Source: an uncultured Acidobacterium sp. | GTDB lineage: Bacteria > Acidobacteriota > Vicinamibacteria > Vicinamibacterales > UBA2999 | Direction: 5' to 3' | DNA: 64,000 nucleotides | Assembly (NCBI GenBank): GCA_964513235.1 | Contig: CAZEMI010000239.1 | Location: 3,991-67,990, forward strand | Position numbers and translations under genes: made by a program | Shown here: positions 1 through 64,000 of the stretch, piece after piece | Layout of the letters: each line of letters begins with the position of its first letter | Position numbering within the stretch: position 1 is the stretch's first letter | The notes under the pieces: generated by a model | The model's database searches: none | What the model was told of the DNA's origin: nothing | Seen by the model: the letters and a program-made list of their open reading frames with translations, nothing else

Positions 1-921
1 GGCGTCTGCGGCGGCGCGCGGAAACGCCTGGCGGCCACCCTCGAGCGTCCACGTCGACCTCCCGCGATCGCGCGAGCGAATGCTCACCACGCGCCCGTAG
101 GGCTTTTCGATCGCCGCCGCACCGAGCGCCTGATGGCACCCGCCGCCGTGTTCGTTGAGTATCTGTCGTTCGTAGTGCACCGCGGCCGTGGTGGACGCAC
201 ACAGAATCGGCGCCAGCAGGTCATCCAGATCGGCGCGCCGGTCAGGAATTTCCAGCGCCAGCGCACCTTGCGCCGGTGCCCACGGAAACTCGCGCATCGG
301 CAGCACCATCCAGCGGCAGTGATCGAGCCGGGCGCGCACGACGGCGGCCTCGTGATCGAAGGGCGCGCCGGATCCCAGCAGCCGATCGAGGGCCGCCTTC
401 GCCACCACCAGGCCGTGCTCCTCGCCCTGCACGAGCTTCCTGAGACGGGTCTCGATGTTGCCGCGGACCGGCACCGCTTCAACGCCGCGAACCGGCCACG
501 GCAGAAGTGCCGGCAGCGTCTCGCCGAGCAGCCAGGCGCGCCGCGGCGACGAGGACAGAATCCGGACCACCTCCGGCCGCGCCGTGATGGCGGCCTGGCG
601 CATCACGAGCACATCGTGGGCGTCGGCGCGCGGCAGCGCGCCGGCAATCCGGGTGCCCCCGGGCATTTCGGTGGGGAGATCCTTGAAGGAGTGCACGGCG
701 ATGTCGGCGTCGCCGTCGATCAGCGCGCGCGAAATGTCGGCCGTGAACGCGCCTTTATCAGGCAGCTGCCACAACGGCGAGGTTTGATCCTGGTCGCCGG
801 CCGACGTCCGCGTCAGGGCCTGCACGTCGAGGTCCGGATGGGCGGTACGCAGCGCCCGCTCGACCAGCGCCGCCTGCAAGCGCGCAAGCGCGCTGGCGCG
901 GCTCAGCAGCCTTACGCGCAC
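1..921 (-). CDS. hemC: Hydroxymethylbilane synthase (porphobilinogen deaminase), 3'-partial, runs off the window edge
   Basis: Not in the ORF track; translated by hand. GTG at 921 overlaps the 3' end of hemA. Reads VRVRLLSRASALARLQA...DKGAFT...VRGNIETRLRKL...PWAPAQGALALE...GGGCHQALG. These are HemC motifs, including the cofactor Cys at about residue 262. No stop before position 1. Confidence 0.9.
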   Translation of the reverse strand, partial: MRVRLLSRASALARLQAALVERALRTAHPDLDVQALTRTSAGDQDQTSPLWQLPDKGAFTADISRALIDGDADIAVHSFKDLPTEMPGGTRIAGALPRADAHDVLVMRQAAITARPEVVRILSSSPRRAWLLGETLPALLPWPVRGVEAVPVRGNIETRLRKLVQGEEHGLVVAKAALDRLLGSGAPFDHEAAVVRARLDHCRWMVLPMREFPWAPAQGALALEIPDRRADLDDLLAPILCASTTAAVHYERQILNEHGGGCHQALGAAAIEKPYGRVVSIRSRDRGRSTWTLEGGRQAFPRAAADA

Positions 922-1760
922 AGGTCGTGCCACCCGGACGGATTCAGCTTGGCGCGCGTGGTGAAGGCACGCGACAACTGCCGGATTTCCTCCTTCGCCG
1001 CCACGACACGGACATCGATCGCCTGTGCCGCCTGCTGCAAATCGGAAAACACGTCAGCCAAACTGATCAGGGGTGCCATCGACGGCAACGGATCGGCCTC
1101 GGCTTCGCCGCGCAGATCGATCACGACCTCGAGATTCGCGTACCGCGCGCTGAGGCGCACCACGTCGGCGGCGCGAATCGGCGCGGCGACCACGAGCGCC
1201 GTCGAGTCGTCGATCACCGCAGGGTGCGGGGAGTGGAGCGAACGATAGCTGAGCCCCGGCGCGGTGATCGAGCACTCGGTGCGCCGGCCCCACAGGTCCA
1301 GGACGCGATCCGGACCGGCCAGGAACGGGACGATCTCCCGGGCCAGGACGCCGGTGCCGATCAGGGCCACGCGCCCGCTCTCGCGGACGTAACGCCGTAC
1401 CGCGCTGCCGTAGGAGCGCGAGCCAAGTCCGACGAGGTGCCGCGCGCGAACGGTTCGCGCATCCGCCAGCAGCCGCGAGCACAGGTCGCGCAGCGGCGAC
1501 CGCTCACTGGGGAGAGCCTCGGCAAAGACCTTGAACTGATGGAGCACTTCGGTTTCGCCAACAATCGGTGAATGCAGGCCGCACACCACTTCGAGCAGGT
1601 GCGCGTAGGCGGCTTCGTCGTGCCAGGACCGGAGCCCGTGCGGAATGGCGGCCGGCTCATCGACAAACGCCACCTGCCGCACACACGTGCGCCAGACGAC
1701 GGCATCCGCCCCGAACGCTGCGGCGTTCGGCGGCTGCTGAACCACGCTGAGCCGGATCAC
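912..1760 (-). CDS. hemA: Glutamyl-tRNA reductase, short form (282 aa) lacking the usual C-terminal dimerisation domain
   Basis: Catalytic TCxR (RTCVR), GLHSPIVGETEVLHQFK (canonical GLDSxxxGExQILGQVK) and NADPH-site LIGTGVLA. Lies between hemH and hemC. Confidence 0.8.
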   Translation of the reverse strand: MIRLSVVQQPPNAAAFGADAVVWRTCVRQVAFVDEPAAIPHGLRSWHDEAAYAHLLEVVCGLHSPIVGETEVLHQFKVFAEALPSERSPLRDLCSRLLADARTVRARHLVGLGSRSYGSAVRRYVRESGRVALIGTGVLAREIVPFLAGPDRVLDLWGRRTECSITAPGLSYRSLHSPHPAVIDDSTALVVAAPIRAADVVRLSARYANLEVVIDLRGEAEADPLPSMAPLISLADVFSDLQQAAQAIDVRVVAAKEEIRQLSRAFTTRAKLNPSGWHDLCA

Positions 1761-1794
1761 AAACGTGATCTTACGAACCGCGGTCAGCGGATTG

Positions 1795-2781
1795 TCATGG
1801 TTTTGTCGCCGCCTGGGCCGTCACCAGGCCCGCCAGCGTCCGGATCCACAGGTCATCGTCATTCAGGCAGGGACAGAGGGCGTAAGCCGCCGGATCGCCT
1901 CCCCCACTGGCAAATTGGTGCTTTCCTTCGTTGCCCAGCTCGTCGAGCGTCTCGAGGCAGTCGGTGGCGAACCCCGGCGCCACGACCAGCGGCCGGCGTA
2001 TCCCCCGCGCGTGCAGGCTTTTGAGGATGTCCGCGGTGCTGGGCTCGAGCCATCGCTCCGGCCCGAAGCGGGACTGGTAGGACACCGTGTAGCGGCTGTC
2101 GGGCCACTCCATGGCGCGGACCAGCGCCTGCACGGTTCGATCGCAATGCTCACGGTACGGGTCGCCGCTGGTGACGTAGCGTGCCGGCAAGCCATGGAAC
2201 GACACCACGACATGGTCCGGTTCGTGCGCGGCGATGGCGGTGCGCAGCCGCCCGCACAAGGCCGCGATGTAGCCGGGATGATCGAAGAAGGGCGGCACGC
2301 AATTCAACGCGGGGACGAACACCCGCGCGCGGCGGCCCCGATCGGTGGCGGCCGCGAACGCGGCGTCATACACCGACGCCGTGGTGGCCGACGAGTATTG
2401 CGGAAACATCGGCACCACGATCACGCGCGTGATGAGGTCAGCGATGAGATCGTCGAACGCGCGATCGAACGACGGTCCTGCGTAGGCCATGCCGAGGACC
2501 ACGCGATAGCCATCGCCAAGCGCCGCCTGCAGCTTGGCGCGCTGCTTCTCGGATTCGACGAGCAACGGCGAGCCCTGCGGCGTCCAGATGCGCTGATACA
2601 ACCTGGCCGATCGCCGCGAGCGCAGCGGCAGAATCACGCCGCGCAGCAGCGGCTGCCACAGCCACGCCGGATAATCGACCACCCGGCGATCGGACAGGAA
2701 CTTCGCGAGGTAACGCTTGACCGCCGCCGGCGTCGGCGCCTCAGGCGTGCCGACTTGCGCCAGCACCACGCCGAGTTTCAC
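1795..2781 (-). CDS. hemH: Ferrochelatase
   Basis: GVVLAQVGTPEAP..AVKRYLAKFLSDRRV, PQYSSATT, SFHGLP, YQSRFGPERWLEP, GFATDCLETLDEL. Confidence 0.95.
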   Translation of the reverse strand: MKLGVVLAQVGTPEAPTPAAVKRYLAKFLSDRRVVDYPAWLWQPLLRGVILPLRSRRSARLYQRIWTPQGSPLLVESEKQRAKLQAALGDGYRVVLGMAYAGPSFDRAFDDLIADLITRVIVVPMFPQYSSATTASVYDAAFAAATDRGRRARVFVPALNCVPPFFDHPGYIAALCGRLRTAIAAHEPDHVVVSFHGLPARYVTSGDPYREHCDRTVQALVRAMEWPDSRYTVSYQSRFGPERWLEPSTADILKSLHARGIRRPLVVAPGFATDCLETLDELGNEGKHQFASGGGDPAAYALCPCLNDDDLWIRTLAGLVTAQAATKP

Positions 2782-2797
2782 CGCGCGGCGCTCACGC

Positions 2798-5158
2798 TCA
2801 AAAACGCCACGACGTGCCGAGGTGAATCAACCGCGGATGGCCCGGCAGAATGCCCCGGACACGGTCGATGATGAAGGTGCGATCGGTGAGGTTCTTCACG
2901 GCCACAAAAAGGCGTCCCGGTGTCCCCAGGATCGGAGTGGACGCGGTCATGTTCCAGTAAGTATACGCATCGATGCGGCCGCGCTGCCCGTCCGCGGTTG
3001 GCGCCGCGGTATTGAGGTCGTCACCGAACTGCGCCCCGACGTGTTGCGACTCGACGTTCACATCGAATCCGCTGGCGTGCCGATAGCCAAGGGTGAGCGT
3101 GTGCGACACCTCGGGCGCGTACGGCAGCCGGTTGCCGGAGACGCTCACGGTGGTGAAGCCGGAGACCCCGCTGGTGCGGAGGCCCTCGAATCGCGCGACC
3201 GGCAGCCAAGTCACCGCGGCGCGTGCATACGCGCCATGACGGGAGCCGCGCAGCGTGCGCCAGTCGGCCTGCGCGCCGGCCTCGATCCCCTGGTGCATGG
3301 TCTCGCCGCCGTTGGTCAACGCGGCGCCGACGCCGCCGGCGACGCTCGCCGGCACAATCTGGTTGGAGTAGTCGAGCCGGAACGCCGTCACGCTCCCTTG
3401 CACATGACCCCGTCTGGCGCGAAAGCCGCCTTCGTAATTCCAACCGCGCTCGGGATCGAGATCGATCGCGCCGCCGGTGGCGTTATTGATGACGTCTTCG
3501 GCGCGCGGCGGCGCGAACCCGCGATGGACGCCGCCAAACACGGTCACGTCCGGCGACGGCCCAAACGACACGCCGAGGCCCGGCACGATCTCCGTCAATT
3601 GCGTCGTACCGGAGACGTCGATCAGGCGATTGGTTCGCGAGTAGCTGATGTGCTCGACGCGCACGCCCGGTGTGACGGTCCAGCGGCCGCTCATCATGCG
3701 GTGCTGCACGAATGCAGAGAGCGCATCGGTGGTTCGCGCGTTGTCTTCGACGAGCACGCCCGCGCGCGCCACCGGCGTGGCGCCGTTCTCCTGGCGGCGA
3801 TCCTGCCGCTCGACGTGGACGCGCGCGCCGAAGTCGGTTTCCTGCGACAAGGCGCCGCCAGACATCAGCCGCCCGCGGGCCTCGATGCCGCCGTGCGAAA
3901 AGTCGCGCACCCGCCCTTCGTTGCCGCACGTCGAGTTGAGGTTGCTCATGCCGCCGCAGAGCGGATCGGACCCGTCGTTCGGCCGTTGGGCGGAGTTGCT
4001 CGATTGGCGCCACCAGTCGCGCGAGAACGTGGAGCCGTACGCCTGCACCGTGGCCGCGACGCGCGACCAAAGCAGCGCCCGATACGAGGCGCTGGCGCCA
4101 AACCGGCGGCCATCGAAATGATCGTTGGCAAATGGATTCTGCCTGGGGTTCGACTGATATTCCGATTCCCGCAGCCCGCTATACGTGACCTGCGAATCCT
4201 CGCCGTAATAGTTGCCCTTCGCGGTCAGGTAGTGAGTGCCGCCGAGATGCCAGGTGGCCTTGCCGACCACGTCGGTGAGCGCCGACTCGATGTGGTCGCG
4301 CGAGCCATCAGCTTGCTTTCGTACGGCGTGACCAAAGAAGCCGGCGTTGCGCCAGCGCCCGCCGGCCGCGGCACCGCCATTCACATAGTCGCGGTTGCCC
4401 GCGGTGAGATCCAGGGACAGCGCGGCGCGGCTTGGCGCTTCCGGTGTGATGTAGTTGACGACTCCGCCCAACGTCACCGGCCCATAGGCAATCTGGCTCG
4501 ACCCCTTCAACACTTCAATGCGATCGAACCGCTCGATCGGCGGATGGTAATAGCTGGCGTTGTCGCCATACGGTGCGTAGGTGACGGGGACGCCGTCTTC
4601 GAGCAACAGTACCTTGCTCGATCGCGTCGGGTTCAAGCCGCGAAAGCCGATGTTCGGGCGAAGGCCGACACCCTCCTCGTCGCGAACGGTCACGCCGAGC
4701 ACTTTGCGCAACGCCTCGCTGCTGGTAAAGACGCGCGAGCGATCGAGATCGGCGCGCGTCAGCACGTCGTAGGAGCCCGGCGTGCGCCTGAGCATTTCCT
4801 CGGAGCCGATCAGCTGCGGTCCGATCACCGTGACCGCTTCGGACAACTTGCCGGGATGCAGCACCAGGTCGACGCCGGCCGCGCCCGGAAATGGAATCGT
4901 GACTTGCGCCACGGCAAAGCCATCGAGGTTCGCGGCCACCGTGTAGCGGTCGCGCTCGAGACGATCGAAGTGAAACGCGCCCGTCGCATCGGTGGTGGCG
5001 GTGGCGACCTCGGCGCCCGTACTGCCGCGCACCACCACGGCGGCGCCGGGAACCGGAGCACCGGAGCTGTCGCGAACGGTGCCGATCAAGGCCTGTTGAG
5101 CGAGTGCCGCGGACGAGAACGCGGTTACGACAAGCACGACGAGCGAACGAAACCACAT
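2798..5158 (-). CDS. TonB-dependent receptor, FecA-like, with N-terminal carboxypeptidase-regulatory-like domain
   Basis: Signal peptide; GTVRDSSGAPVPGA domain; plug motifs RGLNPTRSSKVLLLEDGVP and RIEVLKGSSQIAYGP; terminal WRF. Confidence 0.9.
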   Translation of the reverse strand: MWFRSLVVLVVTAFSSAALAQQALIGTVRDSSGAPVPGAAVVVRGSTGAEVATATTDATGAFHFDRLERDRYTVAANLDGFAVAQVTIPFPGAAGVDLVLHPGKLSEAVTVIGPQLIGSEEMLRRTPGSYDVLTRADLDRSRVFTSSEALRKVLGVTVRDEEGVGLRPNIGFRGLNPTRSSKVLLLEDGVPVTYAPYGDNASYYHPPIERFDRIEVLKGSSQIAYGPVTLGGVVNYITPEAPSRAALSLDLTAGNRDYVNGGAAAGGRWRNAGFFGHAVRKQADGSRDHIESALTDVVGKATWHLGGTHYLTAKGNYYGEDSQVTYSGLRESEYQSNPRQNPFANDHFDGRRFGASASYRALLWSRVAATVQAYGSTFSRDWWRQSSNSAQRPNDGSDPLCGGMSNLNSTCGNEGRVRDFSHGGIEARGRLMSGGALSQETDFGARVHVERQDRRQENGATPVARAGVLVEDNARTTDALSAFVQHRMMSGRWTVTPGVRVEHISYSRTNRLIDVSGTTQLTEIVPGLGVSFGPSPDVTVFGGVHRGFAPPRAEDVINNATGGAIDLDPERGWNYEGGFRARRGHVQGSVTAFRLDYSNQIVPASVAGGVGAALTNGGETMHQGIEAGAQADWRTLRGSRHGAYARAAVTWLPVARFEGLRTSGVSGFTTVSVSGNRLPYAPEVSHTLTLGYRHASGFDVNVESQHVGAQFGDDLNTAAPTADGQRGRIDAYTYWNMTASTPILGTPGRLFVAVKNLTDRTFIIDRVRGILPGHPRLIHLGTSWRF

Positions 5159-5197
5159 GGCGATAACATCCTTCTGACGCTGTGTTGATGAACGAAC

Positions 5198-6043
5198 TCA
5201 GGCAGCGCGAGGCCGCTCGTAATCCTGCGCGGCGCGGCGGCGCTTGAGCCACGCGGCCAGGCGGCGGAGCGCCAGCGAGAGACCCGTGTAAACGAGGAAC
5301 GCACCGCCCAGAGAGGCGAGGCCGGCGATGGTTTGGCCGGTCATGCCATAGAACTCACCGGTGTGCGCGAAGCGCAGCCACGACCGCGCGCGGCGGCCGG
5401 CGCTCAGATGCGCAAACGCTTCATCTTTCGCGACGGCGGTGGCGGCGCGATCGAAGGTCAGCGTGCGCCGCTTCTGCGGCTGACCCGCGTAGCCTTGGTC
5501 CACGGTGATGACGATTGGCGCGTTCTCGCTGGTCGCGAGGCGCGTGGTGATCGTGCGCCACGATGGCACTTCCGCAATGGCCGCCGCCCACGAGGCATCG
5601 ACGCCGTTTAGGTAATAGGCTGGTGCCTGGCGTTCAGCGGCGCGCGCTGGCGCGGCCGCGGAGGGCGGAGGCGGCGTATCCCCCGCGAGTCGATACACCA
5701 GCTTGCTCGCCCACGGATACGAGATCGGCAACGCGCCGGCGACCACGACGGCCAGCGGCACGGCGGACCAGAACCCGATCGCGTTGTGCCAGTTGAAGTG
5801 GCGCGCTTTCGGCGCGAGACCACGGCGGAACCACAACACGTTCCTCAACTGCTGCCACGTCCACACGCGCGGGAACCAGAGGTAGAACCCGCTCACGACG
5901 AGGAACAGGAAGCCGAGGTTCGCGGCACCGATGATCATCTTGCGGCCGGCCCCTTCCAGGGCAATGTAGATCAGGACGACGAGGCCGGCGGCGGCGCCGA
6001 CGGCGAGGTGGATCCAGAAGATGGCGGAGCAGAAGGTCTTCAT
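5198..6043 (-). CDS. PepSY-associated TM helix protein (iron-regulated membrane protein), apparently lacking the first periplasmic loop
   Basis: IFWIHL, RHFNWHNAIGFW and WLRFAHTGE motifs. Start moved to ATG 6043 (MKTF) because the longer ORF start falls inside the upstream operator palindrome. Confidence 0.8.
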   Translation of the reverse strand: MKTFCSAIFWIHLAVGAAAGLVVLIYIALEGAGRKMIIGAANLGFLFLVVSGFYLWFPRVWTWQQLRNVLWFRRGLAPKARHFNWHNAIGFWSAVPLAVVVAGALPISYPWASKLVYRLAGDTPPPPSAAAPARAAERQAPAYYLNGVDASWAAAIAEVPSWRTITTRLATSENAPIVITVDQGYAGQPQKRRTLTFDRAATAVAKDEAFAHLSAGRRARSWLRFAHTGEFYGMTGQTIAGLASLGGAFLVYTGLSLALRRLAAWLKRRRAAQDYERPRAA

Positions 6044-6053
6044 TAGGTCAATC

Positions 6054-6070
6054 TTGAGACGATGTCTCAA
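6054..6070. promoter_or_regulatory. Palindromic operator, Fur-box-like (TTGAGAC-GAT-GTCTCAA)
   Basis: Perfect 7-3-7 inverted repeat 10 bp upstream of the PepSY/TonB/hem operon. Same TGAGA-N5-TCTCA core as the site upstream of FTR1. Confidence 0.55.
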
Positions 6071-6117
6071 CTTCCTCGGTAGCTTATTGCCGACTAAAAT
6101 GGTCGGTCAAGCACAAA

Positions 6118-6888
6118 ATGAGAATTGATCTCAATTCAGACCTGGGCGAGTCATTCGGACCGTGGCCGATGGGCCAGGACGCGGCGCTGATGACGAGCAT
6201 CACGTCGGCCAACGTGGCCTGCGGCTTCCACGCCGGCGACCCCGGCGCGATGCGGCACACCATTGCGCTGGCGAAAGATCAGGGCGTGGCGGTGGGCGCC
6301 CACCCGGGTTTCCCGGATCTGGTCGGCTTCGGCCGCCGCGAGATGAAGGCGACGCCGGCGGAAGTGGAAGACTTCGTGCTCTACCAGGTCTCCGCCCTCG
6401 CCGGCATGGCGCAGGCGCTGGGCGTGACGTTGCAGCACGTGAAGGCGCACGGCGCGCTCTACAACATGGCCTGCAAGGACCGGGCGCTCGCCGATGCAAT
6501 TGCGAAAGCGGTCGCCGCTTTCGATCGCTCACTCATCTTGTTTGGCTTACCGAATTCCGAATTACTGCGCGCTGGTGAAGCCGCGGGCCTGCCGGTGGCC
6601 GCGGAGGTGTTCGCCGATCGCGCCTACGAGCGCGATGGCTCGCTCACCTCCCGCGCGAAACCCGGCAGCGTGATTCACGACGCGAAGGCGGTGGTCGATC
6701 GCGCAGTGCGCATGGTCAAGGACCAGCAAGTGGTGGCGGTCGACGGCTCGGTGATTACGTTGAAAGCAGACACGATCTGTCTACACGGCGATACGCCTGG
6801 CGCCGCGGATCTCGCTCGCGAGATCCGGCGCGGGTTGGAGTCCGCAGGCATTCGGATTGCGGCGCTGAGGGACCAGGCCACCGATTGA
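6118..6888 (+). CDS. pxpA: 5-oxoprolinase subunit A (LamB/YcsF family)
   Basis: IDLNSDLGESFG, SANVACGFHAGDP, GAHPGFPDLVGFGRR, HVKAHGALYN, EVFADRAY, TICLHGDTPGA. Confidence 0.93.
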   Translation: MRIDLNSDLGESFGPWPMGQDAALMTSITSANVACGFHAGDPGAMRHTIALAKDQGVAVGAHPGFPDLVGFGRREMKATPAEVEDFVLYQVSALAGMAQALGVTLQHVKAHGALYNMACKDRALADAIAKAVAAFDRSLILFGLPNSELLRAGEAAGLPVAAEVFADRAYERDGSLTSRAKPGSVIHDAKAVVDRAVRMVKDQQVVAVDGSVITLKADTICLHGDTPGAADLAREIRRGLESAGIRIAALRDQATD

Positions 6889-6943
6889 CACCGATTAGTT
6901 TAGGCACCGAGTGATCGGCGTTCAATCTGTGTCTATCGGTGGC
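6877..6943. repeat. Inverted-repeat (REP-like) element, GCCACCGAT(T/A)GACAC family
   Basis: gccaccgattgacaccgatt (6877-6896) pairs with aatctgtgtctatcggtggc (6924-6943), 18/20 match. Spans two convergent stop codons. Related arm at 52454-52483. Confidence 0.75.
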
Positions 6944-7257
6944 TAGTCGGCCAGGAGGCCAAGCCAGCGTTCGGCCGCTTCTTTCGTGATCGGTCCCTTG
7001 GTTTGCGGCGAGGCCATTTCAAAGATCACCTGCGCAATGATCCCGTCCGAGCCGGGGCCAACGTATTCGATGAACTCCCCAACTTCCAGCAGGTCGCCGA
7101 TCTGTTCGAGCTCCGCCGCAGTCAACTGGTCTTCCATGTAACGCGACACGAACCGCGTGATGGCGCGAGCATCGGCCGTATAGGTATCGCCGCTGTCGAT
7201 CTTGGCCTGCAGTTCTTTGGCGCTCTCACTTCCTGAAATCGCACGTTCATTCGCCAT
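6943..7257 (-). CDS. Hypothetical acidic protein (104 aa)
   Basis: ORF MANERAISGSES...LGLLAD starting 4 nt after the permease stop; no recognisable motif. Confidence 0.55.
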   Translation of the reverse strand: MANERAISGSESAKELQAKIDSGDTYTADARAITRFVSRYMEDQLTAAELEQIGDLLEVGEFIEYVGPGSDGIIAQVIFEMASPQTKGPITKEAAERWLGLLAD

Positions 7258-7261
7258 GTCG

Positions 7262-8488
7262 TCACTCGTATCGCATCGCATCAACGGGCTGTAACGCCGC
7301 CGCTTTCATCGCGGGATACAAACCAAACACCAGACCGACAAGGAAAGAAACGACGAAGCCAAGCAACACAGCCGTCACGGAAATGTGCGTCGCCCATCCG
7401 GCGTACGCAGAAATTGCGATCGAGACGATAGCGCCTGTGGCAATTCCTGCGATCCCCCCGCCAACCGTCATCAACAACGTCTCGATCAGAAACTGCATCG
7501 TCACATCGCGTCGACGGGCGCCGGCGGTACGGCGCACGCCGATCTCCCGCGTCCGCTCCACCACCGAGGTCAGCATGATGTTCATGATCCCAATGCCGCC
7601 CACCAGCAGCGCCAGTGCCGCCACGCTGCCGACCACCACGCTGAAGGTTCGCTGCGTGCGATAGCGCTGCGCCAGCAGCTCGCGCGGCACCACGATGTGA
7701 AACTCGTCGGCCTCGCGCGTGTGCATCAGGATCCGGCGCAGCACTTCGCCCAGTTCGACGGAGCGCTCGGCATCCGCCACCTGGACCCAGATTTCCTCGA
7801 CCGGCTGATTCGGCGCCACCGCCAGCGTCTTGCCGGTCAACGACGGCAGCGGCACGAACGCGGCGCGGTTGACGTTGTGCCATGCCATGCTGGTGCCAGC
7901 CTGCGGATCGCCGCCCTGCTCCCGCAGCACGCCGATCACACGGTAGTGATCGTCGGCAATCTCGATCGTCTCGCCGAGCGGATCGCGATACCCGAACAAC
8001 TGCTGCGCCAGCAGCCCGCCCAGCACGCACACCCGCGCGCCGTCGTCGGTTTCCGTGAGCAACCGGCCGCGCCGTGCCGTCAATCGCAGTATGCGCTGAA
8101 AATCGGCCGGGGCCGCGAGCACCTGGTTCGGACTGACGTCTCCCCCGCGGCCGACGCGAACGTATCGAGACACCACCGGCGCGGCGAGCGTGGCGGTGGG
8201 GACCAGCGCGAGCACGCGATCGGCATCCGCGGCGGCGAGCGAGCGCTTCATCGTGCCGCGCGCATTCAACCCGCCGGTGCTCTGCGCCACGATGTTGTCG
8301 AGGCCGAGCGCATCCACCTGTGAGAGCGCTTCACGGGCGGCGCCTTCGCTCACCGACATCATCGCGATCACCGCGGCCACGCCGAGCACCACGCCGAGCA
8401 CGCTCAGCGCGGTGCGCAGCCGGTAGCGTCCGAGCGCTTCGGTGGCGATGCGGAGGTATTCGACGAGCTCAGCGAGGCTGAAGCGCAT
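7262..8488 (-). CDS. ABC transporter permease, MacB/FtsX type, without fused ATPase
   Basis: RLRTALSVLGVVLGVAAVIAM, LLVGGIGIMNIMLTSVVERTREIGVRR, AALQPVDAMRYE; start taken at ATG 8488. Confidence 0.88.
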   Translation of the reverse strand: MRFSLAELVEYLRIATEALGRYRLRTALSVLGVVLGVAAVIAMMSVSEGAAREALSQVDALGLDNIVAQSTGGLNARGTMKRSLAAADADRVLALVPTATLAAPVVSRYVRVGRGGDVSPNQVLAAPADFQRILRLTARRGRLLTETDDGARVCVLGGLLAQQLFGYRDPLGETIEIADDHYRVIGVLREQGGDPQAGTSMAWHNVNRAAFVPLPSLTGKTLAVAPNQPVEEIWVQVADAERSVELGEVLRRILMHTREADEFHIVVPRELLAQRYRTQRTFSVVVGSVAALALLVGGIGIMNIMLTSVVERTREIGVRRTAGARRRDVTMQFLIETLLMTVGGGIAGIATGAIVSIAISAYAGWATHISVTAVLLGFVVSFLVGLVFGLYPAMKAAALQPVDAMRYE

Positions 8489-9875
8489 TGCGGCGGGCCG
8501 GCGGGTCGTGCGCGCGCGCCGCCTCGGGCGCGGTGAGCGAGACGCGCTCGCCATCGTTGAGGCCGGCGACGATCTCGACCATGCGATCGTTGGACTCGCC
8601 CAGGTCGACCGGCCGGGTCTCGATGCCCGTGGCCGTGACGACGTGAGCGACGCGCGTGCCCTGGTTGTTGAAGATCGCGGTCACCGGCACCATCAGGACG
8701 TTGGTGCGCGTGCCGACAATGACGTCGGCGCGGATGCTCATCTCCGGGCGCAGCTCGGCGGTGGTCGGATCGAGCGTGATGATCAAATCGAACCGCTTGT
8801 CGTCGAACGGGCGCGTCGGCGAGGTGGCCGCGAGCGTGCCGACGCGCGTCACCCTGCCGGTGAGCTGCAGATCCGGAAACGCCTCGACGCGGATCTCGGC
8901 GGCTTGGCCGGCCTTCACGCGGTGCACTTCGGCCTCGCTCACCGACGCCTCGACGAGCATGCGGTTGACCTCGGGAATGGTGACGATGCCCTGCGTGGCA
9001 AAGACGCGATCGCCGATGCGGAGCTTCCGGCGCGGGTTGGCGTTGAGGTTTTCCTCGTAGACGACGAGCCCGGGTCCGCGGGCGCGAATGGTGCAGCCCG
9101 CCACCATGGTGGTCAGCAGGTTGAGCCGCAGCGCGGTTTCGTTGACGCGGGTGCGCGCGTTGCCGAGCTGCGCCGCCTTCTGCGCCAGCGCCAGCGCCGC
9201 GCGCTTCTGCTCGCGCGGATGCGACAGCTGCACGATCACGTCGGTGCGGCGGCGCGACAGGATCAGCTCTTCCTCCGCCTCCTCGAGCCCATCCTCGGTG
9301 CGCGCCAGCTCTTCGCGGGTGATGAAGCCCTTGTCGAGCAGCGGCCGCAGCTTCTCGTATTCCTGGCGCAGGCGCTCGGCCTTCTTCTGCGCGCGCTGCA
9401 GCGTCGATCGGGCTTCCTCGACACTCAGCGCACCCTCACCCTCGGTCACGGCTTTGACTTCGGCGCCGGCCTCGTCCCACTCGCCTTCCGCCACCTGCAG
9501 ATCCATTTGCGCCTGGCGATGCTCCTGGCGGACCCTCGCCAGCTCGATCTCGAGATCGGTGGTGTCGAGGCGGACCAGCACGTCGCCGGCCTGCACGCGC
9601 GACCCCTCGGGCGCGAGGTCGCGGATCTCGACGTCGCGGCCGGGCACCGGCGAACGATAGGTGATCGATTGAATGGGCTTGAGCGTGCCGCTCGAGGTGA
9701 GGCGCGCGGTCAGCTCGCCGCGGCTGACTTCCACGACCATCCCGTCATCGGCGCCGGCACGCACCCAGAACACCGCGGCGGTGAGGGCGAACACCGCCAC
9801 TGCGGCGGCGATCGCATATCGCGGCCGCGCGATCACACGCTGGGTCCAGTCACGGGTCATTGAGGATGGCGGCAC
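8469..9875 (-). CDS. Periplasmic adaptor (MacA/HlyD-family membrane fusion protein)
   Basis: N-terminal TM, lipoyl-like EGSRVQAGDVLVRLD, long coiled coil, LRPEMSIRADVIV; alternative start ATG 9860. Confidence 0.88.
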   Translation of the reverse strand: MPPSSMTRDWTQRVIARPRYAIAAAVAVFALTAAVFWVRAGADDGMVVEVSRGELTARLTSSGTLKPIQSITYRSPVPGRDVEIRDLAPEGSRVQAGDVLVRLDTTDLEIELARVRQEHRQAQMDLQVAEGEWDEAGAEVKAVTEGEGALSVEEARSTLQRAQKKAERLRQEYEKLRPLLDKGFITREELARTEDGLEEAEEELILSRRRTDVIVQLSHPREQKRAALALAQKAAQLGNARTRVNETALRLNLLTTMVAGCTIRARGPGLVVYEENLNANPRRKLRIGDRVFATQGIVTIPEVNRMLVEASVSEAEVHRVKAGQAAEIRVEAFPDLQLTGRVTRVGTLAATSPTRPFDDKRFDLIITLDPTTAELRPEMSIRADVIVGTRTNVLMVPVTAIFNNQGTRVAHVVTATGIETRPVDLGESNDRMVEIVAGLNDGERVSLTAPEAARAHDPPARRNALQPR

Positions 9876-9887
9876 AACTGTGCCGCC

Positions 9888-11429
9888 CTACTTCGTTAGA
9901 TTAGACGCTGGAACGGGTGTCGCCGTCGAGCCCGTGATGTCGGTGCGCGGGTTGAAAATGCCCAGGACGGCACGCAGCCGCAACTCGGCCACGGCCGAGT
10001 CGGCGAGCGCCTGGATGCGCCGGCTTTCCGACTGCAGCAACGACGCCTCGGCGGTGACCACGTCGAGGTTGTTCGACAACCCGGTTTCGTAGCGCAGCTG
10101 CGCGACTTCGACCTCGCGGGTGCTGATGTCGACGCTGGTTTCGGCAGCCACCACGCTGCGGATCAGGCGATCGCGCTCGCGCACGATCTGCTTCACGCTA
10201 TCGGCGATCTGCCGCTCCAGCGTCACGGTTTCGCGGCGACGCCGCTCGCGATCGATGATCGCCTGCTGGAATTCGACCTGCTGCGCGGTGCGATCCACGG
10301 GCGAGGAAATGGTGAAGAACGTGGCGAACCGGTAGCCGTCGAGGCCAAAACTGTCACGGAAACTGGGCGCGGTCTCGCGGCGCGTGAACGCGAAGTTGAC
10401 GTCGACTTGCGGCAGCAACTGGTTGCGCGAGAACCGAATCTGGTTCTCCGCATCCTCGGCGACGGCACGGCGGCTCTTGAGATCCAGCCGGTTCGCCAGC
10501 GCAATGCTCGTGGCCGTGGGTACATCGATCGGATCCGTGCTCGGGCGCGGCACCTGGGCGCCGACCTCGAACGGCGTCGTCTGCGAGCGCCCCAGCAGGA
10601 ACGTCAACTGATCGCGCGCGTCCTCGACCGCCGACTGCGCATCGAAGAACTGCATCTCCGATTGCGACACCAGCTGTTGGGACCGCAGCACGTCGAGCTG
10701 CGAGACCAGGCCGGCGTCGAGCTTCGCTTCGGAGGCGTCGCGCAGCCGGCGGGCGCGCAACAGGGTTTGCCGCGCCACCTCGACGAAGGTCTGCTGCGAC
10801 ACCACGCGGTAATACGCCGCCGCCACGTCGACGGCGACCTGCTGCTCCGCGAGCGACTGCTGTCGATCCGCTTCCTCACGCCGCAGTTCCGCGGAGGTCA
10901 GTCCCCGCCGCGACACGCTGCGGCCGAAGCCGCGCAGCAGCGGCTGCGACAAGGTCAACGTGGTGTCGGCGTTATAGAACAACAGGTCGCTGCCATCGCC
11001 GATGTCGCCGGGAATCTGCGCCGACGCGGTGCCGGTGGACAGCCGCAGCTCGGTGCCGGTCACGAGCTTCTGCGACACGTCAACGCGGTAGGTCTGCCCG
11101 CTGCCGTCGTTGCGGCCGAACGATCCGAAGATGTTCGGCGTGATCTTGGGACGGAAGGTGTTGCGCGCGAGCCGCAGGGCGAGGTCGGCCTGCGCGATCG
11201 TATCGCCTTGATTGACGAGGCGCTCGTTCTGCGCGAGCGCCTCCTGCACCGCATCCGTCAGCGTCAGTACGGGTGCACTTGTCTGTCCTTCGACTCGCAA
11301 CCCGGCGCCTGCGGCACCGGGTTGCTCGCTCAGGTTCTGCGACGCCGACGCGGAACTCGCGAAGAGCACGCCGCAGGCGACGCCTGCGGCGACATGAAGC
11401 GCGTAGTGCTTGAACACGTCATCCCTCAT
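9888..11429 (-). CDS. TolC-family outer membrane efflux protein
   Basis: LTLTDAVQEALAQN, LSQPLLRGFG, RYETGLSNNLDVVTAE heptad pattern. Confidence 0.88.
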   Translation of the reverse strand: MRDDVFKHYALHVAAGVACGVLFASSASASQNLSEQPGAAGAGLRVEGQTSAPVLTLTDAVQEALAQNERLVNQGDTIAQADLALRLARNTFRPKITPNIFGSFGRNDGSGQTYRVDVSQKLVTGTELRLSTGTASAQIPGDIGDGSDLLFYNADTTLTLSQPLLRGFGRSVSRRGLTSAELRREEADRQQSLAEQQVAVDVAAAYYRVVSQQTFVEVARQTLLRARRLRDASEAKLDAGLVSQLDVLRSQQLVSQSEMQFFDAQSAVEDARDQLTFLLGRSQTTPFEVGAQVPRPSTDPIDVPTATSIALANRLDLKSRRAVAEDAENQIRFSRNQLLPQVDVNFAFTRRETAPSFRDSFGLDGYRFATFFTISSPVDRTAQQVEFQQAIIDRERRRRETVTLERQIADSVKQIVRERDRLIRSVVAAETSVDISTREVEVAQLRYETGLSNNLDVVTAEASLLQSESRRIQALADSAVAELRLRAVLGIFNPRTDITGSTATPVPASNLTK

Positions 11430-12574
11430 CGTAAAGTGAGATTGATCGTTCCGGTCAACACCGCGCGGCTGCTGAGGCCCTGACCGCGAATTTCGACGGT
11501 GGAGTTGTGGGCCAGTGCACCCGTCACCGTGTTGCCGCTGACGGTTCCGGTAAAGGTAACCGACGCGACGGACGTGTACGAGAATCCCTCGAGGTTGCCG
11601 CTATCGCGGAATTCCTGCGTAAACCTCATCGTGCCGCCCGACCCGGTGACGCTGGCGCTATAGACGAACGGCGTGGGTGGAATCAAGCCAGCGCCGACGC
11701 CGCAGCTGTCGGCCGACACGCTCTGCGTCCCGTTCATGTCGAGGGTGCCGGTGATGCTGCCATTCGACGCGGTTTGGAGTCGAAGCGTGGCGTTGCCCGC
11801 GTTGCGGAGGCTCACCGTGCAGCTGAAGCCCGGCTCGCCCTCGAAGCTGACCGTGCTCGTGCCGGTCAGCGTGCCGTCCATTGGACCGGCGAACGACGAG
11901 CTGGTCGGCTGGGCCGTTGCGGTGGGCGTGGTCGGCGCCGAGGCGGTCGTGCCCGGAGACGTGGTCGAGGTCGTCGACGGCGAATCGTCGCCACCGCCGG
12001 CCGCCCGCGTCGCGATCAAGCCGCCGCCGGCCACCGCGCCGCCGATGATGCCGAGCGTGGTGCCCGACAAGCCACCAGCACCGCCGGCGCCGCCGGCCCC
12101 CGCGCCGCCACCCGCGCCGCCGCCACCGGCGCCAGAACCGCCGGCCGCGCCGCTCGCGCCCGCCACTTCCGCCGCGGTCATGACGTTGGACTGCACGATC
12201 GTGGCCACGGCCGTCTGACCCTGGAAGGTCGCGGTGGCCGAAATCTGCAGCGCGCCCGTGGCCGTGGGCGTGAGGCCGGCCGCGGTGGCCTGGCCAGCCG
12301 CGTTGGTCACGACCGTCAACGTTGATGCGCCGCCGAACGACGCGCCTTGCCCGCCAATGCTGAACGTGACCGCGACGCCTGACACTGGCAAGTTGTTGCG
12401 ATCTCTGACTTCGACGACCGGCGCCACCGCCGTTTTCTGTTGAATGATATTGACTGCGTCTTCGCCTTCAATCACGACGATCCTCAAACCGGCTGCCGTG
12501 CTTGGTTGCTGGGCCGCCGCCGTCGACGACACCAGTGCCAAGGCCGACACGACGGCCATCAATGCGTTGCACAT
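11426..12574 (-). CDS. Exported protein with Ig-like (Big_1-like) N-terminal domain, Gly/Ala-rich linker, hydrophobic Gly segment and beta-rich C-terminal domain
   Basis: RBS AAGGA before ATG 12574; signal peptide; IVVIEGEDAVN..PVVEVRDRNNLPVSGVAVTF..VTNAAGQATA; GGAGAGG tract; LGIIGGAVAGGGLIA. Confidence 0.65.
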   Translation of the reverse strand: MCNALMAVVSALALVSSTAAAQQPSTAAGLRIVVIEGEDAVNIIQQKTAVAPVVEVRDRNNLPVSGVAVTFSIGGQGASFGGASTLTVVTNAAGQATAAGLTPTATGALQISATATFQGQTAVATIVQSNVMTAAEVAGASGAAGGSGAGGGGAGGGAGAGGAGGAGGLSGTTLGIIGGAVAGGGLIATRAAGGGDDSPSTTSTTSPGTTASAPTTPTATAQPTSSSFAGPMDGTLTGTSTVSFEGEPGFSCTVSLRNAGNATLRLQTASNGSITGTLDMNGTQSVSADSCGVGAGLIPPTPFVYSASVTGSGGTMRFTQEFRDSGNLEGFSYTSVASVTFTGTVSGNTVTGALAHNSTVEIRGQGLSSRAVLTGTINLTLR

Positions 12575-12719
12575 AATTTCCTTGCTTTCCGCTCGGGGGG
12601 GTTCTCGCGGCCGAGCTAGTGAAGGGTACTGGAAGGAACGCCGAAGCGCCACCCCCAAAGCGGGGATGGGTACGAAGGTACCCTATGACGATTCTTGTAA
12701 TGTGGCCCTTAGCGAATGA

Positions 12720-14947
12720 TCACGCGCCGCAGCCAGCCCGGGGCAGCAACCCCTCGATCTGGCCGACGTAGTTCCTGGCGTTCTTCGATTCGTCGAGGTG
12801 CGGGTTGATCTGCAGCATCTTCAGGTAGCTGTTGCGCGCATCTTTCAGGTAGCCGCAGGCCTGCCGCGCGTTGAACAGATCGCGATTGACGTTGCCGAGC
12901 AGAAAGTGGGCGATCGGATCGTTCGGGGCGTGGCCGAGCGCGCGCTTGCAGTAGTCGCGCGCCTTGAGCGGATTGCCGACCTTCTGCTCCGAGAGACACA
13001 GGCCGAGAAAGCCGGCGCTGCGCAGGCTGTCGTAGGCGCCCTGGCGATCCGCATGCTTGCGGCTGCCGACGCCGAGCCCGATGAAGTGGAACGCGAGCTT
13101 CGATCCCAGCCCGGTCGAGAAATTCGTGAGGTCGAGGAACGTGCGGTAGTTGGTCCGCGCGTCGGCGTAGAGGCTGATCTGCACCGTGCGATCGGTGCTG
13201 GCCGCCGCCATCTGCCGCAGCGCATCGGCTTTCCAGAGGTGCGCCTGCGCGTTCGACGGCTTGAGCGAGATGGCCTGGTCGGCGGCCACGATCGCCTGGC
13301 CCCACGCCGCCTTGTCCCAATACGCGCGCGCCAGCATCGCATATGCGACATCGTCTTTGGGATCGAGGCGCTGCGCCTCGGTCAGCTCGCGAATGGCCTC
13401 GTCGGGATCGCCCTGTTCGATCAGCACGGCGGCGCATTCCACGCGCGCGTCGACATGCGTCGGATCGATCGCCGTGGCGCGGCGAAAGCTCGCCACCGCC
13501 TCGTCGTGCTTGAGCAGTAACTGGTTCACCTGGCCGAGGTGATACGCGGCGACGGCGTAATCCGGATCGATGTCGAGCGCCTTCTTGAACAACGCCGCGG
13601 CGCGATTCAGATCGCCCTCGCTCTGCTTGCGCTCTATCGGCACGAGGTTCATGAGGCTCAACGACGAGCGCCGGGTGAACAGCAGCTTCTCGCCCTGCTC
13701 GTTGAGCGCCTGCGCCGGCTTCTTGATCTGACGGACGTAGCGGATGCGGAAGCTCACCGCGGATTCCTGTCCCGGGGCAATCATCACTTCCTTGCGATCC
13801 GGCTCGTAGCCCTCGCGCACGCCCTGGAACTCGTGCAGGCCGGACGGCAGGCTCGGGATGACGAGCGGCTTGCCCTTCGACATGCGGCCGACGAGCTTCC
13901 CGTCGAGGTACACGTCGACGTCGTCCATGTTCGACTCGATCACCGCGGTGCCGAGCATCGACGGCGCCTCGTTGGTGCTGTCCGAGAGGCAGGCATTGGC
14001 GACGCCGAGCAGCATCTCGGGCTCGTAGTCGCCGCGCGCGGTGGGCGTCTGCGACAACTGGCGTTCGCGCGCGTAGCGGCGGACGTTGGTGCGGACGTAC
14101 TCGATCAATTCGTCGGCCGTGATGCGGCCGTCACACGGATCGACGTCCGCGTAGCCGCGGAACGCCTGCACCAGGTAGTAGGTGAAGAATCCGAACCCGG
14201 TCGACAGGTTGGGATCTTCAAAGCTCTGTTCGCGCTCGGTGGTGGCCGTGAGCGTGAGGAAGCTGCGCGGCAGCGCGCTGAACTGCTGCTCGAGCGCTTC
14301 GTTGGTGGTCTCGGCGTTGATCTTCCCCGAGTGGCACGCGTCGGTCAGCAACACCTTCCAGTTCGCGCCGACCTTGTTGGCCAGCACATCGCCAACGGTG
14401 GCCATGGCATAGGCGCTGGTCTCGAGCTGGTCGGGATCGACGTCCCACGGCGCCAGATACCCCTTGCCGTTCTGCACAAAACCGTGTCCGGCGAAATACA
14501 CCACCACCCGATCCATCGGCTGCGCCACCTTGGGGAGCCATTCCTCGAGGTGGTACTTGATGTTGGCCAGCGTCGCCTGCTCGCCCTTGAGGAACTTCAC
14601 GTTCTCGGCCGGGAACGCGCCGCCCTCGTGATTGATCAGCACGCGATACATCGCATCGGCGTCCGACTCGGGGAAGCGAAGCTGCTTCGACTCGTCGAGG
14701 TTCTTATACCGGGCGATGCCGACGATCAGCGCGTAACCCCGCGGCACGCCTTCGCGCACCGGGAGCGGCTTGTTACTCGGCGCCAGTACCAGGTCGCGGG
14801 GTGCCTGGGTTGGGGCCTGAGGTGCCTGGGGTGCCTGAGGCTTGTCCTGAGCGCGGGTCGCGGCATCGCCGCGACCAGAGTCGAAGGGTGCCTGCGCCGC
14901 GAGTGGCATCGACACCGCGGCCCAGATGGCGATCGCCAGCAGGCGCT

Positions 14948-14951
<4 letters not shown>
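12720..14951 (-). CDS. Secreted caspase-like peptidase (C14) with PEGA-like domain and TPR repeats
   Basis: Signal peptide; YALIVGIARY; intact dyad YFAGHG and TDACHSG; DVDVYLDGKLVG (PEGA-like); multiple TPR helices (ALDIDPDY, AIDPTH). Confidence 0.85.
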
Positions 14952-16879
<1,928 letters not shown>

Positions 16880-16976
16880 GGGAGAGACCTCTGGAAATTT
16901 AGACGAACAACGGTTGCAGGGAATCCAAGCTTGCCCGGGTGCAGAATTTCAGATGGTCAGAGTGTAACAGGCGGCC

Positions 16977-17020
16977 AAGAAAAGACTAAGGGCGGCAATC
17001 CCTATTCGGGACGGCCGCCC
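16977..17020 (-). terminator. Intrinsic terminator-like hairpin
   Basis: Minus strand reads gggcggc-cg-tccc-gaata-ggga-tt-gccgccc followed by ttagtcttttctt. Lies downstream of the DGQHR gene and upstream of the kinase. Confidence 0.6.
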
Positions 17021-17208
17021 AAAAGTTGCCGCCAACCTGGCTCCCCCCAGCTACTGCAGCACTAATGCCACAGTAAACAGACTGGCGACGCGGACCGACA
17101 ATCCAAAGTCCATGCCGACGGGCTTTGGGCCAGATTCAGCGAATTTCGCTTAATGGGGCTTCGCTGCGCCAACGAATTTGTCGGTCAGGATCACAGAAGT
17201 GTTGGGCC

Positions 17209-18348
17209 TCAGCCCGCGGCACCTTCGGGATACTGCAGGGCCAGCCGGAGTTCCTTGGTCAGGTTGTCGACCGTGGTGCCCTGCCGCTTCCACGCGCCGT
17301 CGGTTTCGAAGCGCAGCGCGCCGATGCGGCGGCCCCACGGCGAAATCACGCGGCCAATGGCGCGGTAGTCGGTGCGGTCGGCGTGATGCTGGTCGATCTT
17401 CTGGATCACATCGGGCGCCACGCGAATGAACGCGCGGAGCGCGGTGGCCGACTTGATGCTGTACTTGCGGCCGTTCCACGCCGATTCGAAGATCGTCGCG
17501 ATCTGCTTGAAGTAGTTGACGAAGAACTTCTTCGACTCTTCGCGGAACTGTTCGCTCTTGCGCGCGCCGCCGAGCGCGGCCTCGTCGGCGAACAGCTTCT
17601 TGAGCTCCTGGGCCAGCGGCGCCTGGCCGACGCGGCCCTTGCCCACGCCGAGCAGCTTGATCTCGCCGTAGAGCGGCGACTCTTCGCGATCGTTGATCGC
17701 GCGCACCACGTCGTGCGCCGCGGCCAGCGCCTCGTCTCGATACAGCTGGCGTCCCGAGAGCGACACCAGGTGCGACGCGTTGAGGCGCGTGTGCTTGGCG
17801 TTGATGGTCACGAACATCTGGACGATGTGATCTTCAGGCACGCGGTCGAAAATAATCGCCGGCACGGTGAAGGGCTCGTCGCCGAACCGGTCGATGTCGG
17901 CGTGCAGCGCGAGCAGCCGGTGCTGGCCGTCGATGGCGCGCAGGATGCCTTCACGCTCAGGCACCTTCAGGCGGCCGACCGACGAGCCGCTTTCCGAGGG
18001 TTCGAAGCTCAATTTCTCGTCGCACGAAATGATCACGGCGCCGGGAATCGACGGGAGATCGCGCGCCTGGCGACACTGCTCGTAGTACTGGACGAGCTCG
18101 TCGATTTTCTTGCGGATGATCTGCCGCTGATAGGCCTTGTCATTCGAGGCGATGCGCCGCTCGAGCAGGTCCCAGTTGATCTTGGACTGCGGGCCGCCCT
18201 TTTTCTTGCCGCGAACGCCTTGGGTCCCCTGGTCCTGGTAACTCAGCACTTCGAATCGGACGAGCTTGTCGATATCGCTGGCGGTAAGGGAGGCCTGATA
18301 GAATTGCACGCCGAACTGCTGCATCCGAATAGCGGCTACGCTGATCAT
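17209..18348 (-). CDS. DGQHR domain protein (DndB-like / ParB-related fold)
   Basis: AYQRQII, IPGAVII, RAIDGQHRLLAL, QMFVTINAKHTRLNASHL. Confidence 0.8.
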   Translation of the reverse strand: MISVAAIRMQQFGVQFYQASLTASDIDKLVRFEVLSYQDQGTQGVRGKKKGGPQSKINWDLLERRIASNDKAYQRQIIRKKIDELVQYYEQCRQARDLPSIPGAVIISCDEKLSFEPSESGSSVGRLKVPEREGILRAIDGQHRLLALHADIDRFGDEPFTVPAIIFDRVPEDHIVQMFVTINAKHTRLNASHLVSLSGRQLYRDEALAAAHDVVRAINDREESPLYGEIKLLGVGKGRVGQAPLAQELKKLFADEAALGGARKSEQFREESKKFFVNYFKQIATIFESAWNGRKYSIKSATALRAFIRVAPDVIQKIDQHHADRTDYRAIGRVISPWGRRIGALRFETDGAWKRQGTTVDNLTKELRLALQYPEGAAG

Positions 18349-18481
18349 AAGAGTCCAACCAAAGAGGTGGATTCTATCGTTTGCGCCCGCGCCCGCTCAA
18401 CGGTTTTTGCCCAGAATCGCGGGTCTTCATGGACAAGCACGGTGTCGCGAAACTCCGTAAAGATATGAATTTGAAGGGCTT

Positions 18482-21262
18482 ATGGCCATGAAGACGAAAT
18501 TGCGGGTGTCGGCTTTCTTTCTCGCGTTTGCCCTAATCCTAAGCTCAGCCGTTACGGAAGCCCAAAAACCGGCGCGGTCATCCGTCGGAGATGACACGGA
18601 ATTTGCGGCGTTTGTGAAGAAAGCGACGACCAAGCCGGAATTCCTGTCGCCGCTTGTCGATCACCTGCCCAAGAGAGCCGGCGTCCCGACGCCGAAAGAC
18701 GTCCTCGGCTACCACATCGGCACCGAGAAAAAACTGACCTACGTGGCCGACCAGCAGCGCTTCTTCCGCGCGCTCGAGAAGGCGCTGCCGGGCCGCTTCA
18801 AGACCGAGGTCACCGGCAAAACCGAAGAAGGCCGCGACATCATGGTCGTCTACGTATCATCCGAGGCGAACCTCAAGAACCTCGAGATCAACCGCCAGAA
18901 CATGCGCCAGCTTGCCGACCCGCGCGGCCTGACCGAGGCGCAGGCGCAGCGGCTGATCGCGAACACCAAGCCGCACTACCACATCACCGCCGGCCTCCAC
19001 AGCGGCGAGACCAATCCGCCGGAAGCCGTGATCGAGCTGGCGTATCGCCTCGCGGTCAGCGACGAGCCGTACATCACCGCCATTCGCAACAACGTCATCG
19101 TCAGCATCACCGGCGCCACCGATGTCGACGGCCGCGATCGCTACGTCGACTGGTACTACGCCTACAAGATCGACGAGCCATACGAGGGCGGCGAGAATTA
19201 CGGACAGCCCCCGTACTGGGGCAAGTACGTCTATCACGACAACAACCGCGACATTAACTACGGCGTGGACTCGCTGCGCGCGCACCTCGATTGGTATTTG
19301 AAGTGGGTGCCGCCGATCTGGCACGACGTGCACGAAGCACAAACGCTGCTCTACACGTTCAGCGGCCAGCCGCCGCAGAATGCCAACCTCGATCCGATTC
19401 TCTACACCGAGCTGCCGTTCTTCGCGTCTTACGAAGTGAACAAGCTGACCTCGTACGGCATGCCCGGCGTGTGGCATTTCGGCTTCGTCGACATGTGGTC
19501 GCCGGGGTATCTCGGCTTCGCCGCCGCCAATCACAACGGCATGCTGCGCATGTATGAAGTGTTCAACCAGGGCGGCGCCAACACGAAGAAAGCGCGGCTG
19601 CAGGGCGGACAGACGACGCGGCAGTGGTATCGGCCGAATCCGGCGCCGGTGGGGGAAGTCGACTGGTCGATCCGTAACTCGATCAATTACGCGCAGACCG
19701 GACTCCTCACCGCTCTCGAGCTGACCTCGACGTTCCCGACCATGGTGGTCGAGAACTTCTACAAGAAGTCGGCGAATGCCGTGAAGCGCGGGCAAGACCG
19801 GGCGCCGCACGCGTTCGTGATCCCCGCCGGGCAGAAGGATCAGACCCAGATCGATCGCGTGGCCAACCTGATTCGGCGCCAGGCCATCGAGGTCCACCGC
19901 GCCTCCGCGGAGATCACCGTCAAGGACGGTGGCTTCCCCGCCGGCTCCTACATCGTCAAGTTGAACCAGCCGTATGGTCCGCTGGCAAAGACGCTGCTCG
20001 AAAAGCAGACCTATCCCGACGCGGCGCTCAACACCTACGACGACAGCGCCTGGACGATGGGGATGGCGAATAACATCGAGGTGAAGACGATCGACGACAA
20101 GGCGATTCTCGAGGCGCCGGCCACGCTGCTCACCGCGGACGTCGTGACCGCGGGATCGGTCGCGGGCACCGGTCCGATCACGGTGGTGAAGCAGAACGGC
20201 TCGCTCAACGTGATCACGTTCCGCTATCGCTTGAAGGACCTGCCGATGAAGGGCGCGAAGGCGTCGTTCAAGATTGGCGACGTCGAGTTTCCCGCGGGAT
20301 CGCTGATCGTCGAGTCGGCGGGTGATCGCGTGCGAAAGGAAGTGCAGGCACTGGGCCTGGTCGCCACGGCGGTGGCGGCGGCGCCGAGCGTGGAGACGTC
20401 GAATATCGATCTACCCCGCCTCGCGATGTACACGACCTGGGCCAACACCGAGAAGGTGGGCTGGGTGCGGCTGGCGTTCGATCGGTGGGAGATCCCGTTC
20501 GATCTGATCCACAAGGATCACGTGCAGACCGGCGCCAACTTGCGCGCGAAGTACGACGTGATCGTGATGCCGCACCAGACGCAGAACGGCAAGTCGATTG
20601 TCTACGAGCAGCCGAAGCTCTCGAAGCCGCTGCCATATAGAAAGAACGACCGTTTCAAATCTTTGGGAATGTACGCGGAAACAGACGATGTGCGCGGCGG
20701 CATGGGCCTCGCCGGCGCGGCGGAGTTCCAGAAGTTCGTGGAGGAGGGCGGCGTGCTCTTGACGTTCGGCGTCGCGAGCGCCTTCCCGGCGGAGTTCGGC
20801 ATTGCCAAGGGCGTCGACGCCCAGAACCCGTCGCAGGGCTTCTACGCACCAGGACCGTACGTCCAGAGCGAAATCCTGCTGCCACATCACCCCGTGATGT
20901 ACGGCTACAACCAGAAGACGCTGCCGGTGCGCTTCAACGGTGGTCCGCTACTGCAGGCGGGGCCGCCGCCCGGCCTCGAGCAGTTTGCCGGATCGTCACC
21001 CGATCGCCCGCAGGTGATCGCGAGATTCACGGGCGGCACGGACGGCGTGCTGAGCGGGTTGATGCGGAACCCCGATCAGATTCGCAACCGGCCGATGATC
21101 GTCGACGCGCCGGCGGGCAAGGGACGCGTGATCCTGTTCGCGAACAACCCGATCTATCGCTGGCAGACGTTCGGCGAGCACGCCATGGTGTTCAACGCCT
21201 TGATGTTCTGGAATGACATGGGCGCGGCCGCCGCTCCAAAAACCTCGACGGCGGCCCAGTAG
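18482..21262 (+). CDS. Exported M14-family zinc carboxypeptidase-like protein
   Basis: Signal peptide; GKTEEGRDI, GLHSGE (HxxE), DNNRD, HDVHE; C-terminal GATase-like domain. Confidence 0.85.
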   Translation: MAMKTKLRVSAFFLAFALILSSAVTEAQKPARSSVGDDTEFAAFVKKATTKPEFLSPLVDHLPKRAGVPTPKDVLGYHIGTEKKLTYVADQQRFFRALEKALPGRFKTEVTGKTEEGRDIMVVYVSSEANLKNLEINRQNMRQLADPRGLTEAQAQRLIANTKPHYHITAGLHSGETNPPEAVIELAYRLAVSDEPYITAIRNNVIVSITGATDVDGRDRYVDWYYAYKIDEPYEGGENYGQPPYWGKYVYHDNNRDINYGVDSLRAHLDWYLKWVPPIWHDVHEAQTLLYTFSGQPPQNANLDPILYTELPFFASYEVNKLTSYGMPGVWHFGFVDMWSPGYLGFAAANHNGMLRMYEVFNQGGANTKKARLQGGQTTRQWYRPNPAPVGEVDWSIRNSINYAQTGLLTALELTSTFPTMVVENFYKKSANAVKRGQDRAPHAFVIPAGQKDQTQIDRVANLIRRQAIEVHRASAEITVKDGGFPAGSYIVKLNQPYGPLAKTLLEKQTYPDAALNTYDDSAWTMGMANNIEVKTIDDKAILEAPATLLTADVVTAGSVAGTGPITVVKQNGSLNVITFRYRLKDLPMKGAKASFKIGDVEFPAGSLIVESAGDRVRKEVQALGLVATAVAAAPSVETSNIDLPRLAMYTTWANTEKVGWVRLAFDRWEIPFDLIHKDHVQTGANLRAKYDVIVMPHQTQNGKSIVYEQPKLSKPLPYRKNDRFKSLGMYAETDDVRGGMGLAGAAEFQKFVEEGGVLLTFGVASAFPAEFGIAKGVDAQNPSQGFYAPGPYVQSEILLPHHPVMYGYNQKTLPVRFNGGPLLQAGPPPGLEQFAGSSPDRPQVIARFTGGTDGVLSGLMRNPDQIRNRPMIVDAPAGKGRVILFANNPIYRWQTFGEHAMVFNALMFWNDMGAAAAPKTSTAAQ

Positions 21263-21265
21263 ATG

Positions 21266-21377
21266 TCAGATCTCAGATCTCGGATTGCTGATCAATTGAC
21301 GATGGCAGAAGTTGGATCGGAAATCCTCTATCGACCATCTGCAATTGATCAGCAATCTCAAATCTGAGATCTGAGAT
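21266..21377. repeat. Palindromic element with heptamer (TCAGATC-like) arms, copy 1
   Basis: Perfect 16-bp inverted core gattgctgatcaattg (21283-21298) / caattgatcagcaatc (21342-21357), flanked by tctcaga/tctgaga repeats. Confidence 0.85.
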
Positions 21378-21924
21378 CGTCTGGTTTGGATGCCAAGAAT
21401 TGCCGCATCAAAGCCGCATTCCTTTCGTTGGCCTTCCACCAGATATCGGCGAGGGGGCCAATGAGCGGGATGCCGCCGAGGATCACGTCCACCAGGACGT
21501 TCGACAGCATCTTCGACACCAGCGACGGCGGCGGCGCGAACTGCAGCGTGCGCGCGATCAAGGTCAGCGACACGGCCGCGCCCGCGAAGTTGCCAAACAC
21601 CGGAATCAAATCGAGCACCGCATCGAGACCGACCCTGCCGACAATCGGCAGGGTAACGGCGCTGTCCATGATTCGCGCCAGCCGATCGATGTGAGCGCCG
21701 AAGAGCCGGTTGGCCTCGTCGATCGATATACCGCGCGCCTGGGCGAACTTCGCCAGGCGCGTGAACGCCACCGCCGCGGCGCCGCCCACGCTGCGATCGA
21801 CGATCGTCGCCATCTGCTCCGCGGTGCGCATGAACAGCCACCGCGTGACGAAGTACAGCGCCACACCAACGACGATGGCGATGATGAAGGCGACGAGGAG
21901 CCAGAACAGGACGAGCTCGAGCAT
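21358..21924 (-). CDS. DUF4112-family membrane protein
   Basis: RLARIMDSAVTLPIVGRVGLDAVLDLIPVFGNFAG..VDVILGGIPLIGPLADIWWKANERNAAL. Confidence 0.75.
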   Translation of the reverse strand: MLELVLFWLLVAFIIAIVVGVALYFVTRWLFMRTAEQMATIVDRSVGGAAAVAFTRLAKFAQARGISIDEANRLFGAHIDRLARIMDSAVTLPIVGRVGLDAVLDLIPVFGNFAGAAVSLTLIARTLQFAPPPSLVSKMLSNVLVDVILGGIPLIGPLADIWWKANERNAALMRQFLASKPDDLRSQI

Positions 21925-22039
21925 GACGATCTCAGATCGCAGATTGCAGATTGCTGATCAATTGATGATCTTAGATTGAATCATTCGATCTGCGATCGGC
22001 AATTGATCAGCAATCCGAGATCTGCGATCTGAAATCGTC
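21925..22039. repeat. Palindromic element with heptamer arms, copy 2
   Basis: Same 16-bp inverted core (21949-21964 / 22000-22015). Terminal gacgatctcagatcgcagat pairs with atctgcgatctgaaatcgtc (19/20). Confidence 0.85.
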
Positions 22040-22841
22040 AGGCGCGCGTAGCGGTGACCATCACGTCTGGATCCGCTACAGTCAGGCGCGTCGCCTGACC
22101 CTCGCGGGCGAAGGCGATCTTCACCGTCGGCACGCCAATCGGGAAGAACACCAGATTGCCGGTATGGATGAGGCCGCGGCGGGACGGTCCGGATGGACGA
22201 TCGATCCCCAACGCGTCCCGCTGCACGTCCACCGCGAAGTAGTCGCGGGGTCCCGGTCCGTAGACGTACTTCCCGACCAGGGCATCGCGATCTGCGGGCG
22301 CGATGGCAGTGGACCGCAGCGGGGTGTCGGCGTCGCCGATCGACTTCAGGTACTCGACCACCGGCACGGCGTCGGCGCCGCCGGCGCGGGCGTGCGACAT
22401 CAACGTGATGCCGTGGGGCCCAAGGGTCGTCTGGATCCCCGGTCGGCTGGCAACAAAGGCTTTCACCGCGTCGAGCTGTCCCAGCATCGCGGCGGAAAAG
22501 ATCGTCGGCCGCGCGCCGTGGCTCAACAGGAAGTCGGCAATCGGCTTATTGCCGACATGCGCGGCGGCGTCGATGCACGTTTCCCAGTCGCCGAATCCCC
22601 AGTCCATCGAGGCGCGCGCATAGGCGGGTTGCTTCTCGACGATCTCGCGCACCCGCGCCAGGTTGCCGTGCGAAACGCCGACCACTTCCTTGACGAGCGC
22701 CGGATCCTGCCCGGGATAAACGTCGGCAGATGACACCGCGGGCGGCGACGCGGGCTGACCCCAGGCGCGAGTGACCGCCGCGGAAATGCCAAGGGTGGAA
22801 AGGCCAGTGACCGAAAGAAATGAGCGACGCGAACGCGGCAT
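22038..22841 (-). CDS. Tat-exported ankyrin-like repeat protein
   Basis: GGAGG RBS 8 nt before ATG 22841; twin-arginine SRRSFL; ETCIDAAAHVGNKPIADFLLSHGA ankyrin-like repeat. Confidence 0.65.
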   Translation of the reverse strand: MPRSRRSFLSVTGLSTLGISAAVTRAWGQPASPPAVSSADVYPGQDPALVKEVVGVSHGNLARVREIVEKQPAYARASMDWGFGDWETCIDAAAHVGNKPIADFLLSHGARPTIFSAAMLGQLDAVKAFVASRPGIQTTLGPHGITLMSHARAGGADAVPVVEYLKSIGDADTPLRSTAIAPADRDALVGKYVYGPGPRDYFAVDVQRDALGIDRPSGPSRRGLIHTGNLVFFPIGVPTVKIAFAREGQATRLTVADPDVMVTATRA

Positions 22842-22954
22842 GGACATCACCTCCGCGGCGTTTATCGCAAGACGGCCGCGTTCAGGACAACCCAATTCGA
22901 GTTCAGGCTGTAACGCTCAGTGGTTCAGTCAGTTAGACGGAGGCGTCAGGACGC

Positions 22955-23042
22955 CCCTCGACTGCGCTCGTCCCTCGACTGCGCTCGGGACGACCTTGAG
23001 CTTGTCGAAAGGTCGGGGCAGCCCTGAGTATCATCGAAGGGC
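22955..23042. repeat. Cluster of REP-like elements (CCCTGAGC...TCGAAGGG family)
   Basis: ccctcgactgcgctcg twice, gaccttgagcttgtcgaaaggtc hairpin, and gccctgagtatcatcgaagggc overlapping the regulator stop. Confidence 0.75.
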
Positions 23043-23879
23043 GTGCTCGCGAACGGCGCGCTCGAATTCCTCGACGACCGCGGCTTCGAGCCCTCGGAGT
23101 TGCTCGTCCGACACGGGCAACCGGTTCGCCTTCAGGTGAGCCTGGTCTCGAAGACGGATGAAATGCGTGATGAACCGCAGCCCCGATTCGCCGCGCTGCA
23201 GTTGCCCGAGCAACACGTAATCGGCCTGGACATTTTCCGCGATTACTTTGAGGTTGCGAAGGTTGCGCGGTTGCCGGAGCACGGCCGCGTTGCCGACCAC
23301 CGCGAGGCGATCGGGATCCACCTTGGTGAGATGTTCGACGACCAGGTCCGAGAGGCCCGCGATGGGGCGATCGTATGCGGCCACACCGGTTTCGTTGTCG
23401 AACACCGAGACCGCGATCACGACGCGGTCTTGAAGGGACGGCGACGAGAACGCCTCATACATCATCCCGATCGACGCGGCGAGCATCGCGATCGTCAACG
23501 GAACGGTCACCCAGTTGTTGAACGTCTTTGCCGCAGGGGTGCTGTTGGCGGTGGCCGGCGGTGGCAGCGCCGACACCGGGGCAACAAACTTGAAGCCGCG
23601 CTTGGGGATGGTCTGCACGAAGCGCGGGTTCTCTCCGCTGTCGCCGAGCGCGCTGCGAATCTGCGACAGGCAATACGCGATGCCGCGATCGAAATCGACG
23701 TGCGTGTCCGATCCCCAGACCGCATCGCGCAGTTCCTCGCGGCTGACCACGTCCCCGGCCCTGGCGAGCAGCACCGCCAGGGCCTTGGCCGGCTGCGGCT
23801 CGAGCGCCACGGCACGGCCGTTCTTCCGCAGCTGGCCGCTGTCGCCGTCGAACTCGAAGACGCCGAACGTGTGCACCAC
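23031..23879 (-). CDS. OmpR/PhoB-type winged-helix regulator (CadC-like) with TM helix and TolB-N-like domain
   Basis: FGVFEFD..GQL.KNG..VALEPQP..LL.R.G.VVSREEL..VWG..IRSALGD....PRFVQTIPKRGFKF; IAVSVFDN. Confidence 0.85.
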   Translation of the reverse strand: MVHTFGVFEFDGDSGQLRKNGRAVALEPQPAKALAVLLARAGDVVSREELRDAVWGSDTHVDFDRGIAYCLSQIRSALGDSGENPRFVQTIPKRGFKFVAPVSALPPPATANSTPAAKTFNNWVTVPLTIAMLAASIGMMYEAFSSPSLQDRVVIAVSVFDNETGVAAYDRPIAGLSDLVVEHLTKVDPDRLAVVGNAAVLRQPRNLRNLKVIAENVQADYVLLGQLQRGESGLRFITHFIRLRDQAHLKANRLPVSDEQLRGLEAAVVEEFERAVREHALR

Positions 23880-23909
23880 GACCCCTTATACTCCACGCGT
23901 GGGGGACAC

Positions 23910-24335
23910 ATGAGCCAGATCAACATCGGCGGCGTGTTGAAAGGCGGGCTCGCGGCGGCGGTAATCATGACCATCAGCGAATTCATCCTCAACGTGCCGG
24001 TCGCCGGCGCGCAGATGGAGGCGGCGCTGGCGGCTCGCAACCTGCCGCCGGCCGACAGTGGCGCGCAGATCGCGGTGTTCGTGGCGTTGACCGTGCTCCT
24101 CGGATTCATCACGGTCTTCGTCTACGCGGCCATTCGCCCGCGCCTGGGGCCCGGCCCGAAGACCGCGATGGCCGCCGGCCTGATGGTATGGTCGTCGTCG
24201 TACCTCTACTCGGCCATCACCGCCGGTACCATCGGCTTGCACTCGATGGGCCTGGTCGTCCTGATCATCGTGTGGTCGCTGGTCGAAATGCTCGTGGCCT
24301 CCGCGGTCGGCGGCTACCTGTATAACGAATCCTGA
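23910..24335 (+). CDS. Four-TM membrane protein of unknown function (141 aa)
   Basis: True start ATG 23910 after GGGGGA; hydrophobic helices; YAAIRPRLGPGPKTA. Divergent from the wHTH regulator. Confidence 0.75.
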   Translation: MSQINIGGVLKGGLAAAVIMTISEFILNVPVAGAQMEAALAARNLPPADSGAQIAVFVALTVLLGFITVFVYAAIRPRLGPGPKTAMAAGLMVWSSSYLYSAITAGTIGLHSMGLVVLIIVWSLVEMLVASAVGGYLYNES

Positions 24336-24341
24336 TCACAG

Positions 24342-24566
24342 ACGTTGGCCACGGAGGCACTGAGCCACAAAGGACACCGGCGTCAGCGCGGTTCGCTCGC
24401 GGCGCTACGCGCCGCAGGTCGAATGATCAGTCGCGACAAAATGAGTCAACCAGTCGTGTCGCGAGGACTCATTTTTCGCGACCGATCATTCGACCGGCCG
24501 CCGGCCGGAGGCCGGCGTGAACGAACCGCGCTCTGCTCCGTGTCTCTGTGTCTGCGTGGCCAACGT
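24342..24566. repeat. 225-nt nested, branched inverted-repeat element (MITE/REPIN-like or structured RNA)
   Basis: Three concentric arm pairs plus two facing side hairpins, between convergent genes. Confidence 0.8.
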
Positions 24567-24571
24567 TCGTG

Positions 24572-25894
24572 TCACTTGATCACCAACAGCCGGTAGTTCG
24601 CCGGATGCAGGAACTGAATGCCTACATCAGTCAGAATCGCGTCATCCTCAATCGGAATGCGAAGCTTCGCGCCTCCCCATTCGGGGATCGGCGTGTAGGC
24701 GAAGTATTCGAACGAGAACATGTGGTGGTCGTGCATCGTGAACGTGGTCTGCAAGGGTTGCCACGTGGTGAGCGATGGGCCGATGTCGTGGCCGGTGTTC
24801 CCCACCGGATGGAAGCCGTAGACCACGTCGGTCTTGTCATCCTTGTTCGGACGATTGAACTCGATGACGCCGAAGCCGGCGGCGCGCAGCGCGGCGTCCA
24901 TCGCCTTCATCGTGTCGTCGGCGCGCACGCCGACCTTGATCGCCTTCTTCAGGACATCCCGCACCGACAGCGCCCTGTCGAAGGCGTTCTGGATGCTCTT
25001 CGGCGCCGCGGTCTCACCGGACTTGAGCACGTAGGCGACGCGTTTCACGTCGGTGCCGAAGTTCATGAGCTGGACGCCCCAGTCGATCATCATCACGTCG
25101 CCCGGCTGGATGATGCGCGCATTTGAGGTCGCGGCAATGCCGGTGGGACCGGTGATGTAGACCGAGGGCATGTCGAATTCGGAGCCCAGCGCGCGGTCGA
25201 GCAGGCGATCCTGCATCCACCACGCCACGTCTTCGAGCGTGGTCTTGCCCGGCGTGATCACGTCGTTCGAGAGCGCGCGTTCGGTGAGTTGAATGGCGAT
25301 GTTCGCGGCCTCGCCAAACGCCACAATCTCAGCGGCGACGCGGTGCGAGCGGAAATCCGCGACGAGCTTCTCGGCGGAGACGAAGCGGGCGGCGTAGGTC
25401 TCGCCGAGCGTTGTCTTCAGGTGTGCGAGCATCGTCACCGACAGCCCATCAGCGGGTCCGATCTCGTCGGACATGTTGAGCCCGATCCGCTTGGGGTCTC
25501 GCTCGGTGACGTGCGCGGCCAGCGTGGCGGCAGGACCGATGATGTCGTAGGCGCCCGACTCGTTGAGCAGGTAGCCGCTGGGCCCGAGCGCGGCGCGCTC
25601 GATGCGGTCGCCGCCGCGATCGGTGAACACGTAATAGCCGATGCCCGACACGTAGCCGCGGCCAAGGTCGTTCCACAGCGGGTCGTAGTGGTTTTCCTTC
25701 ACCGCCACGATCCACATGTCGATGCCGTTGGCGCGCATCGCGCGCGGCAGCACCTGCTCGAACTTGTCGAGGCGGATCTGCCGCTGAATCTCCCAGCGGC
25801 GGCGGGCTTCCTGTGCCACCGCCGGCGCCACCATGCACGCCGTCAGTGCGAACGCGACCAAAGTTTTCATAAGCCTCCGCGCGATCTGCGTCAT
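24572..25894 (-). CDS. Exported M24 metallopeptidase (Xaa-Pro peptidase-like)
   Basis: Signal peptide; IQPGDVMMIDWGV..TDVKR, FHPVG, FSFE, IEDD metal ligands. Confidence 0.85.
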   Translation of the reverse strand: MTQIARRLMKTLVAFALTACMVAPAVAQEARRRWEIQRQIRLDKFEQVLPRAMRANGIDMWIVAVKENHYDPLWNDLGRGYVSGIGYYVFTDRGGDRIERAALGPSGYLLNESGAYDIIGPAATLAAHVTERDPKRIGLNMSDEIGPADGLSVTMLAHLKTTLGETYAARFVSAEKLVADFRSHRVAAEIVAFGEAANIAIQLTERALSNDVITPGKTTLEDVAWWMQDRLLDRALGSEFDMPSVYITGPTGIAATSNARIIQPGDVMMIDWGVQLMNFGTDVKRVAYVLKSGETAAPKSIQNAFDRALSVRDVLKKAIKVGVRADDTMKAMDAALRAAGFGVIEFNRPNKDDKTDVVYGFHPVGNTGHDIGPSLTTWQPLQTTFTMHDHHMFSFEYFAYTPIPEWGGAKLRIPIEDDAILTDVGIQFLHPANYRLLVIK

Positions 25895-25958
25895 CGTGGC
25901 CCTTTTTACAAACGGTTACACGAATTCGGGCGTTTTCGAGGACGATTGACGGCTGTCA

Positions 25959-28199
25959 ATGTATACGCGATTCGCTTCCTTGGTCACGGCCGTGGCTCTG
26001 GTCACGCCCGTGGCGGCCGCCGCGCAGGGCGCGGACAACGGCAACGGCATCAATTACGACACGGCGCGCCTGGAGCGCCGGCTGAACGCCGCGCAGGCGC
26101 AGGGCCGGATCGAGCTCGATGGGCGCCTGGACGAGCCGTCGTGGGCGGCGGCGCCGCTGGCCACGAATTTCGTGCAGAACGATCCCAACGAGGGACTGCC
26201 GGCGACGTTCGACACCGAGGTCAAGCTGCTCTACGACGATCGCGCCCTTTACATCGGCGTGTTCGCGAAGGATCCCGAACCGGGCGAAATCATCGTCAAC
26301 GAGCTCCGCAAGGACTTCAACACTGGATCGGCCGACGGCTTCGAGGTGGTGATCGACACCTTCCGTGATGAGCGCAACGGGTATCAGTTTGCGATCAACC
26401 CGTCCGGCGCGAAACGCGACTCGCAGATGTCGAACGAAGGCCGCGACCAGAACTCGAACTGGGACGGCATCTGGGACGTGGCGACGCGGATCGGCGAGGA
26501 CGGCTGGTACGCGGAGATCGAGATCCCGTTCAAGACCCTGAAGTTCGGTCCCGAAGCGATGCAGACGTGGGGCATCAACTTTCAGCGCCGCCTGCGCCGC
26601 AGGAACGAGAACAGCTACTGGTCGCCGCTACGCCGCATCCACTCGCTGTCGCGCGTGTCGATGGCGGGCACGTATGAAGGGCTGCAGGGGTTGCGGCCGG
26701 GCGCGAACGTCCGCGTCAAGCCGTACGCGCTGGCAAATTTCAACCAGTTACCGAACGCGTCGCTCGATCGCGACTACGACGCGGGCCTCGACGTGAAGTA
26801 CGGCGTGACGTCGGGGCTGACGTGGGATTTCACCGTCAACACCGACTTCTCGCAGGTCGAAGCCGACGAGCAGCAGATCAATCTCACGCGCTTCAGCCTG
26901 TTCTTCCCTGAGAAGCGCGATTTCTTCCTCGAGAACTCCGGCGTGTTCCAGTTCGGTTCGGGCAACACGGGCGGCGGTGGCGGCGGCGGTGGCGGCGGGC
27001 GCCAGAACGCGTCGCAGGACATGATCTTTTTCTTCAGCCGGCAGATCGGCCTGTCGCCGGCGGGGAATGCGATTCCGCTGCTCGCGGGATCGCGCATCAC
27101 CGGCCGCGTCGGCGGCTGGTCGGTGGGCGCGCTCAACATCCAGCAGCGCGAACAGGACGCCAACCCGTCGACCAACTTCACGGCGCTCCGGTTGCGGCGC
27201 GACATCCTCGCCAACTCGGACCTCGGCGTGATGTTCCTCAACAAGGATCCCAGGGGCGCGGATCACAACCGCGGCTTTGGCGCCGACGCCAACTTCCGTT
27301 TCTTCCGCGATCTCACCGCCAACGTCGCGCTGGCGAAGAGTGATTCGCCGGTGGCGCGCATCCCCGGCGAGGGCGACGACTGGTATTCGAAGAGCAGTCT
27401 CGCCTATCGCAGCAACAAGTGGGACCTGCGCGGCATGTACCAGACGATTGGCGGCCGGTTCAACAGCGAGATGGGCTTCGTGCCGCGCACCGGTGTCGAC
27501 AACTCGGAGTTCTACCTGGGAGGCCGGTTCCGCCCGCGCAAGGTCCAGCGCTGGGTGCGCGAGACGTTCCCGCACCTCCAGTTCGAGAACTTCACGCGCA
27601 GAAACGGCGGCGGGCTCGAATCACGCTACATGGACTGGCACTGGCCGGTCACGTTTCAGAACAGCACGTTCGTCGAGATCGGCGTCAACCCGAACATCGA
27701 GGTGATCGACGAGCGGTTCACGATCAACAGCCGCCGGAACATCTTCGTCGACCCGGGCCGCTACGAATTCAACGAGAACTTCATCCTGGCCAACACCAAT
27801 TCGGCGGCGCCGTTCTCGATGAACCTGCGTTACGGCAACGGCGAGTTCTACGACGGCTATCGCCGCAACTACACCATCGGCGGCACCTATCGGATGAACC
27901 AGCACCTCAACGTCTCGTTGAGCGATCAGATCAACGACATCGAGCTGGGATCGGGATCGTACGTGACGCATCTGCTCACCGGCCGCGTCAACGTCTACTT
28001 CACGACCAAGATGTTCGTGAACGCGCTCGTGCAATACAACACCGACACCAACCAGTGGAGCTCGAACGTCCGCCTCGACATCATCCACCGGCCACTGAGC
28101 GACATCTACCTGGTCTACAACGAGCGGCACGATTCGCGCAGCGGCGCGCTGATCTCGCGCGCGGTGATCGCGAAGATGACCTACTTACTCGCCTTCTAA
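25959..28199 (+). CDS. CBM9-like + DUF5916 outer-membrane protein
   Basis: IELDGRLDEPSW, DGWYAEIEIPFKTL, DFTVNTDFSQVEAD..INLTRFSLFFPEKRDFFLE; terminal YLLAF. Confidence 0.82.
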   Translation: MYTRFASLVTAVALVTPVAAAAQGADNGNGINYDTARLERRLNAAQAQGRIELDGRLDEPSWAAAPLATNFVQNDPNEGLPATFDTEVKLLYDDRALYIGVFAKDPEPGEIIVNELRKDFNTGSADGFEVVIDTFRDERNGYQFAINPSGAKRDSQMSNEGRDQNSNWDGIWDVATRIGEDGWYAEIEIPFKTLKFGPEAMQTWGINFQRRLRRRNENSYWSPLRRIHSLSRVSMAGTYEGLQGLRPGANVRVKPYALANFNQLPNASLDRDYDAGLDVKYGVTSGLTWDFTVNTDFSQVEADEQQINLTRFSLFFPEKRDFFLENSGVFQFGSGNTGGGGGGGGGGRQNASQDMIFFFSRQIGLSPAGNAIPLLAGSRITGRVGGWSVGALNIQQREQDANPSTNFTALRLRRDILANSDLGVMFLNKDPRGADHNRGFGADANFRFFRDLTANVALAKSDSPVARIPGEGDDWYSKSSLAYRSNKWDLRGMYQTIGGRFNSEMGFVPRTGVDNSEFYLGGRFRPRKVQRWVRETFPHLQFENFTRRNGGGLESRYMDWHWPVTFQNSTFVEIGVNPNIEVIDERFTINSRRNIFVDPGRYEFNENFILANTNSAAPFSMNLRYGNGEFYDGYRRNYTIGGTYRMNQHLNVSLSDQINDIELGSGSYVTHLLTGRVNVYFTTKMFVNALVQYNTDTNQWSSNVRLDIIHRPLSDIYLVYNERHDSRSGALISRAVIAKMTYLLAF

Positions 28200-28210
28200 C
28201 GCCGCGCTCG

Positions 28211-28301
28211 CCGACGGGAGGCAATTCTTGTCGGGAGGCAATTCCCGACGGGAAACATCTCCCGACGGGGAAACACTTCCCGACGGGAAACATTTCCCGA
28301 C
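28211..28301. repeat. Tandem array of 17-18 nt imperfect palindromic units (CCGACGGGAAACATxTC)
   Basis: Units start at 28211, 28228 (variant), 28245, 28262, 28280 and 28297; no unique spacers; between convergent stops. Confidence 0.8.
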
Positions 28302-29455
28302 TATTTCAGAACGGGGCTCAGGATTCTAAAAGGCCCGGATAACCGTACTTCCCGCATCTTTCCATCCTTCCACCGCACGATCGCGTACAGCAGCGCGCAT
28401 AGCAGCACCGTCCCGAGCCACGAAAACTCGAGCGGCATCGAGCGACGCAGCGGCAGGGCGATGGCGCCATACGCCATCTCGACGTGAATCCAGTAGACGA
28501 ACAGCGACGACCGGCCGAGCGTCGTGATCACGCGGCCGGGCACATCGGGCGCGGTGAAGAGCGCGGCCCAGCGCCGCCGCACGAACACGTGGCAGCGATC
28601 GATCGCCCATGCCGTCGGCACGAGCGCCGTGTTCAGTCCCAGGCGCATGAAAAAGAACGTCGGCGAGCTGGTCCAGAAACTGGCATTCGGATAGATCGCC
28701 GGCTGGAACGACAGCGCATAGGCGACGGCGATGCCGGCGATCCCGGCGATGAGCAGGCCGAGTTGCAACCGCCGCTCCGCGCGATCGGTGTGCGCCGCAT
28801 GGACGAGCTCCCCGGTGATGGCGCCGCCGAGCAGGAAGCCGGCCCACGGGAACCACGCGAAGTTGCTGCGGCCGGCCAGCGGGCGAACGTAGGCTTCCAT
28901 GGCATCCGGCAGCGCCGCGAGCCATCCCGCCTCTCTCACGAGCGGCGTGCTCATCGCCAACGCCGCCGTCGCCAGCGAAAACAGCGCGATGCGAGCAGCC
29001 CGATGCGACGACAGGCTCCACAGGATCGCCGCGGCGAGCATCGCGAGGCCCATGATGTTGAGGATGTCGACCTTGAGGAGGTTGACCAGCGGTCCCCATC
29101 CAAGCAACTGCGCCTGCAGCCTGAAGAGGAATGCCAGCGCGAAGATCTGCAGCCCGCGCACACACGCCATGCGCGCCGCGGCCCGATGTCCCACCGCGGT
29201 GGCGCGGGCCGACGCCGCCATCGACAGCGTCAGGCCGGCGAGGAACAGGAACAACGGCGCCGCGAGCCCGGCGATGATCACCGTGTAGCCGTAGAGATCG
29301 CGCTGGCGATCCTCGACGCGGGTCCATGCGTCGGTGACGTGCGCGGCGACCATCACGGTGACGGCGATGCCGCGCAGCCAGTCGAGATACGGCTTGCGCT
29401 TCGTCCTGGGCGTGGTCGAAAGGCTCGCCCTGAGCGGAGTCGAAGGGCTGGCCAC
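28301..29455 (-). CDS. DUF1624 / heparan-alpha-glucosaminide N-acetyltransferase-like membrane acyltransferase
   Basis: YLDWLRGIAVTVMVAAH, APLFLFLAG, NFAWFPWAGF, LGRSSLFVYWIH. Confidence 0.75.
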   Translation of the reverse strand: MASPSTPLRASLSTTPRTKRKPYLDWLRGIAVTVMVAAHVTDAWTRVEDRQRDLYGYTVIIAGLAAPLFLFLAGLTLSMAASARATAVGHRAAARMACVRGLQIFALAFLFRLQAQLLGWGPLVNLLKVDILNIMGLAMLAAAILWSLSSHRAARIALFSLATAALAMSTPLVREAGWLAALPDAMEAYVRPLAGRSNFAWFPWAGFLLGGAITGELVHAAHTDRAERRLQLGLLIAGIAGIAVAYALSFQPAIYPNASFWTSSPTFFFMRLGLNTALVPTAWAIDRCHVFVRRRWAALFTAPDVPGRVITTLGRSSLFVYWIHVEMAYGAIALPLRRSMPLEFSWLGTVLLCALLYAIVRWKDGKMREVRLSGPFRILSPVLK

Positions 29456-29484
29456 AGGGCTAGCCCTGAGCGGAGTCGACGGGT
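29427..29484. repeat. Two direct copies of a REP-like element GCCCTGAGCGGAGTCGA(A/C)GGG
   Basis: Copies at 29427-29448 and 29463-29484, inside the 5' end of the DUF1624 gene and the 3' end of osmC. Confidence 0.8.
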
Positions 29485-29891
29485 GCAGGGTCGACCTCGA
29501 ACGACGTGTCGAGGGCGATGTCGGCGCCGAGCGAATGCCACACCGAGCAGTACTTGTCGCGCGAGAGTTGAATCGCGCGCTCCACCGCGTGACTGGGAAT
29601 TTCGCCCGTGACCGAGAAGTGCAGGGTGAAATGCGTGAAGCGGCGCGGCGGCTCCTCGGCGCGCTCGCCGGTGATCCGCGCCTCGAGCGCGGTGAGCCGG
29701 TGGCGTCCCTTGATCACGATGTCGGCCACATCGATCGCCATGCAGCCGGCCAGCGCCATCGCCACCGCTTGCAGCGGCGACGGCCCGGCCTGGCTGTCAC
29801 TGTCGAAGATGATGTGGTTCTGACCGGTCGTGGCGCGAAATCGAAGATCGCCCTGCCACGTCAGCGTTGCGGTAATTGGCGGCTTCGTCAT
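29460..29891 (-). CDS. OsmC/YhfA-family protein
   Basis: GPSPLQAVAMALAGCMAIDV and SRDKYCSV Cys motifs; start ATG 29891 (MTKPP). Confidence 0.85.
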   Translation of the reverse strand: MTKPPITATLTWQGDLRFRATTGQNHIIFDSDSQAGPSPLQAVAMALAGCMAIDVADIVIKGRHRLTALEARITGERAEEPPRRFTHFTLHFSVTGEIPSHAVERAIQLSRDKYCSVWHSLGADIALDTSFEVDPAPVDSAQG

Positions 29892-29995
29892 GTTGAATTG
29901 GGGACAGACCCCGCTTTTCAACATTTGTCACATCTTCGGTGAATGCCCTATCCGTGAGAAATGTTGAAAAGCGGGGTCTGTCCCCTAATCAACAT
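29890..29995. repeat. 42-bp inverted repeat doublet with GGGGACAGACCCC core (REP/BIME-like)
   Basis: 29890-29931 vs reverse complement of 29954-29995 differ at 3 positions; 22-nt spacer. Confidence 0.85.
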
Positions 29996-30780
29996 TATGC
30001 CGCCTTGCCGGGGACGGCGGAGCGGGCGGGTGTGCGGTTCGAGCCGGTCAGCATCGCGAACAGCAGCCATCCAAGGGGCACTGCGACGAGCATGTAGGTC
30101 AGGTACTGGCCGTAGACGCCGTCCGGCCCGTACGGTTCGGTGGCCCAGTGCAAGGCTTCGCTGCCGGGGAACAGGTTGGCTTCGGTCAATTCGTGGAAGC
30201 CGTAGATCAGCAGCTGCCCGACAAACACCAACAGGAAGATCGCGGTGACCTGGAAGAATAACGCGAGGTTGACGCGGTGGCCGTAGCGCGACCACAGCAT
30301 CGCCACGCCGGCGGCCGCCAGCGTGCCGCCGATGGCGCCGCCCAGAATCGACATCGCCTGCACCTGCGTCAGCAGCGTGCCCATCAGCAGCGCCGTCTCC
30401 ATGCCCTCGCGCGAAATCATCAGCAGCGTGAACAAGAACACGCCGACCCAGGCCGCGGTGCCGGTCTTCTCGGTCGACTCGCGCAGGTGGCCTTCAATCT
30501 CGCTCTTGATCTTCTTGGCGGTGCGCCACATGTGCACCGTCAGCGTCGCCACAGACACCGCCGCGACGATGGCGAGGATGCCCTCCCAGAGCGCCTGGTT
30601 CGACGCCTGCTGGAACAGGTACGCGGCGCCGACGCTGAGCAGCACCGACACGCCGATGCCCCAATGCACGGCGGGAATCAGTTCGCGCCGGCCGCTCTTG
30701 CGAAGATAGGCGAGGCTGATGGCGATGATGAGGAACGCCTCGAGCCCCTCACGCAGCGTAATCACGAATGCTTGCAACAT
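29995..30780 (-). CDS. FTR1/EfeU-family iron permease
   Basis: Two REGLE/REGME motifs (LREGLEAFL, SREGMETAL). Confidence 0.9.
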   Translation of the reverse strand: MLQAFVITLREGLEAFLIIAISLAYLRKSGRRELIPAVHWGIGVSVLLSVGAAYLFQQASNQALWEGILAIVAAVSVATLTVHMWRTAKKIKSEIEGHLRESTEKTGTAAWVGVFLFTLLMISREGMETALLMGTLLTQVQAMSILGGAIGGTLAAAGVAMLWSRYGHRVNLALFFQVTAIFLLVFVGQLLIYGFHELTEANLFPGSEALHWATEPYGPDGVYGQYLTYMLVAVPLGWLLFAMLTGSNRTPARSAVPGKAA

Positions 30781-30805
30781 GCGAAATGCCTGGATGTCTA
30801 GGAAA

Positions 30806-30820
30806 TGAGAATCAGTCTCA
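30806..30820. promoter_or_regulatory. Fur-box-like site TGAGAATCAGTCTCA
   Basis: 7-1-7 near-palindrome 25 bp upstream of the FTR1 start. Confidence 0.6.
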
Positions 30821-30887
30821 CTTCGGAAGTCCCAGCATATGCGACCGATTCGGTCCGGGCAAGTAATTGCTTTGTCACCGACAACCT

Positions 30888-30918
30888 GCTAAATATTTAG
30901 CGTGCTAAATTATTAGCA
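30888..30918. promoter_or_regulatory. Tandem palindromic operators GCTAA-N4-TTAGC (candidate BlaI/MecI-type sites)
   Basis: gctaaatatttagc (perfect 14-bp palindrome, 30888-30901) and tgctaaattattagca (30903-30918), immediately upstream of the operon containing the BlaI-like gene. Confidence 0.6.
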
Positions 30919-30925
30919 TGTGCCC

Positions 30926-31672
30926 ATGAAAACGCTCGCGCTCGTCATTCTGCCGCTGTCCGCGCTCACCGGCATCCATCAGCCGAACCCGGAGCTCCCG
31001 CGCGCCGAGGTCGTGATCCGCCGCATCTCCGTCCTGGACCCCACCGCGGCGATGTGGCTGCATGACCGCGACGTCATCATCCGCAACGGGAAATTTGCCG
31101 CGGTGCAACCGGCCGGCCGGCCGGTGCCGGCGGCGAAGTTCACCATCAACGGCAACGGCAAATTCGCCATTCCTGGACTCTTCGATCAGCGCGTGCATCT
31201 CGAAAAGTTGGACCGCGCCGGCGCCGGTCTATTCGTGGCGTCTGGCATTACGTCCGTCTGGGACACCGGGACCGACGCCGCCAAGATCGCGCGGTGGCGG
31301 CGCGACCTCAGCTACGGAAAATTCATGGGCCCGCGCATTGTTCGATCCGATGCCGCAGCGCCGGCGCCGCAGCGCGAGCGGAGCGCCGTGGCACTCCACG
31401 AGGAGCTCGCCGCCCGCGTGCGGGCGGGCCAGACGCCGGCGGCAGCGCTGCGGAGCGCGACCATCGAGGCGGCGACCTTTCATGACCGCGGCCAGGACCT
31501 CGGTTCGATCGAACAGGGGAAAATAGCCGATCTGATCGTGCTCGGCGGCGATCCTCTTGCCGACATCGCTCACACGCGTACGATCGATGCGGTGGTCTTC
31601 CGTGGCGAGGTCCTGACACGCGCCCACCTCAACCAACTGCTGTCGCACGCCGGTCGGCCCGGAGCACGATGA
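30926..31672 (+). CDS. Exported, internally shortened amidohydrolase-like protein (probably inactive)
   Basis: N-terminal GKFAIPGLFDQRVH (canonical PGLxDxHxH) and C-terminal LGSIEQGKIADLIVL present; most of the TIM barrel absent; 248 aa. Confidence 0.65.
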   Translation: MKTLALVILPLSALTGIHQPNPELPRAEVVIRRISVLDPTAAMWLHDRDVIIRNGKFAAVQPAGRPVPAAKFTINGNGKFAIPGLFDQRVHLEKLDRAGAGLFVASGITSVWDTGTDAAKIARWRRDLSYGKFMGPRIVRSDAAAPAPQRERSAVALHEELAARVRAGQTPAAALRSATIEAATFHDRGQDLGSIEQGKIADLIVLGGDPLADIAHTRTIDAVVFRGEVLTRAHLNQLLSHAGRPGAR

Positions 31673-32046
31673 ACACGAGCGAAACGCTGTCGCGCCGGGA
31701 ACGAGAGATTCTCGACATTCTTTACGCGAAGGGATCGGCCACCGCGGCCGAGGTTCGCGAAGCGATGGCCGAGGCGCCCAGCTACTCGGCGGTGCGCGCG
31801 CTGCTGCGCATCCTCGAGGAAAAAGGCCACGCCAGTCACGAGGCCCAGGGGACACGATACGTCTATGTGCCGTCGGTGCCGCGCGAACGCGCGCGCAACT
31901 CCGCCCTGACGCGCATCGTCAAAACGTTTTTCGACGGATCCGCCGCGCAGGCCGCCGCCGCGCTCGTGGATTCGGGGTCGTTGTCGGATCAGGAGCTCGA
32001 GCGGCTGTCGGCGCTGATCGAGCGCGCACGGAAAGAGGGACGGTGA
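31669..32046 (+). CDS. BlaI/MecI/CopY-family repressor
   Basis: LSRREREILDILY, SYSAVRALLRILEEKGH, VKTFFDGSAAQAAAAL. Confidence 0.92.
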   Translation: MNTSETLSRREREILDILYAKGSATAAEVREAMAEAPSYSAVRALLRILEEKGHASHEAQGTRYVYVPSVPRERARNSALTRIVKTFFDGSAAQAAAALVDSGSLSDQELERLSALIERARKEGR

Positions 32047-33446
32047 TGGAAGTCGACTTGATCGCTCGCACGTCCGCCGTCCTGCTCGCCGCCGCCGCGC
32101 TCGCCGCGTCGCTGCGTGGCGCCGCGCCCTCAACGCGCCACCTGGTTTGGCATCTCGCGATCATCATCGTCCTGCTCGCGCCTGTGCTCGCCCCGCTCGC
32201 TTCGAGGGTTCCATTGGTTCCAAACGTTCCAGCGGTTCCAAAGGTTGAGTTCTCAAAAGCGGTTTCAACGGTTCCAACTTCGCTACTCGAGAACTCGGAA
32301 CACCCAGAGAACCCTGCCCTTGGAACCCTTGGAACAATTGGAACCCTTGGAACCGGCGCCGTTCTGTTCTGGTTCCTGTTCTGTTGGCTCCTAAGCGGCC
32401 TGTCTGTTTGGCGCGGGTCGAAAGCCGCACCGAAGGAATGGTCTTCGGAGGCGGAGAGGCTTGCCCATCGCATCGGGCTGACGACCCCCGTCGCCGTGCG
32501 CCAATCCATGCGCGAGGTGACCCCGCATGTGGCCGGTCTGTTCACCTCGGTCGTGATGCTGCCGCCGTCGGCCGCCGAATGGAGCACCGAGTCGCGGCAG
32601 GCGGCGCTGGTCCACGAATTGATGCACATCCGCCGCGGCGATCGCCGGACGCAGGCGATCGCGCAGCTGGCAGGCGCGATCTACTGGTTCAACCCGCTGA
32701 TCTGGTATGCGGCGGCCGCCCTCGCGCGCGAGCGGGAGCGCGCCTGCGACGATGAGGTGTTGAGGCTTGGCGCGAGGCCGTCGGCGTACGCGAGCTTGCT
32801 GCTCGACCTGGCGCGATCGCCGTCGGCGTGGACGCCCGCCACCGCGTTGAGCATGGCGCGGCCATCGGCGATCGAGGGCCGCCTGCTGGCGATCCTTGGC
32901 CACGCCGCGAGAACGCCTCGCCGATCCACGCGCTGGATCGTGACGGCCATGCTCGCCGTGCTGGCCACGGTCATTCTCGGTGCGCAACCGGCGGCGCCGG
33001 CGCCACAGGCGGTGGCGACACCGAAAGCGCCGGAGCTGATGGCAGACAGCGCCGAACAGCCTTCGTCTTCGATCACGGGCGCGCTGGTGGAAGCCCTGAA
33101 CGATACCAGCCAGCAGGTCCGCGAACAGGCGGCCATGGGCCTCGCGCTCACGCCAGGCGGCGACGTGATCGATCCGTTGCTGAGGGCGCTCAAAGACGAG
33201 GACCCACAGGTTCGTGAAAAAGCCGCGATCGGATTGTCCTTCCGGCGCGATGCGCGCATCGTGCCGCCGCTGCTGGCCGCCATCGAGGATCGCGATGCGC
33301 AGGTGCGTGAGAAGGCGGCCATCGCCCTGGGCGCGAGCGGCGACGAGCGCGCCATTGGCGCGCTGCGGAAGGCGATGCGCGATCCTGATTCGCAGGTGCG
33401 CGAAAAGGCCGTGGCGGGCCTCGTGCTGCTCGGACTGCGCCAATGA
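32043..33446 (+). CDS. M56 (BlaR1-type) metallopeptidase with C-terminal HEAT repeats
   Basis: LVHELMHIRRGD (HExxH), YWFNPL, ERERACDDEVL; repeated DxDPQVREKAA HEAT units. Confidence 0.88.
   Translation: MMEVDLIARTSAVLLAAAALAASLRGAAPSTRHLVWHLAIIIVLLAPVLAPLASRVPLVPNVPAVPKVEFSKAVSTVPTSLLENSEHPENPALGTLGTIGTLGTGAVLFWFLFCWLLSGLSVWRGSKAAPKEWSSEAERLAHRIGLTTPVAVRQSMREVTPHVAGLFTSVVMLPPSAAEWSTESRQAALVHELMHIRRGDRRTQAIAQLAGAIYWFNPLIWYAAAALARERERACDDEVLRLGARPSAYASLLLDLARSPSAWTPATALSMARPSAIEGRLLAILGHAARTPRRSTRWIVTAMLAVLATVILGAQPAAPAPQAVATPKAPELMADSAEQPSSSITGALVEALNDTSQQVREQAAMGLALTPGGDVIDPLLRALKDEDPQVREKAAIGLSFRRDARIVPPLLAAIEDRDAQVREKAAIALGASGDERAIGALRKAMRDPDSQVREKAVAGLVLLGLRQ
32207..32354. repeat. Translated palindromic element of 9-bp repeats (GGTTCCAxx ... 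TTGGAACCC) inside the M56 gene
   Basis: 5' arm encodes VPLVPNVPAVPKV, 3' arm GTLGTIGTLGT; inner gagttctc/gagaactc pair; AT-richer than flanks. Confidence 0.75.
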
Positions 33447-34858
33447 TCTTTGCCGCCGGCGCGCTCGCCACGCAGATCGCACTCGCGCCCTGCGCCATCG
33501 ACGGCGTGCCCGGCCAGGCGCACTGTGGCACCTACCAGGTGTGGAAAAACCGCGACTCGAGGCAGGGACGCCAGATCGACCTGGCGGTCCTCGTGCTGCC
33601 GGCGCTCGAACCGAACAAGAAGGCCGACCCATTTTTCATGCTCCAGGGCGGGCCCGGCGATGCGCCGTCGTTCAACGCGCGCTTCTATGGCCGCGTTTTT
33701 CACGACATTCGCAGGACTCGGGACCTCGTGCTCGTGGATTTGCGCGGGACCGGCAAGTCCGGCGCGTTGACGTGCCCCGAGCTGGCGAAACCGGATACTG
33801 ACGGCAACTTCGATGCGAACCTGTTGAGCGTGCCGGCGGTGCGCGCCTGCCGCGCGCGGCTGGAGAAGATCGCCGATCTGCGTTGGTATACGACGGAGAT
33901 CGCCGTCGACGATCTCGAAGACGTCCGCCAGGCCCTCGGCTATGGGCCGATCAACGTCTATGGCACGTCGTACGGCTCGCGCGTCGCGCAGGTCTACCTG
34001 CGCAAGTATCCGAAGAGCCTCCGCGCCGTGGCGATGAAAGGGATCGTGCCCGCGTCGATGGCGATGCCCGAGACGCACGCGCGCGCTGGCGAGGATGCGT
34101 GGACAGCGCTGGTGGCGCGTTGCCAGGGCGACGCGAACTGCCGCCGGACATTTCCGACGCTCGACGCCGACTTCCGCCAATTGCTCGCGCGCCTCGACAA
34201 AGAGGCGCCGGTCCTGACCCGGTCCGCGGGAGGAAGCCGGCCGGCAGCGACCATCCAAGTCACGCGTGGTTTGTTCGCGGAAGCGTTTCGCAACGTCCTC
34301 TACACGCCCGAAGGCGCGGCGCAGGCGCCGCTGCGGGTGACGCAATTGCTGGCCGGCGACGATCGCCGTCTCGCGGAAACGGCGCTGGCCGGCCGCACGG
34401 TGTTAGGAGGCGAACGCCTGGCGGCCGGGTTCTTCCTGTCGGTCACCTGCACCGAGGACATTCCGTTTTTGTCGAAGGATGCCGACGCCAAGGCCACCGG
34501 GACGTTCGGGGGCGCCTATCGACTGCAACAGCAGCGAGCCGCGTGCCAGGAGTGGCCGCGCGGCGCGGTGTCGACCGCGCATCGGCAACCCACCACCTCC
34601 GCCGTGCCCGCGTTGTTGATCTCCGGCGAGCTCGACCCGGTGACGCCGCCCTCTGGCGCCGACGAGGTGGTGCGTCATTGGTCGCGCGGCCGTCACGTGG
34701 TGATTCGCAACAACGGTCATCCGATCGGCAACGCCGAAAAATGCATCGGCGAAATGATTGGCGAGTTCCTCGATCGTGGCTCCGCCGATGGCCTGGCGAT
34801 CGGTTGCGCCGCCAACAACCCCGCGCCGCCGTTTCTCCTTTCCGGACCACAGCCGTGA
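33443..34858 (+). CDS. Exported alpha/beta-hydrolase (S33/TAP-like peptidase)
   Basis: LQGGPG, DLRGTGKS, YGTSYGS nucleophile, GELDPVTP, NGH. Confidence 0.85.
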   Translation: MIFAAGALATQIALAPCAIDGVPGQAHCGTYQVWKNRDSRQGRQIDLAVLVLPALEPNKKADPFFMLQGGPGDAPSFNARFYGRVFHDIRRTRDLVLVDLRGTGKSGALTCPELAKPDTDGNFDANLLSVPAVRACRARLEKIADLRWYTTEIAVDDLEDVRQALGYGPINVYGTSYGSRVAQVYLRKYPKSLRAVAMKGIVPASMAMPETHARAGEDAWTALVARCQGDANCRRTFPTLDADFRQLLARLDKEAPVLTRSAGGSRPAATIQVTRGLFAEAFRNVLYTPEGAAQAPLRVTQLLAGDDRRLAETALAGRTVLGGERLAAGFFLSVTCTEDIPFLSKDADAKATGTFGGAYRLQQQRAACQEWPRGAVSTAHRQPTTSAVPALLISGELDPVTPPSGADEVVRHWSRGRHVVIRNNGHPIGNAEKCIGEMIGEFLDRGSADGLAIGCAANNPAPPFLLSGPQP

Positions 34859-34863
34859 CCGCG

Positions 34864-37269
34864 ATGCTGGCCGACTTTACCCACGGGCTTCGTGTGCTCA
34901 TTCGCACGCCGCTATTCACCACCTGCACGATCGCGGCGCTGGCCATCGGGATCGGATCGACCACGGCGCTCTTCAGCGTGGTGCATGCGATGCTGCTGAA
35001 GCCGCTGCCGTACGCGGACGCGGATCGGCTGCTCGTGATCTGGGAACACAACCGGCCGCGCAATCGCCCCCGCAACGTGGTCAACATCGTCAACTTCATG
35101 GGCTGGCGCGATCGCAGCAAGTTGTTCGACGGCATGGCAGCGCTCCAGCAGAACCGCGTCACGTTGACCGGCAGCGCCGAGCCGATGGAGCTGTCGACGC
35201 TCGTCGTCACGGCCAACATGTTCGACGTGCTCGGCGCTTCGCCGATGATCGGGCGCAGGTTCCTGGCAGGGGAAGATCAGAGCACGTCGGCGCGCACGAT
35301 CCTCCTGTCGCACGGACTCTGGGTGCGCCAGTTCGGCGGCACCGCGAGCGTGCTGGGCACGCCCGTCACCGTGAACGGCGAGCCTGTGGTGGTGATCGGC
35401 GTCATGCCGCCCGGGTTTGAGATTCTCGGCCAGCAGGCCGACGCCATCACCGCGTTCCGCTTCGGTCCACAAACGGGCACGGGCGGCCGCGGCCTGGTGG
35501 CGATCGGCCGCATGAAGCCTGGTGTCACTCGCGACCAGGCGCAGGCCGAGCTCGAGGGCGTGATGACCGGGTTGCGCAACGAGCGGCCTGACTTCAACAC
35601 CGGGTGGACCGTCAACGCGGTGCCGCTCCGCGAGCAGCTGGTCGGCGACATCCGGCCGGCCTTACTGGCGCTCTTTGGCGCCGTCGGCGCGGTCTTGCTG
35701 ATCGCCTGCGGCAACATCGGCAGCCTGATGCTGACGCGCGCGGCGGGCCGCCGCCGCGAGCTCGCCATTCGCGCGGCGGTGGGCGCCGGCACTGGCCGCC
35801 TGCTGACGCAGCTGGTCTGCGAAGCGTTCGTGCTGGCGATGGCCGGCGGCGTGCTCGGCGTGATCCTGGCGCGGTGGCTGCTGAGCGGCCTGACCTCGTG
35901 GGTGTCGACCCGCGTGCCGCTGCCCCTCCTCGGACAAGTGCAAATCGATCCCACCGTGTTGATCTTCGCGGCGGCGATCACCATCCTGACCACGCTGGTG
36001 TGCGGGCTGGCCCCGGCGATTGGGGCCACCGGCGGCTCGCTCGTGTCGGCATTGAGAGACGGCGCGCCCACCACGGCCGGCAGCGTGCGCGGCCGGCTGA
36101 TCCGGCAGGGATTTGTGATTGCCGAGATCGCGCTGGCACTCACGGTGTTATGCGGCGCGGGCGTGCTCGGCCGCAGCCTGATGCAACTGCAAGGCGTGAA
36201 TCCCGGGTTCCAACCGGAATCCGCGTTGTCGTTGCGGGTCACGCTGCCGCAACGGAGTTACCCGGATTCGGACGCGCAACACACGTTTCACGTGCGGACC
36301 ATCGACGGATTGAAGGCGCTGCCGGGCACTCGAGCGGTGGGCGGCACGTCGTTCCTGCCGCTCGCGGGTATTGGACCGGCAACGTCGTTCTGGCGGGCCG
36401 ATCAACCGCAGCCCGCGCCTGACGATCGCCCCGTGGCCGATGCCCGGCCGGTGACCGCCGGCTATTTCACCGCCATGGGCATTCCGCTGCTCGCCGGCCG
36501 TGACGTCAACGACAACGACACGTCCGATCGTCCACCGGTGGCCGTGATCAACGAATCCTTCGCGCGGCAGATCTATCCGGGCGACAACCCGATCGGCCGG
36601 CAGTTCATCCTCAATCTCGGCAACGAGCAGCCGCACGAGATCATCGGCGTGGTCGGCGACGTGAAGCTGGTCAGCCTTGACGGAGAGATTCGCCCGACCG
36701 CGTACCTGTCCTCGCGCCAGTATGCCTTCGGGATCATGACCTACGTGGTTCGGACCGACACCGACCCCTCGACGATCGCGCCGGCCGCGGTGCGCGTGAT
36801 TCGCGAGATCGATCCGCTGCTGCCGGTGTCGGCGGTGCGGCCGCTCGACGAGGTGTTCGCCGAATCGATCGCGCGGCCGCGATTGACGGCCTCGGCGATG
36901 AGCATCTTCGCGGGCGCGGCGCTGCTGCTCGCGGCGCTCGGGGTCTACGGCATCGTCGCGTATTCGGTGGCGCAGCGCTCGCGCGAGTTCGGCATTCGCG
37001 TCGCGCTCGGCGCCAAGCCGGCCCAGATCATCACCATGGTTGTCGGCCAGAACCTGCGCATTGTCGTGATTGGCGTCATCCTCGGGATCGTCGTGGCGAT
37101 TCCGGCCACTCGCATGCTGCGCGGGTTGCTGTTCAACGTGCCGCCCAACGATCCAGCGACCTTCATCGCGATCGGCGTGATGTTGTCGGTCGTAGCGATG
37201 GTGGCCTCGTATCTGCCCGCCAGGCGCGGTACACAGATCGATCCCGTGGTGACGTTGAAATCGGAGTAG
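34864..37269 (+). CDS. ADOP-family duplicated ABC permease
   Basis: Two MacB-PCD/FtsX halves; LLIACGNIG..RRRELAIRAAVGAG; GVYGIVAYSVAQRSREFGIRVALGA; IDPVVTLKSE; start ATG 34864. Confidence 0.9.
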   Translation: MLADFTHGLRVLIRTPLFTTCTIAALAIGIGSTTALFSVVHAMLLKPLPYADADRLLVIWEHNRPRNRPRNVVNIVNFMGWRDRSKLFDGMAALQQNRVTLTGSAEPMELSTLVVTANMFDVLGASPMIGRRFLAGEDQSTSARTILLSHGLWVRQFGGTASVLGTPVTVNGEPVVVIGVMPPGFEILGQQADAITAFRFGPQTGTGGRGLVAIGRMKPGVTRDQAQAELEGVMTGLRNERPDFNTGWTVNAVPLREQLVGDIRPALLALFGAVGAVLLIACGNIGSLMLTRAAGRRRELAIRAAVGAGTGRLLTQLVCEAFVLAMAGGVLGVILARWLLSGLTSWVSTRVPLPLLGQVQIDPTVLIFAAAITILTTLVCGLAPAIGATGGSLVSALRDGAPTTAGSVRGRLIRQGFVIAEIALALTVLCGAGVLGRSLMQLQGVNPGFQPESALSLRVTLPQRSYPDSDAQHTFHVRTIDGLKALPGTRAVGGTSFLPLAGIGPATSFWRADQPQPAPDDRPVADARPVTAGYFTAMGIPLLAGRDVNDNDTSDRPPVAVINESFARQIYPGDNPIGRQFILNLGNEQPHEIIGVVGDVKLVSLDGEIRPTAYLSSRQYAFGIMTYVVRTDTDPSTIAPAAVRVIREIDPLLPVSAVRPLDEVFAESIARPRLTASAMSIFAGAALLLAALGVYGIVAYSVAQRSREFGIRVALGAKPAQIITMVVGQNLRIVVIGVILGIVVAIPATRMLRGLLFNVPPNDPATFIAIGVMLSVVAMVASYLPARRGTQIDPVVTLKSE

Positions 37270-37276
37270 CCGGCAA

Positions 37277-37873
37277 TCAGTCGGCCTGAACGACCGTGCG
37301 CACGCTGCGGTGCCCGCGGGCGAGTTCCGCGGGCAGCAGCTTGCTGAAGTACAACTTGGACTCGTCGTTGTCGGTGGGGTGCGCCTCGTGCTTGACCACG
37401 TTGAAGTGGAGCTGCGCCAGCACGGCACGCATGTCGTAGTAGCGATTCTTCGCCTTGACGACCACTTCTTCGAACCCCGCCGACATCGCCCACACTTCTG
37501 ATTCCTCGGTGAGCGCGCGGAAGTGGCCCTGGCCGCGCCAGTCGCGCCGCGTGCCGCCGATCCATTGATAGAGAATGCGCCGGCCGTCGAACTTGACGGG
37601 ACCGTTGATGCGGCTGACCAGGTCGCGCAGCTTGGGGATCGATTCCTGCGCGCGGATCTCGTGCACGATCTTGTAGGACACCGGCACGAGCGCGCCGCTC
37701 GGATCGTCAGGCAGCGGCGCTTCGGCCATCAGGATCAGAAATTCGCGATCGCCTAACCGGTCGATGATCTCGGACGCCGTCTTGCGGCGCGGGAACTCGC
37801 CAAAGTATTCCTCGAGGTATTGGATTTCCCACGCCCCGGGCTCGAGGGCGTACTGCTTGATCAGGTATTCCAC
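37277..37873 (-). CDS. GNAT-fold protein of unknown specificity (198 aa)
   Basis: Start re-called at GTG 37873 (VEYLIKQY); acetyl-CoA motif A-like WIGGTRRDWRGQGHFRAL; KAKNRYYDMRAVL..F. Confidence 0.7.
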   Translation of the reverse strand: MEYLIKQYALEPGAWEIQYLEEYFGEFPRRKTASEIIDRLGDREFLILMAEAPLPDDPSGALVPVSYKIVHEIRAQESIPKLRDLVSRINGPVKFDGRRILYQWIGGTRRDWRGQGHFRALTEESEVWAMSAGFEEVVVKAKNRYYDMRAVLAQLHFNVVKHEAHPTDNDESKLYFSKLLPAELARGHRSVRTVVQAD

Positions 37874-37883
37874 CAGACCGTCG

Positions 37884-37889
37884 ATTATA
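37884..37889 (-). promoter_or_regulatory. Consensus -10 hexamer TATAAT overlapping the sigma-factor stop codon
   Basis: Minus strand TATAAT, 10 nt before GTG 37873. Confidence 0.5.
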
Positions 37890-39147
37890 CGAGAAGGGAT
37901 AGGCGCGCCGTGAGCCAGCGGTGTTCGGGCGACGAGCGCGCCAGCCCAAGGGCGGCGCGATAGCACGCCGCCGCGCGCTCGAGATCGCCGGCCTCCCGCC
38001 ATAATTCGGCTTGGATGGCGGGCAGCAGCGGATAGCGCTCCAGCGCCGGCGCGTTCGCGACCCCGTCGAGCGCGGCGAGGCCCGACAGCGGGCCGTCGAT
38101 GCGCGACACCGCGACGGCGCGATTGACCGCTACCACCGGCGAGCGCGTCAGCGCGAGCAGCGCGTCGTAGAGTTCGACGATCTGGGGCCAGTCGGTGGCG
38201 TCCCATGACGGGGCGGCCGCGTGGCAGGCGGCAATGCCCGCCTCGAGATGCCGCGCCGTCACGGTCTCCCCCGCCGCGGCGCGATCGAGCGCGTGCAGGC
38301 CTTCGGCAATCAGCGCGCGATCCCACGTGCCGCGATCCTGATCTCGCAGCAGGAACAGCGTGCCTTCCGAATCGACGCGCGCCGGAAATCGAGCGGCGTG
38401 CAACAACATCAGCGCCACGAGCGCCCATACGCGCGGGCACACCGTGGCCGGATGCGCCGCCAGCATGCGCGCCAGCCTGATTGCCTCGAACGCCACCTCA
38501 TCGCGCACGAGTTGATCGCCGGCGGTGGCGGCGTAGCCTTCGTTGAACATGAGATAGAGCGCGTCGATGACGGAGTCGAGCCGCTCACCAAGCTCGTGCG
38601 GCGCGGGCATCCCGAAGCTGACTTCGTCGTCGCGCAGCTGGCGCCTGGCGCGCACCAGCCGTTGCGCGATCGTGCTTTCCTGCGAGAGAAACGCGCGCGC
38701 GATCTCGCCGACGCTGAAGCCCCCGGCCAGTTTCAACGCGAGCGCGACGCGGGCATCGGCCGGTAACGCGGGATGACACGTGAGAAACAACAAGCCCAGC
38801 TGGTCGTCGTCAAGCGCGGGCAGTTCGTCTCGCAGCAACGGATCGGCGGAGGGTAATTCAATGGTTGCGGACTCGCGCGCGAGGGCCGGCTCCTTGTCCG
38901 CCACCATCCTGCCGTGACGCAATCGATCGAGCGCGCGGTTACGCGCCACCTGGAAGAGCCACGCTTCGGGGCTGTCGGGAACGCCGCGAAACGGCCACTG
39001 CTGCATCGCCGTCAGTAGCGCGTCCTGCACCGCGTCTTCGGCGACGGTCAGGTGGCGTGAGCCCAGGGTCCTGGTGAGCGTCGCGACCATCTGCCCCGCC
39101 TGCCGGCGGAACAGATGATCCACAAGTGCAATAGCCTCGGTGGTCAC
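37885..39147 (-). CDS. ECF sigma factor with C-terminal TPR/DUF6596 extension (ECF42-type)
   Basis: AEDAVQDA..AWLFQVARNRALDRLR, LLFLTCHPAL, IAQRLVRARRQL, YLMFNEGY, SPVVAVNRAVA; paired with YciI/DGPF gene. Confidence 0.88.
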   Translation of the reverse strand: MTTEAIALVDHLFRRQAGQMVATLTRTLGSRHLTVAEDAVQDALLTAMQQWPFRGVPDSPEAWLFQVARNRALDRLRHGRMVADKEPALARESATIELPSADPLLRDELPALDDDQLGLLFLTCHPALPADARVALALKLAGGFSVGEIARAFLSQESTIAQRLVRARRQLRDDEVSFGMPAPHELGERLDSVIDALYLMFNEGYAATAGDQLVRDEVAFEAIRLARMLAAHPATVCPRVWALVALMLLHAARFPARVDSEGTLFLLRDQDRGTWDRALIAEGLHALDRAAAGETVTARHLEAGIAACHAAAPSWDATDWPQIVELYDALLALTRSPVVAVNRAVAVSRIDGPLSGLAALDGVANAPALERYPLLPAIQAELWREAGDLERAAACYRAALGLARSSPEHRWLTARLSLLV

Positions 39148-39166
39148 GGTCCCGGACCCTTTACAA

Positions 39167-39511
39167 TTACGTGGGATCAACCTCGCGGATCTCGATCGAG
39201 CCGAAATCGAGGTGCGGGCAGTCCTTGCTCAGCTCGACCACTTCTTCGTAACTGTTCGCCTCGACGATGAACAGGCCGCCGATCACCTCGCGCGCTTCGG
39301 CGTAGGGGCCGTCGGTGACCTTTGTGCTCCCCGACCCGCCGCGCATCACGCGGCCCTGGCCGTCGGTGAGCTTGTGGCCCTCAACCTTGCGGCCGTTCTG
39401 CTGGATCTTCTGCCGCCATGTGACGTAGCGCTGGATGATGGCCTGGATCTGGTCGGGGCTGATGTCGGCCGGGAAGCCGGCGTCGTGCAAGAGCATGATG
39501 AACTTGGGCAT
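39167..39511 (-). CDS. YciI/DGPF-family protein
   Basis: AAGGAG RBS; VTDGPYAEAREVIGGLFIVEA, GSIEIREV. Confidence 0.9.
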   Translation of the reverse strand: MPKFIMLLHDAGFPADISPDQIQAIIQRYVTWRQKIQQNGRKVEGHKLTDGQGRVMRGGSGSTKVTDGPYAEAREVIGGLFIVEANSYEEVVELSKDCPHLDFGSIEIREVDPT

Positions 39512-39656
39512 AAGGCACTCCTTGTCGGGATCCGGGATCCGGGATCCGCTAGTTGCCCAATTGACGATCAACCGTCCGCAAAATCGACAACACGGTTTCA
39601 GGGAAGCGCGTCATTGTAACCAACCCTTTGCCGGCCCATCCCGTCTGATACTTCGA

Positions 39657-40067
39657 ATGTCTAGGTATCCCGCGGATTTCCTCCACGGCACGCTCGACAC
39701 CCTCATCCTCAAGACCCTCACCGGCGGTCCCATGCACGGCTACGCCATCGGCAAGTGGATCGAGGACGCCACCGATTCCACGATCGAGCTGGAAGAAGGG
39801 TCGCTCTATCCCGCGCTGTATCGGCTCGAAAAGCGCGGGCTGCTCGATGCCGAGTGGGGCACGTCCGAGCTCGGGCGGCGCGCCAAGTTTTATCGCCTGA
39901 CGCGCGCCGGCCGGCAGCAACTCGCCAGCCACGCCGCGGCCTGGGCGGAGTTCTCCGCGGCGGTCAATCGCGTGCTGTTGTCGGCCTTCGCTCGCGCGGG
40001 TTCTGGCGAGCTACGGCGAGATCTCGCCGTAGCGCCCTCCGGGCGCGGAGGCGGGCGAGGAGTGTAA
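39657..40067 (+). CDS. PadR-family regulator (acidobacterial ADOP-associated type)
   Basis: GTLDTLILKTL..GPMHGYAI, EEGSLYPALYRLEKRG, RRAKFYRLT; 3' end extended through a palindrome. Confidence 0.9.
   Translation: MSRYPADFLHGTLDTLILKTLTGGPMHGYAIGKWIEDATDSTIELEEGSLYPALYRLEKRGLLDAEWGTSELGRRAKFYRLTRAGRQQLASHAAAWAEFSAAVNRVLLSAFARAGSGELRRDLAVAPSGRGGGRGV
39984..40052. repeat. REP-like element with a perfect 24-bp central palindrome, inside the PadR 3' end
   Basis: gctacggcgagatctcgccgtagc (40010-40033) enclosed by gccttcgc / gcggaggc. Confidence 0.75.
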
Positions 40068-40069
40068 CG

Positions 40070-42727
40070 ATGGCTATTCGCAGGCGGTTGCGATCGCTCC
40101 TGTGGCGCGTGCCGATCGAGCAGGAAGTGCAGGAGGAGCTCGATCATCACATCGCGCTCAGAACGCAGGAGCTCGTCGACACAGGCGTCGATCCCGCCGA
40201 GGCGCGTGCGCAGGCACGGCGCCGGATCGAGAAGGCACGCCTCGAAGCCGAGCTCACGCGCCTGGGCCGCGAGCGCAACACCACCTGGGCGCGCCGTGAA
40301 GCGCTCGACGAGCTTCGCCAGGATCTCGCCTTCGCGCTGCGGCAGTGCCGCACCAAGCCGGGATTCACGATGGCGGCCGTGCTTACCCTGGCGCTTGGCC
40401 TTGGCGCCACCACCGCGATCTTCAGCGTGGTGCACGCCGTGGTGCTCACACCGTACGCGTACCCGGACCCCGATCGCGTAGTGCTCACGTTCTCGCTGCT
40501 GCGCGGCAACCGCGGCAGCTGGTCGGTGGGGAATTTCCACTACTTCGATCAGCGGTTGACGACCACGTCGCATTTCGCCGCCGCCGCGGGGACCAGCCTC
40601 AACCTCGCCGGCGCCGGCGACCCCGAGCGCGTGGTCGGCAGGCGCGTCACGCATGACTTCTTCCCACTCTTCGGCATCGCGCCGGCGCTTGGGCGCACCT
40701 TCACGGCCGACGAGGATCAACCGGGCCGCACCAACGTGGTGGTGCTCAGCCATCGGCTGTGGCAGCGGCGATTCAACGCCGATCCTAGCCTCCTCGGGCG
40801 CGCCATCCGGATCAATGGCGAGCAGTACGACGCGATCGGCGTGATGCCTCCGGATTTCGATCGGATCGGCGATGCCGCCGAGGCGTGGATTCCCGCCGGC
40901 TTCACGCCCGCGCAGCTCGCCATGTTCGACGAGTTCTACCTCGACGTGTACGCGCGGCACAGACCGGAATTCTCGCTCGCGCAGGTCAACGACGAGTTCG
41001 TGCGAGTCGGGCGGCAACTGTCGGTCGATCAGGCATTCATGAACGCCGAGCGCAGTGCCGGCGTGGAACGGCTGAGCACGTTCTATATCGGCGATTACCG
41101 GCTGCGCTTGTTGATCCTGCTCGGCGCGGTTGGCCTCGTGCTGCTCATCGCCTGCGGCAACGTCGCCAACCTCCAGCTCGCCCGGCTCGCGGCCCGCTCG
41201 CGCGAGCTCGCCATTCGCGCCGCCATCGGTGCCGGGCGCGGCCGCATCGTCCGGCAGGTGTTGACCGAGAGCCTCGTGCTGGCCGGCCTCGGCGGCGCGG
41301 CCGGTGTCGTGGTGGCTTATTGGGCCCTGCCGATGCTCGTCGCGATGGCGCCGGACGGCGTGCCGCGACTGACGACGGCACGCCTGAACGGCAGCGTGCT
41401 CGCGGCCGCCGGCCTCCTGGTGGTGCTGAGCGCGATCATCGTCGGGCTGCTCCCGGCGTGGCAGGCGACGCGGCGCCGGTTGTTGACCGACGACCTGGGC
41501 GACGGTAAAGGCGCGTTGAGCGGGACGCTCAAACCATGGATGCGCCAACTGTTGATCGGCGCGCAAGCGGCGATCGTGATGATCGTCCTGTCTGGTGCGG
41601 CGTTACTGGTACGCAGCGCCATCAATCTCCAACAGGAGCCCATGGGCTTCGACATCAACGGCGTGCTGAGCGCGCGGATCGCGTTGCCGGCGGCGCAATA
41701 CGGTCCGCCAGAGACCTCGCGCGCGGCCTACCGCCAGGTGCTCGAGCGCGTCGCGGCGTCACCAGGTGTCCGTTTCGCCGCGCTGGATTCACAGGCGCCG
41801 CTGGTGACCCGCGGCGGCTCGAACGGGCTGCTGCCGGAAGGACGACAGCAGGGCGGCGATCTCATCCAGTCCGACTCGCACTTCGTGACGCCCGACTACT
41901 TCAAGGTGTTGAACATCACGCTCACAGCGGGACGCACGTTCACGGACGCCGACATCCGCCAGGCGCCGCTGGTGATGGTGATCAACGAAACGCTCGCGCG
42001 CGCGGCCTACGGCGATGCCGATCCGATCGGCAAACGGATGATCTGCTGTGAAGGCTCGCCCGACGATCCGATGTGGAAGACCGTGATCGGCGTGGTCGGC
42101 GACGTCAAAGGCCGCGGGCCGGCGCAACCGCCGCGTCCGGAGTTCTACCTGCCGCTCATGCAGGTACCCGATCTGGCCTGGACGTGGTTCGGCCGCACGC
42201 TCACCATCCTCACGCGCGGCGACGATCCCGCGTCGATGACCACGGCGATTCGAGAGTCGGTGCGATCGCTCGACCGCAGCCTGCCCGTGTTCGCGATCCG
42301 CACGATGGACGAGGGCCTCGACCGAGTCATGGCGCAGGCGCGCTTCAACACGATGTTGATGACGCTGCTGGCCGCCACGGGCCTGCTGCTGGCGGCGCTG
42401 GGGATCTACAGCGTGATCGCATGGCTGGTGGTGCAGCGCACGCGCGAGATCGGCGTGCGCATGGCGCTGGGCGCCTCGACGCGTGACGTGATCAGGATGA
42501 TGAGCGTGCACGGGCTGAAACCGGTGATCGCCGGACTCGCGGTTGGCGTCGCCGGCGCGCTGGCGACGACGCGGTTGCTGCAGAACCAGTTGTTCGAAGT
42601 CGGCCCGCGCGATCCGATCACGCTGGTCGCCACGGCCGCGGTGCTGCTCGTCGTGGGCGGCGCCGCGGCGGCGATTCCGGCGTGGCGCGCCACCGCCATC
42701 GATCCGTCGGCGGCACTACGGGATTAA
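40070..42727 (+). CDS. ADOP-family duplicated ABC permease with N-terminal prefix domain
   Basis: EQEVQEELDHHIALR prefix; LRQDLAFALRQ; two FtsX halves; IDPSAALRD; start ATG 40070 after GAGGAG. Confidence 0.9.
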   Translation: MAIRRRLRSLLWRVPIEQEVQEELDHHIALRTQELVDTGVDPAEARAQARRRIEKARLEAELTRLGRERNTTWARREALDELRQDLAFALRQCRTKPGFTMAAVLTLALGLGATTAIFSVVHAVVLTPYAYPDPDRVVLTFSLLRGNRGSWSVGNFHYFDQRLTTTSHFAAAAGTSLNLAGAGDPERVVGRRVTHDFFPLFGIAPALGRTFTADEDQPGRTNVVVLSHRLWQRRFNADPSLLGRAIRINGEQYDAIGVMPPDFDRIGDAAEAWIPAGFTPAQLAMFDEFYLDVYARHRPEFSLAQVNDEFVRVGRQLSVDQAFMNAERSAGVERLSTFYIGDYRLRLLILLGAVGLVLLIACGNVANLQLARLAARSRELAIRAAIGAGRGRIVRQVLTESLVLAGLGGAAGVVVAYWALPMLVAMAPDGVPRLTTARLNGSVLAAAGLLVVLSAIIVGLLPAWQATRRRLLTDDLGDGKGALSGTLKPWMRQLLIGAQAAIVMIVLSGAALLVRSAINLQQEPMGFDINGVLSARIALPAAQYGPPETSRAAYRQVLERVAASPGVRFAALDSQAPLVTRGGSNGLLPEGRQQGGDLIQSDSHFVTPDYFKVLNITLTAGRTFTDADIRQAPLVMVINETLARAAYGDADPIGKRMICCEGSPDDPMWKTVIGVVGDVKGRGPAQPPRPEFYLPLMQVPDLAWTWFGRTLTILTRGDDPASMTTAIRESVRSLDRSLPVFAIRTMDEGLDRVMAQARFNTMLMTLLAATGLLLAALGIYSVIAWLVVQRTREIGVRMALGASTRDVIRMMSVHGLKPVIAGLAVGVAGALATTRLLQNQLFEVGPRDPITLVATAAVLLVVGGAAAAIPAWRATAIDPSAALRD

Positions 42728-43981
42728 CACCGGGCGCGCGGCCGATTCCCACTGGGCGTCCCAGCGTTGCGGCGGATTCTGCCGCAGCCACGCGCGGGAT
42801 TTCGCCAGCGGACCGTCAGGCGCGATTGATCGGGTGGCGACGCTGACGAGGAGACTCGCGAGGTCGCCTGGATCGCGGAACGTGACGCCTTCGTGTCCCG
42901 TCTCCATCACTTCACCGAGCACCTGCGAGTAGTCGTAAGTGGCGGCCGGCACGCCCGCGCCGCGCAGATCGGCCAGCTTCATCGGCAAGTCGAGTCCCGA
43001 CGAGGACTGGTGCAGGCAGAGGCCGAGGTCGGCCATGCCGACGAGCGTCGGATAATCGGCTGGCTCCAGCCACGCCGTCTTCACGGCAATCGCCGTGAAG
43101 TTGCGGCGAGCCGCGCGCTGCTCGAACGTGTCACGCAGTGGGCCGCGGCCGGTGAGAAAGACCGCGAGGTCCGCCCCGCCCGTCGCTTCGCCGGGGTTCG
43201 CGCCGGCGGCGGCGGCCGATCGCGCACGCGTCAGCGTCCGCTCCGCGCGCTCAAGCGCTTCGAGCAGCAGATCGAAATCCTCGTCCGGCGTCCAGCTGGT
43301 GGGGCACACCACGATGGGCGGACGTGTGGCGCCGAGGTGATACTCGGCGGCGAGCCTGTTCCACAGCGCCGCCGCCACCTCCGGCGATGGCGGCGCGAAC
43401 GACGCCGCGGGCCGGTCGTACACGACCACCGGCTTCACACGATATTCGCGCGCCAGCCAGTCCCCCATCGCCTGCGACACCGCCAAGTGTCCGTCGGCGC
43501 GCTTCGCCCACCGCCGCTCGCTTCGCGCCAAAGACTTCACCGCGCGATGGCCCTCACCCACCGTCACCGCGGCAATGGTGTGCGAGAGGTTGTGCCAGTC
43601 GATCACGACGCGCGCGCCGCGCAGGCGCGCGGCGAGCCAGGCCATCGAGAGCGCCGGCACCGCCGGCGGGTTTTGCACGAGGATCACCTCGGGCTTGGGA
43701 ATGCGCATCAGCGTCGAGAAGAGGCGCGCCGCTTGCCCGGCGGCGCGCAGTGCCGATCCCCAGACGAACCGGCGGACGCCGCCTGTCGCGCGGCCGGCGA
43801 ACGCCCGGTCGCGCAGGCGATGACAATGAATCCGTGCGTTCCCCGACACGGCCGGCACCGTCGGCGCCCCTTCGAGCCCGATGAGATCCACCTCGCTGCC
43901 CGCGGCGGCGAGCGACACCGCGTGGTACTGCATGCGCGGGCTGCGGCCCAGATCTCCGATTACGATAACGGCGGTTCTCAT
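42716..43981 (-). CDS. ALG1-like beta-1,4-mannosyltransferase (GT33-like), no N-terminal TM anchor
   Basis: GDLGRSPRMQYHAVSLA, VQNPP, VIDWHN, VYDRP, TSWTPDEDFDLLL, TGRGPLR, WLEPADYP..ADLGLCLHQSSSGLDLPMK. All match eukaryotic ALG1 signature blocks as recalled, in the same order. Confidence 0.85.
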   Translation of the reverse strand: MRTAVIVIGDLGRSPRMQYHAVSLAAAGSEVDLIGLEGAPTVPAVSGNARIHCHRLRDRAFAGRATGGVRRFVWGSALRAAGQAARLFSTLMRIPKPEVILVQNPPAVPALSMAWLAARLRGARVVIDWHNLSHTIAAVTVGEGHRAVKSLARSERRWAKRADGHLAVSQAMGDWLAREYRVKPVVVYDRPAASFAPPSPEVAAALWNRLAAEYHLGATRPPIVVCPTSWTPDEDFDLLLEALERAERTLTRARSAAAAGANPGEATGGADLAVFLTGRGPLRDTFEQRAARRNFTAIAVKTAWLEPADYPTLVGMADLGLCLHQSSSGLDLPMKLADLRGAGVPAATYDYSQVLGEVMETGHEGVTFRDPGDLASLLVSVATRSIAPDGPLAKSRAWLRQNPPQRWDAQWESAARPVLIP

Positions 43982-44970
43982 TGAGCTTGTACCTGCTACT
44001 CGGCGTTAGCGGTGCCGCGCTGGCCCTGTTCCTGACCCCGCTGATTGGACGGGGTTCGACCGTGCTTGGACTGGTAGACGCCCCGGGGGGCAGGAAGGTT
44101 CATGCGCAATCGGTGCCTCGCCTGGGCGGCGTGGCGGTCGTGCTGGCCGCCGCGCTCGCGCTGGCGATCGTACCCGCATTGCTGCCGGGGTCCCGCGATC
44201 CCGAGATCTGGGTGGCGATGAGGCCCTTTGTGGTCGGCGGCCTCCTCATCTTCCTCGCCGGCCTCGTCGATGATATCCGCGGGCTTGGACCGGCGCCGAA
44301 GCTGCTCGTCGAGGTTCTCGCGGCCGCGGTCATGATCGCCTCGGGATTGTTGATCGAACGCGTCACGATTCTCGGCAGCACCTGGACGCTCGGATGGATC
44401 GCCTACCCGGTGACGGCGGCCTGGCTGGTCGGCGTCACCAACGCGTTCAACCTGATCGATGGCGTGGACGGGCTGGCGCCGGGCATTGCGGCGGTCGCCG
44501 GCGCGGCCTGCGGCGCCCTCCTCATCGTCCGCGGCCACACGGCCGAAGCCATGCTGCTGGCGGCGTTTGTCGGCGCGATGCTCGGGTTCCTGGTCTACAA
44601 CTTCGAGCCCGCGTCGATCTTCCTCGGCGACAGCGGCAGCCTGGTCGCCGGTTTCCTGCTCGCGGCGACGGCCATCGCCGGCTGGCAGAAGGGTGCGACG
44701 GCGCTCGCGTCGGCGGTACCCTTGCTGATCTTCGCGCTGCCGCTCGCCGACGCCGCGTCGGCACTGATGCGCCGCGCGCTGGCGCGGCCGACCCATGGCC
44801 GATCGCTCGGCGCCGTGATGCGGCAGGTGGTTGAACCGGATCGCGAGCACATCCATCATCGGCTGCTCGGTCTCGGGTGGTCGGTCCGCCGCACCGTGCT
44901 CATCCTCTACGGCGTGACCGCCGTGCTGTCGATCCTGGCGCTGGCGACCGCGCAAGTAGACGCCAGATGA
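43981..44970 (+). CDS. WecA/TagO-type polyprenyl-phosphate GlcNAc-1-phosphate transferase (PNPT family, includes ALG7/MraY)
   Basis: DAPGGRKVH..VPRLGG, GLVDD, NAFNLIDGVDGLA, IFLGDSGS, PDREHIHHRL; TTG start at 43981 or 43987. Confidence 0.88.
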   Translation: MSLYLLLGVSGAALALFLTPLIGRGSTVLGLVDAPGGRKVHAQSVPRLGGVAVVLAAALALAIVPALLPGSRDPEIWVAMRPFVVGGLLIFLAGLVDDIRGLGPAPKLLVEVLAAAVMIASGLLIERVTILGSTWTLGWIAYPVTAAWLVGVTNAFNLIDGVDGLAPGIAAVAGAACGALLIVRGHTAEAMLLAAFVGAMLGFLVYNFEPASIFLGDSGSLVAGFLLAATAIAGWQKGATALASAVPLLIFALPLADAASALMRRALARPTHGRSLGAVMRQVVEPDREHIHHRLLGLGWSVRRTVLILYGVTAVLSILALATAQVDAR

Positions 44971-46145
44971 AGGCCACAAATGGCACGGAACCGCATTCCA
45001 GCAAGCGCGTGCTGCTGGTGCAGCCGTCGATGCAGCCGCCGGGCGGCGGCCACGGCGTGGCCGCATGGGTGCTGCAGGCGCTGGCGCCGGAACATCGCGT
45101 CACCGTGCTGTCGTGGCGGCCGGTCGAGATCGATCCGATCAACCGCTTCTTCGGCACGCACCTGAAGCCCGCCGATTTCGACACGCTCGTGGTGCCGTGG
45201 CACTGGCGCGTCATCCCCGATCATCTGCCGGTGCCGGCGGCGCTGGTCAGGCTGTCGCTGATGATGCGCTACACGCGCCGGGTCAGCCGCGGGTTCGAGG
45301 TGGTGTTCGGCATGTTCAACGAGACCGATTACGGCCGCAAGGGTATTCAATACGTTCACTATCCGACCTATCTGCGCCCGCGTCCGGCGGTGGACCTGCG
45401 GTGGTATCACGCCGCGCGGTGGCCGCTGCGGCTTTACTATGCCGCCGCCGATCGTCTCGCGCACTTCTCACACGATCGCCTGAAACAGAACCTGACGCTG
45501 GTGAACTCCGACTGGACGGGCCGGCACGTCCAGGGGTTTCTCGGCGTTCCGACGCGGACGTTGTACCCGCCGGTTGCCGATCCGGCGCCGGGCGCGCCGT
45601 GGGCGGAGCGCCGCCACGGCTTTCTCGCCATCGGCCGCCTCTCTCCGGAAAAGGAGTTCGAGCGCGTGATGACGATCCTGGCGCGGGTCCGCGACCGGGT
45701 CCCGGCCGTCACGCTGACGATCATCGGCACGTGGGACCACCAGGCGCGCCGCTATCGCGATCGGCTCTTCGATCGGGCGCGGTCGCTGGGACCGTGGATT
45801 ACATTCCGGCAGAACATCAGCCGCGACGAGATCCGCGCCCTGATGGCCACGCATCGCTATGGCATCCATGGCATGCGCGAGGAACATTTCGGGATGGCGC
45901 CCGCGGAGCTCGCGCGGGCCGGCTGCATCGTGTGGGTGCCGCGCGGCGGCGGGCAGATGGAAGTCGTCGGCGGTGAGCCCGCGTTGATGTACGACTCGGA
46001 GGATGACGCGGTCGAGAAGATCGCGAGAACGCTCGCGTCGCCGGCCGAACAGGATCGGCTGCGTCAGGTCCTCACCGCGAGCGAGCGGTTTTCGACCGCC
46101 AACTTCGTCAGGCAGGTCCGCGACATCGTCGAGGAGTTCAGGTGA
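44967..46145 (+). CDS. GT4 glycosyltransferase with ALG11-like motifs
   Basis: PPGGGHGVAAW, YVHYPT, VNSDWT, LYPP, IGRLSPEK, GIHGMREEHFGMAPAE; ATG 44967 overlaps the wecA stop (ATGA). Confidence 0.8.
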   Translation: MKATNGTEPHSSKRVLLVQPSMQPPGGGHGVAAWVLQALAPEHRVTVLSWRPVEIDPINRFFGTHLKPADFDTLVVPWHWRVIPDHLPVPAALVRLSLMMRYTRRVSRGFEVVFGMFNETDYGRKGIQYVHYPTYLRPRPAVDLRWYHAARWPLRLYYAAADRLAHFSHDRLKQNLTLVNSDWTGRHVQGFLGVPTRTLYPPVADPAPGAPWAERRHGFLAIGRLSPEKEFERVMTILARVRDRVPAVTLTIIGTWDHQARRYRDRLFDRARSLGPWITFRQNISRDEIRALMATHRYGIHGMREEHFGMAPAELARAGCIVWVPRGGGQMEVVGGEPALMYDSEDDAVEKIARTLASPAEQDRLRQVLTASERFSTANFVRQVRDIVEEFR

Positions 46146-47913
46146 GCTGTCGGAATCCGGGATCGCGCATCAGCTCGTCGTAGGTGCCGAGGCCGGCAAT
46201 GCCGCCGTCGCGCAAGTAGATCAACTGATCGCAGCCCTTCACCGTCGACAACCGGTGTGCGATCGCAATTACGGTGCGCAAGCCGTGAACGTTGGCGATG
46301 GCCTCGGTCACTTCGCGTTCGGTCTGGTTGTCGAGCGCCGCGGTGGCTTCATCGAAGACCAGCACCTGCGGATCGTGATAGAGCGCGCGCGCAATCGCCA
46401 CGCGTTGCCGTTGCCCACCCGACAGGCGAATGCCGTTTTCGCCAATCACCGTCTCCAACCTGTTGGGCAGCGCGGCGACGACCTCGTCGAGCCTGGCCTG
46501 CGACACCGCGTTGGCCAGCCGCTGTTCATCGATCGCGCTGTCGGGAATGCCGAACGCGATATTGCGGCTCAGCGAATCGTCGAGCAGATACACGTCCTGC
46601 GGGACGTAGCCAATCTGGCGCTGCCACGCCCGCTCCCGGCCGTCGAGCGGCTGGCCGTCGATCAGCACGCGGCCGCTCGTCGGCGCGAGCAGGCCCAGCA
46701 GCAGGTCGACCAGGGTGCTCTTGCCGGCGCCGGTGGGGCCGACGATGCCGATCGATTGCCCGCGCGCAATCGTGAACGAGATGTGATCGAGCGCGGGGGC
46801 CGGCGCGTCCTCGTAGCGAAACGACACATCCTCGCACGCCAGGGTGGCCTGCAGCATCGGCGGCACGGGTTCGTAGGTCCGCGTCGCGGGCGGCTTCAGC
46901 CGCCGCATGTCCTCGTCCATGCCGCGGATCCACGGGTGCGCCTCGCGCATGTAGCCGACGTTCAGCATGATCCGGTTGGCCGACGGCACGACGCGGAATC
47001 CCGTATACGCGAACAGCGCCAGCACCGACACGATGTAGGCGCTCGGCACGGCCGCGCGCATCACCAGAAAGACGACGATCAACATGCTGAGGATGAGCGT
47101 GGCTTCGACGCCCAGCCGCGCCACCGCCGCCGCCGTCGCGCGCCGCTGCTTGGTGGCGCCGAGCTCGCGCTTCACGTCGCGGAAACGCTCCTCGAAGAAT
47201 GGCTGCCGGCCCGTGACTGTCACGTCCTTGATGGCGCCGAGGCTCTGCTGCAGCAGATGGAGCTGCTGCTGATAGAGCGTGCGCTCGGTGGCGCCGATGC
47301 GCTCCCACGAACGGCGCGTCAGGACGATCGGCACGAGCACCACGCCAAGCACCACCGCCACGGTGACGACCGTGACCAGCGGCGCCGACACGATCAGGAC
47401 GATGGCGAGGGCGGTGATGGTGGCGGCTTCGGCAAGGATGTTCACCGCCGATCCGGCGCCGAGCTCGAACGCGATATCAGAGGTCCGCGACACCGGTTCG
47501 ATCAACGACGCCGAGCGCCGCTTGACGTGGAATAAATAGTCGGCGGCGAGATACCGGGCGAGCAGCCGTTCGCCGGCGATCGCCGAGGACCCGTAGACGG
47601 TCCTCATCCGCACCCATTCGGCCCACGACAGGAACGCCGCACGCAGGACGTAGAACGCGGCGACCGCGAGCGCGAGCAAGGCCACCATCGCGCGGGGCTG
47701 GTATCGCGACGGCATCAGGGTCCACAAGTCCGACACCACCGGCGCGGTCCGCACCAGTTCGGGATCGACGACCAGCCGCAACAACCCGAACACCGCCAAC
47801 GCGCCCGCGGCTTCGATCAGCGCGGCCATCCCGGCGATCGGCACGAGCAAGAGCCACCGCCAGCGCCATCGCGCCGGCAGCCATCCGATCACGGATCGTA
47901 GGTCGCGCAACAA
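46138..47913 (-). CDS. PglK/WlaB-like ABC exporter (TMD + NBD), candidate lipid-linked glycan flippase
   Basis: RYLAADYLFHVKRRSASL (PglK-type coupling region), GPTGAGKST, LSGGQRQR, VFDEATAALD, IAHRL. Confidence 0.85.
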   Translation of the reverse strand: MLRDLRSVIGWLPARWRWRWLLLVPIAGMAALIEAAGALAVFGLLRLVVDPELVRTAPVVSDLWTLMPSRYQPRAMVALLALAVAAFYVLRAAFLSWAEWVRMRTVYGSSAIAGERLLARYLAADYLFHVKRRSASLIEPVSRTSDIAFELGAGSAVNILAEAATITALAIVLIVSAPLVTVVTVAVVLGVVLVPIVLTRRSWERIGATERTLYQQQLHLLQQSLGAIKDVTVTGRQPFFEERFRDVKRELGATKQRRATAAAVARLGVEATLILSMLIVVFLVMRAAVPSAYIVSVLALFAYTGFRVVPSANRIMLNVGYMREAHPWIRGMDEDMRRLKPPATRTYEPVPPMLQATLACEDVSFRYEDAPAPALDHISFTIARGQSIGIVGPTGAGKSTLVDLLLGLLAPTSGRVLIDGQPLDGRERAWQRQIGYVPQDVYLLDDSLSRNIAFGIPDSAIDEQRLANAVSQARLDEVVAALPNRLETVIGENGIRLSGGQRQRVAIARALYHDPQVLVFDEATAALDNQTEREVTEAIANVHGLRTVIAIAHRLSTVKGCDQLIYLRDGGIAGLGTYDELMRDPGFRQLT

Positions 47914-48033
47914 GGGGAACCTGCTTACTATTTACGCTTCATGTAAAAAGGAACCTGCTTCCCTTTTACGTGGTTCGTAAGAGCAATGCAGATTCTGCCA
48001 CTTTGTGGCGAAATTGTTCAGCTACACTGCCGT

Positions 48034-49368
48034 ATGCAAGACCTCACGACGGGTTCCCTCACAGGTCATCTCCTCAAAACGACCAGCTTCATGCTGGTCA
48101 GCATGATCTTCCAGACGTTGTACGTGCTGGTGGATCTGTTCTGGGTGGGGCGCCTGGGAACCGACGCGATCGCCGCCGTCGGCCTGAGCGCCAACCTGTC
48201 GTTCATCGTCATTGCCATCACGCAAGTGCTGGCGGTTGGGGCGACGACGCTCGTGTCGCATGCGGCGGGCACGAAGGATCAGGAGCGGGCGATCTTCCTG
48301 TTCAACCAGTCGCAGGTGCTGTCGATGGTCGTGGGGATCCTGTTTCTCGGAATCGCGATGGCGCTGCGGCATCAGTACGCGGCCGGCCAGAGCGCCACCG
48401 AGGGCATGCGCATCGCCACCGAGGAGTACTTACTCTGGTTCATTCCGGCGATGGCGCTCCAATTCGCGATGGTGGCCATGGGCGCGGCGCTGCGCGGCAC
48501 CGGCAACTTCAAGCCGGGTATGTATGTGCAGACCGGCACCGTGATCATCAACATGGTGCTCGCGCCGTTCCTGATTTTCGGCTGGGGACCGTTTCCGCGG
48601 ATGGGCGTGAGCGGCGCGGCGGTGGCAACGCTGCTCGCGATCGTCGTCGGCGTGGTCTGGATCTCGTTCTACTTCATCGATGCGAAAGCGTACTTGCGCT
48701 TCCATGCCGGCAGCTGGCGCCCGCAGCTGCGCGTGTGGTGGCAGATGCTGAGGATCGGGCTGCCGGCCGGCGCCGAGTTCGCCTTGATGGGCATCTACAT
48801 GGCCGTGGTCTACGCGATCACCCGGCCGTTCGGGGCCGCTGCCCAGGGCGGATTCACGATTGGCCTGCGCATCGTGCAGTCGGCGTTTCTGCCGGTGGTG
48901 GCACTGGGCTTCGCGGTGGCCCCGGTGGCCGGCCAGAACTTCGCGGCGCGCAAGGGCGAGCGCGTCCGCGCCGCGTTCAAGGCCGCCGCGGGCATGGCGG
49001 CGGGCGCGATGCTGGTGGCCGGGATCGTGATTTTCTTCGCCGCGGTTCCGTTGATGCGCATCTTCACCAGCGATCCCGACGTCATCTCGGTGGGCGTGGA
49101 ATACCTGCGTATCGTGGTGCTGAATTTCGTGGCCTCGGGCATCACGTTCGTGTCGTCGAGCATGTTCCAGGCGATGGGCAACACCATGCCGTCGCTGGTC
49201 ACGTCGGCGCTGCGGCTCTTCGTGAGCATTATTCCCGCGATATTGCTGTCGCGAGTGGCCGGGTTCCACCTGACGTGGATCTGGTACATCAGCGCGGTGG
49301 CGGTGTTCCTGCAGATGAGCGTGAACCTCTTCCTGCTGCAGCGCGAATTCCGACTGAAGCTGGCGTAG
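48034..49368 (+). CDS. MATE-family efflux transporter
   Basis: DLTTGS, LYVLVDLFWVGRLGTDAIAAVG, LRGTGN..PG, GVSGAAVAT, QAMGNT; start re-called at ATG 48034. Confidence 0.9.
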   Translation: MQDLTTGSLTGHLLKTTSFMLVSMIFQTLYVLVDLFWVGRLGTDAIAAVGLSANLSFIVIAITQVLAVGATTLVSHAAGTKDQERAIFLFNQSQVLSMVVGILFLGIAMALRHQYAAGQSATEGMRIATEEYLLWFIPAMALQFAMVAMGAALRGTGNFKPGMYVQTGTVIINMVLAPFLIFGWGPFPRMGVSGAAVATLLAIVVGVVWISFYFIDAKAYLRFHAGSWRPQLRVWWQMLRIGLPAGAEFALMGIYMAVVYAITRPFGAAAQGGFTIGLRIVQSAFLPVVALGFAVAPVAGQNFAARKGERVRAAFKAAAGMAAGAMLVAGIVIFFAAVPLMRIFTSDPDVISVGVEYLRIVVLNFVASGITFVSSSMFQAMGNTMPSLVTSALRLFVSIIPAILLSRVAGFHLTWIWYISAVAVFLQMSVNLFLLQREFRLKLA

Positions 49369-49424
49369 GGATGACACGGATATTCCGTGTAATCGGATCA
49401 AATCCCCTATAATCCAAGAGCTGC

Positions 49425-50981
49425 ATGAAGCTCGCCGTCCCGAGAGAATGCCGCCCCGGCGAACGCCGCGTGGCGGTGACCCCTGAAAACGTTTCGCGAT
49501 TGATCAAGATGGGCTTCGCGGTTGCCGTCGAGCACGACGCCGGCGCCGCGGCCTCCTTTGGCAACGACGACTACCTGGCGGCGGGGGCGGAGGTCATCAC
49601 CGGGCCGCGGGAGATCTGGCAGGCCGGCGACATCGTGCTGAAGGTGCAGCCGCCGGCGATGCACCCGGTGCTCAACGTCCACGAAGCGGATTTGATCCGC
49701 GAGCGCGGCACGTTGATTTCGTTCCTCTACCCCGGCAAGAACAAGGAGATCGTCGAGCGGCTGGCGGCGCGCCAGGCCACGGCGATCGCGGTGGATCAGA
49801 TTCCGCGCATCACCCGCGCGCAGAAGATGGACGCGCTGTCGTCGATGGCCAACATCGCCGGCTATCGCGCGGTGGTCGAGGCCGCCAGTTTCTACGGGCG
49901 TTTTTTCACCGGCCAGATGACGGCGGCCGGAAAGGTGCCGGCGGCGAAGGTGCTGGTGATCGGCGCCGGCGTGGCCGGGCTGGCCGCCATCGGCGCGGCG
50001 CGCGGCATGGGCGCCATCGTGCGCGCGTTCGACACGCGCCCGACGGTCAAGGAACAAGTCAAGAGCATGGGCGCGGAGTTCATCGAGCTCAACGTTCATG
50101 AAGACGGTGAGGGCGCCGGCGGCTACGCGAAGGAGATGAGCCCGGCGTTCATCAAGGCGGAGATGGACATGTTCGCCGCGCAGGCGAAGGATGTCGACAT
50201 CATCATCACCACGGCGCTGATTCCCAACCGCCCGGCACCAATTCTGATCACCGAAGAGATGGTCAAGTCGATGAAGAAGGGATCGGTGATCGTCGACCTG
50301 GCCGCGGAGAACGGCGGCAACTGCGCGTTGACCGAACCCGGCCACGTCGTCGAACGCCACGGCGTGCACATTCTCGGCTACACCGATCTGCCCAGCCGCC
50401 TGGCGCCGACGGCGAGCCTGCTGTTTGGCAACAACCTGACGCACCTGCTGGCCGATCTCGGCGGCGCGAGCCATTTCCACCTCGACCTGGCGGATGAAGT
50501 GGTCCGGGGCGCGCTGGTGCTGCGCGAAGGCGAGCTGCTCTGGCCGCCGCCGGCGAGGCCGCCGCTGGTGTTGCCGCCGGACCCGAAAGTGGTTGCGGTC
50601 AAGACACCGGCCGCCCTGGCGCCCCCGCCAAAGAAGACCAGCATCGCGGGTCCGATCTTTGCAGTCGTCGCGGCCGCGGCGTTGGTGGGTCTCGGTCTCG
50701 TCGCGCCGCCTGCATTCCTCTCGCACCTGACGGTGTTCGCGCTGGCGTGCATCGTGGGGTGGCAGGTGGTGTGGAACGTCACACCCGCTTTGCACACGCC
50801 GCTGATGAGCGTGACCAACGCGATCAGCGGCATCATCGTCATCGGCGGCATGCTGCAGGTGAGCGGCCCGCCCTCCTCCCCGATCGTCATGCTTGGCGCC
50901 GCCGCGATTCTGCTGGCGACGATCAACATCGCCGGCGGCTTCCTCGTCACGCAGCGCATGCTGCGGATGTTCAGGCGCTAG
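49425..50981 (+). CDS. pntA: NAD(P) transhydrogenase alpha subunit (fused alpha)
   Basis: VPRE...[55 protein letters not shown]. Confidence 0.96.
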
Positions 50982-51049
50982 GCCATCGATGAAAACACCA
51001 GGGCCACAGAAGGCGCAGATGTCACTGCTCAATCGCCAAGCGGTGCCGA

Positions 51050-52453
51050 GTGCCTGAGACGCTCGTCACCGTCGCGTATCTGGCCGCCGGATTACTTTTT
51101 ATTTTCAGCCTCGGCGGGCTGTCGGCGCAGGAGTCGGCGCCCCGCGGCAACCTGTTCGGCATGGCCGGCATGCTGATCGCCGTGCTGGTCACGGCCGTTG
51201 GTCCGCGTGTCGACAGCTACATGGTGATGACGGTCGCGCTGGTGATCGGCGGCGCGATCGGCGCCATGCTGGCGGCACGCGTCGGGATGACCTCGATGCC
51301 GCAGCTGGTGGCGATCCTCCACAGCTTCGTCGGCGCGGCGGCGGTGCTCGTCGGCATTGCCACGACGCTCGACCACAGCCAGCTGTTTACCGGCATCGAA
51401 CGGCGCATCCACGACACCGAGATCTTCGTCGGCATCTTCGTCGGCGCCATTACGTTCACCGGGTCGGTGGTGGCCTTCGGCAAGCTGCAGGGCGTGATCG
51501 GCAGCAAGCCGCTCCTGTTGCCGGGCCGCCACGTGATGAACCTGGTGATGCTACTGGCGTGCCTCTATCTCGGCGACGTCTTCGTCACCTACGGCGACTA
51601 CTTCCCCGTGCTCTGGCCGTTACTGGTCGTGACGGCGATCGCCTCGCTGATGGGCATCCACCTGGTGATGGCCATCGGCGGCGCCGACATGCCGGTGGTG
51701 GTCTCGATGTTGAACAGCTACTCGGGGTGGGCCGCGGCGGCGGCGGGCTTCATGCTCGAGAACGACCTGCTGATCATTACCGGCGCGCTGGTCGGTTCGA
51801 GCGGCGCGATCCTCAGCTACATCATGTGCGCCGCGATGAACCGATCGTTCCTGAGCGTGATTCTCGGTGGCTTCGGCGCCGAGGAAGGTGCGGCTCCGGC
51901 GGGCGGATCGGCGCAACCGGCCGGCGAAGTCAAGTCGGTGACGGCGGAAGAGACCGCGGATCTCCTGCGCGATGCCAAGAGCGTGATCGTGGTGCCGGGC
52001 TATGGCATGGCGGTGGCGCAGGCGCAGTACCCGCTGTATGAAGTCACCAAGCTGCTGCGCGACAAGGGCGCGAACGTGCGGTTCGCGATCCATCCCGTGG
52101 CCGGCCGCCTCCCCGGTCACATGAACGTGCTGCTGGCGGAAGCCAAGGTGCCGTACGACATCGTGCTGGAGATGGAAGAGATCAACCAGGAGTTTCCCAC
52201 CACGGACCTGGTGCTCGTGATCGGCGCCAACGACATCGTCAATCCGGGCGCCCTCGACGATCCGTCGAGCCCGATCTACGGCATGCCGATCCTCGAAGTG
52301 TGGAAGGCGAAGACCGCCATCGTGATGAAGCGCGGCATGGCCAGCGGCTATGCCGGGGTCGACAACCCGCTGTTCTACAAGGACAACACGCGGATGCTGT
52401 TCGGCGACGCGAAGAAGATGATCGACGCGGTACTGACCGCGCTGAACAGCTAG
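51050..52453 (+). CDS. pntB: NAD(P) transhydrogenase beta subunit
   Basis: [64 protein letters not shown]. Confidence 0.96.
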
Positions 52454-52483
52454 GCCACCGATTCACACCGATTCGACACCGAT
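52454..52483 (+). repeat. Single arm of the GCCACCGAT-(T/C)ACACCGAT repeat family
   Basis: gccaccgattcacaccgattcgacaccgat directly after the pntB stop; similar to 6877-6896; weaker relative at 50982-51020. Confidence 0.6.
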
Positions 52484-52529
52484 CCACGCGCCTCGCCAGG
52501 GCGCCTTACTTTGTAAATAAAAGTTCTTT

Positions 52530-54041
52530 GTGTATGCTGGGCGGGTGCATTACCTGCTTCGCCGGACGCGACGCGTCAAACTGATCCTCCCGGCCCTCAC
52601 CGAAGCCACCAGCCCCTACTGGCGACCCGTCAAATATTCGCTGTTTCCGCCGCTCGGCCTGGCCACGCTCGCCGCGTATCTCGATCACGACGCCGAGGTC
52701 GCGCTCCAGGACGAGCACGTCGAGCCGCTCGACCTCGACGACGACCCGGACCTGGTAGTGATCCAGGTCTACATCACCAATGCGTATCGCGCCTACCGCA
52801 TCGCGGACCACTACCGGCGCAAGGGCGCGCACGTGGCGCTCGGCGGCCTGCACGTCACCTCCCTGCCCGATGAGGCCGCGCCCCACGCCGACACGATCTT
52901 TCTCGGCCCAGGCGAAGACACGTTCCCCCAATTCCTTCGCGACCTCGCCGGCGGCGTGCCGAAACGTCGTTATGTGTCGCAACTGAGAACGCTCGATCAC
53001 CTGCCGCCCATTCGCCGCGACCTGATCCGGCGCCACCGCTACCTCGTGCCCAATTCGATCGTCGTGTCTCGCGGCTGTCCGCACCACTGCACGTTCTGCT
53101 ACAAGGACGCCTTCTTCGAGGGCGGGCGCTCGTTCTACACGCAGCGCGTGGATGCGGCGCTCGCGGAGATCAACCGGCTGCCGGGACGCCACCTGTATTT
53201 CCTCGACGATCACCTGCTCGGCAACCGCAGGTTCGCCCGCGAGTTGTTCACCGGCATGACCGGGATGAACCGGGTGTTCCAGGGCGCGGCCACCGTGGAT
53301 TCGATCCTGCGCGACGACACGATCGAATACGCCGCCGCCGCGGGCCTGCGCAGCCTGTTCGTGGGATTCGAGACGCTGTCGCCGCGCGGCCTGGCCGGCG
53401 CCGGCAAGCGACAGAACCTCGGCCGCCCATTCGACTCGCCGATTGGCGCGGTGCGCCAGTCGGCTCGCTCAGGGCAGGCGACCCACTATCGGGAGGCCAT
53501 CCGCCGGCTCGACGATCTCGGCATCATGATCAACGGCAGCTTCGTCTTCGGCCTCGATGGCGACGATCCCGACGTGTTTCGGCGCACCGTCGATTGGGCC
53601 GTGGCGAGCGGCATCACGACCGCGACCTTTCACGTGCTCACGCCCTATCCGGGCACGCAGCTGTACGCCGAGATGACCGGGCAAGGGCGAATCGTGACCG
53701 GCAACTGGGATCTCTACGACACGCGGCACGTGGTCTATCGGCCGCTTGGGCTGTCCGCGGAGGAGCTCACGCGCGGCTACGACTGGTCGTACCGCGCCTT
53801 CTATGAGTGGGGCGCCATCGTCAAGGGGGCATTCGCGCATCGATCGGCGAAGCATTCCCTGAAGCACTTCGCGTACAGCGCCGGCTGGAAGAAGTTCGAG
53901 CCCGCGTGGGACGTCGTCATTCGCCTCAAGCAACTGGCGCAGATGCGGCCGTTGCTCGAGGCGATCCTCGCACCCGTGCGACACGCTCCGCAAATCGCGG
54001 CAGCCCCGGTTGCGCTAGAATCGCGGCACCTCTCCCGTTGA
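52530..54041 (+). CDS. B12-binding radical SAM protein
   Basis: PPLGLATLA, LGGLHVT (B12 domain), SRGCPHHCTFC (CxxxCxxC), FVGFET, GSFVFGLDGD, LTPYPGT; likely start GTG 52545. Confidence 0.92.
   Translation: MYAGRVHYLLRRTRRVKLILPALTEATSPYWRPVKYSLFPPLGLATLAAYLDHDAEVALQDEHVEPLDLDDDPDLVVIQVYITNAYRAYRIADHYRRKGAHVALGGLHVTSLPDEAAPHADTIFLGPGEDTFPQFLRDLAGGVPKRRYVSQLRTLDHLPPIRRDLIRRHRYLVPNSIVVSRGCPHHCTFCYKDAFFEGGRSFYTQRVDAALAEINRLPGRHLYFLDDHLLGNRRFARELFTGMTGMNRVFQGAATVDSILRDDTIEYAAAAGLRSLFVGFETLSPRGLAGAGKRQNLGRPFDSPIGAVRQSARSGQATHYREAIRRLDDLGIMINGSFVFGLDGDDPDVFRRTVDWAVASGITTATFHVLTPYPGTQLYAEMTGQGRIVTGNWDLYDTRHVVYRPLGLSAEELTRGYDWSYRAFYEWGAIVKGAFAHRSAKHSLKHFAYSAGWKKFEPAWDVVIRLKQLAQMRPLLEAILAPVRHAPQIAAAPVALESRHLSR
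53425..53475. repeat. REP-like palindrome inserted in frame in the radical SAM gene
   Basis: gccc-a-ttcgactc...gctcagggc is the reverse complement of the 29427 element, with a 12-bp inner hairpin gccgattggcgc/gcgccagtcggc. Confidence 0.75.
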
Positions 54042-54053
54042 GAGTGACGAACC

Positions 54054-54443
54054 ATGAAGTCGCCAAACGGCCGCTGCACGGTCACGAAGATCGACTACAA
54101 CGAAACTCGCATGGGTGGTCCGCTGATCGGGCGGATTCACGTCGATGGCGGCCGCGCGAAAACCGGGGAGCGCGAATTCGGAGAGGCGATGGCGTTTAGT
54201 CCCGACTCGCGTTACCTGGCCATCGGCGAACTCGTCGGCGTGACCAGGGACCATGCCGGGCCGCACAGCCAGGTCGTGGTTTTCGACCTCGAGCTGGGGA
54301 AGGAATACGTCGTTCATGACGAATACGGCGGATTGATCCACGGCGTGTCCTGGGATGTGCAAGGCTGCCTGTCGGTGACCGCGTGGCGGTACCCGGACGG
54401 TGAATCGGAACACCGCGACGTTTGGGGGCCGAGCCTGCCATGA
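54054..54443 (+). CDS. Small beta-rich hypothetical protein (partial propeller-like)
   Basis: AFSPDSRYLAIGE..VVVFDL; stop overlaps the next ATG. Confidence 0.55.
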   Translation: MKSPNGRCTVTKIDYNETRMGGPLIGRIHVDGGRAKTGEREFGEAMAFSPDSRYLAIGELVGVTRDHAGPHSQVVVFDLELGKEYVVHDEYGGLIHGVSWDVQGCLSVTAWRYPDGESEHRDVWGPSLP

Positions 54444-55012
54444 TCGATCAGATCGCGGCGGTGATCGTGAGCGAGAACAAATGGCTGCCGCTGGCCATGT
54501 CCGCGGCGGTCGGGTCGGTGGCCGTGTTGCTCGCCCGGCAGCGCGGCTCGGATCTGCCCACGACTCGCCTCGTGATGGCGGCGATGAATCTCTTCGCCGG
54601 CGTCATGCTCGCGACGATGGGAGCCGGGCACGTGCTGGCGGTGACCACGAAGCTGCTGCTCGGGACGCTGGAAGGATCACCGCTCGTCCTGTATCCAATC
54701 GGCGCCGCGGTCCTCGTGCCGTCGTGGCTCGTCATCGCTCACACCCGCGCGATCATGGTCAGAGCGGATTCCGGCAGGACAACCATCGGCCTCAACGCCT
54801 GGCTCGCCGTCACGCTCATGGCGCTGGGGCTGCACAACTTGCCGCTCGCGGCGCCCTCGTTGTTAAATATCGGCTATCGCCTGCACTCGCGCCGGGCGAT
54901 CGGCATGGCGATCGTCAGCGTGGCGGTGGTGTTCAACGTGGCGCTGTTCATCGGCGCGTTGGTGTTCATGGCCAGCGGACAGACGTTCGAACAGTTCAGT
55001 GAAATCGAATAG
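54440..55012 (+). CDS. Integral membrane protein of unknown function
   Basis: Five to six hydrophobic helices; start ATG 54440. Confidence 0.65.
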   Translation: MIDQIAAVIVSENKWLPLAMSAAVGSVAVLLARQRGSDLPTTRLVMAAMNLFAGVMLATMGAGHVLAVTTKLLLGTLEGSPLVLYPIGAAVLVPSWLVIAHTRAIMVRADSGRTTIGLNAWLAVTLMALGLHNLPLAAPSLLNIGYRLHSRRAIGMAIVSVAVVFNVALFIGALVFMASGQTFEQFSEIE

Positions 55013-55021
55013 GCACTGCCT

Positions 55022-55519
55022 ATGACGGTCGATCCTGATCCCGCCGCGCTCGTCTCGTCGTTCGCCGACGCGGCACTGCGTGTCGAGACGTTGGGTCGGC
55101 TGCAACAGCTCGGCGTCGCGGCGCTGCCGGCGGTCCGGGAAGGGCTGAAGCACCCCGACTGGCACATCCGGCACTGGTGCGCCATCTACCTCGATCGCGG
55201 CGCCGATCCCGAGACGCTCCGCGACCTGGTGCCCTTGCTGACGGATCCGGAACCTAAAGTGCGCGTGTGGGCGATCCATTCGATCTCGTGCGAGCACTGC
55301 AAGGATGACGAGTGCCCGGTCGACGTGGTGCCTCTGCTAATCGAGCGTGCCGAGCGGGATAGCGTGCCGCGCGTTCGGAAGATGGCAATCGCGATGCTGG
55401 CCAGCCTGCCCGACGATCCCCGGATCGCCCCGGTCCTGCAACGCGCGCTCGTGGTCGAGTCGGATGCGAAAATTCGCCTGCACGCCAGGCTCGGTCTCGA
55501 GAAGTATTCAACCGCGTAA
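55022..55519 (+). CDS. HEAT-repeat protein with a CxxCx4C motif
   Basis: LKHPDWHIRHW, LTDPEPKVRVWA, DSVPRVRKMA; SCEHCKDDEC. Confidence 0.7.
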   Translation: MTVDPDPAALVSSFADAALRVETLGRLQQLGVAALPAVREGLKHPDWHIRHWCAIYLDRGADPETLRDLVPLLTDPEPKVRVWAIHSISCEHCKDDECPVDVVPLLIERAERDSVPRVRKMAIAMLASLPDDPRIAPVLQRALVVESDAKIRLHARLGLEKYSTA

Positions 55520-55560
55520 GCCGCGCGTCGGGCGGTCGCGCAGGGTAACATGACGCATTC

Positions 55561-56385
55561 ATGAGCTCCGTTTTCGCCGACGCCACGCTGGCGCGGCGCC
55601 TCGAAACCACCGAGGGTCAGGGCAACGCCGCGTTTGTCGACGCGCAGGCGCGGCACGAGCCGTACTCCGGCGCCATCCGCACCGGGATTGCCGGCACGCA
55701 GGTCATGTTCGCCGGCGTCGGTTCGCCGATCACCCAAACGTTCGGCCTCGGCATCCATCAGCGTCCCGGCGACCGTGACCTCGATGCGATCGAGCGTTTT
55801 TTCACGTCACGGGGGTCCGCGGTCTTTCACGAAGTGAGCCCGCACGCCGGCGTCGAGGTGCTGGCGATGCTCGCGGGGCGCGGCTACAAGCCGGTTGAGA
55901 TCTCGAACGTCATGTTTCGGGAGATCAAGGGTGCGCAGGGTGCACAGGGTGCGCAAGGTGCGCAAGGTGCACAGGGTGCCCTTCGGGTCAGGCGCGTCCA
56001 TCTCGACGAGGCCGAGTGGTATGGCAGCATTGCGGCACGCGGGTGGAGCCAGGAAGCGCCGGAAGTCTTGCCATTCATCCACGGCTTCGCCCGATCCAGC
56101 GTGGAATGCGCCACGTGTTTCGTCGCCGAGCACGATGGCCAGGCCATTGCCACCGCCGCGCTGTTCATGCATGGCGGCGTCGCATTGTTGGCGGGCGCGA
56201 GCACGGTACCCGAAGGCCGCCGCAAGGGCGCGCAACTCGCGCTGCTCGACACTCGTCTCAGTACCGCGGCATCACACGGGTGCGACCTGGCGATGATGGT
56301 CGCCGCGCCGGGCAGCGCCTCGCAGCGCAACGCCGAGCGGAATGGTTTTCGCGTCGCTTACACACGCACCAAATGGCAATTATGA
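55561..56385 (+). CDS. GNAT-family acetyltransferase
   Basis: ALLAGASTVPEGRRKGAQLALL..RL..A...GCDLA....PGSASQRNAERNGF. Confidence 0.85.
   Translation: MSSVFADATLARRLETTEGQGNAAFVDAQARHEPYSGAIRTGIAGTQVMFAGVGSPITQTFGLGIHQRPGDRDLDAIERFFTSRGSAVFHEVSPHAGVEVLAMLAGRGYKPVEISNVMFREIKGAQGAQGAQGAQGAQGALRVRRVHLDEAEWYGSIAARGWSQEAPEVLPFIHGFARSSVECATCFVAEHDGQAIATAALFMHGGVALLAGASTVPEGRRKGAQLALLDTRLSTAASHGCDLAMMVAAPGSASQRNAERNGFRVAYTRTKWQL
55930..55980 (+). repeat. 9-bp tandem repeat GGTGC(G/A)CA(G/A) x5.7, encoding (GAQ)5GA
   Basis: ggtgcgcag ggtgcacag ggtgcgcaa ggtgcgcaa ggtgcacag ggtgcc. Confidence 0.85.
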
Positions 56386-56438
56386 AGACATGGGCCGGGG
56401 GTGGCACTTCTTGCCGGGGTCGACGTCACGTGCCGGGA

Positions 56439-57611
56439 ATGGCACTACGGGCCGGGTTAATCGTTGCGCTGATCTTCGCGAACTCGCCGAGCGCGTTGGC
56501 GCAGTCGACGCGCGTCGAGACCATCGCCGAAGAACAGGCCGAGAAGGCCAGGCAGCTGGGCGCCGAGGGCCCGGGCGGGGCCGAACAGGTGATCCGACGG
56601 GTCCTGCTCTCGCCGCTGCTGTCGGGCGGCGACGGCGCCTATCCCTGGTTCGGCAGCGTCTACAGCGGCACGGGCATGGCGATCGGCGCCGGCTACCTGA
56701 AACGCCTCGAGAAGGCGGCCTCGATCAACGTGCAGACCGGCATCTCGCTCAACAACTCGATGATGCTGCGCGGCAACGTCGTGGCGCCGGAATTGTGGCG
56801 CGGTATGTTGCAAGTCGACGCCAGTGCGCAGTGGATGGACGCGCGCGGCGTGTCGTTCTACGGTCTCGGCCAGCACTCGTCGAAACAGACGCGGCAACGC
56901 TACGACTACACACCGATGGAAGCCGGCGCCAACGCCACGCTCAAGCCGATGCGGTTCCTGTCGGTGAGCGGCAGCTATTCGTTCCTCGCCCTCGATACCA
57001 ATCGCGATCTGCAGTTTTTCACCGAGGCCGAAATGCCGGGCATCGATCGCGAGCTGGCCTACCACGTGACGCGGGCGACGGTGGCCCTCGACTGGCGCAC
57101 CTCGCCAGGCTACAGCACCCGGGGCGGCTACTATCGCGCGACGATCGAACGCAACCGCGAGACCGGCGGTGAGCCGTTCTCGTTCCGGTCGCAGGAATAC
57201 GAGCTGGTGCAGCTGCTGCCGCTCATGCGCGAACAGTTCGTGCTGGCCGCGCGCGCCCTGATAACGGTCACCACGCCCGATGCCGGCCACGACGTGCCGG
57301 TGATGCTGGCGCCGTTTCTCGGCAGCGGCAGCACGTTGCGCGGGTTCGCGAATCGCCGGTTGTCGGATCGCAATCGCGTGCTGTTCAGCGGTGAATATCG
57401 CTGGCGGCCGTCACGCTATCTCGACATGGCCCTGTTCATGGATGCCGGCCAGGTGGCCGCCGATCGCCGTGATTTTCGCGCCGGCGAGTTCGAAACCGCG
57501 TGGGGACTGGGCGCGCGGTTCCATGGACCGAACTTCAACGCCTTGAGGATCGAGGCGGCACGGGGCCGTGAAGGCCTCCGCCTGATCTTCGCCGGATCGC
57601 AGGCCTTCTGA
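56439..57611 (+). CDS. Omp85 (BamA/TamA-superfamily) beta-barrel without POTRA domains
   Basis: Signal peptide; amphipathic strands; LGSGSTLRGF loop-6 motif; LFSGEYRW, LFMDAGQV, WGLGARF; terminal Phe; alternative start ATG 56382. Confidence 0.75.
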   Translation: MALRAGLIVALIFANSPSALAQSTRVETIAEEQAEKARQLGAEGPGGAEQVIRRVLLSPLLSGGDGAYPWFGSVYSGTGMAIGAGYLKRLEKAASINVQTGISLNNSMMLRGNVVAPELWRGMLQVDASAQWMDARGVSFYGLGQHSSKQTRQRYDYTPMEAGANATLKPMRFLSVSGSYSFLALDTNRDLQFFTEAEMPGIDRELAYHVTRATVALDWRTSPGYSTRGGYYRATIERNRETGGEPFSFRSQEYELVQLLPLMREQFVLAARALITVTTPDAGHDVPVMLAPFLGSGSTLRGFANRRLSDRNRVLFSGEYRWRPSRYLDMALFMDAGQVAADRRDFRAGEFETAWGLGARFHGPNFNALRIEAARGREGLRLIFAGSQAF

Positions 57612-59248
57612 TGACACGACCTCACTCCCTCATCGCGCTGCTGCTGGTCGCCGCGTCGGCGCTCTCGCTCGGCGCCCAGACGCGGCGCTTTTATCCCGAC
57701 GATCCGATCTGGCGCGAGCCGATGACGCAGGATGTCACGTCCGCGGCGCGCTATGAGCCGGACCTCGCCTATCAAACGATCGAGAACCTGTTCCTGAAGC
57801 CCGGCGATCCGGTGCTCGGCCAGCGAGCGAAAAACATCAATACGGTCGATGAAGTTCCCGACGGTCCGTACTTCGTCAATCGCGCCGGGCGCATGCCGCT
57901 GACGCCGGCGCTGGTGGCGCGGGCCGCCAACACCAGCAACGGACCCGCGCCCGGCAAGTGGACCGTGGTGTCGGCGAAAAGCGACGGCGTCACGCCTGGC
58001 TTCACCATCCGCGACGCCGCGAACCAGCTGTGGTTCGTCAAGTTCGATCCGCCCGGCTGGCGCGGCATGGCCACCGGCAGCGAGATCGTCGCGGCGAAGC
58101 TGTTCTGGTCGGCCGGCTACCACACCGCCGAGTACCACATCGGCCAACTGGTGCCGGTCAACCTCGTGATCGGCAAGGACACGCGCATCACGCCGCCGGG
58201 CGAAATGGCGCGGGCCATGAACCAGGGCGACATCGCGTGGCTGCTGTCGCGCGCCGATCGGGATCCCGACGGCTCGTATCGCGTCATTCTCAGCAAGGCC
58301 ACGCCCGGCCGCCCGGTGGGCCGCATTCGCTTCCACGGCACGCGCGCCGACGACCCCAACGACGTCGTCCCGCACGAACATCGCCGCGAACTTCGGGGCT
58401 ACTTTGTGTTTGCCGCGTGGCTCAATCACGTCGACGCCAAGGGCATCAACTCGCTGTCGTCGCTGGTCACCGAGAACGGCCGCAGCTTCATCCGCCACTA
58501 CCTGCTCGATTTCGGATCCGCGCTCGGCAGCGCCGCCGTCGGCCCACGCGAAGGCTGGGAAGGCTATGAAGCACTGGTCGAACAACCGGGCGAGATTGGC
58601 AGACGCGCACTCTCCTTCGGGTTCAAGGTGCCGGTGTGGCGCACGCAGGATTATTTCGAATCGCCGGCGATCGGCCGCCTGCCGCGTGATCACGCCAAGT
58701 GGGACCCCGAAACATGGTGGCCGCACATCACCAACGCCGCGTTCCGCCACATGCGGCCCGACGATCAATTCTGGGCGGCGGCGAAGCTGGCCGCGATCAC
58801 CGAGGACATGATCCGTGCCGCGGTCGCGGAAGGAAAGTTCGGCGATGCGAAGTCTGAAGAATTTCTCGCCAAGGCGATCATCGATCGCCGGCTGCGCATC
58901 CTGCAGACCTTCCTGCCCAAGGTGAACCCGATTGTCGATCCGGCCCTCGATGCGAAGGGCCGCCTGACGTTCCGCAATGCGGCGTCGGATGCCGCGGTGG
59001 TGGACCGGGCTCCGGGCTATCGGGCCCTTTGGTACACCTTCGATAACGCCTCCGACCGGGCCACCCTGGTGGCGACCACCGAGGAAACCCAGAGCCCGAT
59101 GCTGATGCCGGCGATGCCAGCGTCCGATTACATAAAGGTGGACCTCGTGGCGGTTGGCGGGCCGGAAGCCTGGGCCAAGCCGGTTTCCGCGTATTTCCGC
59201 AGAAATTCGGGAAATTGGATACTGGTTGGGTTCGAACGCCAACCGTGA
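57611..59248 (+). CDS. Exported atypical kinase-like protein (HipA/PI3-4K/CotH-like motifs)
   Basis: Signal peptide; DGVTPG loop, FVKFD, EIVAAKLFWSAGY, NHVDAKGIN, LLDFGS; ATG overlaps the Omp85 stop. Confidence 0.65.
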   Translation: MTRPHSLIALLLVAASALSLGAQTRRFYPDDPIWREPMTQDVTSAARYEPDLAYQTIENLFLKPGDPVLGQRAKNINTVDEVPDGPYFVNRAGRMPLTPALVARAANTSNGPAPGKWTVVSAKSDGVTPGFTIRDAANQLWFVKFDPPGWRGMATGSEIVAAKLFWSAGYHTAEYHIGQLVPVNLVIGKDTRITPPGEMARAMNQGDIAWLLSRADRDPDGSYRVILSKATPGRPVGRIRFHGTRADDPNDVVPHEHRRELRGYFVFAAWLNHVDAKGINSLSSLVTENGRSFIRHYLLDFGSALGSAAVGPREGWEGYEALVEQPGEIGRRALSFGFKVPVWRTQDYFESPAIGRLPRDHAKWDPETWWPHITNAAFRHMRPDDQFWAAAKLAAITEDMIRAAVAEGKFGDAKSEEFLAKAIIDRRLRILQTFLPKVNPIVDPALDAKGRLTFRNAASDAAVVDRAPGYRALWYTFDNASDRATLVATTEETQSPMLMPAMPASDYIKVDLVAVGGPEAWAKPVSAYFRRNSGNWILVGFERQP

Positions 59249-59294
59249 GATACTGTGAGCCGTTTTTCTCGTATTTCAACCTAAGAGAGTTTTA

Positions 59295-60131
59295 ATGCAC
59301 GTTTTGCGTTTGACCGTGTGTTCCCTGGTGTTTTGCGCCCTGACGGTTCCGGCGTGGGCGCAGGAACCATTGCCAACCGAGAATCCAGGGGATACCACCG
59401 GGGCCGCAACCGCGCCGGACGCTGGACAGATCGTGTTGCCCCCGACGGCCAGGCCCGTCGAGCTGCCGATGGCGACGGCCATCGAAACCACCAACGTCTT
59501 CAAGCTTTCGGCCGGTGACTTCAAGAATTTCTTCAGCTTCGACACTGCGAAGGTGATGAGCTACGTCTCGCTGGTCGCGATTGCCACCGCACCGTGGGAT
59601 CGCGAGGGCGTCAACAACGGGTTCAACATCCCGACGTCGCTGTTCGAATCGGGCAACCTGCTGGGTCAATTCGCATTTCAGGCCACCGCGGGGTTTGCCA
59701 CCTACGGCATCAGCAAGACCATCGGCAACAAGAAATCGGCGACGGTCGGCCGCGATATCGTGCGCGCGCAGGTGCTGTCGCAAGCGCTCGTGCAGACGGT
59801 GAAGCACACGGTGCGCCGCCAGCGTCCCGACGGCAGTAACAGAGCCTCTTTCCCTTCAGGCCACTCAGCCAGCGCCTTCGCCACGGCCACCGTGCTGCAG
59901 CGTCACTACGGCTGGAAGATCGGCGTGCCGGCGTATGCGCTCGGCGGTTATATCTCCCTCGCGCGCATGGCATGGAACCGCCATCACGCCACTGACGTCG
60001 TTATGGGTGCAGGCTTCGGCATCGCGTCGGCACGCACCGTGACAATGTCGATGGCGAAGAGCAAGTTCAGTGTCGGGGTGCGGCCGGAAGTGGGCGGCGC
60101 CTCGGTAAACTTCACGAAGATCGTCAAGTAA
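59295..60131 (+). CDS. PAP2-family phosphatase
   Basis: K-x6-RP (KHTVRRQRP), FPSGH, R-x5-H-x3-D (RMAWNRHHATD); signal peptide-like N-terminus. Confidence 0.88.
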   Translation: MHVLRLTVCSLVFCALTVPAWAQEPLPTENPGDTTGAATAPDAGQIVLPPTARPVELPMATAIETTNVFKLSAGDFKNFFSFDTAKVMSYVSLVAIATAPWDREGVNNGFNIPTSLFESGNLLGQFAFQATAGFATYGISKTIGNKKSATVGRDIVRAQVLSQALVQTVKHTVRRQRPDGSNRASFPSGHSASAFATATVLQRHYGWKIGVPAYALGGYISLARMAWNRHHATDVVMGAGFGIASARTVTMSMAKSKFSVGVRPEVGGASVNFTKIVK

Positions 60132-60153
60132 ACAGCCCGTCTTTGGCGGGTGA

Positions 60154-60182
60154 TCCACCTTCGCGCTTCGCGCTTCGGTGGA
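60154..60182. repeat. Small REP-like hairpin tccacc-ttcgcgcttcgcgcttc-ggtgga
   Basis: 6-bp arms around a gcttcgc repeat; resembles the gccttcgc arm at 39984. Confidence 0.5.
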
Positions 60183-60201
60183 CAAGATGCGGAGGTCCCC
60201 C

Positions 60202-61047
60202 ATGACCAGGATAGGCGGCGCCCTCGTCGTCCTGTTACTGACCTCGTTCGTACCCGTTCCCACCTACGCGCAGGCCGTTGCGGCTGCGCCCGCTCCCGCT
60301 CCACACCTCACCGTGGAGCAGACGAAACACTTCCTCAAGAACGCCAGAATCACCCGCACGCGCAGCACCAGCAAGGGCGTCACCGCGCCCAAGCGCCTCA
60401 CGCTGAGCGACGGCGTGATTACGCACGACGCGGTGTTCCAGTCCGTCGACGAGCGACAGACGGTGGCCAGCCTGGGCGGCGGCGGCCGCCAGGCGACGAC
60501 CGAGTTCAACTTCGTCGACTCGTATCGATACAACCTCGGCGCCTACGCGCTGGCCGAGCTGCTCGGCCTCGACCACATGATGCCCGTGCACGTCGAGCGG
60601 CGCTGGTCGGGCGCGAGCGGATCGATGAGCTGGTTCGTGGACACGTTGATGGACGAAAGCGATCGGCTCAAGAAAAAGATTCAGCCCCCGAACGCGGCCG
60701 ACTGGAACAACCAGATGTACCGCATGCGCATCTTTTCGGCGCTGGTGCGGGACACCGATCGCAACCTGACCAACGTGCTGATCACACCGGAATGGAAAGT
60801 GATCATGATCGACTTCAGCCGTGGCTTTCGATTGCAGGCGCAGCTGATGCACGAGAAAGATCTTGCGAAGATGGATCGCGCGCTGCTGCCTCGCCTCGAG
60901 GCGCTGACGAAAGAGGGCGTGAAGAAGGCCGTCGGCGACTGGCTCACCAGCGGGGAGATCGACGCCATGATGAAGCGGCGCGATCTGCTGGTCGGGCACT
61001 TCAAGAAGCTGATCGCCGAATTGGGCGAGGAAAAAGTTCTCTATTGA
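60202..61047 (+). CDS. Exported PI3/4-kinase-like protein
   Basis: GGAGG RBS 6 nt before ATG 60202; signal peptide; KGVTAP loop, AYALAELLGL, DTDRNLTNVLI, IDFSRGF. Confidence 0.68.
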   Translation: MTRIGGALVVLLLTSFVPVPTYAQAVAAAPAPAPHLTVEQTKHFLKNARITRTRSTSKGVTAPKRLTLSDGVITHDAVFQSVDERQTVASLGGGGRQATTEFNFVDSYRYNLGAYALAELLGLDHMMPVHVERRWSGASGSMSWFVDTLMDESDRLKKKIQPPNAADWNNQMYRMRIFSALVRDTDRNLTNVLITPEWKVIMIDFSRGFRLQAQLMHEKDLAKMDRALLPRLEALTKEGVKKAVGDWLTSGEIDAMMKRRDLLVGHFKKLIAELGEEKVLY

Positions 61048-61127
61048 TCGTCCAATCACCAGCGCGGCCGTAATCGTCGCTCCCACCACCTCTCTACAAA
61101 TCTGCAGGCCCGAAATATACTCCGCCC

Positions 61128-64000
61128 ATGAAGAGATCTCTGTACCTACTCACGCTGTGCGTGTTGTGCCTGCCGTCGTTGCACGGGCAGGAACGGCAGG
61201 CCCAGGACGACACGGCCAAACCCGCCGAAGGCTTCACGCTCAAGACGGCGGAGACTATCGAATTCACCACCGACGAAGTGACGTGGATGCAGGTGGACGT
61301 GTCACCCGATGGCCGGACCATCCTGTTCGACCTGCTCGGCGATCTCTACACGATGCCGATCACGGGCGGCGAGGCGACGCGGATCATGGGCGGGCTGTCG
61401 TTCGAGAGCCAGCCGGCGTGGTCGCCGGACGGCAAGACCATCGCCTTCCTGACCGATCGCACCGGCGTCGAGAACCTGTGGATCGCCGACGCCGACGGCA
61501 CCAACCCGCGCGCGGTGAGCAAGGACGGCCGCACCAACGATCGGCCGCAGATCATGGTGTCGCCGGCGTGGACGCCGGACGGCAACTTCATCGTGGTCTC
61601 GAAGTCGCGGCCGCCGGACCCCGGCACGTTCTGGCTGTTCATGTATCACCGCGACGGTGGCACGGGCGTCCGCGTGGGCGCGCCGCCGCCGCCGCCGCCC
61701 AGCCCGGATGCGCAGGGGCCGCCGCCGGCGCCGCCGATCAACCGAATGGGCGCGGTGGTGTCGCCCGATGGCCGATTCATCTACTACACGCAGCGCACCG
61801 GCACGTTCACCTACAACGCGCGCTTCCCGCTATGGCAGATCTACCGTCACGATACCGAGACCGGCGACGTGACGCAGATCACCAACGCGCAAGGCAGCGC
61901 CATCCGCCCGGCGCTTTCTCCCGATGGCAAATGGATGGTCTTCGGCACGCGGCACAAATCGCAGACCGGCCTCCGCGTCCGCAATCTCGAGACCGGCGCG
62001 GAACGGTGGCTTGCCTACCCGGTGACGCGCGACGACCAGGAGTCGCGCGCCAGCCGCGACACGCTGCCGCGCTACGACTTCATGCCCGACGGCACATCGC
62101 TGATCGTGCCGGTGAACGGCAAGCTGCAGCGCATCGACTTTGCCACCGGCCAGGCCACGCCGATTCCCTTCACCGCGAAGGTGGCAGCCGAGATTGCGCC
62201 GCGCGTCTACACGCCGGTGCGCGTGGAAGACGGCGCCACCATGCGAGCGCGGTTGATCCGCTGGCCGTCGCTGTCGCCGGATGGGCGCACGCTCGTGTTC
62301 TCGGCCATGAATCGTCTGTACATTCAAGACTACCCGAACGGGAGTCCTCGTCTTCTGACGGGTGCGCAGGGTGCCGCTGAAGGGGAGTTCATGCCGGCGT
62401 GGTCGTCGGATGGTCAGTCCATTGTGTATGCGACCTGGACGACAACGGGAGGCCACATCAAGCGGATCAGCGTGAATGGCGGTCAGCCGCAAACGTTGAC
62501 GCGGAACGAAGGCTACTATCTCGACCCCGCGTATTCGCCCGATGGATCGCGCATCGTGTTCATGGCGGGCGCGGCGTCGGACCAGCTGTATTCGATCCTG
62601 ATGGACACACCGCCCGAGGACGAGATCGATCGCGATGAGCATGCGCCGCGCGAGATCACCGGCGTGAACCCGCCGAACACGCTCGAGATCCGGTGGATGC
62701 CGGCCGCCGGCGGCGCCGGCACGCTGGTGGCATCGGCACAGGGCGGGCGCGGGCCGCACTTCGCGCGCAACGATGCGGGCCGCATCTACTTCACGACCAA
62801 CCGCGGCCTGCAGTCGATCACCATCGACGGCCACGATCGCCGCACCCTGGTGCGCATCACCGGGATCGCGCCGGGCGGCGCGCCGAATCCACCCGCCGCC
62901 GGCACCATCCGCCTCTCACCGGACGGCACGCGGGCATTTGTCAACCTCCAGGAGCGGCACTACCTGGTCACGATGCCGCGCGCCGGCCGCGAGACGGTGA
63001 ATATCCGCATCGAACGACGCGGCGACAGTGCGGTCCCGGTGAAGAACATGTCGCTCGAGGGCGGCGATTACCTGGATTGGAGTGCGGACGGCAAGGCCGT
63101 TACCTGGGCGTGGGGCTCGCAGTTCTTCCGCCAGGACATCACGGCCACCGATCCCCGGAAGACCGACGTGGTGGTCGAGATGCCGCGCACCAAGCCGAAG
63201 GGCTCGCTGTTGCTGACCGGTGCGCGCATCATCACGATGAAGGGCAACGAGGTCATTCCGCAGGGCGATGTGCTCGTCACCGACAATCGCATTGCGGCTA
63301 TCGGCAGGCGCGGATCGCTCGCGGTGCCCGCGGGCACGCGCACCATCAGCGTCGCCGGCAAGACCATCATGCCGGGCCTGGTGGACGCGCACTCGCACAT
63401 GTGGGCGCCGCGCGGCCTGCATCAAACCGAGGTGTGGCAGTACCTCGCCAACCTCGCGTATGGCGTGACCACGACGCGCGATCCGCAAACCTCAACGCCC
63501 GACGTGTTCGCGTATGCCGACATGGTGGACAGCGGCATGATGCCAGGCCCGCGCATCTACGCCACCGGCCCGGGCGTCTTTTCCGGATCGGGCATCGACA
63601 GCCGCGAGGCCGCCTTCCGATTCGTCAAGCGCTACAAAGAGGCCTATCGCACCAACACCCTCAAGCAATACGTTGCCGGCGATCGCATCGTCCGGCAATG
63701 GATCATCGAGGCGTGCCAGGAGTACGGCATCACCCCGACCATCGAAGGCTCGCTCGACTTGAAGTTGAACCTGACGCAGATGGCCGACGGCTATTCCGGC
63801 CAGGAGCACAGCTTCCCGATTGCGCCGCTCTACAAGGACGTGACGATGTTCGTGGCGAAGACGAAGACCTTCTATACGCCGACGATTCTCGTGGCCTATG
63901 GCGCACCGTGGAGCGAGAACTACTGGTTCGAGACGGAGACACCGGCGAACGACCCCAAGCTGCGCAAGTGGGTGCCGTGGGAGCTGCTCGACGGCATGGT
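61128..64000 (+). CDS. Exported amidohydrolase with N-terminal TolB/PD40 beta-propeller repeats, 3'-partial
   Basis: Not in the ORF track because it has no stop in the window; translated by hand. MKRSLYLL..., VDVSPDGRTILFDLLGDLY, PAWSPDGK repeats, GKTIMPGLVDAHSH, YGVTTTRDP; frame stays open to 64000. Confidence 0.88.
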   Translation, partial: MKRSLYLLTLCVLCLPSLHGQERQAQDDTAKPAEGFTLKTAETIEFTTDEVTWMQVDVSPDGRTILFDLLGDLYTMPITGGEATRIMGGLSFESQPAWSPDGKTIAFLTDRTGVENLWIADADGTNPRAVSKDGRTNDRPQIMVSPAWTPDGNFIVVSKSRPPDPGTFWLFMYHRDGGTGVRVGAPPPPPPSPDAQGPPPAPPINRMGAVVSPDGRFIYYTQRTGTFTYNARFPLWQIYRHDTETGDVTQITNAQGSAIRPALSPDGKWMVFGTRHKSQTGLRVRNLETGAERWLAYPVTRDDQESRASRDTLPRYDFMPDGTSLIVPVNGKLQRIDFATGQATPIPFTAKVAAEIAPRVYTPVRVEDGATMRARLIRWPSLSPDGRTLVFSAMNRLYIQDYPNGSPRLLTGAQGAAEGEFMPAWSSDGQSIVYATWTTTGGHIKRISVNGGQPQTLTRNEGYYLDPAYSPDGSRIVFMAGAASDQLYSILMDTPPEDEIDRDEHAPREITGVNPPNTLEIRWMPAAGGAGTLVASAQGGRGPHFARNDAGRIYFTTNRGLQSITIDGHDRRTLVRITGIAPGGAPNPPAAGTIRLSPDGTRAFVNLQERHYLVTMPRAGRETVNIRIERRGDSAVPVKNMSLEGGDYLDWSADGKAVTWAWGSQFFRQDITATDPRKTDVVVEMPRTKPKGSLLLTGARIITMKGNEVIPQGDVLVTDNRIAAIGRRGSLAVPAGTRTISVAGKTIMPGLVDAHSHMWAPRGLHQTEVWQYLANLAYGVTTTRDPQTSTPDVFAYADMVDSGMMPGPRIYATGPGVFSGSGIDSREAAFRFVKRYKEAYRTNTLKQYVAGDRIVRQWIIEACQEYGITPTIEGSLDLKLNLTQMADGYSGQEHSFPIAPLYKDVTMFVAKTKTFYTPTILVAYGAPWSENYWFETETPANDPKLRKWVPWELLDGM

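Follow-up and report, generated by a model that had tools for sequence, protein, structure and literature searches.

Genes at the locus

The present study concerns a stretch of 64,000 nucleotides (the whole of it is referred to as the window) from a soil acidobacterium (uncultured Acidobacterium sp., Vicinamibacterales; contig CAZEMI010000239.1 of assembly GCA_964513235.1). Four coding genes fill the region 42716-47913 without any spacers (Table 1). Their GC3 is 0.84-0.89 against a GC2 of 0.46-0.56, and each of the four has hundreds to thousands of homologs. A first-pass annotation, made from the sequence alone, had described four adjacent genes with overlapping ends for an initiating transferase of the PNPT family, an ALG1-signature mannosyltransferase, a GT4 glycosyltransferase with ALG11-like motifs and an ABC exporter with a PglK-type coupling motif, and this observation was confirmed in our analysis. 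It had not stated, however, that the genes lie on strands - + + -, which makes three transcription units and not one operon. Pfam searches supported the family assignments, with PF00953 for the PNPT, GT-B domains for the two glycosyltransferases and ABC_membrane plus ABC_tran for the exporter. The absence of ALG13/14-like, ALG2-like and oligosaccharyltransferase (OST) genes from the window, as noted in the first-pass annotation, was confirmed by six-frame tblastn and by Pfam scans of the larger genes.

Table 1. Features of the four-gene region, with positions counted from the first letter of the window.
Feature	Position	Strand	Length	Ends and overlaps
ALG1/GT33-family beta-1,4-mannosyltransferase homolog	42716-43981	-	421 aa	3' end overlaps the convergent ADOP permease by 12 bp
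WecA-like polyprenol-phosphate HexNAc-1-phosphate transferase (PNPT)	43981-44970	+		start at 43981 (TTG) or 43987 (the start may be TTG 43987); start codon 0-5 bp from the divergent ALG1 start
Divergent retaining GT4 glycosyltransferase (GT4a)	44967-46145	+		start ATG overlaps the PNPT stop as ATGA
ABC half-transporter (TMD-NBD), PglK/MsbA-type, candidate lipid-linked-oligosaccharide flippase	46138-47913	-		overlaps the GT4 3' end by 8 bp

The first of these genes codes for a genuine member of the ALG1/GT33 family. Pfam detected only generic GT-B N-domains in the protein, but its homologs are named 'beta-1,4-mannosyltransferase' by JGI, and it matches eukaryotic ALG1 over its full length with 33-43% identity and E-values of 1e-64 to 5e-79, which is orthologue-grade homology. 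Named eukaryotic members (amoebozoan, stramenopile, chytrid and oomycete) match at 36-43% identity, with E 1e-64 to 1e-76 for the ALG1 representatives and E 5e-79 for oomycete ALG1 K3WDV9. The family is small, with 807 clusters at E<=1e-30 in 1.84 billion representatives, and the window protein keeps all 28 residues that are >=95% conserved across the family, without any clade-specific switches. The ALG1 signature proposed in the first-pass annotation is real. The protein shows no similarity to its GT4 neighbour (E 0.32) and no predicted TM segment, and thus appears to be soluble.

The PNPT is a bacterial, WecA/MraY-like enzyme rather than an ALG7-like one. PF00953 scored 137 bits, the WecA model TIGR02380 scored 129 bits (below its cutoff of 326), and among proteins in the PDB MraY scored 46 bits and human DPAGT1 28 bits. 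A crude hydropathy scan found 8 hydrophobic segments, and an HIHH motif is visible in the translation. For GT4a, PF00534 matched the C-domain only and no ALG11_N domain was detected even at E<=10, so that the designation as ALG11-like rests only on motifs, namely an EHFG-type EX7E motif (EEHFGMAPAE) and a glycine loop (PPGGGHGVAAW). The AF2 model of the protein is confident (pLDDT 83.5) and shows a generic, retaining GT4 GT-B fold (TM 0.62-0.68) with an intact EX7E motif.

The exporter scored about equally against the NCBIfam models for MsbA (270 bits), HepA (269 bits) and PglK (250 bits). As these scores, like that of the WecA model, all lie far below the curated cutoffs, substrate assignments are at the family level only. 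The best half-transporter in the PDB was PglK with 227 bits, and with the TMD alone PglK scored 32.7 bits (E 6e-7) and MsbA 23.8. We could not identify a PglK coupling motif as such. However, the four functional arginines of the PglK cavity (R86, R260, R302 and R309) align with R91, R266, R307 and R314 of the window protein and are invariant in 34 window-type homologs, in a comparison that did not extend to MsbA. The exporter is thus PglK-like, although lipid or drug export of the MsbA type cannot be excluded.

Conservation of the gene set and larger loci in other lineages

Co-conservation of the four genes had been named beforehand as a point on which their joint reading would depend. Of 38 Vicinamibacterales loci of the window type with >=6 kb of flank, 31 have the PNPT, 31 have GT4a, 31 have the ABC exporter and 28 have all three beside ALG1, in the same order and on the same strands between MATE/PntAB and ADOP/FTHFS. 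The cluster decays in some relatives, as five loci keep ALG1 alone, one locus (L014) lacks GT4a and two (L037 and L038) lack the ABC gene, and the genes are therefore not strictly interdependent. The window ALG1 belongs to a separate Vicinamibacterales clade with 100% bootstrap support. All four window proteins also have 38-57% identical counterparts in Methylomirabilota, Binatia and Bryobacterales (Rokubacteria, Binatia/delta and Bryobacterales loci). For the PNPT, counterparts in Rokubacteria/Binatia/Luteitalea-type loci are 40-57% identical, and orthologs of GT4a sit next to ALG1 in Rokubacteria, Binatia/delta and Bryobacterales at 38-51% identity.

These findings bear on the possibility that the genes code for ordinary exopolysaccharide or LPS glycosyltransferases with only a superficial resemblance to ALG enzymes, next to an unrelated multidrug or lipid exporter, and that their adjacency has no meaning for a pathway. 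In favour of such a view, GT4a receives only generic annotations ('glycosyltransferase involved in cell wall biosynthesis' by JGI and weak EpsE/VpsD hits), the exporter does not discriminate between the MsbA, HepA and PglK models, and the genes lie on both strands next to a MATE efflux pump. However, the ALG1 homology is specific, the ALG1 family is separate from GT4, the four families are linked across at least four phyla with parallel identity levels, and the arginines of PglK are conserved. MATE stays in place in loci that have lost the cluster and is hence the unrelated neighbour. We consider this explanation very unlikely and already largely refuted by synteny and homology.

In the other phyla, and in cultured Luteitalea sp. 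TBR-22, ALG1 sits beside a MurG-like GT28 and an AglB/STT3 oligosaccharyltransferase. Among 31 such loci outside the window type, GT28 lies next to ALG1 in 28 and an OST lies within 10 kb in 23. Most of these OSTs carry WWDYG (Luteitalea has WWDSG), and one passes the TIGR04154 cutoff. Most of the loci outside Luteitalea also carry a GT4 with the ALG2 signatures GIGGAER and EHFGIVPLE. The gene order in Rokubacteria is ABC, GT4a, PNPT, GT28, ALG1, OST, which equals the window order plus the two missing genes, and other Vicinamibacteria including Luteitalea sp. TBR-22 have ALG1 | GT28-PNPT-OST. This is strong indirect support for a eukaryote-like lipid-linked oligosaccharide (LLO) pathway in bacteria. 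The window-type loci lack the GT28, the ALG2-signature GT4 and the OST, and no OST or GT28 homolog was found in the window or within 10 kb of any of the 49 window-type loci.

A proposed module for assembly and flipping of a lipid-linked glycan

We assume that the four genes represent a reduced module for the assembly and flipping of a short lipid-linked sugar chain, a reading that we regard as more likely than not. The genes, their families, the ALG1 homology, the conserved arginines and the co-conservation are shown by the present analysis, whereas the activities, donors, acceptors and products of all window-type proteins, and the order of steps given here, are inferred. The WecA-like PNPT would transfer HexNAc-1-P, most likely GlcNAc-1-P, to undecaprenyl phosphate, as inferred from its family and the HIHH motif. 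The soluble ALG1-family enzyme would then add a beta-1,4-mannose from GDP-Man to the GlcNAc-terminated PP-lipid, which may be either GlcNAc-PP-lipid or a chitobiosyl-PP-lipid made with a GlcNAc transferase encoded elsewhere. This chemistry is inferred from the homology and from the published activity of bacterial homologs. GT4a would add one or more alpha-linked hexoses, probably mannose, and the PglK-like half-transporter would flip the product by use of the conserved arginine belt that contacts the pyrophosphate in PglK, as inferred from the alignment.

That bacterial ALG1 homologs are active is already known. Xu et al. (bioRxiv 10.1101/2025.10.15.682550) showed that homologs from Gammaproteobacteria, Polyangia and Binatia, all outside the window-type clade, complement yeast alg1 and have beta-1,4-mannosyltransferase activity that yields Man-beta1,4-GlcNAc2-PP-phytanyl, while homologs from Methylomirabilota and 'Deltaproteobacteria' were inactive in their assays. 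The preprint reports no genomic context (neither operons nor neighbouring genes nor Acidobacteria are mentioned), and in the literature searched we found no paper that describes the gene-cluster context. As the MurG-like partner that is almost universal next to ALG1 elsewhere is missing in the window-type loci, the acceptor of the window ALG1 may differ, although its sequence shows no sign of a functional shift.

The first-pass annotation had inferred that this bacterium may build a mannosylated GlcNAc-PP-polyprenol resembling the eukaryotic N-glycan core, for protein glycosylation or a surface glycolipid, and this interpretation is only partly supported. The ALG1 homology, the PglK-like exporter and the co-conservation are in agreement with it, whereas the ALG7-like and ALG11-like identities are not supported. 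The window-type clade specifically lacks the enzyme for the second GlcNAc and the OST, both of which accompany ALG1 almost everywhere else, so that a Man-GlcNAc2 core and protein N-glycosylation remain unproven for this organism. It is possible, although we consider it doubtful, that the module feeds true N-glycosylation, with a MurG-like enzyme for the second GlcNAc and an AglB/STT3-type OST for transfer of the flipped Man-GlcNAc(2)-based LLO to Asn, both encoded elsewhere in the genome. The OSTs beside ALG1 in other lineages, the gene order in Rokubacteria and in Luteitalea, and the retention of every family-wide conserved residue in the window ALG1 speak for this possibility. On the other hand, none of the 120 best relatives of a Vicinamibacterales OST lies on a contig whose length matches that of a window-type contig, a set that includes a complete 5.35-Mb chromosome and contigs of 3.3, 1.4 and 1.0 Mb, but this test is indirect and incomplete as it left out 166 weaker hits. 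Moreover, none of the 31 OST-type ALG1 loci comes from the same assembly as a window-type locus.

Alternatively, the flipped glycan could be ligated to lipid A-core or another envelope glycolipid by a WaaL-type ligase, or to proteins by a PglL-type O-oligosaccharyltransferase, and the product would then be a short surface oligosaccharide rather than an N-glycan. An initiating PNPT, two to three GTs and a PglK-type flippase without OST, polymerase or chain-length regulator at the locus fit a short, non-polymerised glycan, and the consistent absence of OST and GT28 in this clade suggests that the pathway was re-routed. However, no Wzy_C/WaaL or PglL-like gene was seen among the window genes scanned, no LPS core genes lie adjacent, and the nearest relatives of every gene belong to OST-linked loci. 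This alternative can only be a tentative one. It would resemble the O-antigen route of Helicobacter pylori, which proceeds from WecA through glycosyltransferases and the PglK homolog Wzk to WaaL. WecA-type initiation, sequential GTs, a PglK-homolog flippase and the lack of Wzx/Wzy and of an OST in the cluster are common to both, but the GT set of the window is ALG1/GT33-based and no WaaL was found there.

The logic of the eukaryotic cytosolic LLO pathway (ALG7, ALG13/14, ALG1, ALG2, ALG11), in which a PNPT initiates and soluble GT-B enzymes extend the chain on the cytoplasmic face before flipping, matches that of the proposed module, and related bacterial loci also carry a MurG-like GT28 (the family of ALG13/14) and a GT4 with both ALG2 signature motifs. 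The window differs by the lack of ALG13/14-like and ALG2-like genes, by its WecA/MraY-like PNPT, by an ALG1 without membrane anchor, by a GT4 without ALG11_N domain, by a predicted ABC transporter flippase instead of the eukaryotic ER translocator (Rft1; PMC11182771) and by a lipid carrier that is presumably undecaprenol and not dolichol. In the pgl N-glycosylation system of Campylobacter jejuni (PglC/A/J/H/I, PglK, PglB), an LLO is likewise built on Und-PP in the cytoplasm and flipped by an ABC half-transporter, the solved structure most similar to that of the window. There, however, the initiating enzyme comes from a different superfamily, the glycosyltransferases are different, and the sugars are diNAcBac/GalNAc rather than the Man/GlcNAc inferred here; no PglB is present in the window, and the OSTs of related loci are of the AglB/STT3 type (TIGR04154). 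The related bacterial loci combine a PNPT, a MurG-like GT28 and an AglB-type OST, as crenarchaeal systems do for the chitobiose core (Agl24; PMC8993221), but the window itself lacks the GT28 and the OST, and archaea lack ALG1 according to the preprint of Xu et al.

In the window-type Vicinamibacterales clade the genes for GT28, the ALG2-signature GT4 and the OST are absent from the locus, and the periplasmic acceptor of the glycan (protein, LPS or other) is thus not specified by this sequence. The module may represent a reduced version of a larger, phylogenetically widespread bacterial locus for LLO assembly, built around a true relative of the eukaryotic N-glycan enzyme ALG1.

Gene arrangement and the ALG1-family protein

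The window is high-GC DNA (65-70%) whose proteins match Vicinamibacterales (Acidobacteriota) MAGs and which carries ADOP-family permeases (TIGR03434, 843 bits). A GC3-based gene map resolved four tightly packed genes, listed below together with the other features considered in this part. The first-pass annotation had described four adjacent genes with overlapping ends, and this observation is confirmed. The strands, however, run - + + -, so that there are three transcription units. PNPT and GT4 are translationally coupled through an ATGA overlap, whereas the ABC gene converges on the GT4. The ATG of the ALG1-like gene and the TTG of the PNPT are back to back, overlapping by 1 nt or lying 5 bp apart, with no intergenic space for a promoter. 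The close relative L001 (one of the retrieved window-type loci) has the same 5-bp gap between the two called genes, and the same divergent adjacency recurs across window-type loci. The promoters must lie inside the neighbouring coding regions, or the mRNAs are leaderless; a scan for promoters and terminators was uninformative.

Coordinates of the features in the window and in retrieved loci (L numbers)
Feature	Location	Strand	Remarks
ALG1-like GT-B protein	window 42716-43981	-	421 aa
PNPT	window 43981/43987-44970	+	
GT4 (GT4a)	window 44967-46145	+	
ABC half-transporter	window 46138-47913	-	
ALG1 and PNPT start codons	window 43979-43987		ATG (minus strand) and TTG
Low-GC stretch	window 12720-21262		caspase-domain/TPR/PEGA protein, Ser/Thr kinase with DUF4384, DndB-like (DNA-sulfur-modification-associated) protein, 926-aa M14 peptidase-like protein
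Regulator and permease stretch	window 30920-42727		also holds an ECF-type sigma factor with DUF6596 and a YCII protein
BlaI/BlaR1-like pair with HEAT repeats	window 31669-33446		
ADOP-family duplicated permeases (two)	window about 34858-37269 and about 39755-42727		
B12-binding radical-SAM stretch	window 52530-56385		radical-SAM protein followed by two small ORFs without Pfam hits, a HEAT-repeat protein and a GNAT acetyltransferase
Protein without Pfam hits	window 57611-59248		545 aa
Second GT4 (GT4b)	L001:6738-7862	-	374 aa, between GT4a and the ABC gene
Examples of loci resembling complete N-glycosylation systems	L063:1429-14380; L066:4933-13472; L067:1-7873		from the series L053-L080
Luteitalea sp. 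TBR-22 locus (AP024452.2)	L082:6580-12244		5,731-5,737 kb of AP024452.2
Repeat protein of about 1800 aa, Rokubacteria	L066:15023-20446; L067:7979-13855		also in L072 and L075
PMT_2-type GT-C protein of about 510 aa	L081:8454-9986; L060:7394-8923		Bryobacterales chromosome (L081) and Binatia contig (L060)

The flanking genes are unrelated to glycans, with an ADOP permease on one side and a MATE pump, PntAB and a radical-SAM protein on the other, and nothing else in the 64 kb looks glycan-related. The 545-aa protein without Pfam hits was considered as a possible membrane transferase, but has only a signal-peptide-like segment. The regulator and permease stretch is syntenic with relatives and unrelated to the glycan genes. 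The GC content dips to 0.61-0.64 between about 16 and 22 kb, and the stretch concerned may be an acquired or defence-related island. Extension of the contig beyond the window yielded only heme-biosynthesis genes on one side and no record on the other.

The ALG1 assignment proposed in the first-pass annotation holds. Pfam recognises only generic GT-B N-domains, and a sequence search of the PDB with this protein returned no relative. An exhaustive HMMER scan of 1.84 billion cluster representatives, however, finds a compact family of 807 clusters at E<=1e-30. The members that could be named are eukaryotic, namely Phalansterium, Chrysoparadoxa, two chytrids and Globisporangium ultimum (K3WDV9, annotated 'Beta-1,4-mannosyltransferase'), and match the window protein over its full length at 36-43% identity (E 1e-64 to 1e-76); BLASTP against K3WDV9 gives E 5e-79. 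The homology includes the signature blocks GDxGRSPRMQYHA, QNPP, DWHN, TSWTxDEDF, TGxGP and SSSGLDLPMK, and all 28 positions that are >=95% conserved across the family are kept. By contrast, the protein is unrelated at the sequence level to its own GT4 neighbour (E 0.32). JGI labels its close homologs 'beta-1,4-mannosyltransferase'. Eukaryotic ALG1 typically has an N-terminal membrane anchor. The bacterial protein has no hydrophobic segment and starts directly at the GDLGRSPRMQYHA block, whereas the eukaryotic representatives carry 10-60 extra N-terminal residues.

In 2016 the origin of ALG1 was listed as unknown, and the enzyme was considered possibly a eukaryotic innovation (PMC4973528). A preprint of October 2025 (10.1101/2025.10.15.682550) found 204 bacterial ALG1 homologs and no reliable archaeal one. 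Homologs from Gammaproteobacteria, Polyangia and Binatia complemented yeast alg1 and made Man-beta1,4-GlcNAc2-PP-phytanyl, whereas those from Methylomirabilota and 'Deltaproteobacteria' were inactive. The GDP-Man:GlcNAc2-PP-lipid beta-1,4-mannosyltransferase activity is shown only for homologs from other phyla and is inferred for the window-type protein. The preprint does not discuss genomic context or what the homologs do in bacteria. Our literature searches for an ALG1-containing gene cluster, or an ALG1/OST cluster, in Binatia, Rokubacteria, Luteitalea or Acidobacteria found no description of one.

The three partner proteins

The PNPT is bacterial in type. It carries PF00953 (137 bits), and a crude hydropathy scan finds 8 hydrophobic segments. 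WecA (UDP-GlcNAc:Und-P GlcNAc-1-P transferase) is the best NCBIfam model (TIGR02380), at 129 bits far below its cutoff of 326. An HIHH motif, which is linked to UDP-GlcNAc recognition, is present. In the PDB, MraY (46.5 bits) scores higher than human DPAGT1 (28 bits). The earlier designation as ALG7-like is therefore true only at the superfamily level.

The GT4 has a recognisable C-domain only. No ALG11_N domain (PF15924) was detected, even at E<=10, in the window GT4 or in its two relatives in L001, and JGI gives only a generic name. A PDB sequence search gave only weak generic GT4 hits. A confident predicted structure (pLDDT 83.5) matches many retaining GT4 enzymes about equally, at TM 0.62-0.68; the fold search could not discriminate ALG11 or ALG2, because neither appeared among the matches. 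The EX7E motif (EEHFGMAPAE) and the N-terminal glycine loop (PPGGGHGVAAW) resemble the ALG2/ALG11 type. This resemblance is one of motifs alone, a literature search for a description of the ALG11 motif found none, and the ALG11 label of the first-pass annotation stays a lead rather than a finding.

The ABC protein has the TMD-NBD half-transporter architecture and scores about equally against the MsbA (270 bits), HepA (269 bits) and PglK (NF050066, 249.8 bits against a cutoff of 1000) models, all below their cutoffs, so that an equivalog-level match to PglK is not obtained. Among solved half-transporters, on the other hand, PglK is the best match (227 bits), and with the membrane domain alone PglK (32.7 bits, E 6e-7) leads MsbA (23.8 bits). 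The four arginines described as functionally relevant in PglK and thought to contact the LLO pyrophosphate (R86, R260, R302, R309; PMC5395944) align with R91, R266, R307 and R314, which are invariant in 34 window-type homologs. The resemblance to a PglK-type flippase thus survives testing, although flipping by the window protein is inferred. The neighbouring MATE protein was also considered as a Wzx-like flippase, but it passes the MATE efflux model and stays in place in loci that have lost the cluster.

Conservation of the module and the larger loci of other lineages

A scan of GTDB species representatives returned 80 loci, of which 49 Vicinamibacterales loci resemble the window (type A) and 31 do not (type B). 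Of the 49 type-A loci, 38 have at least 6 kb of upstream flank; among those, 31 have the PNPT, 31 the GT4, 31 the ABC gene and 28 all three. Order and strands are the same as in the window, between MATE/PntAB and ADOP or formate-THF ligase. The latter, the commonest neighbour of ALG1 in Vicinamibacterales, was first suspected to be a GT-C enzyme but is formate-tetrahydrofolate ligase and unrelated. In 9 of the 38 loci, L001 among them, a second, paralogous GT4 (GT4b, 36% identical to GT4a) is present. It is cleanly absent from the window, so the glycan probably differs by one sugar between close relatives. Some lineages have lost parts of the cluster: one locus lacks the GT4, two lack the ABC gene, and five (L042, L044, L045, L048, L050) keep a more divergent ALG1 (47-53% identity) alone in the same chromosomal position, with an esterase-like gene in place of the partners in two of them. 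Several type-A loci (L003-L005, L008, L009, L027, L029, L047, L048, L050) come from MAGs labelled Cyanobacteriota, Acidimicrobiia, Bifidobacteriaceae or Microthrixaceae, yet share 47-88% identical ALG1 and, where flanks exist, the same flanking synteny; these taxonomic labels are probably wrong. In a neighbour-joining tree the type-A ALG1s form a clade with 100% bootstrap support. The deeper nodes, including the position of eukaryotes, are unresolved (all <25%), and no claim is made about the sister group.

Type-B loci come from Methylomirabilota/Rokubacteria, Binatia, 'Deltaproteobacteria', Bryobacterales, a verrucomicrobial MAG, a planctomycete MAG and a few Vicinamibacterales. Here ALG1 is flanked by a MurG-like GT28 in 28 of 31 loci and by an AglB/STT3-type oligosaccharyltransferase (OST) in 23 of 31. 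The GT28 is a MurG paralog (163 bits to PDB 3s2u; TIGR01133 scores 211, below its cutoff of 250). Six of the seven OSTs examined carry WWDYG, that of Luteitalea has WWDSG, and one passes the curated TIGR04154 cutoff (477.7 against 450). The canonical GT4 beside ALG1 in these loci carries both signatures that the preprint defines for ALG2, GIGGAER and EHFGIVPLE. Homologs of the window's PNPT, GT4 and ABC protein are in the same loci, each 38-57% identical to its window counterpart. In Rokubacteria the order is ABC(+), GT4a(-), PNPT(-), GT28(-), ALG1(+), OST(+), which is the window arrangement plus the two missing genes.

The cultured Luteitalea sp. TBR-22 has ALG1 | GT28-PNPT-OST, and a Vicinamibacterales MAG has the same four genes. 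Loci in Binatia, 'Deltaproteobacteria', Methylomirabilota/Rokubacteria and some Vicinamibacteria (L053-L080 and the separately retrieved L082, from Luteitalea, and L083) look like complete N-glycosylation systems. Taken together they combine a PNPT, a MurG-like GT28, ALG1, an ALG2-signature GT4, a GT4a-like GT4, a PglK-like ABC transporter and an AglB/STT3 OST, but individual loci carry different subsets. Many of the MAG loci have the ALG2-type GT4, the GT4a-like GT4 and the ABC transporter, whereas L082 and L083 hold only the ALG1-like GT, GT28, PNPT and OST, and the Luteitalea locus shows no ALG2-type GT4, GT4a-like GT4 or PglK-like ABC transporter within 10 kb. We found no description of such loci in the literature searched. 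In Rokubacteria a protein of about 1800 aa with nine Flg_new_2 repeats and Big_2 domains lies directly downstream of the OST/ALG2-like genes and is a candidate surface-glycoprotein substrate. In L081 and L060 a PMT_2-type GT-C protein sits immediately upstream of ALG1; no STT3 was detected within 10 kb in L081, whereas L060 also carries an OST at its contig edge.

Neither a GT28 (or ALG13/14) nor an OST is encoded in the window or in any of the 49 type-A loci. Translated searches with GT28 queries produced short hits at the ALG1/PNPT junction in the window and in relatives, which were rejected as artefacts of over-extended query ORFs running antisense into the ALG1 5' ends. None of the type-B loci comes from a type-A assembly. 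Among the 120 best relatives of a Vicinamibacterales OST (166 weaker hits were left out), none sits on a contig whose length matches a type-A contig, a comparison that includes a complete 5.35-Mb chromosome but is indirect, as the sizes of the contigs served only as a proxy for their identity.

Interpretation and significance

The safest reading is that the window encodes a reduced LLO assembly-and-flipping module, homologous gene for gene to part of a larger bacterial locus that looks like a complete N-glycosylation system with a eukaryote-type core. We hold this model with moderate confidence. The analysis establishes the gene arrangement, the ALG1 homology, the PglK resemblance and the synteny, whereas mannosyl transfer, initiation and flipping by the window proteins are inferred from homology. 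The interpretation of the first-pass annotation is supported only in part. A Man-GlcNAc2 N-glycan core is not demonstrable for this genome, because the two defining extra enzymes are absent from the locus. The type-A ALG1 shows no sign of functional change, and its acceptor could be GlcNAc-PP-lipid or chitobiosyl-PP-lipid made in trans. The flipped glycan could be passed to protein via a distal OST, to lipid A-core or another glycolipid via a ligase, or to neither. Protein N-glycosylation in this organism appears doubtful on present evidence, an LPS/glycolipid or O-linked route is a tentative possibility, and a meaningless adjacency of the four genes is very unlikely. These three alternatives concern the fate of the glycan or the null case and overlap with the module model.

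The synteny gives the published bacterial ALG1 homologs a native context, a conserved lipid-linked-glycan assembly and flipping module that in several phyla is physically linked to a MurG-like enzyme, an ALG2-type enzyme and an archaeal-type OST. The most interesting result lies outside the window. It is possible, although we consider it less likely than not, that several bacterial phyla (Methylomirabilota, Binatia and relatives, some Acidobacteriota including Luteitalea sp. TBR-22) carry out AglB-dependent protein N-glycosylation with a eukaryote-type Man(1-3)GlcNAc2 core, built by a PNPT, a MurG-like enzyme and ALG1 and ALG2 homologs and flipped by a PglK-like transporter. The window's cluster would then be a streamlined offshoot of that pathway, either still feeding a distal OST or re-routed to another acceptor, and such loci would be the best living model for the bacterial source of the eukaryotic ALG1/ALG2 steps. 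The long-standing question of where the Man-GlcNAc2 core of N-glycans came from becomes directly testable, for which cultured Vicinamibacteria such as Luteitalea sp. TBR-22 could be used. The window's own version may be a compact source of enzymes for glyco-engineering and, as it lacks the transferase and the second-GlcNAc enzyme, is a natural experiment on how such a pathway is trimmed or re-routed.

What the first reader, a model, noticed from the sequence alone, without database searches (positions are those of the whole stretch)
42716..43981. Bacterial protein colinear end to end with eukaryotic ALG1
Seen: GDLGRSPRMQYHAVSLA, QNPP, IDWHN, YDRP, TSWTPDEDF, TGRGPL, WLEPADYP and LCLHQSSSGLDLPMK. 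From recall, human ALG1 has GDVGRSPRMQYHALSLA, QNPP, IDWHN, YDKP, TSWTEDEDF, TGKGPL, WLEAEDYP and VCLHTSSSGLDLPMK in the same order. ALG1 (GT33) is generally regarded as a eukaryotic (and some archaeal) enzyme. The ER N-terminal TM anchor is missing here, and codon style matches the GC-rich neighbours. Inference: an ancient prokaryotic ALG1 lineage or an ameliorated transfer from eukaryotes, either of which bears on the origin of N-glycosylation.
Basis: partly seen in the sequence, partly recalled or inferred. Interest (0 to 1): 0.85.

Follow-up and report, generated by a model that had tools for sequence, protein, structure and literature searches.

The report
Bacterial ALG1-type mannosyltransferase in glycan operon
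This acidobacterial gene is a true relative of ALG1, the enzyme that adds the first mannose to the eukaryotic N-glycan precursor. Bacterial ALG1 relatives were already reported in 2025, so it is a new member of a known kind, notable mainly for the gene neighbourhoods it points to.

Summary
ORF 42716-43981 (-) encodes 421 aa with all eight quoted motifs in order. It aligns end to end with database eukaryotic ALG1 proteins at 35-36% identity (E 1e-74 to 1e-80). It keeps every family-invariant residue and models as a GT-B fold (pLDDT 96). It has no N-terminal membrane anchor.

It is not a generic GT4 and the contig is not chimeric. Gene content is bacterial (Vicinamibacterales, Acidobacteriota) and the same synteny recurs in about 45 independent assemblies.

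It is not unprecedented. JGI already names these proteins beta-1,4-mannosyltransferase. A 2025 preprint found 204 bacterial ALG1 homologues and showed ALG1 activity for three of five tested, including one from Binatia; Binatia homologues retrieved here are about 40% identical to this protein.

The gene sits in a conserved four-gene module: ALG1-like, a WecA-like GlcNAc-1-P transferase, a GT4 enzyme and a PglK/MsbA-type ABC exporter. I read this as a lipid-linked oligosaccharide assembly and flipping unit.

In other lineages (Binatia, Alphaproteobacteria, unnamed metagenome contigs) the ALG1-like gene lies beside a GT28 (MurG/Alg13-14-like) gene, an ALG2-signature GT4 and STT3-family oligosaccharyltransferases. 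That is a eukaryote-like gene set. This clade lacks GT28 and STT3 nearby, so its acceptor and final target are open.

An old bacterial lineage is favoured over a recent transfer from eukaryotes.

The parts
42716..43981 (-). ALG1-like (GT33-type) glycosyltransferase, 421 aa. Predicted cytoplasmic, peripheral-membrane, inverting GDP-Man beta-1,4-mannosyltransferase. No membrane anchor.
   Evidence: ORF. It is 35-36% identical end to end to database eukaryotic ALG1. Named eukaryotic ALG1 proteins are among the top 150 representatives. All 8 invariant and 40 near-invariant family columns are kept. AlphaFold2 gives a GT-B fold with pLDDT 96. No hydrophobic segment reaches membrane-helix level.
43664..43675 (-). 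QNPP motif, residues 103-106. Q103 aligns with yeast Alg1 Q136, which was reported as irreplaceable for activity.
   Evidence: Coordinates. Q103 and P106 are near-invariant and P105 is invariant. The Q136 mutants are described in preprint 10.1101/2023.12.27.573458. The mapping uses a yeast sequence recalled from memory, whose numbering fits that paper.
42977..43021 (-). C-terminal signature LCLHQSSSGLDLPMK, residues 321-335, in the nucleotide-sugar-binding domain.
   Evidence: Coordinates. S326 and D331 are invariant. H324, S328, G329, L332, P333, M334 and K335 are near-invariant across bacterial and eukaryotic members.
43907..43957 (-). N-terminal signature GDLGRSPRMQYHAVSLA, residues 9-25. 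It follows the first beta-strand directly, with no membrane anchor before it.
   Evidence: Eukaryotic members carry a hydrophobic N-terminal extension before this motif.
43981..44970 (+). WecA/MraY-family polyprenyl-phosphate HexNAc-1-phosphate transferase, the functional counterpart of ALG7. It is transcribed divergently, and its TTG start shares base 43981 with the ALG1-like ATG.
   Evidence: Pfam PF00953 at 7.5e-40. NCBIfam WecA model at 1.9e-37, below the equivalog cut-off. PDB matches to MraY and human DPAGT1. It is adjacent to the ALG1-like gene in most of the Vicinamibacterales-type loci.
44967..46145 (+). GT4-family retaining glycosyltransferase ('GT4b'), 392 aa from the ATG that overlaps the WecA-like stop codon (ATGA). 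It has an EX7E motif (EHFGMAPAE) but lacks the ALG2 G-loop.
   Evidence: Pfam PF00534. The ATGA overlap is visible. Orthologues at 37-46% identity accompany ALG1-like genes in Binatia, Alphaproteobacteria and a metagenome contig. Public names are only generic.
46138..47913 (-). ABC half-transporter with fused membrane and ATPase domains, MsbA/PglK type. Candidate flippase for the lipid-linked oligosaccharide. It converges on GT4b.
   Evidence: Pfam ABC_membrane plus ABC_tran. NCBIfam MsbA, HepA and PglK models all score below their equivalog cut-offs. Campylobacter PglK is the only bacterial half-transporter among the 60 PDB matches shown, E 1.4e-65 over residues 79-570. It is conserved next to the module in most related loci and near ALG1-like genes in Binatia.

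Best explanation
The gene encodes a genuine bacterial member of the ALG1 (CAZy GT33) family. It is predicted to be a soluble or peripherally membrane-bound GT-B enzyme.

**Inferred reaction.** It transfers mannose from GDP-mannose, with inversion, to the 4-OH of the terminal GlcNAc of a polyprenyl-diphosphate-linked GlcNAc or GlcNAc2.

**Inferred pathway.** It works inside a conserved four-gene module.
1. The divergently transcribed WecA-like enzyme makes undecaprenyl-PP-GlcNAc.
2. A second GlcNAc may be added by an enzyme encoded elsewhere.
3. The ALG1-like enzyme adds beta-1,4-mannose.
4. The translationally coupled GT4b enzyme adds one or more further sugars.
5. The PglK/MsbA-type ABC exporter flips the finished short lipid-linked oligosaccharide to the periplasmic face.
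6. An unidentified transferase passes the glycan to its final acceptor.

**What is shown here.** Homology, conserved residues, the predicted fold and the conserved gene order.

**What is inferred.** The donor, the acceptor, the order of steps, the flipping and the final acceptor.

**Origin.** The gene belongs to an old, diverse bacterial lineage. It is not a recent import from eukaryotes.
For: **Homology**
- Full-length identity of 35-36% to database eukaryotic ALG1.
- Named eukaryotic ALG1 proteins are among the top 150 of 1.84 billion representatives.
- No solved GT4 structure matches by sequence at E<=1.

**Residues and fold**
- All 8 invariant and 40 near-invariant family residues are kept.
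- The only departures from strongly conserved consensus positions are conservative.
- Q103 corresponds to the essential Q136 of yeast Alg1.
- The model is a GT-B fold with pLDDT 96.

**Published activity**
- Bacterial homologues from Gammaproteobacteria, Polyangia and Binatia complement yeast alg1 deletion and make Man-GlcNAc2-PP-phytanyl.
- Binatia homologues retrieved here are about 40% identical to this protein.

**Gene context**
- The module ALG1-like | WecA-like - GT4b | ABC recurs in about 45 independent Vicinamibacterales-type loci at 55-88% identity.
- The WecA-like stop and the GT4b start overlap as ATGA.
- Campylobacter PglK is the only bacterial half-transporter among the 60 PDB matches shown for the ABC protein.
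- In other lineages the ALG1-like gene sits beside GT28, ALG2-signature GT4, ABC and STT3 or Wzy_C genes. This ties the family to lipid-linked oligosaccharide assembly followed by en bloc transfer.

**Bacterial origin of the contig**
- Bacterial gene content across the window.
- Matching GC3.
Against: - No biochemical data exist for this clade.
- Two of the five bacterial homologues tested in the preprint were inactive.
- The clade has no GT28 (second GlcNAc transferase) and no STT3 in the 64-kb window or within 8 kb of the ALG1-like gene in 49 related loci, even with profile HMMs at E<=1. No ALG2-signature GT4 was seen in the module either. The canonical chitobiose acceptor is therefore not assured and the destination of the glycan is unknown.
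- The nearest sister groups (P0121-P0124) have a degenerate N-terminal motif. The one with usable context (P0122) is a solitary gene. This shows that the wider clade can drift in function.
- The ABC protein scores below every NCBIfam equivalog cut-off, so its flippase role is inferred from homology and position only.
Confidence: 0.72

Rival explanations
1. It is an ALG1-family enzyme whose substrate has changed in this clade. For example, it may mannosylate undecaprenyl-PP-GlcNAc (a single GlcNAc) or another acceptor. The product would be a lineage-specific surface glycan (lipopolysaccharide, capsule or glycolipid primer), not a chitobiose-based N-glycan precursor.
For: - GT28 is adjacent to, or within a few kb of, the ALG1-like gene in 11 sampled non-Vicinamibacterales contexts. 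It is absent from the window and from 49 related loci.
- The ALG2-signature GT4 seen beside ALG1-like genes elsewhere was not seen in this module. No STT3 is nearby.
- Two of five tested bacterial homologues were inactive on GlcNAc2-PP-phytanyl.
- Sister groups show motif decay.
Against: - The window protein keeps every invariant and near-invariant residue, with only conservative deviations. This includes the Q of QNPP.
- A second GlcNAc transferase and an oligosaccharyltransferase could be encoded elsewhere in the genome, which I could not inspect.
Confidence: 0.3
2. It is a fairly recent horizontal transfer of ALG1 from a eukaryote into Acidobacteriota, later ameliorated to the host's codon usage.
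For: - Identity to eukaryotic ALG1 (34-44%) overlaps the identity to bacterial relatives outside its own clade (about 36-44%).
- The tree backbone is unresolved.
Against: - The family has 807 50%-identity clusters at E<=1e-30, and labelled genomes place members in several phyla.
- The genes are embedded in conserved bacterial operons with WecA, GT28, ABC and STT3 genes.
- Putative eukaryotic representatives form one cluster. The window clade (bootstrap 100) lies apart from it.
- There is no remnant of the eukaryotic membrane anchor or linker insertion.
Confidence: 0.04
3. It is a generic bacterial GT4 glycosyltransferase whose resemblance to ALG1 is patchy or convergent.
For: - Pfam reports only generic GT4-type N-terminal domains (PF13579, PF13439).
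- NCBIfam has no model for it.
- The nearest solved structures are GT4 enzymes.
Against: - The alignment with ALG1 is end to end, with E 1e-74 to 1e-80.
- No solved GT4 matches by sequence at E<=1.
- Structural matches to GT4 enzymes are at only 13-18% identity.
- Pfam has no ALG1-specific model; I state this from my own knowledge. The generic hits are therefore expected.
Confidence: 0.02

Closest known systems
Eukaryotic ALG1 (chitobiosyldiphosphodolichol beta-1,4-mannosyltransferase, CAZy GT33; yeast Alg1, human ALG1)
   Same: - Full-length colinearity at 31-36% identity.
- The same signature motifs (GDxGRSPRMQYH, QNPP, IDWHN, YDRP, TSWTxDEDF, TGxGP, WLxxxDYP, LHxSSSGLDLPMK).
- The same GT-B fold.
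- Conservation of the glutamine reported as essential in yeast, and of a basic residue at the yeast K112 position (R79 here).
   Different: - No N-terminal membrane anchor.
- A shorter inter-domain linker.
- A short Ala/Gly-rich insertion at residues 252-271.
- The lipid carrier is presumably undecaprenol, not dolichol.
- The gene lies in an operon-like module with a WecA-like enzyme and an ABC exporter.
- Activity is untested.
Bacterial ALG1 homologues of Xu et al. 2025 (bioRxiv 10.1101/2025.10.15.682550): GaALG1, PoALG1, BiALG1
   Same: - Same family.
- Binatia homologues retrieved here are about 40% identical to the window protein.
- Those proteins also lack a eukaryote-style context, yet three of them make Man-GlcNAc2-PP-lipid and rescue yeast alg1 deletion.
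   Different: - The window protein belongs to a Vicinamibacterales (Acidobacteriota) clade that the preprint text does not mention.
- Its neighbourhood lacks the GT28 and STT3 genes that flank the Binatia genes.
- The preprint does not discuss gene context at all.
Campylobacter pgl-type N-glycosylation locus (PglC/PglA/.../PglK/PglB)
   Same: The logic matches: an initiating phosphoglycosyl transferase, cytoplasmic GT-B glycosyltransferases acting on an undecaprenyl-PP carrier, and a PglK-like ABC flippase. In related bacterial loci there is also an STT3/PglB-family oligosaccharyltransferase with a WWDYG motif.
   Different: - Initiation uses a polytopic WecA/MraY-family enzyme, not PglC.
- The glycosyltransferases are ALG1-, ALG2- and GT28-like, so the predicted core is GlcNAc-GlcNAc-Man, not a bacillosamine-GalNAc glycan.
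- No oligosaccharyltransferase is present in this window.
GT4 retaining mannosyltransferases (PimA, PimB', WbdC-type) and BshA/MshA
   Same: GT-B fold and similar domain arrangement. These are the best structural matches.
   Different: Only 13-18% identity, with no detectable sequence match at E<=1. GT4 enzymes are retaining, whereas ALG1/GT33 is inverting.

Membership tests
ALG1 / CAZy GT33 beta-1,4-mannosyltransferase | Full-length sequence homology to characterised ALG1, closer than to any other glycosyltransferase family | tested here: met
   - 35-36% identity over more than 95% of the length to database eukaryotic ALG1, E 2e-74 and 2e-80.
- Named eukaryotic ALG1 proteins are in the top 150 representatives.
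- No solved GT4 matches at E<=1.
- JGI names relatives beta-1,4-mannosyltransferase.
ALG1 / CAZy GT33 beta-1,4-mannosyltransferase | Conserved family signature residues, including the QNPP glutamine (yeast Q136) and the SSSGLDLPMK block | tested here: met
   All 8 invariant and 40 near-invariant columns of a 131-sequence bacterial plus eukaryotic alignment are kept. Deviations from consensus are conservative only. Q136 essentiality is, and the mapping is.
ALG1 / CAZy GT33 beta-1,4-mannosyltransferase | GT-B fold (two Rossmann-like domains) | tested here: met
   AlphaFold2 model with mean pLDDT 96.0 and pTM 0.93. The top Foldseek matches are GT-B enzymes with probability 1.00. No GT33 structure exists in the PDB copy for a direct comparison.
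ALG1 / CAZy GT33 beta-1,4-mannosyltransferase | Inverting transfer of mannose from GDP-Man to GlcNAc2-PP-polyprenol, forming a beta-1,4 linkage | not testable with these tools
   Shown experimentally for bacterial homologues from three lineages, including Binatia; two of the five tested were inactive. Binatia homologues retrieved here are about 40% identical to this protein. Nothing is known for this clade.
ALG1 / CAZy GT33 beta-1,4-mannosyltransferase | N-terminal transmembrane anchor (a eukaryotic feature, not required for catalysis) | tested here: not met
   The ORF starts at the first beta-strand and cannot extend upstream. The maximum hydropathy is 1.27. Eukaryotic representatives carry the anchor. 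Anchor-less yeast Alg1 is used as an active enzyme in vitro, so this feature does not define the family.
Eukaryote-like lipid-linked oligosaccharide / N-glycosylation gene set (ALG7, ALG13/14, ALG1, ALG2, flippase, STT3 equivalents) | Initiating GlcNAc-1-P transferase next to the ALG1-like gene | tested here: met
   WecA/MraY-family gene at 43981-44970. It is adjacent to the ALG1-like gene in most related loci.
Eukaryote-like lipid-linked oligosaccharide / N-glycosylation gene set (ALG7, ALG13/14, ALG1, ALG2, flippase, STT3 equivalents) | GT28 (MurG/Alg13-14-like) second GlcNAc transferase | tested here: not met
   No hit in six-frame translations of the window and 49 related loci, using a profile HMM at E<=1 and tblastn. 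It is present beside ALG1-like genes in Binatia, Alphaproteobacteria and metagenome contigs. The rest of the genome could not be searched.
Eukaryote-like lipid-linked oligosaccharide / N-glycosylation gene set (ALG7, ALG13/14, ALG1, ALG2, flippase, STT3 equivalents) | ALG2-type GT4 with the GIGGAER G-loop and the EX7E motif | tested here: not met
   The window's GT4b has EX7E (EHFGMAPAE) but no G-loop, and it belongs to a different orthogroup. ALG2-signature GT4 genes follow ALG1-like genes in L049, L050 and L063. The signature is defined.
Eukaryote-like lipid-linked oligosaccharide / N-glycosylation gene set (ALG7, ALG13/14, ALG1, ALG2, flippase, STT3 equivalents) | Lipid-linked oligosaccharide flippase | tested here: inconclusive
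   An ABC half-transporter homologous to PglK and MsbA lies adjacent. It scores below every equivalog cut-off, and its substrate cannot be read from sequence.
Eukaryote-like lipid-linked oligosaccharide / N-glycosylation gene set (ALG7, ALG13/14, ALG1, ALG2, flippase, STT3 equivalents) | STT3/PglB/AglB-family oligosaccharyltransferase | tested here: not met
   None in the 64-kb window or in the flanks of 49 related loci. WWDYG-bearing STT3 genes are next to ALG1-like genes in other bacterial lineages. The rest of the genome could not be searched.

The most novel reading that the evidence does not exclude
Some bacteria encode, as one operon-like cluster, a eukaryote-type N-glycan core pathway: a WecA/ALG7-like enzyme, a GT28/ALG13-14-like enzyme, an ALG1-like enzyme, an ALG2-signature GT4, a PglK-like flippase and one or two STT3-family oligosaccharyltransferases.

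On this reading, the window's four-gene module is a lineage-specific derivative of that system, with its transferase encoded elsewhere. Eukaryotic ALG1, and perhaps more of the cytosolic pathway, would descend from such a bacterial cluster.

The cluster architecture is not discussed in the 2025 preprint that reported bacterial ALG1 activity. I found no description of it in the searchable library.
Probability: 0.3. Interest if true: 0.8.

Novelty: new member of a known kind. Interest (0 to 1): 0.5.

Why it matters
The origin of ALG1 was listed as unknown, possibly a eukaryotic innovation, in the main phylogenomic study of N-glycosylation (Lombard 2016). A 2025 preprint argues for a bacterial origin from BLAST hits and enzyme assays.

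This window adds a large Acidobacteriota clade to that picture. It also leads to the native gene neighbourhoods of bacterial ALG1 homologues.

- In this clade the neighbourhood is a compact module: WecA-like, ALG1-like, GT4 and ABC.
- Elsewhere the neighbourhood is a cluster that also carries GT28, ALG2-like and STT3 genes.

If these clusters really build and transfer a GlcNAc2-Man-type glycan, two consequences follow.
- The native role of bacterial ALG1 becomes experimentally testable. Cultured strains carry the fuller cluster: Telmatospirillum sp. J64-1 and Fodinicurvata halophila CECT 8472.
- The scenario that eukaryotes acquired part of the pathway from bacteria gains a concrete donor-type locus.

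Such enzymes are also of practical interest for making eukaryote-like glycans in bacteria.

Tried and rejected
- **PDB sequence search with the ALG1-like protein.** No relevant hit, so no GT33 structure was available for comparison.
- **NCBIfam.** No model for the ALG1-like protein.
- **Database search with GT4b.** I hoped for an ALG2 or ALG11 name. It returned only 'glycosyltransferase involved in cell wall biosynthesis'. A possible resemblance of its PPGGGxxVAAW loop to ALG11 rests on my memory only and is not claimed.
- **Cluster look-up for taxon names of prokaryotic representatives.** Almost all are unnamed metagenome proteins.
- **Neighbour-joining tree with 100 bootstraps.** The backbone is star-like. 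The eukaryote cluster has only 26% support, and 13% for the exact 49-member split. The tree is used only to show that the window clade is distinct and does not group with eukaryotes. No maximum-likelihood software or outgroup was available.
- **Promoter scan of 42500-48100.** No sigma-70-like sites. Terminator-like sites were at chance level.
- **Search for STT3 and GT28 in the window and related loci.** Negative by tblastn and by profile HMM.
- **Genes beyond the module in related loci.** These are housekeeping genes (formate-tetrahydrofolate ligase, amidase, beta-lactamase-fold), not glycosylation genes.
- **Chimeric or eukaryotic contig.** Rejected. Gene content is bacterial and the same gene order occurs in many independent assemblies.
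- **Third large protein search.** Not spent on verifying the recalled human ALG1, because database-derived eukaryotic ALG1 proteins already answered the question.

Full report
**1. The observation**

ORF 42716-43981 on the minus strand encodes a 421-aa protein from an ATG start. All eight quoted motifs are present in the stated order. The reading frame cannot extend upstream, and no segment reaches transmembrane hydrophobicity; the maximum Kyte-Doolittle 19-residue mean is 1.27. The eukaryotic-type N-terminal anchor is therefore truly absent. Codon-position GC is 0.73/0.55/0.85, which matches the neighbouring genes.

**2. Is it really ALG1-like?**

A phmmer search of 1.84 billion cluster representatives found 807 clusters at E<=1e-30. 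Among the best 150, many are 450-510 aa long and carry a hydrophobic N-terminal extension before the GDxGRSPRMQYH motif. Look-ups showed that these include fungal, choanoflagellate and plant proteins. One is named chitobiosyldiphosphodolichol beta-mannosyltransferase, and others beta-1,4-mannosyltransferase.

Pairwise BLASTP gave these values:

| Subject | Source | Identity | E-value |
|---|---|---|---|
| Cephalotrichum ALG1 | database | 36% | 2e-74 |
| Salpingoeca ALG1 | database | 35% | 2e-80 |
| Human ALG1 | my memory | 33% | 4e-78 |
| Yeast Alg1 | my memory | 31% | 7e-68 |

Both database alignments run end to end. The recalled sequences were only soft-checked against residue numbers in papers.

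By contrast, no solved GT4 enzyme matches by sequence at E<=1. Pfam gives only generic GT4-type N-domain hits. NCBIfam has no model.

A 131-sequence alignment of bacterial and eukaryotic members has 8 invariant and 40 near-invariant columns, and the window protein keeps all of them. Its only departures from strongly conserved consensus residues are conservative. Q103 of QNPP corresponds to yeast Q136, which a preprint reports as irreplaceable. R79 sits at the position of yeast K112.

AlphaFold2 gives a confident GT-B model, with pLDDT 96.0 and pTM 0.93. The nearest solved structures are GT4 enzymes (BshA, MshA, PimA) at 13-18% identity. No GT33 structure is in the PDB copy.

**3. Host and contig integrity**

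The closest relatives (70-94% identity) are metagenomic. Where they are named, they come from Vicinamibacterales. Species-representative genomes with 55-88% identical copies are mostly labelled Vicinamibacterales or Acidobacteriota. A few other labels share the same synteny and are probably mislabelled bins.

The window's other genes are typical bacterial genes. They include a TonB-dependent receptor, MacB/FtsX permeases, an outer-membrane efflux protein, a Ser/Thr kinase, transhydrogenase subunits and a sigma factor. The gene order PntAB-MatE-ABC-GT4-WecA-ALG1-MacB-PadR-YCII-sigma recurs in independent assemblies. The contig is neither eukaryotic nor chimeric at this gene.

**4. The local module**

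- The ALG1-like gene is transcribed divergently from a WecA/MraY-family HexNAc-1-P transferase at 43981-44970.
- The two start codons share base 43981.
- The WecA-like stop overlaps the ATG of a GT4 gene as ATGA. This gene, GT4b, spans 44967-46145.
- A PglK/MsbA-type ABC half-transporter at 46138-47913 converges on GT4b. Campylobacter PglK is the only bacterial half-transporter among the 60 PDB matches shown, at E 1.4e-65 over nearly the full length.
- This module is present in about 45 related loci. Thirteen of them carry an extra GT4b paralogue between GT4b and the ABC gene, which the window lacks.
- Genes beyond the module are housekeeping genes.

**5. Wider context of bacterial ALG1-like genes**

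| Lineage or locus | Genes near the ALG1-like gene |
|---|---|
| Binatia-type L050 | WecA-like, STT3, STT3, GT28, ALG1-like, GT4 with the ALG2 G-loop (GIGGGER) and EX7E, ABC |
| Binatia L048, L049, L051, L052 | Subsets of the L050 set |
| Alphaproteobacteria L055-L057, including cultured Telmatospirillum sp. J64-1 and Fodinicurvata halophila | STT3, GT28, ALG1-like, GT4b-like |
| Metagenome contigs | STT3-ALG1 |
| Metagenome contig | STT3-x-ALG1-ALG2-like-x-GT28 |
| Metagenome contig | GT28 / ALG1 with an ABC gene nearby |
| Metagenome contig | Wzy_C-GT28 / ALG1-ALG2-like-GT4b-like ... ABC |

The STT3 proteins carry WWDYG.

Across 14 informative contexts outside the window's clade, STT3 lies within 10 kb in 10 and GT28 in 11.

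In the window's clade neither gene is found. This holds for the 64-kb window and for 49 loci with up to 8 kb on each side, using profile HMMs at E<=1. No ALG2-signature GT4 was seen there either.

The nearest sister representatives (P0121-P0124) have a degenerate N-terminal motif. The one with usable context, P0122, is a solitary gene next to formate-tetrahydrofolate ligase.

**6. Mechanism proposed**

*Shown here:* family membership by sequence, residues and predicted fold, and the conserved gene linkage.

*Shown by others:* bacterial homologues from three lineages, including Binatia, transfer a mannose to GlcNAc2-PP-phytanyl. The product is extended by human ALG2, and the genes rescue yeast alg1 deletion. 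Two of the five tested were inactive. Binatia homologues retrieved here are about 40% identical to this protein.

*Inferred for this gene:*
1. The WecA-like enzyme makes undecaprenyl-PP-GlcNAc.
2. A second GlcNAc may be added by an enzyme that is not linked to the module.
3. The ALG1-like enzyme adds beta-1,4-mannose from GDP-Man by an inverting mechanism.
4. GT4b, a retaining enzyme with an EX7E motif, extends the glycan.
5. The ABC exporter flips the short lipid-linked oligosaccharide.
6. An unidentified enzyme transfers it.

The main uncertainty is the acceptor (GlcNAc or GlcNAc2) and the destination of the glycan. This clade lacks GT28, the ALG2-like GT4 and STT3 nearby.

**7. Evolution**

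A neighbour-joining tree of 149 sequences is star-like. The putative eukaryotic representatives fall in one cluster with weak support (26%). The Vicinamibacterales clade has 100% support on its own stem and is not next to the eukaryotes.

Identity of the window protein is 34-44% to eukaryotes. It is about 36-44% to bacterial relatives outside its own wider clade and 48% to the sister representatives P0121-P0124.

Together with the breadth of the bacterial family and its operon contexts, this favours an old bacterial lineage over a recent eukaryote-to-bacterium transfer. The tree is unrooted and poorly resolved, so the direction of the ancient transfer is not settled here.

**8. Prior knowledge and novelty**

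- Lombard 2016 could not place ALG1 and suggested it might be a eukaryotic innovation.
- Xu et al. 2025 (bioRxiv 10.1101/2025.10.15.682550) reported 204 bacterial homologues, no reliable archaeal one, and enzymatic activity.
- JGI pipelines already name these proteins beta-1,4-mannosyltransferase.

The finding is therefore a new member of a known kind.

The Xu et al. preprint does not mention STT3, PglB, operons, gene clusters or Acidobacteria. My literature searches found no description of the ALG1-GT28-ALG2-STT3 clusters. The library is incomplete, so this is not proof of novelty.

**9. Verdict**

- Interest is moderate. The gene itself is an expected member of a recently recognised bacterial ALG1 family.
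- The gene neighbourhoods it leads to are the more interesting result and deserve follow-up.

Noticed in passing
L050:32-12317 (Binatia-type MAG); also L048, L049, L051, L052: One cluster encodes a WecA-like enzyme, two paralogous STT3-family oligosaccharyltransferases (61% identical, both with WWDYG), a GT28 (MurG/Alg13-14-like), an ALG1-like enzyme, a GT4 with the ALG2 G-loop and EX7E motifs, and a PglK-like ABC exporter. This is the full eukaryote-like gene set.
   Followed up: partly
L056:2345-13401 (Telmatospirillum sp. J64-1); L057 (Fodinicurvata halophila CECT 8472); L055: Cultured Alphaproteobacteria carry STT3, GT28, ALG1-like and GT4b-like genes together. In L056 a 972-aa autotransporter with PATR repeats follows directly and could be a glycoprotein substrate.
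   Followed up: partly
L063:171-6234 (metagenome contig): A Wzy_C-domain protein (O-antigen ligase or O-oligosaccharyltransferase type) takes the place of STT3. It lies next to GT28, ALG1-like, ALG2-signature GT4 and GT4b-like genes. The same glycan core may therefore feed different transfer systems.
   Followed up: no
window 43979-43983: The ALG1-like ATG (minus strand) and the WecA-like TTG (plus strand) share base 43981, so there is no intergenic promoter region. The same head-to-head arrangement recurs in many related loci. No sigma-70-like promoter was found.
   Followed up: partly
window 46138-46145 compared with L030:4738-5862: The closest genome relative (88% identity), and twelve other loci, carry an extra GT4b paralogue between GT4b and the ABC gene. 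In the window the GT4b and ABC genes overlap tail to tail and this paralogue is absent.
   Followed up: partly
L061:3204-4457 (protein P0122); also P0121, P0123, P0124: The sister group of the window's clade has lost the GDxGRSPR motif. P0122 is a solitary gene next to formate-tetrahydrofolate ligase, with no WecA, GT4 or ABC partners. This may be a decaying or repurposed ALG1-like gene.
   Followed up: no
window 39435-42727: A PadR-like regulator ORF precedes a 990-aa permease with duplicated MacB_PCD and FtsX domains, the acidobacterial duplicated-permease type. The permease converges on the ALG1-like gene with a 12-base overlap. In other relatives this position is taken by formate-tetrahydrofolate ligase.
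   Followed up: no
window 12720-16879: A caspase-domain protein with TPR repeats and a PEGA domain lies next to a Ser/Thr protein kinase with DUF4384.
   Followed up: no
window 54422-55012 and 57611-59248: Two well-supported ORFs by GC3 (196 aa and 545 aa) have no Pfam match. They lie near a B12-binding radical SAM gene (52530-54041) and a HEAT-repeat protein (55022-55519).
   Followed up: no

Follow-up and report, generated by a model that had tools for sequence, protein, structure and literature searches.

The window analysed here, a stretch of 64,000 nucleotides from an uncultured soil Acidobacterium sp., raises the question whether a bacterium can encode a counterpart of the eukaryotic mannosyltransferase ALG11. 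Eukaryotic ALG11 (yeast Alg11, human ALG11) is the GDP-Man:Man3GlcNAc2-PP-dolichol alpha-1,2-mannosyltransferase and belongs to CAZy family GT4. No paper describing a bacterial ALG11-type enzyme was found in the literature. An earlier note on this DNA had proposed such an identity for the product, hereafter P0006, of the following gene.

44967..46145, plus strand: ALG11-type GT4 (GT-B, retaining-type) glycosyltransferase gene, protein P0006, 392 aa

Reading frame and fold

Direct translation gives an intact frame of 392 aa without internal stops; the longest open reading frame containing it starts further upstream, at a GTG at 44877. Residues 216-366 match Pfam Glycos_transf_1 (52.6 bits), and all Pfam and NCBIfam matches of P0006 are generic GT1/GT4 ones. 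The AF2 model (pLDDT 91.4, pTM 0.88) shows a GT-B fold with two Rossmann-like halves. In Foldseek, the GT4 enzymes BshA, a mycobacterial mannosyltransferase, WaaG, MshA and PimA were retrieved at TM 0.6-0.7, a range shared by many GT4s and in which none was specially close. Neither P0006 itself nor a profile, when searched against PDB sequences, retrieved an ALG11 or ALG2 structure; the highest-scoring match was 2f9f, the C-terminal domain of A. fulgidus 'wbaZ-1' (43.6 bits).

The enzymes of GT4 are retaining with respect to the anomeric configuration and have an EX7E motif. P0006 has the features of this retaining GT-B family, namely the GT-B fold, the Glycos_transf_1 domain and EX7E. Its N-terminus (MKATNGTEPHSSKRVLLVQPS) is hydrophilic, the first Rossmann strand begins at residue 14 of the model, and neither the N-terminal sequence nor the model contains an N-terminal transmembrane anchor. 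P0006 is best explained as a soluble or peripheral cytoplasmic GT-B enzyme of CAZy family GT4. A pseudogene or an artefact was rejected because the frame is intact, the model is confident, and conservation extends over the full length down to 34% identity.

The ALG11 motif series

The six motif strings quoted in the earlier note all occur exactly in the P0006 translation. The ALG11 blocks that it had set beside them likewise agree with fetched, source-named ALG11 records, which read AGGGGERVLW, YVHYPT, VNSSWT, VYPP, VGQFRPEK and HTMWNEHFGIGVVE. The blocks of P0006 are located as follows.

45042..45068, plus strand: N-terminal glycine loop GGGHGVAAW, residues 26-34, aligning with the ALG11 AGGGGERVLW loop (hhalign, MAFFT)
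45351..45368, plus strand: YVHYPT block, residues 129-134, identical in ALG11
45501..45518, plus strand: VNSDWT block, residues 179-184, with the ALG11 counterpart VNSSWT
45561..45572, plus strand: LYPP block, residues 199-202, with YPP in the family, in ALG11 and in most archaeal relatives shown
45630..45653, plus strand: IGRLSPEK block, residues 222-229, with PEK common to ALG11 (FRPEK) and archaeal relatives
45867..45908, plus strand: HGMREEHFGMAPAE block, residues 301-314, with the EX7E motif (E306...E314)

P0006 presents the ordered ALG11 series, including EX7E, in its Glycos_transf_1 C-terminal domain. In an alignment of 40 family sequences, G26 and G27 of the glycine loop, N180 and S181 of the VNSDWT block, K229 of the IGRLSPEK block, and E306, F308, G309 and E314 of the last block are invariant, and R224 is nearly so. 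The R/K pair of the IGRLSPEK block is presumably involved in binding the donor phosphate, as is typical of GT4 enzymes.

Several of these blocks separate P0006 from other GT4s. At the YVHYPT block, archaeal relatives have Y[VM]H[YF]P and ALG2 has YCHFPD, while generic GT4s lack the block. ALG2 has YPS, YPC or YPG at the YPP position and ERKK at the PEK position. Moreover, an H-x-M immediately before EX7E is common to P0006, ALG11 and the archaeal relatives and is replaced by YTP in ALG2. The signatures YPP, PEK and H-x-M are absent from ALG2, from the paralogues in the same genome and from WaaG.

Profile and pairwise comparisons

A profile built from 12 real ALG11 proteins ranked P0006 first among the 7668 ORFs of its own genome (49.6 bits, E 9e-14; next 24.5 bits). 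In the same search space, an ALG2 profile matched 18 other GT4 ORFs and gave no match to P0006 at E<=1e-3. In tblastn searches with ALG11 queries, the P0006 gene came first in the genome at E 3e-15, followed by a match at E 4e-4. Pairwise BLASTP of P0006 gave 77 bits with a named mammalian ALG11 (E 1e-19, 25% identity over 320 residues) and 62 bits with yeast Alg11.

The family profile scored Thermoproteota relatives at 100-187 bits, ALG11 at 83-107 and ALG2 at 26-72; paralogues from the same genome reached at most 48 bits, PimB' 22, WaaG 14.9 and WcaL 11.7. Profile-profile alignment of the family with ALG11 by hhalign spans 372 columns from the glycine loop to the C-terminus (E 4e-27). As this method alone barely parts ALG11 from ALG2 (score 204 vs 182), the within-genome profile ranking and the trees were used for the distinction. 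ALG2 identity was rejected for P0006, which is neither recognised by the ALG2 profile nor grouped with ALG2.

The Pfam domain ALG11_N (PF15924) gave no hmmscan match in P0006 at E<=10. In a genome-wide search with this domain, P0006 scored 8.4 bits (E 8.9; gathering score 29.8), confined to the VNSDWT stretch, and weak matches were found in 3 of 127 family representatives, with a best E of 7e-4.

Phylogenetic placement

In the maximum-likelihood tree, the bacterial family of P0006 is monophyletic (UFBoot 100 / SH-aLRT 100). It falls on one side of the tree together with eukaryotic ALG11 and the Thermoproteota relatives (UFBoot 100 / SH-aLRT 98). On the opposite side are ALG2, the 12 GT4 paralogues of the same genome, and E. 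coli WaaG, WaaB and WcaL. In a tree of 97 rows, the ALG11-type clade separated at SH-aLRT 94. Approximately unbiased (AU) tests rejected a grouping of the family with ALG2 (p 0.0145) and with generic GT4s (p 0.0146), both moderate values, and the ALG11-type clade unites long stems (0.96 and 1.22 changes per site). Eukaryotes were represented by yeasts and vertebrates; the bacterial comparators in the tree were WaaG, WaaB, WcaL and the paralogues of the same genome, and PimB' was compared by profile score alone.

The phylogeny advised in the earlier note therefore placed the family with ALG11 and the Thermoproteota proteins, opposite ALG2, WaaG(RfaG)-type and other bacterial GT4s (100/98; AU p 0.015). 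Clustering with RfaG-type enzymes, named there as an outcome that would count against the proposal, was not seen among the comparators WaaG, WaaB, WcaL and the paralogues. These results support the conclusion that P0006 is a member of a large bacterial family, with 612 representative clusters at E<=1e-30, and that this family, eukaryotic ALG11 and the Thermoproteota proteins together make up a single clade.

Within the larger clade, eukaryotic ALG11 forms its own group (100/100), separate from the bacterial family, and the family is joined weakly to the archaea rather than to ALG11 (89/34). P0006 was rejected as eukaryotic ALG11 proper: it has no ALG11_N domain match at threshold and no N-terminal anchor, it lies in a separate clade, and its family scores higher with the archaeal relatives than with ALG11. 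Genuine ALG2-like genes of bacteria group with ALG2 in a clade of their own (99/98).

The four-gene module

The gene of P0006 lies in a four-gene module, the other features of which are listed below.

42716..43981, minus strand: ALG1-like glycosyltransferase, 421 aa, divergent from the WecA-like gene
43981..44970, plus strand: WecA/MraY-family polyprenyl-phosphate HexNAc-1-phosphate transferase (ALG7-type step), 329 aa
44967..44970, plus strand: ATGA start/stop overlap of the WecA-like gene and the P0006 gene, read from the sequence
46138..47913, minus strand: MsbA/PglK-like ABC exporter, fused permease and ATPase, convergent, with an 8-nt overlap with the P0006 stop

The WecA-like protein matches Pfam Glycos_transf_4 (137 bits) and NCBIfam ECA_wecA (129 bits, under the cut-off of 326). 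The ABC exporter matches ABC_tran (120 bits) and ABC_membrane as well as NCBIfam MsbA (270 bits) and PglK (250 bits), all under their cut-offs. BLASTP of the ALG1-like protein against a human ALG1 query gave 238 bits, with 33% identity over the whole length, which serves as a lead only.

The geometry behind the translational coupling proposed in the earlier note is real: the ATG at 44967-44969 and the TGA at 44968-44970 form a 4-nt ATGA overlap. A crude script that takes the nearest start codon was applied to 33 related loci in which the gene order is the same; in 19 of them it called an overlap of 4 nt or 1 nt, or a gap of 1-2 nt. In most of the remaining loci, ATGA or GTGA is also visible at the upstream stop in the junction strings.

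The neighbourhood is also retained across several phyla. Of 80 related loci, 54 have an ALG1-like gene no more than 8 kb from the family member, 47 have a WecA-like gene adjoining the family member, and 48 have an ABC exporter. The co-occurrence with ALG1-like genes that the earlier note suggested checking was thus borne out, and in a phylum sample of 201 genomes all three genomes with an ALG1-like gene also carry the family. Where Vicinamibacterales-type loci extend far enough, the four-gene module is kept. In other phyla the loci may also include GT28 (15 loci), an STT3/AglB oligosaccharyltransferase (OST; 13 loci) and an ALG2-like gene (7 loci), the last grouping with eukaryotic ALG2. Some loci hold a full set of WecA, GT28, ALG1-like, ALG2-like, family member, ABC exporter and STT3/AglB transferase. 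In L043, for instance, all eight genes lie within 11 kb, with the family member at L043:8001-9164. Gene calls in high-GC loci were guided by GC3 and missed some genes; the GT28 of L043 was recovered by tblastn. ALG2-like genes share the locus with the family in L043, L060, L069 and L083, and ALG1-like genes in L043, L060 and L069. Among the related loci, L040 derives from a Luteitalea MAG.

Proposed function and alternatives

P0006 probably extends a lipid-linked mannose glycan. The reading favoured here, with moderate confidence, is that it is an ALG11-clade GT4 adding alpha-linked mannose(s) to the lipid-PP-linked glycan of the module. The WecA-like enzyme would place HexNAc-1-P on polyprenyl phosphate, and the ALG1-like enzyme would add a beta-mannose. 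P0006, which may be made in a fixed ratio with the WecA-like enzyme via the ATGA overlap, would then add one or more alpha-linked mannoses from GDP-mannose. The product would be flipped by the adjacent ABC exporter, and an STT3/AglB-type transferase may pass the glycan to protein. We infer the donor sugar, linkage, acceptor and fate of the glycan, and with them alpha-mannosyl transfer itself, from sequence. A ManB-like gene and Gmd in the source genome imply a GDP-mannose pool; a CpsB-type ManC was looked for there and not found.

The acceptor is expected to differ from that of ALG11. No ALG2-like orthologue was found in the source genome (G000) or in the related genomes G219, G289 and G288, and the source genome has a single GT28 gene, probably murG, without a second one. 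The canonical Man3GlcNAc2-PP-lipid therefore cannot form here, and the acceptor must be another. Clusters such as L043, L060 and L069 encode both an ALG2-type enzyme and a transferase for the second GlcNAc.

The caution in the earlier note that linkage specificity is uncertain was right and applies more strongly than stated, as archaeal GT4s outscore ALG11 with the family profile and the genome is without an ALG2-like gene. To our knowledge, the donor specificity of a GT4 cannot be read from its sequence. P0006 might thus be an ALG11-clade GT4 using another sugar or linkage (e.g., glucose, galactose or HexNAc) for a glycan with only a loose resemblance to the ALG type, comparable to the diverse Agl pathways of archaea. 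This appears rather unlikely, although the higher-scoring Thermoproteota GT4s are uncharacterised, the tree leans weakly towards archaea (89/34), the canonical acceptor is missing in the source genome, and some related clusters include a GDP-fucose synthase or an FkbM methyltransferase. The full-set loci carry exactly the glycosyltransferases for a Man5GlcNAc2-type glycan (GT28, ALG1-like, ALG2-like and family member), and the partner families ALG1 and ALG2 are proven mannosyltransferases in bacteria, which speaks against another sugar or linkage.

Transfer to protein, the last step of the favoured reading, can be doubted on different grounds. The lipid-linked oligosaccharide of the module could stay a free glycolipid or serve as donor for an envelope polymer, with the distant STT3-like gene unrelated to it. 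In the source genome, the STT3/AglB-type sequence is a C-terminal fragment that shares the contig with the module, ~72 kb further downstream, and is truncated where the contig stops (C239:123703), and no OST lies within 8 kb of the four-gene Vicinamibacterales module. Against this, the two genomes of the same taxonomic family that bear the module give clear STT3 matches (61-105 bits), while 14 relatives without the module have only marginal ones (<=29 bits). In the module-bearing relative G289, the OST is on the module contig, ~22 kb away, and in the 13 loci of other lineages it lies inside the cluster and carries the AglB core domain. A glycan that never reaches protein is accordingly considered unlikely.

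It is improbable that P0006 is an ordinary bacterial GT4 of a WecA-started exopolysaccharide, O-antigen or capsule pathway with motifs reflecting general GT4 conservation. In favour of this view, the automated source annotations ('glycosyltransferase involved in cell wall biosynthesis', 'glycosyltransferase') and the Pfam domains of P0006 are generic, and ABC-dependent O-antigen pathways likewise combine an ABC exporter with WecA. Against it, the 12 paralogues and E. coli WaaG, WaaB and WcaL split off at 100/98, the AU test rejects such a grouping (p 0.015), the family profile gives WaaG 15 bits vs 83-107 for ALG11, a look at the module for Wzx, Wzy, Wzz and Wzm/Wzt genes found none, and STT3/AglB transferases are linked to the family gene in 13 loci.

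Implications

An archaeal origin has been proposed for ALG11 (Lombard 2016, PMC4973528), and bacterial ancestry has been argued from active bacterial ALG1/ALG2 homologues (2025 preprint, bioRxiv 10.1101/2025.10.15.682550). A large bacterial family in the ALG11 clade is now found physically linked to bacterial ALG1-like, ALG2-like, GT28 and STT3/AglB genes. Clade membership and linkage to ALG-type genes make two questions directly testable: whether bacteria form high-mannose-type lipid-linked glycans, and where ALG11 originated.

A more tentative proposal, possible but doubtful, is that the family is the bacterial ALG11 counterpart completing a pathway of ALG7, GT28(ALG13/14), ALG1, ALG2, ALG11, ABC flippase and STT3/AglB. 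Such a pathway could yield a Man5GlcNAc2-like lipid-linked glycan, and perhaps protein N-glycosylation, in some Vicinamibacteria, Methylomirabilota, Binatia and deltaproteobacteria, the source genome holding a reduced version without ALG2. If true, all three mannosyltransferases that act in the cytosol in the eukaryotic pathway would stand together in one prokaryotic cluster, a possible source for eukaryogenesis. Furthermore, the family offers soluble ALG11-type enzymes without an anchor, of use for making glycans chemo-enzymatically and for solving the first structure from the ALG11 clade.

Comparison with known systems

Like ALG11, P0006 is a GT-B enzyme of GT4 with the series G-loop, YxHYP, NSxWT, YPP, PEK and HxM-x3-EHFG-x4-E. 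Its family can be aligned with ALG11 end to end by profile and lies on the same side of the 100/98 bipartition, and genes of the ALG7 and ALG1 types, pathway partners of ALG11 in eukaryotes, adjoin its gene. In contrast to ALG11, with which it shares 25% identity, P0006 is ~100 residues shorter, has neither the N-terminal membrane anchor nor a sufficient ALG11_N match, and belongs to a separate monophyletic prokaryotic clade that is not nested in ALG11. Its acceptor would differ, the genome being without ALG2, and its lipid carrier is presumably undecaprenyl instead of dolichyl.

The Thermoproteota ('proteoarchaeal') GT4s have been described as sister to ALG11 and as uncharacterised (Lombard 2016, PMC4973528). 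They give the top profile scores outside the family (100-187 bits over full length), share its motif signatures, and resemble P0006 in length (370-400 aa) and in the lack of an anchor. The bacterial family is nevertheless a clade distinct from them (100/100), and the order among family, archaea and ALG11 is weakly supported (89/34).

Mannosyltransferase activity has been shown for bacterial homologues of ALG1 and ALG2 in Binatia, Polyangia, Gammaproteobacteria and related taxa (Xu et al. 2025, bioRxiv 10.1101/2025.10.15.682550); ALG11 and gene neighbourhoods lie outside the treatment of that study. The P0006 family shares with these homologues the lineages Binatia, Methylomirabilota, Deltaproteobacteria/Polyangia and Gammaproteobacteria. 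Unlike the ALG2 homologues of that study, P0006 is not ALG2-like, as judged by the ALG2 profile and the AU test.

A further parallel is the Campylobacter pgl system (PglC/A/J/H/I, PglK, PglB), with which the predicted pathway would share the cytoplasmic extension of a polyprenyl-PP oligosaccharide by GT4-type enzymes, flipping by an ABC transporter and an STT3-family transferase. The two differ in the initiating enzyme (WecA/MraY type here, PglC there), in the glycosyltransferases (ALG-type vs Pgl-type) and in the OST, which here has the AglB core domain. The sugars would differ as well, presumably mannose and GlcNAc here compared with diNAcBac and GalNAc in Campylobacter.

Gene, junction and enzyme class

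The gene encoding P0006, the GT4 product under study, is an unbroken frame of 392 codons. It is surrounded by the following genes.

39755-42727 (+), duplicated permease of the ADOP family (NCBIfam TIGR03434, 843 bits), sharing 12 nt with the ALG1-like gene where the two 3' ends overlap
42716-43981 (-), ALG1-like gene, upstream of P0006 and divergent
43981-44970 (+), WecA/MraY-family gene (Pfam Glycos_transf_4, 137 bits), directly upstream of P0006
44967-46145 (+), P0006
46138-47913 (-), MsbA/PglK-like ABC exporter, downstream and convergent, overlapping the P0006 gene by 8 nt
47986-49368 (+), transporter of the MatE family (Pfam, 157 bits), with the ABC exporter divergent to it
49425-50981 and 51050-52453, apparent pntA and pntB transhydrogenase genes, named from reading the translations only

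An earlier note described an ALG11-type motif series in P0006 and translational coupling to the WecA-like gene. All six quoted strings match exactly, at residues 26-34, 129-134, 179-184, 199-202, 222-229 and 301-314. The coupling geometry was likewise recovered, the P0006 start codon (ATG, 44967-44969) overlapping the WecA-like stop codon (TGA, 44968-44970) as ATGA. A crude nearest-start script was applied to 33 related loci that share this gene order; in 19 of them it placed the two genes 1-2 nt apart or overlapping by 4 nt or 1 nt. Most junction strings of the remaining loci also have ATGA or GTGA at the upstream stop. The ATGA junction is no local accident.

In Pfam, P0006 matches only a C-terminal Glycos_transf_1 domain (52.6 bits), and no N-terminal anchor was found in the protein. 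A confident AlphaFold2 model based on 40 family sequences (pLDDT 91.4, pTM 0.88) has two Rossmann-like halves. In a Foldseek search of the PDB, the model matched GT4 enzymes at TM 0.6-0.7 with no single outlier, namely BshA, a mycobacterial methylmannose-polysaccharide mannosyltransferase, HepE, WaaG, MshA, PimA and PimB'. The EX7E motif is formed by E306 and E314, both invariant across the family. Domain, fold, structural matches and motif therefore place P0006, as a GT-B glycosyltransferase, in CAZy family GT4, whose enzymes are retaining.

The protein family

Relatives were sought exhaustively among 1.84 billion cluster representatives. There are 3443 of them at E<=1e-3, and 612 pass E<=1e-30. 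With few exceptions the top 150 are full-length (~380-400 aa), and they are 34-50% identical to P0006. The motif series is preserved in the consensus of 127 of these 150 as GGGxxVAAW, GIQYVHYP, TLVNSxWT, VLYPPV, GRxxPEKR and RYGIHxMxxEHFGIAVAEM.

Seven members (P0252, P0292, P0265, P0290, P0316, P0366 and P0396) are 590-795 aa long with the GT4 part in one half only, and P0252 and P0292 have two matching stretches each; the extra length of the seven may come from a fused domain or from another copy of GT4. Tandem duplicates of the family gene occur at L083:6120-9212, L075:7953-10854, L072:5780-9146 and, in the related genome G219, C13:14195-16440. The very long frames among them (up to 1140 aa, in G219) suggest fusions or read-through.

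Affinity to ALG11

Human and yeast ALG11 and ALG2 query sequences served only as bait to fetch the source-named protein records used in the comparisons. By BLASTP, P0006 matched a mammalian ALG11 at 77 bits (E 1e-19), with 320 residues aligned at 25% identity, and yeast Alg11 at 62 bits. In a tblastn search of the 5.96-Mb genome with ALG11, the P0006 gene ranked first (E 3e-15; runner-up 4e-4). An ALG11 HMM built from 12 proteins gave P0006 49.6 bits and the next genomic ORF 24.5 bits, while an ALG2 HMM, also of 12 proteins, matched 18 other GT4 ORFs at E<=1e-3 but not P0006. The Pfam ALG11_N profile did not match P0006 in hmmscan; in a search of the whole genome it reached only 8.4 bits on P0006, against a cut-off of 29.8, limited to the VNSDWT stretch.

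Profile-profile alignment of the family with ALG11 (E 4e-27, score 204) begins at the glycine loop, extends to the C-terminus and covers 372 columns. The score with ALG2 was little lower (182), so this comparison discriminates poorly between the two. Scoring with the family HMM gave a clear gradient across groups.

Scores of the family HMM (bits)
Thermoproteota GT4 relatives, fetched with the ALG11 profile: 100-187
Eukaryotic ALG11: 83-107
Bacterial ALG2-like proteins: 68-91
Eukaryotic ALG2: 26-72
Paralogues in the source genome: <=48
Best PDB entry, 2f9f: 43.6
PimB': 22
E. coli WaaG: 15

Phylogeny

A quick tree of 82 sequences placed the family (support 100) as sister to ALG11 (98). Once 22 Thermoproteota relatives were included, the family came together with ALG11 and the archaeal clade in one group (SH-aLRT 94), as a trichotomy. 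A more careful tree (IQ-TREE, LG+C20 PMSF, 60 rows, 397 columns) was split into two sides at UFBoot 100 / SH-aLRT 98. ALG11, the archaeal relatives and the family fall on one side; ALG2, bacterial ALG2-like proteins, 12 GT4 paralogues from the source genome and E. coli WaaG, WaaB and WcaL fall on the other. P0006 thus belongs to the ALG11/archaeal clade, in agreement with the earlier reading. The family is monophyletic (100/100), and its grouping with archaea rather than with ALG11 is weak (89/34). Forcing the family to join the ALG2 group or the generic bacterial GT4s was rejected by the AU test (p 0.0145 and 0.0146, respectively). In these trees, eukaryotes were represented by yeasts and vertebrates only, WbdA, PimA and PimB were left out, and the stems of ALG11 and the family are long.

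The motif alignment follows the same division. YPP, PEK and an H-x-M just ahead of EX7E are common to the family, most archaeal relatives and ALG11; ALG2 has YPS/YPC/YPG, ERKK and YTP at the corresponding sites, and generic GT4s lack all three motifs. One family member from a Bathyarchaeia MAG (L080:4897-6057) is nested within the bacterial family, outside the Thermoproteota clade, which could reflect horizontal transfer or a binning error.

Conserved gene neighbourhood

Scanning one genome per prokaryotic species revealed at least 406 loci encoding family members, of which 80 were kept. The lineages represented are Acidobacteriota, Binatia, Methylomirabilota, deltaproteobacteria and Myxococcales, Nitrospira, Gemmatimonadaceae, KSB1, Ignavibacteriales, Spirochaetia and the Bathyarchaeia MAG. 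At distances of up to 8 kb from the family gene, 54 of the 80 loci have an ALG1-like gene, 48 an ABC exporter and 47 a WecA-like gene. The family is tightly and conservedly linked to these three genes, and the order ALG1-like(-), WecA-like(+), GT4(+), ABC(-) is preserved in Vicinamibacterales-type loci of sufficient length.

More distant lineages have additional genes: a GT28 MurG/Alg13-14-type gene (15 loci; PF03033, PF04101), an STT3/AglB-type oligosaccharyltransferase with a WWDYG motif (13 loci; PF02516 with PF22627 or PF21436), a second GT4 grouping with eukaryotic ALG2 at 99/98 (7 loci) and an FkbM methyltransferase (6 loci). In a Vicinamibacteria MAG (CAWHTD010000012.1, L043:1440-12275), all eight genes lie within ~11 kb: ALG1-like, GT28, WecA-like, STT3/AglB-type transferase, FkbM, ALG11-type GT4, ABC exporter and ALG2-like GT4. 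Similar sets occur at L069, L060, L054 and L063.

A GDP-L-fucose synthase (47-57% identity to E. coli Fcl) is located in or beside the cluster at L076:6920-7900 (Gemmatimonadaceae), L070 and L079, a hint that some forms of the glycan contain fucose. At L082:5587-6807 (-), the ALG1-like gene call is 741 aa long, compared with the usual 415-480 aa, which could mean a fused gene or an error of gene calling.

Bacterial ALG1 and ALG2 homologues from the lineages of these clusters were shown to have beta-1,4 and alpha-1,3/1,6 mannosyltransferase activity; ALG11 and gene context were outside the scope of that preprint (Xu et al. 2025, bioRxiv 10.1101/2025.10.15.682550). No description of bacterial ALG11-type enzymes was found in the literature searched.

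Candidate pathway genes in the source genome and phylum

By the names of its database hits, the source organism belongs to Vicinamibacterales (Acidobacteriota). Its genome carries a reduced, four-gene form of the module. An ALG2-like orthologue is absent from it, from G219 and G289, its two module-bearing relatives within the taxonomic family, and from a further genome, G288. The only GT28 gene of the source genome is probably murG. A 435-aa C-terminal fragment of an AglB-type transferase (MNWWDQGYW motif; Pfam AglB_core-like, 64 bits) is cut by the contig end at 122397-123701 (-) of the same contig, outside the window and ~72 kb downstream of the module. G219 and G289 both gave clear STT3 matches (61-105 bits); those in 14 relatives without the module are marginal and short (<=29 bits). 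In the source genome, a ManB-like gene and Gmd point to a GDP-mannose pool; no CpsB-type ManC was found.

Of 201 sampled genomes of the phylum, four have the family and three the ALG1-like gene, these three being among the four (Fisher p ~3e-6, calculated by hand); the three genomes are related and therefore do not represent three independent events.

Proposed role and comparison with ALG11

Within what they can show, sequence, structure prediction, phylogeny and synteny support the ALG11-type reading. In the proposed pathway, the WecA-like enzyme would prime polyprenyl phosphate with HexNAc-1-P, the ALG1-like enzyme would add beta-mannose, and P0006 would add alpha-mannose from GDP-Man. The product would then be flipped by the ABC exporter and may be passed to protein by the AglB-type enzyme. 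It is somewhat favoured that P0006 acts after the ALG1-like enzyme, as the earlier note had proposed, and transfers alpha-mannose to a lipid-linked glycan; an alpha-1,2 linkage is given less weight, as rather less likely than not. Since neither ALG2 nor a dedicated GT28 gene is present, the acceptor in the source genome cannot be Man3GlcNAc2, and it may be the beta-mannose product itself.

P0006 should not be filed as ALG11 itself, because the canonical acceptor is absent and because, compared with eukaryotic ALG11, it has no ALG11_N match and no anchor, and its family forms a separate clade. Within GT4, it adds a new bacterial member to the ALG11-type branch.
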